Source: Acidiferrobacterales bacterium (lineage in GTDB: Bacteria > Pseudomonadota > Gammaproteobacteria > Acidiferrobacterales > Sulfurifustaceae). Taken from it: a stretch of 33,707 bases of DNA. The notes beneath the pieces were generated by a model, which was not told where the DNA came from, searched no databases, and was given only the letters and a program-made list of their open reading frames with translations. The position numbers and the translations under genes are program-made. Positions 1-33,707 of this stretch are shown piece after piece. The stretch lies in the NCBI GenBank assembly GCA_015492195.1, contig WGFP01000001.1, positions 1 to 33,707 of the forward strand, in the 5' to 3' direction. Position 1 is the first letter of the stretch. Each line of letters begins with the position of its first letter.

Positions 1-1603
1 GGGGTGAGGGATGAGATCCAGGCTTGGGGTTATTACGCGCCCGCGCATCCTGCAAATCCCGGATAAACTCCTCGGCGGAGGCAAAGCGTTCCGCGGGATC
101 GAGGGCGCACGCCTGTTGCAGCACTTCGTCCAGCCACAATGGAAGACTGGCTTTGTAATGGGTAGGTGAAATAAATTCGCGGAATTCCTGATCGGTGGAT
201 TTAATTTTTCCGTAGGGGTATTTTCCCGTAAGCATGTGGTACAAGGTCACGCCGGCCGCGTAGATGTCCGTGCGCACGTTCTCCTCGTTTCCTTCCTCGA
301 ATAATTCCGGGGCCACGTAGCTCAAGGCGCTGACGGGCAGCGCGGCGCTTTTGTTTTGTTCGCGCAGGCTCTCGATGCGGCTCGATCCCAGACCGATAAG
401 GAGCAGTTGTTGCCGGTTTTCCTTGTCCAGCATCAGGTTTTTCGGCCGGACGTCGCGGTGGATGACGCCCCGGCGATGCAGGTGGCTCAGCGCGGAGAGG
501 AGTTGTTCAATAAGCGACAGGGCCTGCCGGACGGGCAGGCCCTGCTTGCGTCGTATGCGTTTGGAGAGGTTCTCGCCTTTATGGTAAGCCATCACCGAAT
601 ACAGGGCGGTGCGCCGGCCGGCCCTCATGGGCAGCATCCGTACCAGATACGAGCTGTTGATGCGTTTGCCGACCCACTCCTCGCGTAAAAAACCGTTGGT
701 GAATTCCGGATCATTGCGAAACCGGGGATTCGGAAATTTAAGCGCGACGGTCTTGCCGGATTCCTCGTCAACGGCTTGATAAAGGCGGTAACGGCGGCTT
801 TTGTGTATTAGTTTCTTGATGACAAAGCCGTCCACCCTGTCATTGATTTCAGGCGGATCAATCAAGGGCAGGGCGGCGATGTCCTCCTCCAGATCGGCAT
901 CGGTTTCCGACGGGAGTTTTTCCACGCGCGCGACGCAGGCGCTGACGTTGTCGCGGCTGCCGGTTTCAAGTGCGCGTCGCGTCAGAATTTCCGCCATTTG
1001 TTGGGCGGAAACGTCGGTCTGCAAGGCGCTCCTGATCCAGGAGCTGTCGAGGGCGTCATGCACGCCGTCACTGGTGAGCAGGAAAATATCGCCTTCGACC
1101 AGTTCGCCGGCAGCGAACTCGGCGTCGAAGCTTCGATCCAGCCCGCAGGCCCGGTAGACCTGTGCCGGGCCCCGGGGGCGCGGATGAACATGGTCATGGG
1201 TCAGCAGCTTGAGTTGGTGGTCGCGAAACATCCACACCCGGGTATTGCCGGCGTGCCCGACGACCCACCGCCGGCCGCGCAGAATCAGCGCCGAGAGGGC
1301 GGCGGCGCGCCCGTGCTCCCCGCCGGAAAACACGGCGTGGTTGGCAACATTGAAGCTTTCCTTGAGCGCCTGTTGCAGCCCCCAACCCTCGACGGTGGTG
1401 TAGTAGCTCTCGCTCAGTTCGTGAATGGCGGTGTGCGCCGCCCTTTCCGCGTCCGGCCGCTCGGCCACGCCGTCCGCGACGGCGAACAACGCGCCGTGGG
1501 TATTCCCCTGATCGGCGCTCGGGATGACGGTCAGGCAGGTATCGTATTTGTTGTCACGTTTCCCCGTGTTCGTCGAGAAACCCGCATCGAGATATAACGG
1601 CAT
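1..1603 (-). CDS. PP2C-type Ser/Thr phosphatase fused to a Ser/Thr kinase-like domain (C-terminus runs off the left edge)
   Basis: Absent from the ORF track because it is open to the window edge. Hand translation of the minus strand from ATG at 1603 gives MPLYLDAGFSTNTGKRDNNKYD... PP2C motifs: FAVADGV, LLTSDGVHD, SRDNVSACV. Kinase motifs follow: TVALKF (VAIK Lys), VIHRDVRPKNL (HRD loop), YVAPELF (APE). The frame stays open down to nt 2. Confidence 0.8.
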   Translation of the reverse strand, partial: MPLYLDAGFSTNTGKRDNKYDTCLTVIPSADQGNTHGALFAVADGVAERPDAERAAHTAIHELSESYYTTVEGWGLQQALKESFNVANHAVFSGGEHGRAAALSALILRGRRWVVGHAGNTRVWMFRDHQLKLLTHDHVHPRPRGPAQVYRACGLDRSFDAEFAAGELVEGDIFLLTSDGVHDALDSSWIRSALQTDVSAQQMAEILTRRALETGSRDNVSACVARVEKLPSETDADLEEDIAALPLIDPPEINDRVDGFVIKKLIHKSRRYRLYQAVDEESGKTVALKFPNPRFRNDPEFTNGFLREEWVGKRINSSYLVRMLPMRAGRRTALYSVMAYHKGENLSKRIRRKQGLPVRQALSLIEQLLSALSHLHRRGVIHRDVRPKNLMLDKENRQQLLLIGLGSSRIESLREQNKSAALPVSALSYVAPELFEEGNEENVRTDIYAAGVTLYHMLTGKYPYGKIKSTDQEFREFISPTHYKASLPLWLDEVLQQACALDPAERFASAEEFIRDLQDARARNNPKPGSHPSP

Positions 1604-1705
1604 GGGCGCAACTCATTCTTGGTTTAATTGGTAAACGGCTCGCGCTGCCGTTTAATTATAGTTAGTTTTTCGTCAATGCGGCTGCATCCGGGTTCGCGCA
1701 CGGCA

Positions 1706-2308
1706 TCAAGATAAATTGCCCGTCAGGCGGTGTTCCGCGCGCGCCAGGTCTGCCGGCGTGTTGATATTAAACGTAATGTCGGCATCGTTATCGGGCTCGA
1801 ACACCGCCGGTTCTCCGTGCCGCGCCAGCCATTCCCGGAGGCTGTGGTTACCCGCTTGGAGAAATGCCTCAACCGGGCTTGCCGTCCCCGGCGGGCACAG
1901 GACAGCGAGCGCGTGCCTTGCGCCGTCGCCGGCGTAGCGGCAACGGTCGCCGGACCAACCCGCCCGGAGTTTTTCCACAAGGTTCCCGGGCAGAAACGGC
2001 AGGTCCACTGCCACGGCTAAAAGCCGGTCCTCGGGCCAGGCGACAAGGCCGGCGTGAATGCCCGCCAGGGGACCAAGGTAGCCGCTCAGGCGGTCCGGGA
2101 TGACCGGCAACCCGAATTCATGGAAACGCTCAGGCGGCGCATTGCTGTTAATAACGAGCCGATCCACCTGCGGCGCGAGACGCGCGATGACATGCGCGAG
2201 CAGCGGTTTGCCGCCCAGGGGAATGAATGCCTTGTCCCGGCCGCCGAAACGGGTGGACCGGCCGCCTGCGAGAATCAGTCCCGTGGTGTGGGGATGTGTC
2301 AGTGGCAA
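1706..2308 (-). CDS. mobA: molybdenum cofactor guanylyltransferase
   Basis: 200 aa. N-terminal GLILAGGRSTRFGGRDKAF nucleotide-binding motif typical of MobA. The start is TTG (only start candidate upstream of the motif) and overlaps the stop of the upstream FeS/membrane gene. Sits downstream of a bis-MGD-type enzyme. Confidence 0.85.
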   Translation of the reverse strand: MPLTHPHTTGLILAGGRSTRFGGRDKAFIPLGGKPLLAHVIARLAPQVDRLVINSNAPPERFHEFGLPVIPDRLSGYLGPLAGIHAGLVAWPEDRLLAVAVDLPFLPGNLVEKLRAGWSGDRCRYAGDGARHALAVLCPPGTASPVEAFLQAGNHSLREWLARHGEPAVFEPDNDADITFNINTPADLARAEHRLTGNLS

Positions 2309-4143
2309 TCCGGCACCACGCCGACCTGGGGCAGGTTCGCCAGCCCGGTTTTGCGGGCATGGGTTTCAAAGTAGCGGTTGTTCCAGAAAAAAGCGCCCGG
2401 CATGGTGGTGGGCGTGACGAGCACATAGAACAATGCCCGTCCGACAATTTCATGAACGACGGCGAGCACGAACAAGGCGCCCCAGATTATCAATCCCCAT
2501 ATGCCTTCCGGCGTCCACAAGGCAAACGCCGCCGCGCCGACAAACAGAACGCCCAAACTTAGCCAACGTGCCATATAGGTTTTGCCGTAGGTGGTCAGCA
2601 TTTGTACCTTTGATACCGCGGCTTCAGCGCCGCGCGTTTCCATATAACGCAAATGGGCCAATAGAGAAACCCCCTGGAGCGTAAGACCGGCAAGCAAAGG
2701 CAAGGCAAGCCACCGCAGCACGTCGGCAACGGGCCCGCCGGATGAAAGTTCGGCCGGTCCGAATGCCAGACCCATGCCCAGGCTGCCGAGAATCAGCACA
2801 CTGGCGAAGAAGGCCCCGCCCGTGTGCCAGTGGTCCCAGAACGGACGGGCCCGGATGCGGTAGATACGGGTCATGCAATACATGGCCGCCACCCCCAAAA
2901 GCGCCGCCAGCGCGCCGACAACGGAGGCCGCCGGCTCACCCGGTATCCAATCAGCGAGGGGAGTCAGGGTTTTCATCAGGGTGTAGGCGAAAAGTAAACC
3001 CAAAAAACCGGACAACGCCAGAGCCTCCCGCGAAAGCCACGAATGTCGCAGGTTATTGAAGCCGCGGTAAAAGCGCATCGGCTTGCCCAGGTGCACCGCC
3101 GACAGGAACAGGGCGAGGCCGAGCAGGCCGAGCAGGCCGAACAGCGCCGCCGCATGGGCCACGGGATGCACTGTTGCCGAAAGCGCCGCGCCCGCGGCCA
3201 TGGGAAGCCGGGGCGAAACAAATAATAATAAGAATGCCCCGACCACAAACTGGGAGAGCAGGGTGAACGCCACCAGCGGGTTTTCGCGCGAACTCAGCTT
3301 GTCGAAGCCCCAGCGCTTTTCTTTGGTTTTGTTTTGTGCCTTAACCTTATAGGTGTCACCGCCCTGGTCACCGCGTTGGTAGTGGACAGGCACGCCGTCG
3401 GTGCGCGTCAAGTCGGGGGGGAGCGAGCGCAGCTGTTGAAAGCGGATATTCGGGCGCGAGATCGCGGGGTCGGGGAAGCCGGGAATGCCAAGCTTGGCCT
3501 GTTCGCGCCCGCCGGGCAGGTCCTCGATCACGCCGAATTCAAGCGCGTTGCCGAGACACGCCGCGACGCAGGCGGGCTTCAATCCCTGTTCCAGGCGGTC
3601 CACGCACATGTTGCATTTTTCCACCTGGCCGTTGACCGGGTCGAGCTGCGGCGCGTTGTAGGGGCAGACCCAGGTGCAGTAGCCGCAGCCGAAGCAGATG
3701 TCCGGGTCCTGCAGTACCGCGCCGTATTCCGCGTACTTGGTGTAGGCGCGCGTGGGGCAGGCCTTGAGGCATACCGGATCCTCGCAGTGGTTGCAGGCCA
3801 TGGAGACATTCAGACGCCGCACGTCCGGATAGGAACCGCCTTCGATATAGCCGACCTTGCGAAACGCCAGGTGCGGCGGCAGGTTGTTTTTCTCCGAGCA
3901 TGCCGATTCGCAGGCATGGCAGGCGATGCAGTTGTCGGCGTTAAAATGAAAGCCGTGTTGCTTGCTGCGGTTGGGATTCGCGGAGTCCGATATCGCGCCG
4001 TTCAGCACCAGAGGTTTCGTCAGCTGATCCGGATAGCAGCGCGCAAGATCAATCTCGGTGCCGTGCTGGCTCGTTTTCACCACCCGACGCGGCGGGTCCA
4101 GACGGGCGTAGGCCGGTGTTTTGTTGAATTTTCCGTCAAACAT
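2299..4143 (-). CDS. fused 4Fe-4S ferredoxin (DmsB-like) and DmsC/NrfD-style integral membrane anchor subunit
   Basis: Four Cys clusters: CIACHACESAC, CNHCEDPVCLKACP, CFGCGYCTWVCP, CNMCVDRLEQGLKPACVAAC. These are followed by about eight hydrophobic helices. Start set at ATG 4143 (MFDGKFNK), residue 116 of the 729-aa track ORF, because the upstream 115 codons cover the hairpin spacer and are low-complexity. No N-terminal signal peptide seen. Confidence 0.8.
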   Translation of the reverse strand: MFDGKFNKTPAYARLDPPRRVVKTSQHGTEIDLARCYPDQLTKPLVLNGAISDSANPNRSKQHGFHFNADNCIACHACESACSEKNNLPPHLAFRKVGYIEGGSYPDVRRLNVSMACNHCEDPVCLKACPTRAYTKYAEYGAVLQDPDICFGCGYCTWVCPYNAPQLDPVNGQVEKCNMCVDRLEQGLKPACVAACLGNALEFGVIEDLPGGREQAKLGIPGFPDPAISRPNIRFQQLRSLPPDLTRTDGVPVHYQRGDQGGDTYKVKAQNKTKEKRWGFDKLSSRENPLVAFTLLSQFVVGAFLLLFVSPRLPMAAGAALSATVHPVAHAAALFGLLGLLGLALFLSAVHLGKPMRFYRGFNNLRHSWLSREALALSGFLGLLFAYTLMKTLTPLADWIPGEPAASVVGALAALLGVAAMYCMTRIYRIRARPFWDHWHTGGAFFASVLILGSLGMGLAFGPAELSSGGPVADVLRWLALPLLAGLTLQGVSLLAHLRYMETRGAEAAVSKVQMLTTYGKTYMARWLSLGVLFVGAAAFALWTPEGIWGLIIWGALFVLAVVHEIVGRALFYVLVTPTTMPGAFFWNNRYFETHARKTGLANLPQVGVVPDCH

Positions 4144-4216
4144 CACTTGAATAGATATGGTCCTGTTGAATAAATGGTTAGTGGATTGTGTTTCCTTGTG
4201 TTTGACATCCCCATAT

Positions 4217-4436
4217 GGCGCGCCCGAGCAGCGTAAAGCGTTGGGTGTGCGCCCCGAAGGGGGTGCTTGCAGGAAGCAAGCACCCGGCCCACGAGACAGG
4301 GAGGTCTCGTAGGGCCGGCGTCGGGTCCCAACGCTGCGCAGCGCAGGATAAGCGCGCCATTCGGGGCGCCCTTTCTTTCGCCGATTTCTTTGGGCGAGCA
4401 AAGAAATCGGCCCGTCGTGCGGGGGCGGAACCCCGC
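4217..4436. repeat. cluster of GC-rich hairpins / nested palindromes in the intercistronic spacer (REP/MITE-like element or structured RNA)
   Basis: Perfect stems read directly: 4261-4270/4276-4285 (10 bp); 4291-4297/4304-4310 (7 bp) extended by 4286-4290/4312-4316; 4380-4391/4400-4411 (12 bp); 4419-4424/4431-4436 (6 bp); 4354-4358/4365-4369 (5 bp). Palindrome GCTGCGCAGC at 4333-4342. Long-range pairs 4237-4245/4327-4335 (9 bp) and 4218-4224/4352-4358 enclose the inner hairpins. Confidence 0.55.
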
Positions 4437-4535
4437 TCATACAACTGTTTGCCAAGGCAAGACTTGGGGCGAAGCGTGGTAGACACAAGCTGCTCGTTTC
4501 TCAAGGGAACCCGATCCTTTCCGTTGTGATTTCGT

Positions 4536-6716
4536 TTAATAACTCCGTACAACTTTGTTGCGTACGGCAGCAGTCTCCTGGTCCGTGACCTTTTCAATCC
4601 GCACCGCCGACTGCTTGAACGCGGGTTGGCGCGAATAGGGGTCGAGTAGACCCAGGACCAGGCGGTTGACGCATTCATGAAAATGCATGGGAATAAACAC
4701 GGCGTCCGGCGCCACGCGCTCGGTCAGTTGCACCATGATCACGGTGTCCGAACGGCGCGACACCACGCGCACGTATTCCATATGCTGGATACCCAGTTTA
4801 CTTGCTGCGGCCGGGTTCATTTCCATGTACGGCGTCGGGCTGAACTTGTTCAGGTTGCCGATCTTGCCGGTCTTGGTGCGCGTGTGCCAGTGTTCCACCA
4901 CGCGTCCGGTGTTGAGCCAGAATGGATATTGCTCATCCGGGCGCTCGTTGTTGTCCACGAATGGCAGGGGAATAAGTCTGGCCTTGCCGTCGGCATGCTG
5001 AAACACGCCGTCGGTATAAAGCCGTGGTGCGCCTTCGGGGTTCGTTTCATTGCACGGCCACTGGATGCCGCGTCTTTGCTCGATTTTATCGTGCGTCATG
5101 CCGGAGTAATCGCATAGCCGGCCTTTTGAAAGTTCGCGCATTTCCTCAAACACCGCCGCCGCCGTTTCCGGGAAACGCATTTTTTGCCCCGTCTCAAAAC
5201 GCTTGGCCAGTTCGTTGAAGATCCAGAGGTCCGGTTTGGCTCGTCCCGGCGGGTCCATGACCTTGCGCACCAGGTTCACGCGCCGCTCGGTGTTGGTGAA
5301 CACGCCTTCCTTCTCGCCCCACAGGGCGGCCGGCAAAAATGCGTGGGCGTACTGCGTGGTCTCGACGTCGGCATAGGCGTCCTGCACCGCCAGGAATTCG
5401 AGTTTCTCCAGGGTTTTGCGGATGCGCGGGGTGTTCGGCATGGAACTCATGGGGTTGGTGGCAATCAGCCACAGGCCCTTGATCTTGCCGGCCTCGATCG
5501 CCGGAAAGATGTCGGTCTGGAACAGGCCGCGCTTGGTGGGAAAGAAGTCCTTGTCCACGCCCCAGTACTCGGCCATGAATTCGCGGTCCGTTTCATTTTC
5601 CAGGTAACGGTAGGCCGGCAGTCCCGAGCACGAGGAAAACTCGCGCGTGCCCATGGCGTTGCACTGGCCGGTGATGGACAGCGAGGTGCCGCCGGGTTTG
5701 CCGATGTTGCCGGTAATAAGGTTAAGGTTGTTGATGGCGACCACGCCGTCGCTGCCGTGCGTGGACTGGTTGATGCCCATGGTCCAGATGGTCATGGCGG
5801 CGGGTGACTTGGCGTAGAGCCGCGCCACGTTACGGATCGTGTCCGCGTCAATGCCGCAGATGCGCGAGGCCGTCACCGGATCGTATTGCTCGACCAGCTT
5901 ACTGAATTCCGCGCTGCCGGTCGTGTGCGCGCCGATATAAGCACGGTCTTCCAGGCCTTCATCCAGAATGACGTGCGCCAGGCTGTTTAACAGCACGAGG
6001 TCGGTGCCGGGAGTAATCGGCAGGTGCATGTCCGCCATTTGCGCAAACACCGTCACGCGTGGGTCGACGACGATGACGGGAAACTTGCGCGCGTCGCGCG
6101 CCTCCTTCAGGCGCCAGTAAATGATCGGATGCTGTTCCGGCAGGTTGGAGCCGATGGCGAGCAGGCAGTCGGTATGATTGAAATCATCGTAACAACCCGG
6201 CGGCCCGTCGCTGCCGAAGGAGCGCTTGTAGCCTGAGACCGCCGAGGCCATGCACAGGGTGGTGTTGCCGTCGTAGTTGTTGGTGCCGATGACGCCGCGG
6301 GCGAGCTTGCCCAGGGTATAGAATTCTTCCGTCAGGATCTGGCCGGTGGAGACGATGGCGAAGGCGTCGCGCCCGTATGTCGTCTGAATGCGTTTGATCT
6401 CGCTTGCCGTTTTATCCAGGGCGGCGTCCCAGGTGGTTTCCTGAAACGGCTCGAAGAAGCGCTCGCGCACAAGCGGCGCCCGCCCGCGGTTGGCGGCGTT
6501 GAAAACCTCGAATTCAAAAATGCCCTTGAGGCACAGCTTGCCGCGGTTCACCGGGGCGTCGGTCAGCCCGCGCGCGGTGACGGCCCGGCCGTTTTGATCC
6601 AGCCCGACCTCGATCGTGCAGCCGGTGGAACAGTAGCCGCAGGTGGTGTAGGCCCATTTGGCCACGGGTTTGGCGGGGATCTTGATCGGGTTTTTGGTGC
6701 GCCGTCCGAACAGCAT
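4536..6716 (-). CDS. molybdopterin (bis-MGD) oxidoreductase catalytic subunit, Nas/Nap-like, no Tat signal evident
   Basis: N-terminal FeS motif CGYCSTGCTIEV...GKLCLKG. Segment NTTLCMASAVSGYKRSFG resembles the Mo-ligand Cys region of Nap/Nas-type nitrate reductases. Start placed at ATG 6716 (MLFGRRTKNPIK), because the TTG at 6788 used by the track lies upstream of a sigma-54 promoter match at 6750-6765. Confidence 0.85.
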   Translation of the reverse strand: MLFGRRTKNPIKIPAKPVAKWAYTTCGYCSTGCTIEVGLDQNGRAVTARGLTDAPVNRGKLCLKGIFEFEVFNAANRGRAPLVRERFFEPFQETTWDAALDKTASEIKRIQTTYGRDAFAIVSTGQILTEEFYTLGKLARGVIGTNNYDGNTTLCMASAVSGYKRSFGSDGPPGCYDDFNHTDCLLAIGSNLPEQHPIIYWRLKEARDARKFPVIVVDPRVTVFAQMADMHLPITPGTDLVLLNSLAHVILDEGLEDRAYIGAHTTGSAEFSKLVEQYDPVTASRICGIDADTIRNVARLYAKSPAAMTIWTMGINQSTHGSDGVVAINNLNLITGNIGKPGGTSLSITGQCNAMGTREFSSCSGLPAYRYLENETDREFMAEYWGVDKDFFPTKRGLFQTDIFPAIEAGKIKGLWLIATNPMSSMPNTPRIRKTLEKLEFLAVQDAYADVETTQYAHAFLPAALWGEKEGVFTNTERRVNLVRKVMDPPGRAKPDLWIFNELAKRFETGQKMRFPETAAAVFEEMRELSKGRLCDYSGMTHDKIEQRRGIQWPCNETNPEGAPRLYTDGVFQHADGKARLIPLPFVDNNERPDEQYPFWLNTGRVVEHWHTRTKTGKIGNLNKFSPTPYMEMNPAAASKLGIQHMEYVRVVSRRSDTVIMVQLTERVAPDAVFIPMHFHECVNRLVLGLLDPYSRQPAFKQSAVRIEKVTDQETAAVRNKVVRSY

Positions 6717-6749
6717 GGTTTTCCATTCCGGTTGACTTGCGACGGGAAT

Positions 6750-6765
6750 AGCAATGCTTGTGCCA
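6750..6765 (-). promoter_or_regulatory. sigma-54 (RpoN) -24/-12 promoter element
   Basis: The minus strand reads TGGCAC-AAGCA-TTGCT. This matches the TGGCAC-N5-TTGC(A/T) consensus with correct GG-to-GC spacing. It lies about 35-50 nt upstream of ATG 6716. Confidence 0.65.
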
Positions 6766-6848
6766 AAGCGAAAGCTATTTTGACTCAAGAGCTTAGGTAC
6801 AGCAGGTCCGGGGAGCCAGCACCAAAAGACGGGCTGGTTTTTGTGTGC

Positions 6849-6865
6849 TGCACCGCCATGGTGCG
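6849..6865. promoter_or_regulatory. NtrC-type enhancer (UAS) palindrome
   Basis: TGCACCGCCATGGTGCG matches the TGCACC-N5-GGTGCA dyad of NtrC sites at all but the last base. It is centred about 90 nt upstream of the -24 element. An extra GCACCA half-site lies near 6819-6824. Confidence 0.5.
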
Positions 6866-6989
6866 GTTACGGCACAGAGGGTTGTAGGGTATTCTTCGGG
6901 CTCATTGGGTCGGTTCGGCGCAAAAGAACAGCCAAGCCTTGCGATAAAAACATAACGGATAACAGAAAAAGCCTTCCAAGGAGCAGAGA

Positions 6990-7373
6990 ATGAATATAGA
7001 AAAAGTGGTGTTCAGCTTTTTTATCGTCCTGGCGCTGACGCTTAATTTCGGATTTTTCCTCGGCGATTTTGACAACCCCCACCACCATAATGTGTACGAG
7101 CTCTTTGCCGCCCTTGTGGTGAGCCTGATCGCCACCGTGCTCAAGTTCGGTGATCGCACGCACGTGGGCGCGGTGTTGCTGGCCACGAGCCTGGTGGCCG
7201 ATCTGCAATTGATCGCCGCGGCATTGGTCTGGGGATTGGCGGAGCATGTGTTCCAGGTCGGGCTCACCCCCCCCATCATGGTCAGTATCGTTTCCCTTTC
7301 CGGCGGCGCCCTGTTGGCCAACATTGTTTCCGTCATCCTGCTTTTAATAGAAACCACCACGCTTCGCCGCTGA
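6990..7373 (+). CDS. small integral membrane protein, unknown function
   Basis: 127 aa with about four hydrophobic segments and a His-rich loop DFDNPHHHNVYE. Strong AAGGAG Shine-Dalgarno 6 nt upstream of the ATG. The next gene follows after 16 nt. Confidence 0.7.
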   Translation: MNIEKVVFSFFIVLALTLNFGFFLGDFDNPHHHNVYELFAALVVSLIATVLKFGDRTHVGAVLLATSLVADLQLIAAALVWGLAEHVFQVGLTPPIMVSIVSLSGGALLANIVSVILLLIETTTLRR

Positions 7374-7389
7374 CTCCCGACGGGCCGCG

Positions 7390-9087
7390 ATGAAAAATAC
7401 GGCATTGTTTTTAATCCTGCGGCGGATGCGGCTTCCGCTGCTGGTGTTGATTACCGCCTACGCCGTGTCGATTCTCGGGCTCGTGCTCATTCCGGGCGTG
7501 GACGCGGAGGGCAGGCCGTATCAGCTGGATTTTTTTCACGCCTTCTATATCGTCACCTACACGGTCACGACCATCGGTTTCGGTGAGCTGCCCTATGCCT
7601 TCACCGATGGCCAGCGAATGTGGATCACGGCTTCCATTTATCTGGGCGTGGTGGCCTGGCTCTACGCCATCGGTGCCCTGATCACGCTTCTCCAGGATTC
7701 CGCCTTCCGTCAGGTCATTCGGGAAAACCGTTTTGCATACAGCGTGCGCCGTATCCGCGAACCCTTCTACATTGTCTGCGGTTACGGAGATACGGGCAGG
7801 CTGGTGGTGCGCGCCATGACACAGCACGGCCTGTCTTCCGTGGTTGTTGACAACAACCAGGATCGCATCAATGAGTTGTCCCTTGAGAATCTTGGCGTGT
7901 ATGTTCCCGGGCTGCGCGCCGATGCGAGCCAGCCAGGCGCCCTGATCATGTCGGGCCTGAAGCATCCGCGATGCGCGGGGGTGGTGGCGATCACCAGCGT
8001 GGACTCGATCAATCTCAAGATCGCCATCACCTGCAAGTTGCTTAATCCGGAGTTGACGGTGATCTGCCGTGCCCAAACCCACGATGCCAAGGCCAACATG
8101 GAGTCGTTCGGCACGGATGCCGTGATTAATCCTTTCGATACCTTTGCGGGCCGTCTGGCAATGGCGCTGCACTCACCCGATATGTATCTGGTCTATGAAT
8201 GGTTGACGGAAATCCCCGGTTTGCCTTTGCCGCTTGCCATCCATCCGCCGCACGGGACCTGGGTGTTGTGCGGTTACGGTCGTTTCGGCAAGGCGGTGCA
8301 CCGCTATTTGCACTATGAAGGGTTGCCGACGGTTATTATCGAGGCGGACCCGGAGGGCACCGGCGCGCCGGAGGATGCGGTGGTCGGCCGCGGCACCGAG
8401 GCCGTCACCCTGCGCGAGGCGCACATTGAAAAGGCCGTGGGAATCGTGGCGGGCACCGACGACGACGCCAACAACCTGTCCATTATCATGACGGCGCGTG
8501 ACCTCAACAAAAATCTATTTCTGGTAGCGCGCCAGAATAGAAGCGAGAACGAACCCATTTTCAAGGCCGCCGGGCTTGATCTCGTCATGCAGCGCTCGCG
8601 CGTGATCGCGAACCGGATCCTCTCCCTGATCCGGACACCGTTGTTGACGGATTTTCTGCGCCTGGCGCGCCATAAAAACAACGAGTGGGCGAAAAGGCTC
8701 ATCGAACAGCTATGGCCGGTGATCGGCAATGTCTCGCCCGACCTGTGGGCGGTCGAACTTTCCCAAGACGCCGCGCCCGCGGTTTACGAGGCGCTCGAGG
8801 CGGGGCGGGACATCCGCCTGGCGCATCTTCTTATGGACCCGCGTAACCACAATGAGCGCCTCATGGGTATGCCGTTGCTCTTGATGCGTGCGGAGGAGGA
8901 GCAGCTGTTGCCGGATGAGGACACCCCGTTACAGCCCGGTGATCGATTGCTTTTTTGTGGACGGCAAGGCATTTCGGGACGGATGCAGTGGGTGCTCAAG
9001 AACCATAATGTCTTGGCCTATCTCGAATCGGGCAAGGCCCAGCCGGAAGGATATATTTTCCGCTGGTTGGCAAAGCGCGCCGAGTGA
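7390..9087 (+). CDS. potassium channel protein with two RCK/TrkA-N domains
   Basis: 2TM pore module with selectivity-filter-like TVTTIGFGE. Two Rossmann GxGxxG motifs (IVCGYGDTGR, VLCGYGRFGK) are typical of RCK domains. Confidence 0.8.
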   Translation: MKNTALFLILRRMRLPLLVLITAYAVSILGLVLIPGVDAEGRPYQLDFFHAFYIVTYTVTTIGFGELPYAFTDGQRMWITASIYLGVVAWLYAIGALITLLQDSAFRQVIRENRFAYSVRRIREPFYIVCGYGDTGRLVVRAMTQHGLSSVVVDNNQDRINELSLENLGVYVPGLRADASQPGALIMSGLKHPRCAGVVAITSVDSINLKIAITCKLLNPELTVICRAQTHDAKANMESFGTDAVINPFDTFAGRLAMALHSPDMYLVYEWLTEIPGLPLPLAIHPPHGTWVLCGYGRFGKAVHRYLHYEGLPTVIIEADPEGTGAPEDAVVGRGTEAVTLREAHIEKAVGIVAGTDDDANNLSIIMTARDLNKNLFLVARQNRSENEPIFKAAGLDLVMQRSRVIANRILSLIRTPLLTDFLRLARHKNNEWAKRLIEQLWPVIGNVSPDLWAVELSQDAAPAVYEALEAGRDIRLAHLLMDPRNHNERLMGMPLLLMRAEEEQLLPDEDTPLQPGDRLLFCGRQGISGRMQWVLKNHNVLAYLESGKAQPEGYIFRWLAKRAE

Positions 9088-9123
9088 GACAATATATTTA
9101 AAGCAACGTAGGAGGGCCGTGCG

Positions 9124-9594
9124 ATGTCGCTGACGCTTACATCTTCCGCATTCAACCATAACGGTGAAATTCCCGCGCGCTACACCTGTGACGGTGACGA
9201 CATTTCGCCCGCCCTGGCCTGGGCCGGCGTGCCCAAGGAGGCCAAGAGCCTGGTTTTAATCGTGGATGATCCCGACGCCCCCGATCCCGCAGCGCCCAAG
9301 ATGACCTGGGTTCATTGGGTGCTCTACAACATGCCAACGGATGCCGCCGCTTTGCCCGAGGCCGTCGCATCGCCAGATTTGCCGGCGGGCACCAAGGAAG
9401 GCATAAACGACTGGAAACGCACCGGCTACGGCGGTCCTTGTCCGCCCATCGGCCGTCATCGGTATTTTCATAAACTCTACGCCCTGGACACCGTGCTGCC
9501 CGATCTCAATCAACCGACCAAGGCGCAACTCGAGCAGGCCATGCAAGGGCATGTTCTTGCGCAAGCGGAATTGATCGGGACCTATCAGCGTTAA
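9124..9594 (+). CDS. YbhB/YbcL family Raf-kinase-inhibitor-like (PEBP) protein
   Basis: Motifs LVLIVDDPDAP, WVHWVLYN and GYGGPCPPIGRHRYFHKLYALD are characteristic of bacterial PEBP proteins. AGGAGG Shine-Dalgarno upstream. Confidence 0.85.
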   Translation: MSLTLTSSAFNHNGEIPARYTCDGDDISPALAWAGVPKEAKSLVLIVDDPDAPDPAAPKMTWVHWVLYNMPTDAAALPEAVASPDLPAGTKEGINDWKRTGYGGPCPPIGRHRYFHKLYALDTVLPDLNQPTKAQLEQAMQGHVLAQAELIGTYQR

Positions 9595-9957
9595 GAAGAA
9601 GAGGAAGCGGCGGATTCTTGGAAAAGCGGAAAAAGGGGACGCTACCCTTTATATTATGTCTCATCTCTTTTTTCAGCCTTGCCGGTGGATGATATTGTAG
9701 TAGTCTTCCAGCAAGTTTTTCCAGATTCTTTATAAATCGATCTGTTCAAAAACCAAGGTCAGATTACAGTGTCTGCTAATATATCCTTTACTGTTGATAA
9801 ACATAGTAAAGGTGTAGCCCCTTCTTCAATGCGTGGTCGCCCAGAAATACCAGGACGGGGAGGAACGATATTCGCGATAACCCCAATTTCTGCAAATGAG
9901 TTCCGGCCCGAGTGCAGGTGATCAGGCAGGGTTTTCAAACGGTGGACGTGACGTCGG

Positions 9958-11487
9958 TTAATGACCGATCGTTTGTGCCTGTTCCAGCGGTTTGTTCTTG
10001 GGAACGGCCTCCGGATAGAGTTCGGTCAGGGGGACGGAGCGGCCGTTTTCAATCACGATGCGTGCGTGATAGCGGCGCAGCTTGCGCGGCTCCGGCACCC
10101 CGCAGGAGTGCGCGATCATCCCCACGGCGTGGACGATGTTGCGCGCGTAGTTTGCGACGCGAACGGCCTTGCGTTTGGGATCCAGGCCGCGCTGTAGCTT
10201 GGGATTGTGAGTGGTGACACCCGTGGGGCAGGTGTCCTTGTTGCATCGCAGGGCCTGGATGCAGCCGAGCGAGAACATGAAGCCGCGGGCGGAGTTGACG
10301 AAATCCGCGCCCACGCACAGGGCCCAGGCGACCTCCGTGGGCGTGATCAATTTGCCGGAGGCGATGACCCTGACCCGTTCATGCAGGCCGTATTCCGTCA
10401 GTTTGTTGATCACCAGCGGCAGGCTCTCGCGCAGCGGCAGGCCCACGTTGTCCATCAGGCTCATGGGCGCGGCGCCGCTGCCGCCGTCGGCGCTGTCTAC
10501 GGTAATAAAGTCGGGGGCGCTCTCGACGCCGCGTTTGGTTATTTCGCTAAATAAATTATCAAGCCAGCCGTAGGCGCCGATGACCGTTTTAAAGCCGGTG
10601 GGTTTGCCGGTGACGGTGCGGATCCGTTCGATCATGTCCAGGAGATCGCCGTTGGTGTTGATCTCGGGATGACGGTTGGGACTAATGGAATCCTGGTAGG
10701 CCGGGATGCCCCGTATCGCGGCGATTTCCGGCGTCACTTTTGCGCCGGGAAGAATGCCGCCCTTGCCGGGTTTGGCGCCCTGGCTTAACTTCAATTCGAA
10801 CATGCGCACCCGTTCATGGGCCGCCACCTCACGTAATTTCTCATCGTCGAGCACGCCGTAGTGATTACGCACGCCGTATTTGGCCGTGCCGATCTGGAAC
10901 ACAAGGTTGGCGCCGCCCTCCAAGTGATACGGCGACAACCCGCCTTCGCCGGTGTTCAGCCAGCAGCCCGCCATGCGCGCGCCGTTTGAAAGCGCGAGCA
11001 CGGCGGGTTTGGAGATCGCCCCGTAACTCATCGCCGAGATGTTAAACAGGGAATCCGTCGTGTAAGGGTTCTTGCAGTGGGGGCCGATGGTAATCGGGTG
11101 GGGCGGGGCGGCGTCGACTTCGAGCGTGGGAAAGGGGCAGTTGACAAAAAGAACGGTCCCGGTCGGGCGGAGATCGCGCGTTGACCCGAACGCGACCGTG
11201 TTATCGATATTCTTCGCAGCGCGATAGACCCAACTGCGCTCGGCGCGGTTAAAGGGCAGCTCCTCGCGGTCCATGGCAAAAAAGTATTGCCGGAAGAACT
11301 CGCCCAGCCGCTCGAACAAGCCTCGAAAGCGTCCGATGATCGGAAAGTTTCGGCGGATGGCGTGTTCGGTCTGGTTGACGTCGAGGATATATAAAATGAC
11401 GAGGCCCAGCGCCACGGTTCCGACGACGAAGACGAAGGTGTAGACCAGAATCTGCAGAATCGTTAACAGCGCGCCGTCCATATCCAT
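9958..11487 (-). CDS. FMN-binding glutamate synthase family protein with N-terminal TM helix
   Basis: 509 aa. N-terminal hydrophobic helix, then GltB-domain-2-like motifs (SAMSYGAIS, GEGG, KLSQGAKPGKGG, VDSADGGSGAAP). GGGAGG Shine-Dalgarno; ATG 11481 is an alternative start. Confidence 0.85.
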   Translation of the reverse strand: MDMDGALLTILQILVYTFVFVVGTVALGLVILYILDVNQTEHAIRRNFPIIGRFRGLFERLGEFFRQYFFAMDREELPFNRAERSWVYRAAKNIDNTVAFGSTRDLRPTGTVLFVNCPFPTLEVDAAPPHPITIGPHCKNPYTTDSLFNISAMSYGAISKPAVLALSNGARMAGCWLNTGEGGLSPYHLEGGANLVFQIGTAKYGVRNHYGVLDDEKLREVAAHERVRMFELKLSQGAKPGKGGILPGAKVTPEIAAIRGIPAYQDSISPNRHPEINTNGDLLDMIERIRTVTGKPTGFKTVIGAYGWLDNLFSEITKRGVESAPDFITVDSADGGSGAAPMSLMDNVGLPLRESLPLVINKLTEYGLHERVRVIASGKLITPTEVAWALCVGADFVNSARGFMFSLGCIQALRCNKDTCPTGVTTHNPKLQRGLDPKRKAVRVANYARNIVHAVGMIAHSCGVPEPRKLRRYHARIVIENGRSVPLTELYPEAVPKNKPLEQAQTIGH

Positions 11488-11596
11488 CCTCCCGGTAAAT
11501 TGTATAGCTTGCCCGTGACGCGGCGCAAAGAAGTTTCTGGGAAATTACAACGCGCGGCCAAAGACCGGTATCACGTTATGTAAGACCGCGAGGCCG

Positions 11597-12280
11597 TTAC
11601 TTGGTTTCAAAATGTATCATGGAGAAATCCCCGGCTTGCGTGTGTTCCGCGCCGGTGTCCACGGCGCCGTCCCGCACCAGCCATTCGGTCTCCATGCCGG
11701 CTTCGCGCGCGGCATCGAGCTCTGCTTTTATGTCCGAAAGGTACAGAATCTCGCCGGGGTTGAGGCCGATTGCTTTCGCAATCGCCCGATAAGCAGCCGG
11801 GTCTTTCTTGGCGCCGGTGGCGGTGTCGAAGTATCCGGAAAACAGGGGCGTCAGGTCGCCGTGCCCGGTGTGGCCGAAAAGGAGTTTCTGGGCCTGCACC
11901 GAACCCGAAGAAAAAACATAGAGGCGAATGCCTCGCGCTTTCCATTCCTTGAGACGGCGCACGGCGTCGTCGTAGATGTGCCCCTTGAAGTGCCCCTGTT
12001 TGTAGCCGGCCTCCCAGATCATTCCCTGAAGCGCCTTCAGCGGTGTGATTTTTTTGTCTTCGTCGATCCAGCGAATCAGTTGTTTGATAAGTTCGCCCTC
12101 ATTCAGGTTCTTATTGGCCGCTTTTTTCGCTTCGTCTAAAAGTTTCCTGACAGCGGGATCGGTTTTATGTTCGGCAATAAAATTCGCCATGCGCTCCCGG
12201 GAGTAGGGGAAGAGCACGTCCTTTACAAAGGACAGCGAAGAAGTGGTGCCCTCTATATCCGTGACAATGGCACGTATCAT
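11597..12280 (-). CDS. mtnC: acireductone synthase (enolase-phosphatase E1), methionine salvage
   Basis: N-terminus MIRAIVTDIEGTTSSLSFVKDVLFPY and the HAD motifs (VFSSGSV, YLSDIKAELDAA) match MtnC-type enolase-phosphatases. Confidence 0.8.
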   Translation of the reverse strand: MIRAIVTDIEGTTSSLSFVKDVLFPYSRERMANFIAEHKTDPAVRKLLDEAKKAANKNLNEGELIKQLIRWIDEDKKITPLKALQGMIWEAGYKQGHFKGHIYDDAVRRLKEWKARGIRLYVFSSGSVQAQKLLFGHTGHGDLTPLFSGYFDTATGAKKDPAAYRAIAKAIGLNPGEILYLSDIKAELDAAREAGMETEWLVRDGAVDTGAEHTQAGDFSMIHFETK

Positions 12281-12303
12281 CCTTCATACACTTTACTACA
12301 GCG

Positions 12304-12576
12304 TCACGCGGACAGGCCACCGGATATCCCGGAGACGGCTTTAAACCTGAATTTGTAGCGGCAAGGAAGGTCCACAATCCCCTGCCGTCTGCGCAAATAC
12401 CGAAGATACAGCTTCGCGCTTCTGAAGCCCTCCCGAAAAGACAGCCTGAAATATTCCGCTTTATTGAGTTGGCCGCCTTTTAAGGCGTGTTCGAATCCGG
12501 CGGAAAAACGGTCCGCCATTAAATGCGGGGGGATTTGCACCCCCACTTCCCGGGGTGTCGGATAGTGGTATTCCAT
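12304..12576 (-). CDS. hypothetical small basic protein
   Basis: 90-aa ORF with a GAGGTG Shine-Dalgarno 6 nt upstream of the ATG. It ends 23 nt before mtnC on the same strand. No recognisable motif. Confidence 0.5.
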   Translation of the reverse strand: MEYHYPTPREVGVQIPPHLMADRFSAGFEHALKGGQLNKAEYFRLSFREGFRSAKLYLRYLRRRQGIVDLPCRYKFRFKAVSGISGGLSA

Positions 12577-12753
12577 GGCGCCACCTCGCTTCGCTGACCT
12601 CTATACCTAATAACTATAGTATTGGATGACACGCTTTCACTGTTTTTTGGCCCGTTTGTTGGAAAACGGGCTTTACAGGAATCGGGTTTATCCATTAGCC
12701 TTGATGCTTCGCTTTTATGATCGCTGCCGGCCGCTTAAAATAAGAAAGAATAT

Positions 12754-13620
12754 ATGGATATCTCCCATCCTCGTCGTTTACCCCTATTGATTATTTTGCT
12801 GTGGACGTTGATGCTCGGCGCCTGCGGCACCACGCGTTCCATGCTGGACGCCGAGGGAAATCCGCAAACAGCGGGGGGCGCACTCGGCGCGGAAGAAAAC
12901 GGCGAGAACGATCCCTTCGAGGGATTCAACCGGGCGATGTTCAAGTTCAATCAGAAGGTGGACAAGTACGCGCTCAAGCCGGTTGCGAAGGGCTATCGTG
13001 CCGTTTTGCCCTCGCCGGTCAGAAAAGGCGTATCCAATTTTTTCAGCAACCTGCGGGAACCGATCGTGATCCTCAATGCTTTGCTTCAAGGCAAGTTTAT
13101 CCAGGCGGTATCGGACTTGAGCCGGTTTATCTGGAACACCACCGCGGGTCTCTACGGGTTGATTGACGTGGCCTCTCACATGGGGATGGAAAAACACCAC
13201 GAGGATTTCGGTCAGACGCTGGGAAAGTGGGGCGTCGGGGAGGGGCCTTACTTGGTCCTGCCGTTTTTGGGTCCGAGCAACGTCCGCGACAGCGCCGGCC
13301 TGGTCGTGGATTACGAGACCTATCCGCCTACCCATATGGAAGAACAAAGCACGCGCGACAAGCTTTTGTTGACGGAGACGGTCAATAAACGTTCGCAACT
13401 GCTTGAAGCCGGCGACATCCTGGAACAGGCCGCCGGCCAAGACCCTTACATTTTTGTGCGCGAGGCCTATCGTCAACGGCGCCGGAACCTGATTTACGAC
13501 GGCAATCCTCCCGCGCCGGAGCCGCCCGATTTCCTGTTTGAAGACGACGCCAAGCCCGCGTCTGATAACACTGCGCTCGCTGACGAGCGTTCACCGCCCA
13601 CTGACGCGCCGGTGCAATAA
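12754..13620 (+). CDS. mlaA: MlaA/VacJ family outer-membrane lipoprotein
   Basis: Lipobox LMLGAC after a signal peptide. Conserved DPFEGFNRAMFKFN and SNFFSNLREP motifs of the VacJ family. Confidence 0.85.
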   Translation: MDISHPRRLPLLIILLWTLMLGACGTTRSMLDAEGNPQTAGGALGAEENGENDPFEGFNRAMFKFNQKVDKYALKPVAKGYRAVLPSPVRKGVSNFFSNLREPIVILNALLQGKFIQAVSDLSRFIWNTTAGLYGLIDVASHMGMEKHHEDFGQTLGKWGVGEGPYLVLPFLGPSNVRDSAGLVVDYETYPPTHMEEQSTRDKLLLTETVNKRSQLLEAGDILEQAAGQDPYIFVREAYRQRRRNLIYDGNPPAPEPPDFLFEDDAKPASDNTALADERSPPTDAPVQ

Positions 13621-13628
13621 TAAAAAGC

Positions 13629-14216
13629 ATGCAACGTCTGTCGATCCTGTTGTTTGCCAGTGGATGGTTGGTGGTTGCATATTTGGTTTCAAGCGTCCAG
13701 GCGCAAGAGCAGGCGCCGGGACCGATCCAGGGCAACAAGGAGGGAATAAGCTATCGCCTTTCCGTACCTACCGTGGAGCAGATCGCCGCGTTTTACGAAG
13801 GCCGCGGATTTCCCCGCCGGGCGATTCAGGCGTTGACCAAGGCCTGTTTTATTACGGTCTTTCTGGCCAACCGTCGGCAAGACGTCGTCTGGCTGGAGCT
13901 GAATCGCTGGCGGTTTGTTGACGCGCAGGGCAAGGAGGTGCCGCGCTTGCCGCGTCCCCATTGGAATGCCCTGTGGCAAAAATTGGACGTGCCGCCGGCC
14001 CACCGTGCCACCTTCGGCTGGACCCAGTTGCCCGAGCGCCGTGATCTGCGCCCGCAAGAACCGGTCGGCGGCAACGTGACAGTGGTTCCGCCACGAGGTA
14101 CGTTCACGCTTGAGGCCCGGTTCTACACCGGCGCGCGCAAGGAGGGCAAAGACATCGTGCTGCGTTTTGCCGGCCTCGCCTGTCCGGGGCGCGCGGCGAA
14201 GGAGGTGAATCCGTGA
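13629..14216 (+). CDS. exported protein of unknown function
   Basis: 195 aa with signal peptide MQRLSILLFASGWLVVAYLVSSVQA. Starts 8 nt after the mlaA stop. Its stop overlaps the GTG start of the next gene (GTGA). Confidence 0.65.
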   Translation: MQRLSILLFASGWLVVAYLVSSVQAQEQAPGPIQGNKEGISYRLSVPTVEQIAAFYEGRGFPRRAIQALTKACFITVFLANRRQDVVWLELNRWRFVDAQGKEVPRLPRPHWNALWQKLDVPPAHRATFGWTQLPERRDLRPQEPVGGNVTVVPPRGTFTLEARFYTGARKEGKDIVLRFAGLACPGRAAKEVNP

Positions 14217-14758
14217 GACGGGTCGTGCTGCTTTTCTGGCTGTGGTGGGCGCCGTTCGGATTGAGCGCCGGCGAGTTGCCGGTGGGTTTGATCCCGCTCG
14301 ACGGCCGGCCGGCGCCGCCGCTGCGTTTGGCCGATATGAGCGGGAAGGTGACCGATCTGAAGGGCCTGCGGGGGCGGTGGGTGATGGTGCACTTCTGGGC
14401 CAGCTGGTGCCGGCCCTGCCGCAAGGAGATGCCGAGCATTCAGCGGATGGCGGAACAGCTGGTGCCGCAGCACTTGCAGCTGGTGATGGTCAATACCGCC
14501 GAAACCGACGAGACCGTGTTTTCCTTTCTTGCCGTGGTCACGCCGGACCTCGATACCCTGATGGATCGCGACGGCCAAGTGACCGACCGCTGGCAGCCGC
14601 GGGGCCTGCCCTCGAGTTTTTTTGTCGACCCCCAAGGCCGGCTGCGCTATCTGGCCCTCGGCGGGCGGAAGTGGGACACACCGCCGTATATGTCGTTTTT
14701 ACGCGCATTGCCCGGTTCTTTGCCGCCTCCGGGAGGGCCGAAGAACGGCCCGAAATAG
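14213..14758 (+). CDS. TlpA-family periplasmic thiol:disulfide oxidoreductase (thioredoxin fold)
   Basis: Signal peptide, then the active-site context VMVHFWASWCRPCRKEMP (WCxxC). AAGGAGG Shine-Dalgarno 7 nt before the GTG start. Confidence 0.8.
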   Translation: MRRVVLLFWLWWAPFGLSAGELPVGLIPLDGRPAPPLRLADMSGKVTDLKGLRGRWVMVHFWASWCRPCRKEMPSIQRMAEQLVPQHLQLVMVNTAETDETVFSFLAVVTPDLDTLMDRDGQVTDRWQPRGLPSSFFVDPQGRLRYLALGGRKWDTPPYMSFLRALPGSLPPPGGPKNGPK

Positions 14759-14879
14759 GTCGCCGCCCTTCTTTCTCGCTTAAATAAAGGTTAAAATCCC
14801 GCGCTTTATGTAAAGCCGCCCGGATTCCCGCCGGCGGGGCATGCCGAAAGGCGTAAATACCGAAGAGGAACGAATATTA

Positions 14880-15125
14880 ATGGTGACCATACGTTTGGCC
14901 CGCAGCGGCGCCAAAAAACGGCCTTATTACCGGATCGTCGTTGCCGACCGGCGACGCGCGCCCAACGGGCGCTGTATCGAGCGCATCGGTTTTTTCAATC
15001 CGCTCGCCACGGATCAGGAAGAAAAGTTACGCGTGGACATGGCGCGGGTGCAGTACTGGCTGGGCCAGGGGGCCAAACCGAGTGAACGCGTGGCGCGCCT
15101 GATGAAGCAGGTCGCGGCCGCCTAA
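14880..15125 (+). CDS. rpsP: 30S ribosomal protein S16
   Basis: [25 protein letters not shown] is the canonical S16 N-terminus. Start moved to ATG 14880 (Shine-Dalgarno GAAGAGGA upstream) instead of track start 14841. Confidence 0.95.
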
Positions 15126-15135
15126 CCACGGGGGC

Positions 15136-15681
15136 ATGACCGGTTCCCGGCAGGGGCATTCCCGTCCGGCGGTCCCTGAGGACCTGGTGATTGTCGGCCA
15201 CGTGGCCGGTCTTTTTGGGGTACGCGGCTGGGTCAAGGTTTATTCCCATACCCGCCCGCGGGAGGCGATTTTGGGATACACCCCGTGGCTGATAAAACAG
15301 CAGGATCGCTGGCAGGAACGGGCGCTCCTTGAAGGGCGCCCCCAGGGCAAAGGCCTCGTCGCCCATCTTGCAGATTGTACCGACCGGGATCAGGCGAACG
15401 ACTTGATCGGCGCCGACATCGCCGTCCGGATGGAACAGCTCCCGGTCCTGAAGGAAGGCGAGTACTACTGGGCGCAGCTGGAGGGCCTGAAGGTGGTGAA
15501 TAGCGCCGGTCAGGAACTGGGCACGGTCAGCCACCTGTTTGAAACCGGCGGCGCCAATGATGTCATGGTGGTGCGGGGTCGGCGTGAGCGGTTGGTCCCG
15601 TTTATACCGGGCGTCATTTTGAACGTGGACCTGGAAGCGGGCGTGATCCGCGTGGACTGGGAGCCGGAAGACGGCGCGTAA
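15136..15681 (+). CDS. rimM: 16S rRNA processing protein RimM
   Basis: Position between rpsP and trmD. RimM-like VIVGHVAGLFGVRGWVKV and the PRC-barrel C-terminus. Confidence 0.9.
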   Translation: MTGSRQGHSRPAVPEDLVIVGHVAGLFGVRGWVKVYSHTRPREAILGYTPWLIKQQDRWQERALLEGRPQGKGLVAHLADCTDRDQANDLIGADIAVRMEQLPVLKEGEYYWAQLEGLKVVNSAGQELGTVSHLFETGGANDVMVVRGRRERLVPFIPGVILNVDLEAGVIRVDWEPEDGA

Positions 15682-15718
15682 GGACGCGGTGCCGCCCGCA
15701 AAACGATAGGGAAGACGC

Positions 15719-16477
15719 ATGAGAATTGATGTCATCAGCATCTTCCCGCAGATGTTTGAGGCGATCACCGGTTGCGGCATTACCGGGCGGGCGGTCAAAC
15801 GAGGTCTGCTCCGGTTTCAGGTGTGGGATCCGCGCGATTTTACCGAGGACAAACATCGCACGGTCGATGACCGTCCCTACGGCGGTGGGCCGGGCATGGT
15901 CATGCTGGCGGAGCCGCTGGCGAGGGCGATTACGGCGGCGCGGAGGCAACAGGAACCCGGCACAAAGGTTATCTACCTGACCCCCCAGGGACGCCGGCTG
16001 GATCATGCGGGGGTGCGGGAACTTGCGGCGCGCCCCGGGATGATCCTGTTGTCGGGGCGGTACGAGGGCGTGGATGAACGGCTCCTTGCCGCCGAGGTGG
16101 ATGAGGAATGGTCCATCGGCGACTACGTGCTCTCGGGCGGGGAGCTGGCGGCGATGATTGTGGTTGATGCCGTCACGCGCCAGTTGCCGGGCGCGCTCGG
16201 GGATGAGGATTCCGCGCAGCAGGATTCGTTTGTTGACGGCTTGCTCGATTATGAGCATTACACGCGCCCGGAAGTTTACGCCGGGCGACGGGTGCCGGAG
16301 GTGCTGTTGTCCGGCGATCACGAGAGAATTCGGCGGTGGCGGTTGAAGCAGGCGCTGGGGCGGACGTGGTTGCGGCGCCCGGACTTGCTGGAACGGCTAA
16401 AACTTGACGACGAACAGAAGACCTTGCTGGAAGAATTTCAGCGGGAATGTGTGAAGCAACCCAGGAGCGGAAAATGA
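15719..16477 (+). CDS. trmD: tRNA (guanine37-N1)-methyltransferase
   Basis: [27 protein letters not shown] and [12 protein letters not shown] motifs. Conserved operon position. Confidence 0.95.
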
Positions 16478-16818
16478 GCAAAATCATCCAGGACATCGAA
16501 TCGCAGCAGATGAACAAAAAAATCCCGGCGTTCGGTCCCGGCGATACCATCAAGGTGCATGTAAAGGTCAAGGAAGGGGAGCGGGAACGCCTCCAGCCCT
16601 TCGAGGGAATGGTGATCGCCCGCCGCAACCGCGGGTTCAATTCTTCTTTTACCGTGCGCAAGGTGTCCTATGGGGAAGGGGTCGAGCGCGTCTTTCCCCT
16701 TTACAGCCCGGCGATCGCCAAGATTGAGGTCAAGCGCAGGGGGGACGTGCGCCGCGCCAAGCTTTATTACCTGCGCCAACGCACCGGCAAGGCGGCCCGT
16801 ATCCGCGAAAAGATCTGA
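16474..16818 (+). CDS. rplS: 50S ribosomal protein L19
   Basis: [35 protein letters not shown]... is canonical L19. Its ATG overlaps the trmD stop (ATGA). The track start at 16447 was rejected. Confidence 0.95.
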
Positions 16819-16857
16819 AACCGGACGGATTTATTCCGTTTGTTTTGTTATCCCTCC

Positions 16858-16890
16858 AAACCGGCATTATTCAATGCCGGTTTTTGTTTG
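16858..16890 (+). terminator. Rho-independent terminator of the rpsP operon
   Basis: Stem CCGGCATT (16861-16868) / AATGCCGG (16873-16880) with 4-nt loop ATTC, followed by TTTTTGTTTG. Begins 40 nt after the rplS stop. Confidence 0.8.
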
Positions 16891-16963
16891 CTCATGGCCT
16901 TGAACGTGCCCATCGGTTAAGCTGTCGCTTCCGAGATAGAATCGATCACACCGGCTGGAACCC

Positions 16964-18757
16964 GTGCATGATTTTGCAGTAATCCGATTCCTGTTCGCCG
17001 TGTCGGCGTTCTTTCTGCCGGGCGCCTGGATGGTTGGCCACGCCGCCGCAGACCTGGAACAGGTTGAGGCGCTGGTGAAAGGCGGCGCGCCGAATCTCGC
17101 CTTGCGTCTGGTCGAGCGCGACCAGCCGCCCGAAACCCGGCAGGAACAATGGATGCGTTGGGAGCGGCAGCGCCTTGAGATTTACAAGGCGCTGCGCAAC
17201 CGCGACGCCATTGTGCAACGCGTGGCGCAATTGCCGCCCGGTCTTCCGCCGGCATTCCGTTACTGGGCGCAGACCCAGGCGGTCAAGGCGCACCTGGATG
17301 CCGGCGATGCCGCCGGCGCGCGCAAGTTGCTGCGCCGGTTAATCTGGCGCGAGGACGCCTTCGGCGGGGATAAACAGTTGAGTGCGGCGCAGCTCGCCCG
17401 CTGGCGCCGCCTGGTTATCCGCAGTTATCTGATGGAGGACAATCTCGCGGATGCCCAAACCGCGCTTTTGCGATACAAGCAGGACTACCGCGCCAAGAGC
17501 GACGCCTGGCAGGTCCTGCATGCCGAGGTGCTGTTGCGCGCGGGCAGGACCAAAGCGGCCTTTGACGTGCTTGCCGGCGTGCAATCCTATGAGGCGCAAC
17601 TCATGCGGCGTCTCGCCGGCCTGCGGCTTAAATGGTATCAGCCGCGTGATGTTCTGAAACAGGCCGTTAAATTCGGTGAAGCCTTGCGGGCCCAACCCGC
17701 GCTGCGCCGTCAGGCCTGGATTCTTGCGGCGGAGGCAGCGGCCCAAGCGGGGGATCAGGCCATGCGTGTGGGTGCGCTCGAAAAGGCATTGACGGAGGCG
17801 GACGCGCCGGGTCGGAGCCGTTTGTTTCAGGCACGGGCGGATGATTTGTGGCGCGCCTACGACGAGCTGGCGGAGGCCGTGGGGAATACCGCGCGCCTGG
17901 TGGTCGGCAATGATTCCGATTGGCTCGCCAAGGCGGCGTCCTATCAACCGGCGCAAGGGGAGCATATCCGGGCGCTTTACGCATTCCTTTCCCGTCAGGG
18001 ACAGAGTGAAGAAACGCGCGTGTACGCTCATCAGCGCCTGACGGAGCTGCTGTTTGAAGCGGGCCGCAGCCGGGTGGTGCAGGCGCTGTACACTGAGTCC
18101 GAACGTTACCCGTCCATCGACGCCATTCCCGCGCCGGTTCGCTACCGCTTGGCGGACAAGGCGTTTGCGGCGTTTGATATCCGCCTGGCCGCGCGGCTGA
18201 TCAAGGATCTGGCCGCGCCCCCCTACGGGGTGGATGCCGATACCTGGGCGTTGCGCCGCGCGCGCATTTTGATTTATGCCGACGACTACAAGCCGGCACT
18301 GATCCTGTTGAGCGGTTTGCTGGACGACAAGCCCGAGCTTGAGACGGCGTTCGCCCAACGGTATCTCCAGGTGCTGTTCGACTTGCAGACGGTGGGGCGC
18401 CATGCCGAGGCACTGGCCTTGCTGGAATCGGTCTATGAACGCGTGGATAATGCACGTATGCAGCGGGAAATCCTTTACTGGCAGGCGGACTCCAAACTTG
18501 CCCTTGGCCGGTATCAGGAGGCCGCCGAATTTTACCTGCGCTCCGCGACCTTTGACGGCTCGAAAGGCGAAGATCCATGGGGCCATTCCGCCCGCTTTCA
18601 TGCGGCCGAGGCCTTGGGCAAGGCCGGGCTTATCGCCGACGCGCGCCGCGTGTATCTTAAGCTTTTGAAATCGACCACCGACCCCGGACGGCGTACGTTG
18701 ATTGAACGCAACATTCAACAATTGTGGCTGAGCGAGCGCAACACGACCGGGCCGTAA
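16964..18757 (+). CDS. exported helical-repeat (TPR-like) protein, unknown function
   Basis: 597 aa with a GTG start and signal-like N-terminus IRFLFAVSAFFLPGAWMVGHAAA. The Leu/Ala/Arg/Glu-rich composition suggests alpha-helical repeats. Its stop overlaps the ogt ATG (TAATG). The long antisense ORF 17339-18721 is judged a GC shadow. Confidence 0.7.
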   Translation: MHDFAVIRFLFAVSAFFLPGAWMVGHAAADLEQVEALVKGGAPNLALRLVERDQPPETRQEQWMRWERQRLEIYKALRNRDAIVQRVAQLPPGLPPAFRYWAQTQAVKAHLDAGDAAGARKLLRRLIWREDAFGGDKQLSAAQLARWRRLVIRSYLMEDNLADAQTALLRYKQDYRAKSDAWQVLHAEVLLRAGRTKAAFDVLAGVQSYEAQLMRRLAGLRLKWYQPRDVLKQAVKFGEALRAQPALRRQAWILAAEAAAQAGDQAMRVGALEKALTEADAPGRSRLFQARADDLWRAYDELAEAVGNTARLVVGNDSDWLAKAASYQPAQGEHIRALYAFLSRQGQSEETRVYAHQRLTELLFEAGRSRVVQALYTESERYPSIDAIPAPVRYRLADKAFAAFDIRLAARLIKDLAAPPYGVDADTWALRRARILIYADDYKPALILLSGLLDDKPELETAFAQRYLQVLFDLQTVGRHAEALALLESVYERVDNARMQREILYWQADSKLALGRYQEAAEFYLRSATFDGSKGEDPWGHSARFHAAEALGKAGLIADARRVYLKLLKSTTDPGRRTLIERNIQQLWLSERNTTGP

Positions 18758-19203
18758 TGGCCGCGCCCTTTGGGAGGCTGGGTATTACGCTTCGGAACGG
18801 CGCGCTGGCGGACATCGTTTTTCTGAGCGATCATGCCCCGCTGCGCGCCCCCCGAACTGAATTAGGGCGCACGGTGGTCGACCAGCTTGATGCCTATTTC
18901 TCCGATCCCGGATTTTCCTTCAATCTCCCGTTACTTATGATTGGTACGCCGTACCAACGGCGCGTGTGGCGCGCGCTTCGCCGGATTCCCGCGGGCAAAA
19001 CCAAGAGCTACGGAGAACTCGCCAAACGCCTGCGCTCCTCACCGCGCGCCGTGGGTAACGCGTGTCGCGCCAATCCGATTCCCATTGTCGTGCCCTGTCA
19101 TCGGGTGGTGGCCGCATCGGGCATCGGCGGGTTTATGGGAAAGGAATCAGGAAACGCATTGCGCCTGAAGCGTTGGCTTCTGGACCATGAACGATCGGGA
19201 TAA
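18757..19203 (+). CDS. ogt: methylated-DNA--protein-cysteine methyltransferase
   Basis: Active-site IPIVVPCHRVV (PCHR) and YGELAKRL...SPRAVGNACRANP motifs. Start placed at ATG 18757, which overlaps the upstream stop. Confidence 0.85.
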   Translation: MAAPFGRLGITLRNGALADIVFLSDHAPLRAPRTELGRTVVDQLDAYFSDPGFSFNLPLLMIGTPYQRRVWRALRRIPAGKTKSYGELAKRLRSSPRAVGNACRANPIPIVVPCHRVVAASGIGGFMGKESGNALRLKRWLLDHERSG

Positions 19204-20083
19204 AGCATTAATCGAACAATTCAGCGACGTCCTGTGGATGGAAGAGGCGTTAAGCGCCAACACCCTGGACGCCTACCGCCGGGATCTTGAAGGCGTAAGT
19301 CGTTGGCTTGATACGCGCGGGTCGTGCCTCACGGGTGTGACACGTGCGGACCTTAGTCAATATCTCGCTCATCTGAAAGACAAAGGCACGCCGCCGCGTA
19401 CCGCGGCGCGGCTGCTGTCGACGTTGCGTCGGTTCTATCGGTATCTGTTACGCGAGGGGAGGATCAAGGAGGATCCCACGGCGCTGATTGATTCTCCCAA
19501 GCTTGGCCGGTCGCTGCCCAAGTCGCTGACGGAAGAGCAGGTCGTAAAACTCCTGCAGGCGCCCGACGTGAGCAAGCCCCTTGGTCTGCGTGACCGCGCG
19601 ATGTTGGAAACGCTCTATGCCACGGGACTGAGGGTATCGGAGCTCGTGGGTTTATTGTTATCGCAACTCGGTTTGAGTCAGGGCGTTGTCCGCGTCGTCG
19701 GCAAGGGAAATAAAGAACGGCTGGTGCCGCTGGGGGAGGAGGCGTTGTCGTGGTTAAACCGCTATCTTTCAGAGGCGCGCAGGGGGCTGATTCGCGGGCG
19801 CGCGACCGATGCCCTGTTTGTCACGGCGCGCGGCGGTCCGATGACGCGCCAGGCCTTTTGGCACAACATCAAGCGCTATGCCAAGTCCGCCGATATTCAG
19901 GCGAGCCTGTCCCCCCATACGCTACGTCACGCTTTTGCTACTCATTTACTGAATCACGGCGCGGATCTGCGGGTGGTGCAAATGTTGCTTGGGCATTCGG
20001 ATCTTTCCACCACCCAGATCTACACCCATGTGGCGCGCGAGCGCCTTAAGGAGCTGCATGCCCGGCACCATCCGAGGGGGTGA
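19187..20083 (+). CDS. xerD: site-specific tyrosine recombinase XerD
   Basis: Close motif-by-motif match to XerD as I recall it: IEQFSDVLWME, LRDRAMLETLYATGLRVSELVGL, VRVVGKGNKERLVPLGEEA, HTLRHAFATHLLNHGADLRVVQMLLGHSDLSTTQIYTHV. Confidence 0.93.
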   Translation: MNDRDKALIEQFSDVLWMEEALSANTLDAYRRDLEGVSRWLDTRGSCLTGVTRADLSQYLAHLKDKGTPPRTAARLLSTLRRFYRYLLREGRIKEDPTALIDSPKLGRSLPKSLTEEQVVKLLQAPDVSKPLGLRDRAMLETLYATGLRVSELVGLLLSQLGLSQGVVRVVGKGNKERLVPLGEEALSWLNRYLSEARRGLIRGRATDALFVTARGGPMTRQAFWHNIKRYAKSADIQASLSPHTLRHAFATHLLNHGADLRVVQMLLGHSDLSTTQIYTHVARERLKELHARHHPRG

Positions 20084-20094
20084 GGCGGGGGTGT

Positions 20095-20324
20095 CGCGGA
20101 TGCACTTAACTTACCCGGCGCGTTAAATAGATTACTCTCGTCAATACCTGTCTGTGTGCGATGCACAGGCAGGCCGGTTACACGCCGTCCCGGGAGCGGA
20201 TTACGAGACACGCCGTGAATACGTCCCTGTAGGCTCGACGACGGCTTCCCTGCCGCCGACGGTTCCGTAATCCGCTCCCGGGACGGCTATCTTATAAAGT
20301 GCCCCATTATAACGTGCATCCGCG
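20095..20324. repeat. nested inverted-repeat element (MITE/REP-like) between convergent genes
   Basis: Outer 11-bp inverted repeat CGCGGATGCAC (20095-20105) / GTGCATCCGCG (20314-20324). Inner perfect 22-bp inverted repeat GCCGTCCCGGGAGCGGATTACG (20184-20205) / its reverse complement (20266-20287) with a 60-nt spacer. An additional 10-bp hairpin lies at 20147-20156/20164-20173 (one G-T pair). Confidence 0.6.
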
Positions 20325-20393
20325 CCGCCGAACGCTTGTGTGGGTATGGGAGTGAGGGGGGAAGAAATATATTTTGCTCTTCACCCCTTGCAA

Positions 20394-21119
20394 TCAATGC
20401 TGCGTCGGCAGGTTGTTGGTGTAATCGCCGCTTTGGTCCATGCGGAACACCTCGATACCGGTGATGTGTTTGTATCCCAACAGGAGGGAAAGTTTATGTA
20501 TCAAGGTTTTCCAGTTGACGGACTTGACCCGCCGCCGGAGCAGATCGTTGATCTGTTGCCGCAGGCTGTTAATTTCACGGTCGAGCGCGGGCAGGGAATG
20601 AAAATAATCCCATGAAAGATACAGGGAGCCCACCGTGAAGAATTTGATCACCCAGCCCGGTTCTTTCAGGGCCACCCACAAGATTCCCGACAAAATGGTG
20701 ATGAAAAGCCAGAACAAGCCGTAACGTATGGACTGCGCCCTTGCCTTGCGATTATCGGCCAGTTCCCCACGCAGTTTATGCTCGGCGTTTCTGGAAGACA
20801 CGGTGTGCGCGTAGTGCAGGGCCCGCAGCATGGCCATGGTCTTGAGCAGTCGTTCGCTGTGACGCTTGCCGTCGATGGAAAAGGAGTCAATCGCCGCCTG
20901 CAACGCCTCCCGGAAATGCCTGTAATCAGGGGTAAGCGGCGGTTCGTAGAAGTTATCGACGGCATGGTTGATCAGGTACCTGAGTTCAAGCACCTGGGCG
21001 ACGTCCAACGGAAAACGTAAGCCTATTATCTTGTTATAGAATTGCTGAAAGTTTTCCGGCGTCAGGCTGAGCGCTGAAAAATCATTGGCTTCGCTATTTG
21101 TCGCTTGCATTTCCAGCAT
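20394..21119 (-). CDS. hypothetical membrane protein with a central pair of TM helices
   Basis: 241 aa. Soluble helical N-terminal region of about 135 aa, then two hydrophobic helices (YGLFWLFITILSGILWVAL, VIKFFTVGSLYLSWDYF), then a charged C-terminal helix. Lies 49 nt downstream of the GGDEF-EAL gene on the same strand. Confidence 0.65.
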   Translation of the reverse strand: MLEMQATNSEANDFSALSLTPENFQQFYNKIIGLRFPLDVAQVLELRYLINHAVDNFYEPPLTPDYRHFREALQAAIDSFSIDGKRHSERLLKTMAMLRALHYAHTVSSRNAEHKLRGELADNRKARAQSIRYGLFWLFITILSGILWVALKEPGWVIKFFTVGSLYLSWDYFHSLPALDREINSLRQQINDLLRRRVKSVNWKTLIHKLSLLLGYKHITGIEVFRMDQSGDYTNNLPTQH

Positions 21120-21168
21120 AATCCTTTATCTACCTTATCTACCTTTTTTCTGTGACGGCACGTCGAGC

Positions 21169-22515
21169 CTAATGGGATTGAGGCTGGCGATAGTAATAAC
21201 CCTGCGCCCAGTTAACGCTCATGTGACGCCTGATACTGGCTTCCTTTTCATCCACCATGGCCTTGCTGAAATAGTGTCCCTGCGCCCAATTCACGCCCAT
21301 CTCACGAAGGATATTGGCCTGCCTTTCGTGTTCGACGTATTCCGCGAGGGTGGTCAGGCCCAGGTCGAAGGCGGTGTTCTGAATGCCGCGCACGATGGCA
21401 CGAATCCTGGATTCGTGGAGACGCTGTATCAGGCGGCCGTCGATCTTCAGGAACGAAACCGGCAGGTCCGCCAGGTATTGAAACGATGAATAGCCGCTCC
21501 CGAAATCGTCCAGGGCGAGGCCCAGGCCCAAATCCAGGAATGGGGTGAGTAAATGCCTGGTGGACTGCGGATCATCAAGCAATTCCCGCTCCGTAATCTC
21601 GAGAACCAGCATTTTCGTTTGGGCGTTTCCGTTTTTCGCGCAGTTGAACTTCGCCGTCTCGATGAGCTCCGAGATCAGTTCGGGATGGCGCAGCAGGCTT
21701 CCGGAGACATTCGCAAAAATGGTGAGTTTTTTCCCGTGAGTCGTATTGTCCGCGCAGCGTTGCAGCGCGGAGGCGACGATGGCGCGATCTATTTTGTGCG
21801 TCAGTTGGAGCTGACTTGCCGCATCGATGAATTCATGAGCGGCAAGCACTTTCTCGTCGGTTGTGATGATGCGCGCAAGCGCCTCTTCTGCCACCACGCG
21901 TCCGGTATCGAGATCAAAGATCGGTTGGTAGGCCGGCATGACGCGCTCTTCACGCAAGGCCGTTTCGATGATCCCGCCGACGCTGAATACCGGCGTTGCC
22001 AGGCCGCTCGCGTGTACCACGCGGTTCCTGCCGGAGTTTTTTGCCTCATACAGCGCCTCATCGGCGGCAACCAGCAAGGTCTTAATGTCGGTGCCGTTGT
22101 CGGGGTAAGAGGCAATACCGAAGCTGCAGGTTACGGTGGTTACGCTGGAACCGACGGGCACGATCAGGTTGACGATTCGTTGGCGCAATTGGTCGGCGAT
22201 CGTGTAGCTGGCGTCGGCGTCGACATCCGGTAGTACGCACAGAAATTCATCGCCTCCCCAACGGCCGATTAAACCCTTGCGCCGCAAAAATTGTTTTGCG
22301 GCGACGGCTACGCGCTGCAAAATGACGTCGGCATTGGCGTGTCCGAAACGGCCGTTGATCAGTCTGAAGCGGTCGATGCTGAACAGAATCAACCCGAAGC
22401 CGTGTTCGTTGCGCGCGCTGTCCTTTCGGATGTCTTCGAGAACATCCAACAGTTGATCGCGGCTAATCAGTTTGCCGGATTGGTTAAGAAGAGAAGAAAG
22501 CAATTCCGTGCGCAT
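21169..22515 (-). CDS. GGDEF-EAL protein (diguanylate cyclase / phosphodiesterase) lacking a sensor domain
   Basis: RWGGDEFLCVL (intact GGDEF). EAL-domain motifs AEEALARI, FANVS, LEITERELL, DDFGSGYSS, LKIDGRL, AEYVE. Start placed at ATG 22515 (MRTELL...); the track start at 22614 would add 33 residues of non-domain sequence. Confidence 0.85.
   Translation of the reverse strand: MRTELLSSLLNQSGKLISRDQLLDVLEDIRKDSARNEHGFGLILFSIDRFRLINGRFGHANADVILQRVAVAAKQFLRRKGLIGRWGGDEFLCVLPDVDADASYTIADQLRQRIVNLIVPVGSSVTTVTCSFGIASYPDNGTDIKTLLVAADEALYEAKNSGRNRVVHASGLATPVFSVGGIIETALREERVMPAYQPIFDLDTGRVVAEEALARIITTDEKVLAAHEFIDAASQLQLTHKIDRAIVASALQRCADNTTHGKKLTIFANVSGSLLRHPELISELIETAKFNCAKNGNAQTKMLVLEITERELLDDPQSTRHLLTPFLDLGLGLALDDFGSGYSSFQYLADLPVSFLKIDGRLIQRLHESRIRAIVRGIQNTAFDLGLTTLAEYVEHERQANILREMGVNWAQGHYFSKAMVDEKEASIRRHMSVNWAQGYYYRQPQSH
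21200..21300 (-). repeat. in-frame direct duplication of the EAL C-terminal motif
   Basis: CCCTGCGCCCAGTTAACGCTCAT (21200-21222) and CCCTGCGCCCAATTCACGCCCAT (21278-21300) share 20 of 23 nt and lie 78 nt (26 codons) apart. They encode MSVNWAQGYYYRQP and MGVNWAQGHYFSKA. Confidence 0.6.
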
Positions 22516-22653
22516 AGGGGTCCCTATCTCTGCGACAATCCAGGCTGAAAACGAAAGAATACAAGAATATACAATTGCGGGCGGATTTTCTATGCCGCAA
22601 TATCTTTGAGGCAAAATAGCTAATTCAGGCAGGCACTTAAACGAGCTTTAAAT

Positions 22654-24669
22654 TTAGTTGTTGTTGTCCAGCATGGCGCGCAGGTTGGCGAGATAGCCAT
22701 CCCCACGACCGAGAACATCATTTAAATGATCTCTGCTTTCCTGGTCTATCCACTCCAGATCGTCTTGCGGGAGTTCGGAAAGAAAACGACTGGGCTTGCA
22801 GGCGACGATTTCTCCCCCGCGTTTTCGTCGCTCCGCCAGAGAGAAGGTTAGCGTTTCCCGGGCGCGGGTTATACCGACGTAAGCGAGCCGGCGTTCTTCT
22901 TCCACGCCTTTTTCGTCAAGGTTTGTCTGGTACGGTAACAGGTCCTCTTCCATGCCTATGATGAAGACATGCGGAAATTCCTGACCCTTGGTTGAGTGTA
23001 ATGTCATGAGTGAAACATAATCGCCGGGATTGTCCTCGCTGTTTTTCTCCAGCAATCCGATAAGACTCAGGCTCGCCACGAGACGGCTGAGTGTTTTCTC
23101 GCCATTTTGTTGCGTCGCCAAGCGTTGCAACCAGGCGACGAGATCCAGAATATTCTTCATTTTTTGTTCGGCGATTTTCTGATCGTTGCACGTGTCCTTC
23201 AGCCAGTCTTCGTAATGCAGATCAGCAAGCATGTCGCACACGACTTTGATCGGGTCTTCCTTGTTTGCCTGTTCGATGGTATTTGCCAACCATTGGGTAA
23301 AGACGCGCAAACCGGCCGCCTGCTTCGCCGACAGGTAGCGTTCCAGCCCGGTATCCAGCGATGCGCGGAGAAGGCTCGCACCGAGTTCCGAGGCGTGCCG
23401 GGAAAGCTGTTCAAGTGTTTCCGGCGAGACTTCGCGTCTTGGAGTGTTTATGACGCGCAGGAAGGCGTTGTCATCGTTTGGATTACAAAGAAGTCTCAGG
23501 TAGGCCATGATGTCTTTGATTTCGGTTTTATCAAAGAACGAGGCGGCGCCGCTCAGGAAATAGGGAATGCGCCGTTCGCACAACACACGCTCCAACAGGC
23601 GTACTTGCGAGTGGTTGCGGAAGAGAATCGCGTAGTCCCTGAAATCGGTGCCGTGTTTGAATTTGTGATATACGAGTTCGGATACCACGCGTTCGGCTTC
23701 ATGCTCCTCGCTGCGTGTTTTGAGTACGCGCACAGGATCCCCATAGCTGCGGTCACTCCAAAGGGTTTTTTCAAATACGTGTGAATTGTTTGCGATCAGG
23801 GCATTGGCGGCCTTGAGTATGCGGCCCGTAGAGCGGTAATTTTGTTCCAGTTTGACCACCTTCAGGTTGGGGAAGTCCTGCTGCAAATGCCGCAGATTCT
23901 CAGGCTGCGCTCCCTGTTCGGCACATATCGATTGGTCGTCGTCGGCGGCGACGGTCAGCACGCCGCGTTTGCCCATCAGCAGTTTCACGAGTTCGTGTTG
24001 GCAGGCATTGGCGTCCTGATAGTCGTCCACCAGCAGGTAGTGGATGCGCTTTCGCCAGATCGCCAAGGTGTTTGGAAAATCCTGAAACAGCCGGACCGGC
24101 TTCAGGATCAGGTCGTCAAAATCCATGGCGTTGTAGGCCAGGAGACGCTGTTCATATTTGTTGTATATCAATGCCGCAATGTCCCGGATGGACTCACTTT
24201 TATTCGGGGGTTGTTCCGGTTTGACCAGCCTCTTTTTCCAGTGCGAAATCTGTTTTTGCACCTCTTGTGCCAGATTATTGGCCGCGTCCGGGTGATCGAC
24301 GCGTAACAACTTGGCCACAAGTGCCTGGCTGTCCTCCGCGTCGTAAATAGAGAAGCTTGAGCTGTAGCCTACTTCCTTCAGGCTGTTTTGCAAAATGTTC
24401 AGGCCCAGGGCATGGAACGTGGAGATCGTCACACCCTTGGTATTCTGGCTGTTTAACAAATCGGCCACGCGGGTTTTCATCTCGCGCGCCGCTTTATTAT
24501 TGAAGGTTACGGCGGTTATGTGGTGAGGCGCGACGCCGAATTCCCGGATGAGCCAGGCGATTTTGTGGGTAATGACGGAGGTTTTACCGCTGCCCGCCCC
24601 GGCCAAGATAAGGAGCGAACCATTAATATAGTGTACGGCCGTTTTCTGGTGCGGGTTGAGTTCTGGCAA
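22654..24669 (-). CDS. rep: SF1 DNA helicase of Rep type
   Basis: 671 aa, the length class of E. coli Rep. Matching motifs: LNPHQKTAV, AGAGSGKT, QNYRS, VGITRARETL, and C-terminal SRFLSELPQDDLEW. Motifs II and III are non-canonical (see findings). Confidence 0.85.
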   Translation of the reverse strand: MPELNPHQKTAVHYINGSLLILAGAGSGKTSVITHKIAWLIREFGVAPHHITAVTFNNKAAREMKTRVADLLNSQNTKGVTISTFHALGLNILQNSLKEVGYSSSFSIYDAEDSQALVAKLLRVDHPDAANNLAQEVQKQISHWKKRLVKPEQPPNKSESIRDIAALIYNKYEQRLLAYNAMDFDDLILKPVRLFQDFPNTLAIWRKRIHYLLVDDYQDANACQHELVKLLMGKRGVLTVAADDDQSICAEQGAQPENLRHLQQDFPNLKVVKLEQNYRSTGRILKAANALIANNSHVFEKTLWSDRSYGDPVRVLKTRSEEHEAERVVSELVYHKFKHGTDFRDYAILFRNHSQVRLLERVLCERRIPYFLSGAASFFDKTEIKDIMAYLRLLCNPNDDNAFLRVINTPRREVSPETLEQLSRHASELGASLLRASLDTGLERYLSAKQAAGLRVFTQWLANTIEQANKEDPIKVVCDMLADLHYEDWLKDTCNDQKIAEQKMKNILDLVAWLQRLATQQNGEKTLSRLVASLSLIGLLEKNSEDNPGDYVSLMTLHSTKGQEFPHVFIIGMEEDLLPYQTNLDEKGVEEERRLAYVGITRARETLTFSLAERRKRGGEIVACKPSRFLSELPQDDLEWIDQESRDHLNDVLGRGDGYLANLRAMLDNNN

Positions 24670-24863
24670 TGCCGCGCGCGATAGTTTTAGGAAAATCGTC
24701 GATTATTGGACGCCGATTCTAACCCTAAAACCGTTTGATTTGTACAATTTATTTGTAAAAAGGATGCAATCGGGACCGCCCCGGGATGTATCTTTATCTT
24801 TACACTTAAAGTTTGCCCGGTGGCGCCGCGGTCCGGATCGGTATCGGTCATGAAAGGGGCGCC

Positions 24864-26366
24864 CTAGATGACCGGCACGTCGATGTCGGTCTTCGGCACG
24901 TAGTCTTCCATCAGCGGAAAAGCGCTCAAATCCTTGGCAATGGCCGCGCGCAGAAACGAGTCGACCCACCAGAAGATGTTGTATTTGCTGATGGAACGCC
25001 GCATTCGGCGCATGCGCCCCTGTCGTTCCGCTTTGTCCATGACAAAGGCCTGATAGATGGCGTCCGCCACGCCCTCGATGTCGTAGGGATTCACCAGAAG
25101 CGCGCCGTTTTGCAGCTGCGCCGCCGCACCCGCGAATTCGCTTAGAATCAGCACGTTTTCCTCCTTGATGCTGGAGGCGCAATATTCCTTGGCCACCAGG
25201 TTCATCCCGTCTTTTAGAGGGGTGACCAGCGCGATTTCGCAGGCCCGGTAATAAGCCAGCAACTCGACACGCGTCAGGTTGCGGAACATATAGTGGATGG
25301 GCACCCATCTGCCGAATTTGGTGAATTCGCCGTTGATGTGGCCCACCATTTGTTCGATGGTGGTTCTGAGATCGTGATATTTGGGGATATCTTCCCGGCT
25401 CGGTACCACGATCTGAATAAGCGTGATCCGCCGGTGCAGTTCGGGGTAGCGTACCAGGGCGTTTCTGAACGCCTCCAGACGATTGGGGATGCCCTTGGTG
25501 TAATCCAGGCGGTCCACGCCCAGAATGAGCTGGCGGTCCGGCAAAACCCCGTGGAGTTGCCTGACCTTTTCAATGACCTCTGCGCCGGTCGCCTCTTCGA
25601 TAAACGTGTTGTAATCGATGCTGATGGAAAAGGCGCCGATTCTCACCTCGCGATCCCCGACATTGGCCGTGAGCACCTGGCCCTTGCCCTGCACCGTGAC
25701 GTGCTTGACCATGGCCCGGATACATTGCACGAAGTTGCGCCGGTCGCGCAGCGTCTGGAACCCGATCAGGTCGTAGTCCAGTAAGGCGTGCAGCAATTCA
25801 AACCGCCAGGGGAGTTTGAGAAAGATGTCCAGGGAGGGGAAGGGGATGTGCAGGAAAAAACCGATTCTTGAGCGGACGCCCAAATGGCGCAGTTCCGTCG
25901 CCACGTTCATCAGGTGGTAGTCGTGCACCCATATGAAGTCGTTTTCCTTGCTTTGCCGCGCAATGACCTGGGCATATTTGTGATTGACCTCCTTGTAAAC
26001 TTGCCAGTACGAAGGGTCGAAATTACAGTGCGACTGAAGATCATGGAACAGGGGCCAGATCACCTCATTTGAAAAACCCTGATAGAATTTGTGTACTTCG
26101 TCGTCGGTAAGCGCAACGGGTACCAGCGCGTAGCCGGCGTCGCGGTTGGAGTCCGCCAGCACCTGACTGATGTCGTCAATTTTATCCGTGGTTCCGGGCC
26201 AGCCGATCCAGATCCCGCCGCGGTCGCGCAATACCGGGAGCAGGGCGGTAACCAGGCCGCCTGATCCGGGGGTGATTTTCCACTGCTTGTCGCTTCCTTT
26301 CCTGACCACGAAAGGCAGACGGTTTGATACGACGATCAGGCGTTCTTTGGGTGTTTGCGAAATCAT
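24864..26366 (-). CDS. otsA: alpha,alpha-trehalose-phosphate synthase (GT20)
   Basis: [28 protein letters not shown] and [11 protein letters not shown] motifs typical of OtsA. Confidence 0.9.
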
Positions 26367-26410
26367 TTTTTGACCCCTTGATATCCCTTTCCGGCGCCTT
26401 TCGATGCCTC

Positions 26411-27463
26411 CTAGGATTCCTTGTGGATATATATGCTTTGAGTCGGATAGGCGAATTCAATTCCTTCTTCCTGGAAGCGACGGAAAATGGCGAGATTGAT
26501 CGCCTGCTGGGTGTCCATGTAGGCGTTGTAGTCCGGGACACGCACGTAGTAGACGATCTCGAAAATCAGGGCAAAGTCGCCGTATTCCTTGAAATGCGCC
26601 CGGTCAAATCTGGCCCTGTCTTGGGATTCGATTATCTCACGGATGTACGACTGGATTCGAGTCAGCTTTTCCAGCGGCGTCTGATAGGTGACGCCCAGGC
26701 TGAAAACCACGCGGCGCTCGTACATCCGTTTGTAATTACGGATGCGGCTGTTCAGGATATCCGTATTGGAAAAAACAATCTGCTCTCCGCTGAGGCTGCG
26801 GATTCGCGTGGTCTTGATCCCGATATATTCCACCGTCCCCATTTTGTCATCCACGATGATGAAGTCGCCGATGAGAAAAGGTTTATCCAATACGATGGAC
26901 AGGGACGCGAACAGATCGCCCAGAATATTTTGCGCGGCCAGCGCCACGGCGATACCGCCTATGCCAAGCCCCGCTATCAGCGCGGTGATATCAAAGCCCA
27001 GATTATCCAGTGCGAGCAGGACGATAATGGACCAAAGTGCCACCCGGCTGATAAAGCCGAGGACGTATAGCGTGGTTACTTTGGCGGCATCCTGCTCCGT
27101 TTTCTTTCCCAACTTAAAGGAGAGCCAGAAGGCGATCAGGCGATTACCCCAGATCGCCGTTTGCAAGAGCAAGGCGATGATCGTCACATTCTTGATCAGG
27201 TCTTCCAGCCCTTTCGGGAGGGTGAGTACCTGCGAGCCAAAGTACACTGCGAGCGGGATCAGTAAAATAATCTTTGTGCCGGTCAGTACCTCTGCGATAA
27301 GATCATCCAGCTTTGTCTCCGTTTTTTTGGCATACCCCGTCAAGCGATTAATGATTATCTTATTGAAGACCAGGAACGCTAAGGTGACGATAATCGTGAT
27401 CAGGAGGGCGATGCCCCACGCTTGTAACGTGTTGCCTAAAAACACGCTTTGTATGGTTATCAT
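26411..27463 (-). CDS. mechanosensitive ion channel, MscS family
   Basis: 350 aa. Several N-terminal TM helices, the pore-helix region GLGIGGIAVALAAQNILGDLFASL, and beta-domain GDFIIVDDKMGTVEYIGIKTTRIRS. Its ATG overlaps the otsB stop (ATGA). Confidence 0.85.
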   Translation of the reverse strand: MITIQSVFLGNTLQAWGIALLITIIVTLAFLVFNKIIINRLTGYAKKTETKLDDLIAEVLTGTKIILLIPLAVYFGSQVLTLPKGLEDLIKNVTIIALLLQTAIWGNRLIAFWLSFKLGKKTEQDAAKVTTLYVLGFISRVALWSIIVLLALDNLGFDITALIAGLGIGGIAVALAAQNILGDLFASLSIVLDKPFLIGDFIIVDDKMGTVEYIGIKTTRIRSLSGEQIVFSNTDILNSRIRNYKRMYERRVVFSLGVTYQTPLEKLTRIQSYIREIIESQDRARFDRAHFKEYGDFALIFEIVYYVRVPDYNAYMDTQQAINLAIFRRFQEEGIEFAYPTQSIYIHKES

Positions 27464-28257
27464 GTTATGTTCCCCGGTGTTTCGGCCCAGCGTGTGAGAA
27501 ATGCCAACAATTCATCCGGCGGTCGCAGCCACAGATCGGCCGCGGTCGGACGCAACTCGCTGCGTACAAGGACGCCGAGCCCTTTCCCCTTGATGGCGCG
27601 AAATGCGTCTTCATCCGTTAAATCATCCCCCAAATAAGCGATGACGGCATCCTTCCCCATCTCGGAACAGATTTTCTCCACCGCGTATCCTTTGTTTCTT
27701 CCGGCGATGCGGAGTTCGATACCGCCGTCGAACTCGTGGATGTTCAGCCCCGACTCTTGCCCCAGGAGCGCCCATTTTTCAAGCACCTTTGCACGGATCT
27801 TTTCAACCGCTCCCGGGTCCAGACCGCGCCAGTGGACGGCGAGGCACGCCGGTTTCTGTTCGACGCGCCCGCCCAGCGCGATGATCTCATCGCCCCAGGT
27901 GTCCGCCTCGGCCAGGTTTTGTAGGGCACGCTTGTCCATCTCGACCATTTCGCGTTCCCCACCCGGCAGTACACGTTCCCAGCCGTGGGAGCCCCAGATT
28001 TCCGGCAGTTTTTTGAGCTGAAGGAGCGGTATCAGGTCTTTGGTACTACGACCGCTGATTAATATCAACCGGGTTCCGCCCGTTTCTATAATATTGTCGA
28101 GAATCTCGCGAACCCCGGGATAGGGAACGGCCTTTTCCCGCTCAATGCGAAACGGGGCGAGCGTCCCATCGTAGTCCAGAAGCAGGGCGCGATTTACTTT
28201 TGTGCCCAGCTTCTGAAAGAAAGATGCAAGATCAAGCTCCTTTCTAAGTATTTTCAT
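27460..28257 (-). CDS. otsB: trehalose-6-phosphate phosphatase (HAD family)
   Basis: LLLDYDGTLAPF, LISGRS, GSHG, EQKPACLAVHWR and YLGDDLTDEDAF motifs of trehalose phosphatases. Confidence 0.85.
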   Translation of the reverse strand: MKILRKELDLASFFQKLGTKVNRALLLDYDGTLAPFRIEREKAVPYPGVREILDNIIETGGTRLILISGRSTKDLIPLLQLKKLPEIWGSHGWERVLPGGEREMVEMDKRALQNLAEADTWGDEIIALGGRVEQKPACLAVHWRGLDPGAVEKIRAKVLEKWALLGQESGLNIHEFDGGIELRIAGRNKGYAVEKICSEMGKDAVIAYLGDDLTDEDAFRAIKGKGLGVLVRSELRPTAADLWLRPPDELLAFLTRWAETPGNIT

Positions 28258-28271
28258 TCAGCCGGAAATGG

Positions 28272-29513
28272 TTATCCAAGTTCAATCCTTTCTTCACTGC
28301 CGTGCGTCAGTCCGACCATCAACGTCAGGTATTCCCGAAGCTGGCGGGTGATGAGAAAGTTCTCGCGCACGAATTCCCTGGCCTTGTGACCCATTTCTTC
28401 ACGCTTCTCCCGGTTCGTGTGCAGATAGCGGATACGCAGTGCCGCGCCTTCAGGCGAATTGACGAGGAAACCGGTGTGATGATTCACCAGTTGCAGCCGG
28501 ATCCCCCCCGTGTCCCCACCGATGACCGGTTTGCTTTTCCACATGGCCTCCGACACGGTGAGCCCAAAACCTTCTTTGATGGATTTTTGCAAAACAAAAC
28601 TCGCCGTCCGCTGCAAGGCATTAATGGTACGGTGTGCGTCCGGGGGCAGAGGCAGGATGTGAATGTCCGAATCATCTTTGGCCGCAAGGCGCACCTCGTT
28701 CAGAACGTCCTCTCCCTCGGGATCGTCGCCGGCGCCGCCGCCCGCCAAAACCAATTGCAGGGTAGGGATGAAGTTCTTGGCCAGTTGATAGGCTTGGATG
28801 ACGCCCAGCGGATCCTTGAAGCGGTCAAAACGCGACACCTGCAGCATCATCGGCCTTTCCCGATCCAGGCTGAAACGGTCGTATACGGAATTGATTTCGT
28901 CCTGATCGAGCTCCATGTTCTTTTCGCTCAGCGGATCAATGCTGGGTGGAATGAGATAAATAAGATGCGGCAGAGGCTGCGCGAAGGCGGAGAGGGAAAA
29001 GACGCTGGCATCGTAGTCCGCCACAAAGTGCCTCAAGTATTTCCACGCCTGTCGGTAGGGGTGGCTGACGTCGATATGGCAGCGCCATATCCATTTTCCT
29101 TTCCTGCCGGGACAGAGATTCAAAAGGGGCGCCGGTTGCGGGTCATGAATGAACACGATATCCGCATCCTCAAGCACCTCACGAAGTTCCTCGGCGTTTC
29201 TGGCGTTAATGTCTTCATAGACCTTCAGCAGGGTTTCCGGAATATTAACGGGATCTCCCTGTAGCGCGTTGTGAAAGTGTTTGGTGCATTGATAAAAATC
29301 CGCGCTTCCGGCAATAACCTCCCAGCGTGCATCCATGCCCAATTCCTTCATCAAAGGAACGAGAATCGTGAGTATTTCCGCCACCCCCCCACCGGCACGA
29401 GTCGAGTTGACATGCACCACCTTTTTGCCTTTCAGAGAAGCCGCAAGTTGCACGAGATGATTGATGACATCTTTGCCGGCTACGTCGGTATAGGCTTTAA
29501 GAAATCCCTTCAT
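28272..29513 (-). CDS. treT: trehalose glycosyltransferring synthase-like GT4 glycosyltransferase
   Basis: Extended similarity to archaeal TreT as I recall it: VHVNSTRAGGGVAEIL, FHNALQG, WRCHIDVS, PPSIDPLSEKN, VSRFDRFKDP, DDPEG, QKSIKEGFGLTVSEAMWK. Its ATG overlaps the upstream stop (ATGA). Confidence 0.72.
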   Translation of the reverse strand: MKGFLKAYTDVAGKDVINHLVQLAASLKGKKVVHVNSTRAGGGVAEILTILVPLMKELGMDARWEVIAGSADFYQCTKHFHNALQGDPVNIPETLLKVYEDINARNAEELREVLEDADIVFIHDPQPAPLLNLCPGRKGKWIWRCHIDVSHPYRQAWKYLRHFVADYDASVFSLSAFAQPLPHLIYLIPPSIDPLSEKNMELDQDEINSVYDRFSLDRERPMMLQVSRFDRFKDPLGVIQAYQLAKNFIPTLQLVLAGGGAGDDPEGEDVLNEVRLAAKDDSDIHILPLPPDAHRTINALQRTASFVLQKSIKEGFGLTVSEAMWKSKPVIGGDTGGIRLQLVNHHTGFLVNSPEGAALRIRYLHTNREKREEMGHKAREFVRENFLITRQLREYLTLMVGLTHGSEERIELG

Positions 29514-30184
29514 GCCTGTGCGCGCCCGAAGTGATGATTGAACAACAGTGAAAGCTGCTGACGCAGTTCCATGAGACCGGTGAAATAAGGGTCGATACCG
29601 GCGATATCGGCGCAGAGGTGTTTGTAGCCGTTGTCGAATTTTTCCAGCCAGGCGCGAAAATCATCCATGCCAAACGGCGGGCGCCGGCGGGCGTCGATGA
29701 AGTGGTAATAGATACTGCCTACTGAGAGTTGAGGCATAATTTCCGGAAGCTCTTCCGGTTTCTGAATGCGCCTGTTGGTGTCAAACACAACGGTCTGGGC
29801 GCGGATGAAATGAAACTGACGGTCGCGCTTGGCCCAGGGCAGGTATTCGGTTTCGTCCATTCTTTCTTCGAGGACGTCGATGATTTCCTGGCGCAGCGCC
29901 TCAAGGTCCTCGAAGTCCGCCGGATCGATGATGCCGAGGCGTTCCGCGAGCGTGATGTCGTGCAGTCCATGATGCGCCCAGGAGGCGAAATCGTTGTTGT
30001 ACTCCGGGTCATCGAAACGCGGACGTAACAGCCCGCCCCAGAAATGGTAGTAAACGGCGCCGGGATGGATGGTGAGCAGTTGTTCCCGAAGTTCTTTCAG
30101 GTTCTGGGCCCGCTTGCCGGTGGAGATGGCGGCCAGGGCGCAGTCTTTTACGGCAAAAGAACCAATTTTGGACTTTTTGGCCAT
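29510..30184 (-). CDS. conserved protein of unknown function (probably DUF5752 family), first gene of the trehalose operon
   Basis: 224-aa ORF with non-repetitive, protein-like composition. Translationally coupled to treT. The family assignment is from memory of DUF5752-type sequences next to TreT-like genes and is unverified. Confidence 0.65.
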   Translation of the reverse strand: MAKKSKIGSFAVKDCALAAISTGKRAQNLKELREQLLTIHPGAVYYHFWGGLLRPRFDDPEYNNDFASWAHHGLHDITLAERLGIIDPADFEDLEALRQEIIDVLEERMDETEYLPWAKRDRQFHFIRAQTVVFDTNRRIQKPEELPEIMPQLSVGSIYYHFIDARRRPPFGMDDFRAWLEKFDNGYKHLCADIAGIDPYFTGLMELRQQLSLLFNHHFGRAQA

Positions 30185-30467
30185 TACCTCGTTACCGACA
30201 ACGAATATGCCGCCCTGAGTTTTTGTTGGCGCAAAAACCTTTCAGCAACCTTCTAAGTAATGAATGGCGTTCGCAGATTACCGGTTGCCACACAGAAGCG
30301 CACATAAAATCATATGGTTAGGATAATCAAACTATATCATCCGCCACATGCCTTTGCCAGTTTATAGGGTAAGTAGGATGTGATTTCGGAAATCGAAATG
30401 GATGCACAGGGATGCTCGTTGTGGTTAAGGATTTGCTGGCTTAATGTTACGGTAAGAGACTTCCCGT

Positions 30468-31898
30468 ATGTTTAGAGTAACTTCCATTGTTTTTCTGACT
30501 GCGATTTATGTCGCGTCGCCGGTGCGCGCGGAAGACAGACCGCGCACCAGCCTCCCCGAGCCGGTTGCGCGGGCGCTCAAGTCCGCAGGTTTTTCAACCA
30601 GGGGTCTGAGCATTTACGTTCATGAAGTCGGACAGGAAAGGCCGCTGTTGACGGTGGCCGCGGACACGCCGCGCAATCCGGCGTCGACGATCAAGTTGCT
30701 CGCCACGCTGGTGGCGCTCGAGGAACTGGGGCCGGCCTATACCTGGAGAACCGAGGCCTATGCCGGCGGGCCGGTCCGCGACGGAAAGCTGGAGGGGGAT
30801 TTTTATCTTAAAGGGTACGGGGACCCATACTTGGTTATCGAACGCTTCTGGCATTTCCTGCGAACGTTGCGAAACGGCGGCCTCAATGAGATTGCCGGTG
30901 ACCTTGTCCTTGACCAGAGCTACTTTGCAAAGGAGGCGGCGGACCCGGCGGATTTTGACGGCCGACCGTTGCGCGCCTATAACGTATTGCCGCAGGCCCT
31001 GTTGGTCAATTTTCAAGCGGTGAATTTCAAGTTTCTGCCGGAGGCCGGTCGCGTGCGCATCATCGCCGATCCGCTTCCCGCGCATATGGAGATTGTGAAC
31101 CGGGTCAAGCTCAAATATAACCGCTGTCGTGGCTGGGCCAGGCGTCTGAAAATGCGTTTGAGAAACGCAGGCCAACAACAGCAAGTGATATTCAGCGGCA
31201 GGTATAACGCCGCATGCGGGAAAAACGAAATATTCCGCGTGGTTTCAGAACCGGCGCCGTATATTCACGGGGTTTTCAGGACACTCTGGACGGAGCAGGG
31301 GGCGTGGTTTAACGGCGGCGTGCGCGAAGGCACCGTTCCGTTTGATGCGGAGCTTCTGCACACGGGATATTCGCTGCCGCTTGCCGATATTGTTCGCGCC
31401 ATCAACAAATACAGTAATAACGTGATGACGCGGCAACTGCTGTTAACGCTTGGCGCCGAACGTCTGGCGCCGCCGGGGACGACAGACAAGGGTATACGCG
31501 TGGTGCGCGCCTGGCTTGACCGTCATGGCCTGAATTTTCCGGAACTGGTGCTCGATAACGGCGCCGGTCTTTCACGCAAAGAGCGGATTTCCGCGCGCCA
31601 TCTGGGGGAGTTGTTGCTTGCCGCCCATGAGAGTCCGTACATGCCGGAATTTATGTCATCGCTGCCGGTCTTCGCCGTGGACGGAACCCTGAGAAAACGC
31701 TTCGGCGGCGAGCTTGCCGGACGCGTGCACCTCAAGACGGGAACCATCGACAATGTCCGCGCCATGGCCGGCTACCTGCTCGACCGCCGGGGGCGACGCA
31801 TGGTGGTCGTCAGCCTGCACAATCGTTGGCGGGCCGATTCGCGCGCGGGCGAAATGGTGCAGGATGCGTTACTCAATTGGGTCTATCAACGTCCCTGA
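30468..31898 (+). CDS. dacB: D-alanyl-D-alanine carboxypeptidase/endopeptidase (PBP4, peptidase S13)
   Basis: Signal peptide. SxxK motif in NPASTIKLLATLVAL, YSNNVMT (SxN) and HLKTGTI (KTG) motifs of the PBP4 family. Confidence 0.85.
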   Translation: MFRVTSIVFLTAIYVASPVRAEDRPRTSLPEPVARALKSAGFSTRGLSIYVHEVGQERPLLTVAADTPRNPASTIKLLATLVALEELGPAYTWRTEAYAGGPVRDGKLEGDFYLKGYGDPYLVIERFWHFLRTLRNGGLNEIAGDLVLDQSYFAKEAADPADFDGRPLRAYNVLPQALLVNFQAVNFKFLPEAGRVRIIADPLPAHMEIVNRVKLKYNRCRGWARRLKMRLRNAGQQQQVIFSGRYNAACGKNEIFRVVSEPAPYIHGVFRTLWTEQGAWFNGGVREGTVPFDAELLHTGYSLPLADIVRAINKYSNNVMTRQLLLTLGAERLAPPGTTDKGIRVVRAWLDRHGLNFPELVLDNGAGLSRKERISARHLGELLLAAHESPYMPEFMSSLPVFAVDGTLRKRFGGELAGRVHLKTGTIDNVRAMAGYLLDRRGRRMVVVSLHNRWRADSRAGEMVQDALLNWVYQRP

Positions 31899-32001
31899 GC
31901 CCGTAAAAATGCGGCGTATCCCGGTCTTATGTGTCTTGAGGCTGGACAGTGCGGTCGGGATGGTCAATCCTTACATATTTGGTCGATAGGGTGGACGATT
32001 A

Positions 32002-33285
32002 ATGGGCAAGAAATACGTCAACGCGGCGCTCTCCGAAAGCCACGATAAGAACAGCATGCCCGTGCTGGAAGGAACAATGGGCCCGCACGCGGTGGACATT
32101 CAGGCGATGTACGAGCAGCATGGCTTGCTCGCCTTCGACCCGGGATTCCGCTCCACGGCATCCTGTAAGAGCGCCATTACCTTTGTCGACGGGGGCGCCG
32201 GTGTTCTGCTGTACCGCGGTTATCCCATCGATGAACTTGCGCAACACAGTAACTTTGTCGAAGTGGCCTATCTGTTGATGTTCGGCGAATTGCCGGATGA
32301 CAGCGAGTTAGCCAGGTTCCGGGCGTCCATTGAGCAGCACAATCTGCTGCACGAACAGGTGTTGAGCTTTTATCACGGATTCCGGCGTGATGCCCATCCC
32401 ATGGCGGTCATGGTCGGGGTGGTGGGGGCGCTGTCCGCCTTCTACCACGATATTATGGATATCCGCGATCCCCGTGACCGCATCAACGCGGCGATTCGCC
32501 TGATCGCCAAGATGCCGTCCATCGCCGCCGCCAGTTATACCTATAGTATCGGTCGGCCGCAGCGCTATCCCAATAATAATCTGGATTACGCGTCCAATTT
32601 TCTGCAAATGTTGTTCGGCGCCCCCAATAAAGAATACGAGGTCGACCCGATTCTGGCCAGGGCGCTTGACCGAATCCTGATTCTGCATGCCGATCACGAG
32701 CAAAACGCCTCGACCTCGACGGTGCGTATGGCGGCATCAAGCGGCGCCAATCCCTTCGCCTGCATCGCCGCCGGTATCGCCAGCCTCTGGGGCCCGGCGC
32801 ACGGCGGGGCGAATGAGGCGGTGCTCAAGATGCTTGTGGATATCGGTACACCGAAGAACATTCCGAAAGTAATCGCGCGCGCGAAGGACAAGAGCGATTC
32901 CTTCCGGTTAATGGGTTTCGGGCATCGCATTTATAAGAACTTTGATCCACGCTCCAAGGTGATCCAGCAGAGCGCGCGCGAAGTGCTGGCACATCTCGGG
33001 AAAGACGACCCCCTGCTTGATATCGCCATGCAGTTGGAAGAGATTGCTCTTAAGGACGAATATTTTATCGAGCGCAAGCTGTATCCAAACGTGGACTTCT
33101 ATTCCGGCATCCTGCTGCGGGCCATGGGTTTTCCGGTGAACATGTTCACGGCGGTGTTCGCCGTGGCGCGGACCGCCGGTTGGGCGAGCCACTGGTTGGA
33201 GTTGCAGGAAGAGAGCCACGGCATCGACCGGCCCCGGCAGTTGTATATCGGTAAAACCTTGCGCCACTACCCAAAGAAAAAATAG
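32002..33285 (+). CDS. gltA: type II citrate synthase
   Basis: 427 aa. [37 protein letters not shown] and [14 protein letters not shown] are canonical citrate synthase motifs. Confidence 0.95.
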
Positions 33286-33288
33286 TTG

Positions 33289-33696
33289 ATGACTAAATTC
33301 TTCTTACTTATTCTGCTGGCAGGGCTTGTTTCCGGTTGTGCGACGCACACCCTGACCTCGGGGCGCATCGTCCTGCAAGATGAGAACAGCGTCATTGACG
33401 TGAGCATCAGTGATCGCGACCGTACTCTGATCAGGGATTACTACAAAAAATACAAGAAGAAAAGAAAAGGACCGCCGCCGGGGCTTGCCAAGCGTCGCGG
33501 CAATCTTCCGCCGGGACTGGCCAAACGCGATACCCTGCCGCCCGGCCTACGGGGTGAGCCGCTTCCCCGCACGCTTGAAGAAAAGCTTTCGCCGCTGCCT
33601 TCCTCTTATGTTCGCGTGATAATTGGTCAGGACATTGTGTTGATGAACAAGAAAACGCGGGTGGTGTTCGACGTCATCTACAGCGTAGCGAATTAA
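33289..33696 (+). CDS. lipoprotein with PPGLAKR repeats (CigR-like)
   Basis: Lipobox LLAGLVSGC. Three LPPGL repeats (GPPPGLAKRRGNLPPGLAKRDTLPPGLRG). ATG 33289 is preferred over the TTG at 33286. Starts right after the gltA stop. Confidence 0.7.
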   Translation: MTKFFLLILLAGLVSGCATHTLTSGRIVLQDENSVIDVSISDRDRTLIRDYYKKYKKKRKGPPPGLAKRRGNLPPGLAKRDTLPPGLRGEPLPRTLEEKLSPLPSSYVRVIIGQDIVLMNKKTRVVFDVIYSVAN

Positions 33697-33707
33697 ATAC
33701 TAACATC

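Follow-up and report, generated by a model that had tools for sequence, protein, structure and literature searches.

Textbook assimilatory nitrate reductases are soluble enzymes, with an NAD(P)H flavoprotein, ferredoxin or flavodoxin as partner. We analyzed a 33.7-kb stretch of DNA (the window) whose minus strand encodes a catalytic Mo-bisPGD subunit of the Nas/Nap type (cat, positions 4536–6716, 726 aa) and, as its partner, a membrane-integral four-cluster ferredoxin–DmsC fusion (fus). With NasA, NasC and NarB, cat shares the catalytic fold, domain order and N-terminal [4Fe-4S] motif, the signature TGQxNAMGxRE and a CM(A/S)SAV motif whose Cys is the Mo ligand; it also lacks a Tat signal, hence is presumably cytoplasmic, and its family is found with nirBD, narK/nrtABC and nasT-like neighbors. 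In contrast to long proteobacterial NasA (870–920 aa), however, it has no BFD-type [2Fe-2S] domain at its C-terminus.

With the CISM complexes DmsABC and YnfFGH, cat-fus has in common the Mo-bisPGD subunit, the four-cluster ferredoxin and the eight-helix DmsC-family anchor, in which the equivalents of DmsC His65 and Glu87 are conserved. In contrast to these complexes, ferredoxin and anchor are a single polypeptide in the fusion, and cat-fus has no Tat signal and is predicted to be inverted to the cytoplasm, with a charge bias on its FeS side that E. coli DmsC does not have. Moreover, the Cys-ligated cat belongs to the Nas/Nap/Fdh radiation and not to the DmsA clade. Compared with Nap, the monomeric NapA of D. 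desulfuricans is the closest solved structure, and Nap electrons also come from quinol via FeS and membrane partners. Nap is, however, Tat-exported (two NapA controls show SRRDxLK and a hydrophobic region), none of its partners NapB, NapC, NapG and NapH is related to the DmsC fusion, and the active-site signature of cat is that of Nas and not of Nap.

NarGHI would be a functional analog, i.e., it transfers electrons from quinol to nitrate, yielding quinone and nitrite, at a cytoplasm-facing active site and via a four-cluster electron-transfer module. The defining parts are nevertheless non-homologous, as NarG belongs to the Asp-ligated type II enzymes and NarI is a diheme cytochrome b. NarI oxidizes quinol at the periplasmic face and Nar is therefore electrogenic, whereas the fusion anchor lacks heme and its predicted quinol site is cytoplasmic; because quinol oxidation and nitrate reduction would share this side, cat-fus is expected to be non-electrogenic and to generate no proton-motive force. 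A precedent for a cytoplasm-facing CISM is the sulfite:quinone oxidoreductase SoeABC, a three-module Mo enzyme without Tat signals that is located at the cytoplasmic membrane face and exchanges electrons with the quinone pool. From its description, SoeABC is set apart by a much larger SoeA, separate subunits, an anchor of the NrfD/PsrC type and not of the DmsC family, and electron flow toward quinone. SoeA falls in another catalytic clade, namely the bSreA/SoeA group (PMC10100899).

According to a 2020 phylogeny of the DMSO reductase family, partners such as fus occur with no enzyme of the Nas/Nap/Fdh clade, and a full-text literature search found no description of the cat-fus pairing. We consider it likely that cat-fus is a membrane-bound, cytoplasm-facing quinol:nitrate oxidoreductase that performs the first step of nitrate assimilation.

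Gene neighborhood and promoter

Judging from the loci compared, the cat-fus arrangement is widespread in bacteria. cat lies directly upstream of fus in 67 of the 69 loci with room for it, and the two genes are unlinked in a few Nitrospirota (L005, L007, L018 and L095). For neighbor counts we used the 46 loci that extend for 5 kb or more on either side and checked neighbor identities: NirB/NirD were encoded in 25, and one or more of NirBD, NarK and PP2C-STK in 27. The nitrate-assimilation genes found around cat-fus in relatives comprise nirB/nirD, narK, nrtABC, nasT-like genes, amtB and genes for P-II. Cultured Sulfurirhabdus autotrophica, for example, has the order nirB-cat-fus-nirD-narK-kinase, and further loci read narK-nirB-nirD-cat-fus (L094), ANTAR-nrtABC-cat-fus with adjoining amtB (L093) or, in a divergent lineage, narK-PII-cat-fus.

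Neither a nitrite reductase nor a nitrate transporter gene was found within the window, as an earlier sequence-only reading had stated, so the assimilatory role proposed here is drawn from the relatives. The window retains a PP2C phosphatase/Ser-Thr kinase fusion gene (2–1603, minus strand, truncated by the window edge; Pfam PP2C_2 and Pkinase). This family adjoins cat-fus, nirBD or narK in 16 of 80 loci, and also in L090 and L094, and is a typical and recurrent member of nitrate-assimilation clusters.

Upstream of cat, a sigma-54 −24/−12 promoter (TGGCACAAGCATTGCT, 6750–6765, minus strand) starts 49 nt before the ATG, and TGGCAC-N5-TTGCT has its sole exact match in the window here. We compared this region with the two closest relatives in which cat is first in the operon, from Sulfuricaulis (L002) and Burkholderiales (L017), and found TTGGCACAnGCnTTGCTA at equal distance in both. 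An NtrC-type dyad (GCACCATGGCGGTGCA, 6849–6864) has its center ~117 nt before the predicted start of transcription. GCACC-N5-GGTGC occurs only once in the window, at 6850–6864, with 0.07 occurrences expected by chance, and both relatives conserve the half-site GCACCA with a G(C/T)GCA partner. TTGGTGC (6819–6825, minus strand), a second conserved NtrC-like half-site, is invariant in the three-way upstream alignment and may be bound by NtrC. Promoter and dyad had both been pointed out in the sequence-only reading, and its proposal of nitrogen regulation is supported by the conserved promoter. We hence predict an RpoN- and NtrC-dependent system, in which the sigma-54 promoter with its NtrC-type upstream sites would drive expression under nitrogen limitation.

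A cytoplasm-facing nitrate reductase might also have a dissimilatory or redox-balancing job and, as a non-energy-conserving counterpart of Nap, pass excess quinol electrons to nitrate and, together with NirBD, to nitrite. In some bacteria, NirBD takes part in nitrite ammonification of the dissimilatory or fermentative type. Moreover, in several genomes the same cluster also encodes a canonical NADH-type NasA (L051, L059, L067 and L090), which makes a second assimilatory enzyme seem redundant, and at some loci cat-fus is flanked by GGDEF-EAL genes instead of nas genes. We nevertheless regard such a function as unlikely: the sigma-54/NtrC-type promoter, seen in the window as well as in its close relatives, points to regulation by nitrogen, the P-II, AmtB, NasT-like ANTAR and NrtABC neighbors are markers of assimilation, and the carriers include many obligately aerobic marine heterotrophs or lithoautotrophs. 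Where a canonical NasA lies beside cat-fus, each of the two enzymes may have a role of its own. As an assimilatory quinol:nitrate oxidoreductase, cat-fus would take two of the eight electrons of nitrate assimilation at the quinol level and not as NAD(P)H or ferredoxin. This supply would be cheap for sulfur-, iron-, manganese- or nitrite-oxidizing lithoautotrophs, whose NAD(P)H comes from reverse electron flow.

The fused FeS-DmsC partner and its predicted quinol site

The fusion gene (2299–4143, minus strand) encodes a protein of 614 aa with matches to Pfam Fer4_11 and DmsC and to NCBIfam DMSO_dmsB. An N-terminal extension is followed by a DmsB-like ferredoxin with four [4Fe-4S] clusters (residues ~60–235), a linker, an eight-helix DmsC-family domain (~290–575) and a conserved C-tail that is predicted to be cytoplasmic. 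The ferredoxin part keeps all 16 cysteines in four Cys groups and is 39% identical to E. coli DmsB; the DmsC domain (PF04976) scored 77.7 bits against a cut-off of 22.3 and shows eight hydrophobic, transmembrane peaks. The partner had been described from the sequence as one polypeptide of a four-cluster ferredoxin and about eight DmsC-style helices without a signal peptide, and this description holds, as residues 1–290 contained neither a signal peptide nor a transmembrane segment. Its start codon was corrected from TTG at 4488 to ATG at 4143, with an N-terminus, MFDGKFNK, that is conserved in homologues. In an AF2 model, the membrane domain was predicted with pLDDT >90 and had its best fold matches in ActC and PsrC, whereas the ferredoxin domain (pLDDT 30–50) was unreliable and domain packing cannot be read from the model.

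His351 and Glu373 of the fusion align with His65 and Glu87 of DmsC, which we take to be the quinol site on the basis of mutagenesis of E. coli DmsC. Both residues, as well as the whole helix 2–3 loop, are invariant across phyla. The DmsC-family match, these invariant residues and the fold likeness to quinol-binding ActC and PsrC agree with each other and suggest that the enzyme is coupled to quinol, in line with the quinone-pool coupling put forward earlier. Quinol would be oxidized at the His351/Glu373 site at the cytoplasmic end of fusion helices 2 and 3, and electrons would travel along the four [4Fe-4S] clusters in the DmsB-like part of the fusion, reach the [4Fe-4S] cluster of cat and continue to its Cys-ligated Mo-bisPGD center. 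Nitrite formed there from nitrate would be reduced to ammonium by a NirBD- or NirA-type nitrite reductase encoded elsewhere.

Alternatively, the FeS-DmsC protein could be a mere tether and electron wire without quinol chemistry, and a soluble donor, such as NirB/NirD or ferredoxin, would dock on the four-cluster domain. This would fit with the insertion of cat-fus between nirB and nirD in Sulfurirhabdus, with its position directly after nirBD in many loci, and with Paracoccus, where NasC receives its electrons from the NirB/NirD homologues NasB/NasG. However, nirBD is not nearby in the window or in many other loci, eight conserved helices are a high cost for a tether alone, and the invariance of the quinol-site equivalents and of the helix 2–3 loop is hard to square with a passive anchor. 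We hence think it quite improbable that the partner serves without quinol chemistry.

Active site, substrate and membrane orientation

Molybdop_Fe4S4, Molybdopterin and Molydop_binding were all matched in cat by Pfam, and the motifs CGYCSTGC...LCLKG and TLCMASAVSGY are both present, in agreement with the Nas/Nap-like assignment made from the letters. Across the family, the Cys-Met Mo-ligand motif, TMGINQS and TGQCNAMGTRE are conserved; CMASAVSGY and the latter two are Nas-like, unlike the C-H/Q and NNVQGASD motifs of Fdh or PSACG of Nap. The top solved structure was D. desulfuricans NapA (2NAP, 460 bits), with which the equivalents of Cys140/Met141, Met308 and Arg354 align. In tblastn searches, the top annotated relatives were assimilatory nitrate reductases with 35–40% identity, and Fdh and Nap ranked below. 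A neighbor-joining tree, calculated without NarB and Bacillus NasC references, placed the family as a tight clade of its own (66–87% identity across phyla) with canonical Nas as sister (36–41%), and we found no characterized clade with the same partner architecture.

Given the Nas-type active-site motifs (CMASAV, TGQxNAMGxRE) and the synteny in relatives, the substrate is almost certainly nitrate. The sequence-only reading had called the substrate not deducible, which is correct for the window by itself but does not hold when relatives and motifs are considered. Activity on another substrate, for example oxidation of formate or reduction of an oxyanion such as chlorate or selenate, with an incidental linkage to nitrate genes, seems very unlikely. 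The highest NCBIfam score of cat was indeed with the Fdh-alpha model (606 bits, just under the cut-off of 666), but this ranking is non-discriminating because a bona fide long NasA of Methylophaga also ranks Fdh-alpha first. NapA enzymes are promiscuous toward chlorate and perchlorate (PMC12769810). In cat, however, Fdh signatures (Sec/Cys-His, NNVQGASD) are absent and Nas signatures present, and neighboring nir, nar, nrt, P-II and amtB genes are a recurring feature of the loci in different phyla.

Both subunits lack a Tat or Sec signal, in the window as well as in homologues. The N-terminus of cat, MLFGRRTKNPIKIPAKPVAKW, has an Arg-Arg pair but no hydrophobic core, as noted before; its highest 12-residue Kyte-Doolittle mean is 0.23 compared with 1.5 for the two Tat-bearing NapA controls. 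The second Arg is variable in homologues (R, H, Q, K, L, S, G), and the stretch before the first cluster cysteine is only 25 residues long. In 73 sequences, 22 Lys+Arg lie in loops on the FeS side and 0.7 in the opposite loops; in E. coli DmsC the counts are 3 and 5, without such a bias. The ferredoxin is covalently joined to helix 1 through a strongly positive linker. Following the positive-inside rule, the charge bias very strongly suggests that the FeS side is cytoplasmic, and the enzyme appears to be attached to the cell membrane on its inner side and to draw its electrons from the quinol pool; the cytoplasm-facing orientation proposed earlier is thus supported by both signal and topology analysis. 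Although to our knowledge all characterized DmsC-family anchors serve Tat-exported enzymes and cat has its Arg-Arg pair, a periplasmic complex like DmsABC, exported via a signal that escapes recognition or as a passenger of another Tat substrate, is highly improbable given these N-terminal features, the positive linker and the charge bias, and no Tat-signal partner is conserved near cat-fus loci.

Between cat and fus lies a GC-rich, hairpin-rich spacer of 392 nt (4144–4535, minus strand) with five inverted repeats and an RNA fold of −168 kcal/mol (z = −6.8); gaps in relatives are mostly 8 to ~400 nt. Similar sequence was found neither in relatives nor as a second copy in the window, Rfam gave no match, and the spacer is probably an inserted repeat-type element specific to the window. 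Downstream of fus follows mobA, encoding a molybdenum cofactor guanylyltransferase (1706–2308, minus strand; TIGR02665, 166 bits versus a cut-off of 152), which would provide the cofactor in its guanine dinucleotide form. The TTG start of mobA and the TGA of the fusion gene overlap by 10 nt, confirming the overlap seen earlier, through which mobA is evidently translationally coupled to fus. Among relatives, mobA rarely adjoins the pair (L006 and L010).

Operon layout and promoter region

The operon is encoded on the reverse strand. We derived its gene order from ORF listing and sequence reading, and its domains from Pfam and NCBIfam searches. The catalytic gene (6716-4536, −; 726 aa; Pfam Molybdop_Fe4S4, Molybdopterin and Molydop_binding) is separated by a spacer of 392 nt (4144-4535, −) from the gene of its partner, an FeS-DmsC fusion protein (4143-2299, −; 614 aa; Pfam Fer4_11 and DmsC). 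mobA (2308-1706, −) passes its equivalog threshold and overlaps the fusion gene by 10 nt. A PP2C-phosphatase/Ser-Thr-kinase gene starts at 1603, about 100 nt past mobA, and is cut by the window end (2-1603, −). All features listed in an earlier sequence-only reading of this DNA were present, and its domain calls were confirmed. The partner protein it had named exists, but starts with the ATG at 4143 and not with an upstream TTG. A 729-aa ORF from 4488 was rejected as the partner protein because homologues begin at the conserved N-terminus MFDGKFNK, and the stretch ahead of it is a non-conserved structured spacer.

This spacer is GC-rich and hairpin-rich, with five inverted repeats and a computed RNA fold of −168 kcal/mol (z = −6.8). 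No similar sequence was found in relatives and no second copy in the window. An Rfam scan of 1-9000 yielded no riboswitch or leader and no match for the spacer. It resembles an inserted REP/MITE-like element, or else a structured processing or stability element inside the operon.

Upstream of the catalytic gene, sequence reading located a sigma-54 −24/−12 element, TGGCACAAGCATTGCT (6765-6750, −), with GG at −24, GC at −12 and the correct spacing; it is the sole exact match to TGGCAC-N5-TTGC in 33.7 kb. Further upstream lie an NtrC-like dyad, GCACCATGGCGGTGCA (6864-6849, −), also unique in the window with 0.07 expected by chance, and a second conserved half-site, TTGGTGC (6825-6819, −). We compared the region with the two closest relatives in which the catalytic gene heads its operon, i.e., Sulfuricaulis (L002) and a member of the Burkholderiales (L017). 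Both carry TTGGCACAnGCnTTGCTA at an identical distance from the start codon, and both keep the half-sites GCACCA and TTGGTGC. Uniqueness and conservation hence bear out the promoter and dyad that had been read from the window, and as predicted elements both exceed chance matches. Dyad and second half-site together are candidate NtrC enhancer sites, partly conserved. A sigma-70 promoter scan of 1500-7100 found none.

The remainder of the window is ordinary chromosomal DNA, encoding MlaA, TrmD, an XerC/D-like recombinase, UvrD/Rep and a citrate synthase sharing 80-81% identity with proteins of Acidiferrobacterales, Sulfuricaulis and Muproteobacteria MAGs. This match makes an uncultured gammaproteobacterium of the sulfur-oxidiser type the probable host. 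Divergent from the promoter region, the genes for a DUF6394 membrane protein (6990-7373, +) and a K+ channel with two TrkA-N domains (7390-9087, +) apparently form one operon. A 509-aa glutamate-synthase-like protein with the FMN domain PF01645 is encoded 3 kb from the molybdoenzyme operon (9958-11487, −); its N-terminus is hydrophobic in the translation read by eye. A compatible-solute cluster (24864-29513, −) with an OtsA-like GT20 protein, an MscS-family channel, a trehalose phosphatase and a TreT-type trehalose synthase is unrelated to the operon.

Gene neighbourhoods in other genomes

Homologues number in the thousands and occur in Nitrospirota, Gemmatimonadota and Alpha-, Beta- and Gammaproteobacteria. 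We scanned one genome per species, obtained 259 fusion-encoding loci and kept the best 80. The sequence-only reading had suggested a synteny survey and a phylogeny of the catalytic subunit; the survey placed the catalytic gene immediately upstream of the fusion gene in 67 of the 69 loci with room for it among these best 80 of 259. Clustering of all neighbouring ORFs yielded recurrent families in the same best 80 of 259, i.e., NirB/NirD in 37 loci (both the NirB and the NirD model accept the representative), a NarK-family transporter in 19, a PP2C/kinase fusion in 16 and GGDEF-EAL proteins in 15. Of the 46 loci whose flanks both reached at least 5 kb, 27 had at least one of NirB/NirD, NarK or PP2C/kinase.

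Cultured Sulfurirhabdus autotrophica (GCA_004346685.1, L090) has the order nirB, catalytic gene, fusion gene, nirD, narK and PP2C/kinase gene; a canonical NasA of 919 aa is encoded a few genes upstream. Spongiibacter thalassae KMU-166 (L063) is another cultured carrier. On one metagenomic contig (L093) genes for a NasT-like ANTAR protein and a globin, followed by nrtABC, precede the pair, which adjoins amtB. Another (L094) carries kinase, narK, nirB, nirD, catalytic and fusion genes beside dsrC and soxYZ. A divergent branch (L091, 2-5235) has narK, a glnB-like PII gene and the pair; its catalytic subunit is 55-62% and its anchor 41% identical, and its fusion has 581 aa. Further fused FeS-DmsC representatives of 525-585 aa exist. 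The nearest relative (L001) holds nirBD, narK, the pair and the kinase gene, whereas the window keeps only catalytic gene, fusion gene, mobA and kinase gene. Gene linkage in the relatives identifies the probable pathway as nitrate assimilation; the window itself has only the PP2C/kinase gene and the putative sigma-54 promoter. A dissimilatory or redox-valve role of the complex is possible, but either would fit poorly with a sigma-54/NtrC promoter and with P-II, AmtB, NasT and NrtABC as neighbours.

The PP2C/kinase gene recurs beside the pair, nirBD and narK in the window, in L001, L002, L090 (Sulfurirhabdus) and L094 and in 12 other loci. Pseudomonas nas clusters presumably contain a similar kinase; a literature search for PA1782 found nothing. 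This phosphatase/kinase fusion may be a conserved regulator of nitrate assimilation that is as yet uncharacterised.

In Methylophaga, a Rhodocyclaceae MAG and Sulfurirhabdus, the cluster that contains the pair also encodes a canonical long NasA (L051 13710-16352; L059 13704-16349; L067 12495-15245; L090 2102-4861), which measures 880-919 aa and has a BFD-type 2Fe-2S domain at its C-terminus. Two nitrate reductases with different electron supplies would therefore stand side by side. It is a reasonable guess that NADH-type NasA and the pair in one genome provide alternative electron supplies for different conditions. The Methylophaga NasA is accompanied by a 408-aa NirB-N-terminal-like reductase.

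Two further neighbours recur. Marine Gammaproteobacteria (Oleispira, Methylophaga, Bermanella and their relatives) carry an ORF of 133 aa directly downstream of the fusion gene, in L058 (11964-12365) and in 12 more loci; this ORF has no Pfam match and might be a maturation factor. A PhzF-family gene occurs in about 13 loci (e.g., L048 7222-8136).

The predicted electron-input module and the catalytic subunit

The fusion protein scores 77.7 bits with the DmsC model PF04976 (cut-off 22.3) and 164 bits with the DmsB model TIGR02951, under its equivalog cut-off of 214. Its ferredoxin domain shares 39% identity with E. coli DmsB, and the four cysteine groups (16 Cys) are all invariant. H351 (in HLGKP) and E373 (in LSRE) align with His65 and Glu87 of E. 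coli DmsC, which we take to be residues implicated in menaquinol binding. Neither residue varies among the 58 homologues aligned, and most of the helix 2-3 loop is likewise invariant. In the AlphaFold model (AF2), the membrane domain reaches pLDDT values above 90; the ferredoxin domain is poor, and domain packing is not visible from the model. The model's best Foldseek matches, ActC (quinol-binding, from alternative complex III) and PsrC, are marginal (E ~5e-4). We predict a quinol site at the cytoplasmic face, beside the cluster chain. A passive FeS-DmsC membrane tether, with electrons coming from NirB/NirD, is difficult to reconcile with the invariance of the quinol-site loop and with the loci in which nirBD is absent.

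Among proteins of solved structure, the catalytic subunit matches monomeric D. desulfuricans NapA best (460 bits), and the NapA positions Cys140-Met141, Met308 and Arg354 align. In a multiple alignment, CMASAVSGY, TMGINQS and TGQCNAMGTRE were common to the family and to canonical Nas, where the last reads TGQPNAMGGRE. CM[AS]SAV, with the Mo-ligand Cys and adjacent Met, and TGQxNAMGxRE, with the catalytic Arg, showed no variation among 12 family members and recurred in six Nas references. The counterparts are PSACG in Nap and C-H/Q and NNVQGASD in Fdh. The N-terminal C-x2-C-x3-C...C [4Fe-4S] motif is present as well and aligned with the Nas references. Among annotated plasmid genes, assimilatory nitrate reductases matched best (35-40% identity), then Fdh (32-35%) and NapA (30-31%); the plasmid collection contained no close family member, every match being below 60% identity.

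Phylogenetic placement gave the catalytic subunit a clade of its own: in a distance-based neighbour-joining tree with ten references, NarB and Bacillus NasC not among them, the family clustered tightly at the end of a long branch, with canonical Nas as its sister group. Family members from Nitrospirota, Gemmatimonadota and Alpha-, Beta- and Gammaproteobacteria share 66-87% identity and nearly always have 726 aa.

No NCBIfam equivalog threshold was reached. The models for NasC (NF047855; 529 vs. threshold 1100) and haloarchaeal NasA (NF041323; 471 vs. 1000) do not cover proteobacterial Nas, and canonical proteobacterial NasA scored lower still (486 and 407). The sub-threshold scores are uninformative because the canonical long Methylophaga NasA gives an identical ranking of the models and scores lower. 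Fdh-alpha was the top NCBIfam match; formate dehydrogenase was rejected since genuine NasA ranks alike and the Fdh active-site residues are absent.

The substrate had been held not deducible from the window, and there are indeed no nitrite reductase or nitrate transporter genes within it. Linkage in the relatives together with the Nas motifs nevertheless points to nitrate, and a substrate other than nitrate is unlikely given these active-site motifs and the synteny.

Neither subunit carries an export signal. The catalytic subunit has only 25 residues ahead of the first cluster Cys, with a peak 12-residue hydropathy of 0.23, whereas two NapA controls had leaders of 47-48 residues with SRRDxLK and a hydrophobic region at about 1.5. 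Its N-terminus reads MLFGR-x-x-KNPI in 60-odd homologues, and the second Arg is freely swapped for H, Q, K, L, S, T or G. Tat export, suggested by the RR pair, was hence rejected after comparison with homologues and these Tat-positive controls, in line with the sequence-only reading, which had seen no Tat signal.

The fusion protein is free of hydrophobic segments up to residue 290, and eight clear helices come after it. Across 73 aligned family members, mean Lys+Arg counts on the ferredoxin side were 6.3 ahead of the first helix, 4.7, 3.6 and 4.2 in loops 2-3, 4-5 and 6-7, and 3.4 in the C-terminal tail, and those of the four far-side loops were 0.15, 0.16, 0.32 and 0.04. In a helix-by-helix alignment, the window's fusion has 20 Lys+Arg on the ferredoxin side and 0 on the other, whereas E. 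coli DmsC, with 3 and 5, is unbiased. This bias, absent from E. coli DmsC, argues for a module that is flipped in the membrane with its internal geometry kept, the ferredoxin adjoining the helix 2-3 loop. The cytoplasm-facing arrangement claimed earlier is thus upheld by a strong charge bias on the FeS side and by the lack of an export signal in both subunits; periplasmic export of the complex, the usual fate of DmsABC-type enzymes, is contradicted by both.

Proposed electron route and comparison with known reductases

We propose that quinol is oxidised at the cytoplasmic DmsC-type site and that electrons would pass through four [4Fe-4S] clusters and the catalytic subunit's own cluster to Mo-bisPGD, which would reduce nitrate to nitrite. 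Ubiquinone and menaquinone couples lie far below the nitrate/nitrite couple, and the quinol:nitrate reaction would therefore be strongly downhill. The nitrate/nitrite couple is at about +420 to +430 mV (433 mV in PMC10100899). As proton release and uptake would occur on the same side, no proton-motive force is expected. The likely benefit of a quinol supply is that low-potential reductant is spared. The carrier lineages fit such reductant economy because sulfur, iron, manganese and nitrite oxidisers are among them; the pair is also common in the marine heterotrophs Oleispira, Spongiibacter, Halioglobus and Methylophaga.

The known classes of assimilatory nitrate reductase require either ferredoxin/flavodoxin or NAD(P)H. 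To our knowledge, textbook and review schemes show the bacterial enzymes as all soluble and fed by NAD(P)H, ferredoxin or flavodoxin. We consider it an even call whether the complex represents a third bacterial class, i.e., a quinol-dependent, haem-free enzyme at the cytoplasmic membrane face, built of a Nas-type subunit and a topology-inverted FeS-DmsC fusion. With assimilatory Nas/NarB it shares the [4Fe-4S] motif and Mo domains, CM[AS]SAV/TGQxNAMGxRE, the absence of a Tat signal and, in relatives, linkage to nitrate assimilation. It differs in its adjacent conserved partner, a predicted membrane-integral FeS-DmsC fusion and not an NAD(P)H flavoprotein, ferredoxin or flavodoxin. With complex iron-sulfur molybdoenzymes (CISM) of the DmsABC type it shares the 16-Cys four-cluster ferredoxin and an eight-helix DmsC-family anchor with quinol-site residues; it differs in lacking a Tat signal and in its FeS-side charge bias.

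The DmsA/type II-III lineage has Ser or Asp as Mo ligand, whereas the ligand here is Cys and the subunit groups with the Nas/Nap radiation (dmsA_ynfE, 135 bits vs. cut-off 778). Resemblance to NarGHI is functional only: the narH model gave 54 bits (cut-off 524), Pfam/NCBIfam searches of the window proteins had no match to NarG or the dihaem cytochrome b NarI, and the complex, unlike NarGHI, should not generate proton-motive force. Nap differs by its Tat signal, NapA models gave 416-432 bits against cut-offs of 904-930, and neither the window nor the relatives' loci contained nap genes (NapB/C/D/G/H partners). Membership in the SoeABC type (SoeA clade, separate SoeB, NrfD-type SoeC) appears unlikely given 726 aa, Nas motifs and a DmsC-family anchor.

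Each part comes from a known family, and the combination would be new: a Nas-type reductase with a CISM-type, inverted, fused electron-input module. According to Wells et al. 2020 (PMC7331816), no Fdh/Nas/Aio/Nap clade member is associated with canonical four-cluster or membrane-anchor subunits. The gene pair contradicts this generalisation as worded there, and it is not rare, being widespread in sulfur-, manganese- and nitrite-oxidiser lineages and abundant marine Gammaproteobacteria. In the accessible portion of the full-text literature outside subscription-only journals, we found no description of a Nas catalytic subunit paired with a DmsC-type anchor.

Databases name the catalytic subunit 'nitrate reductase', 'assimilatory nitrate reductase catalytic subunit' (JGI also: assimilatory nitrate reductase) or 'YjgC', and the partner 'DmsC/YnfH family molybdoenzyme membrane anchor subunit' or 'DMSO reductase iron-sulfur subunit'. 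The genes are thus catalogued under generic names, but the system goes unrecognised; metagenome surveys already tally the catalytic gene as nasA and overlook its distinct electron supply. For genomes in which the Nas electron donor is called unknown, the FeS-DmsC partner is a possible answer. A third-class enzyme of this kind would lower the reductant cost of nitrate assimilation, and a quinol-driven reaction would matter most to chemolithoautotrophs, which obtain NAD(P)H via reverse electron flow. It would also be a clear natural example of a respiratory-type anchor inverted in the membrane and recruited by an anabolic enzyme.

The genes are unlinked in a few Nitrospirota, and the partnership is therefore not absolute: fusion genes stand without an adjacent catalytic gene (L005 3-3891; L007 7712-9508; L018 2588-4462), and in L095 the catalytic gene (7001-9181) lacks an accompanying fusion gene. 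The fusion protein might serve other acceptors. Its gene in L005 is preceded by one for a NirA-family nitrite/sulfite reductase, and FeS-DmsC might be a general quinol-electron module for cytoplasmic enzymes, this neighbour included. Ahead of the fusion gene in L018 are membrane proteins that, by their N-terminal sequence, presumably resemble Nuo antiporter-type subunits.
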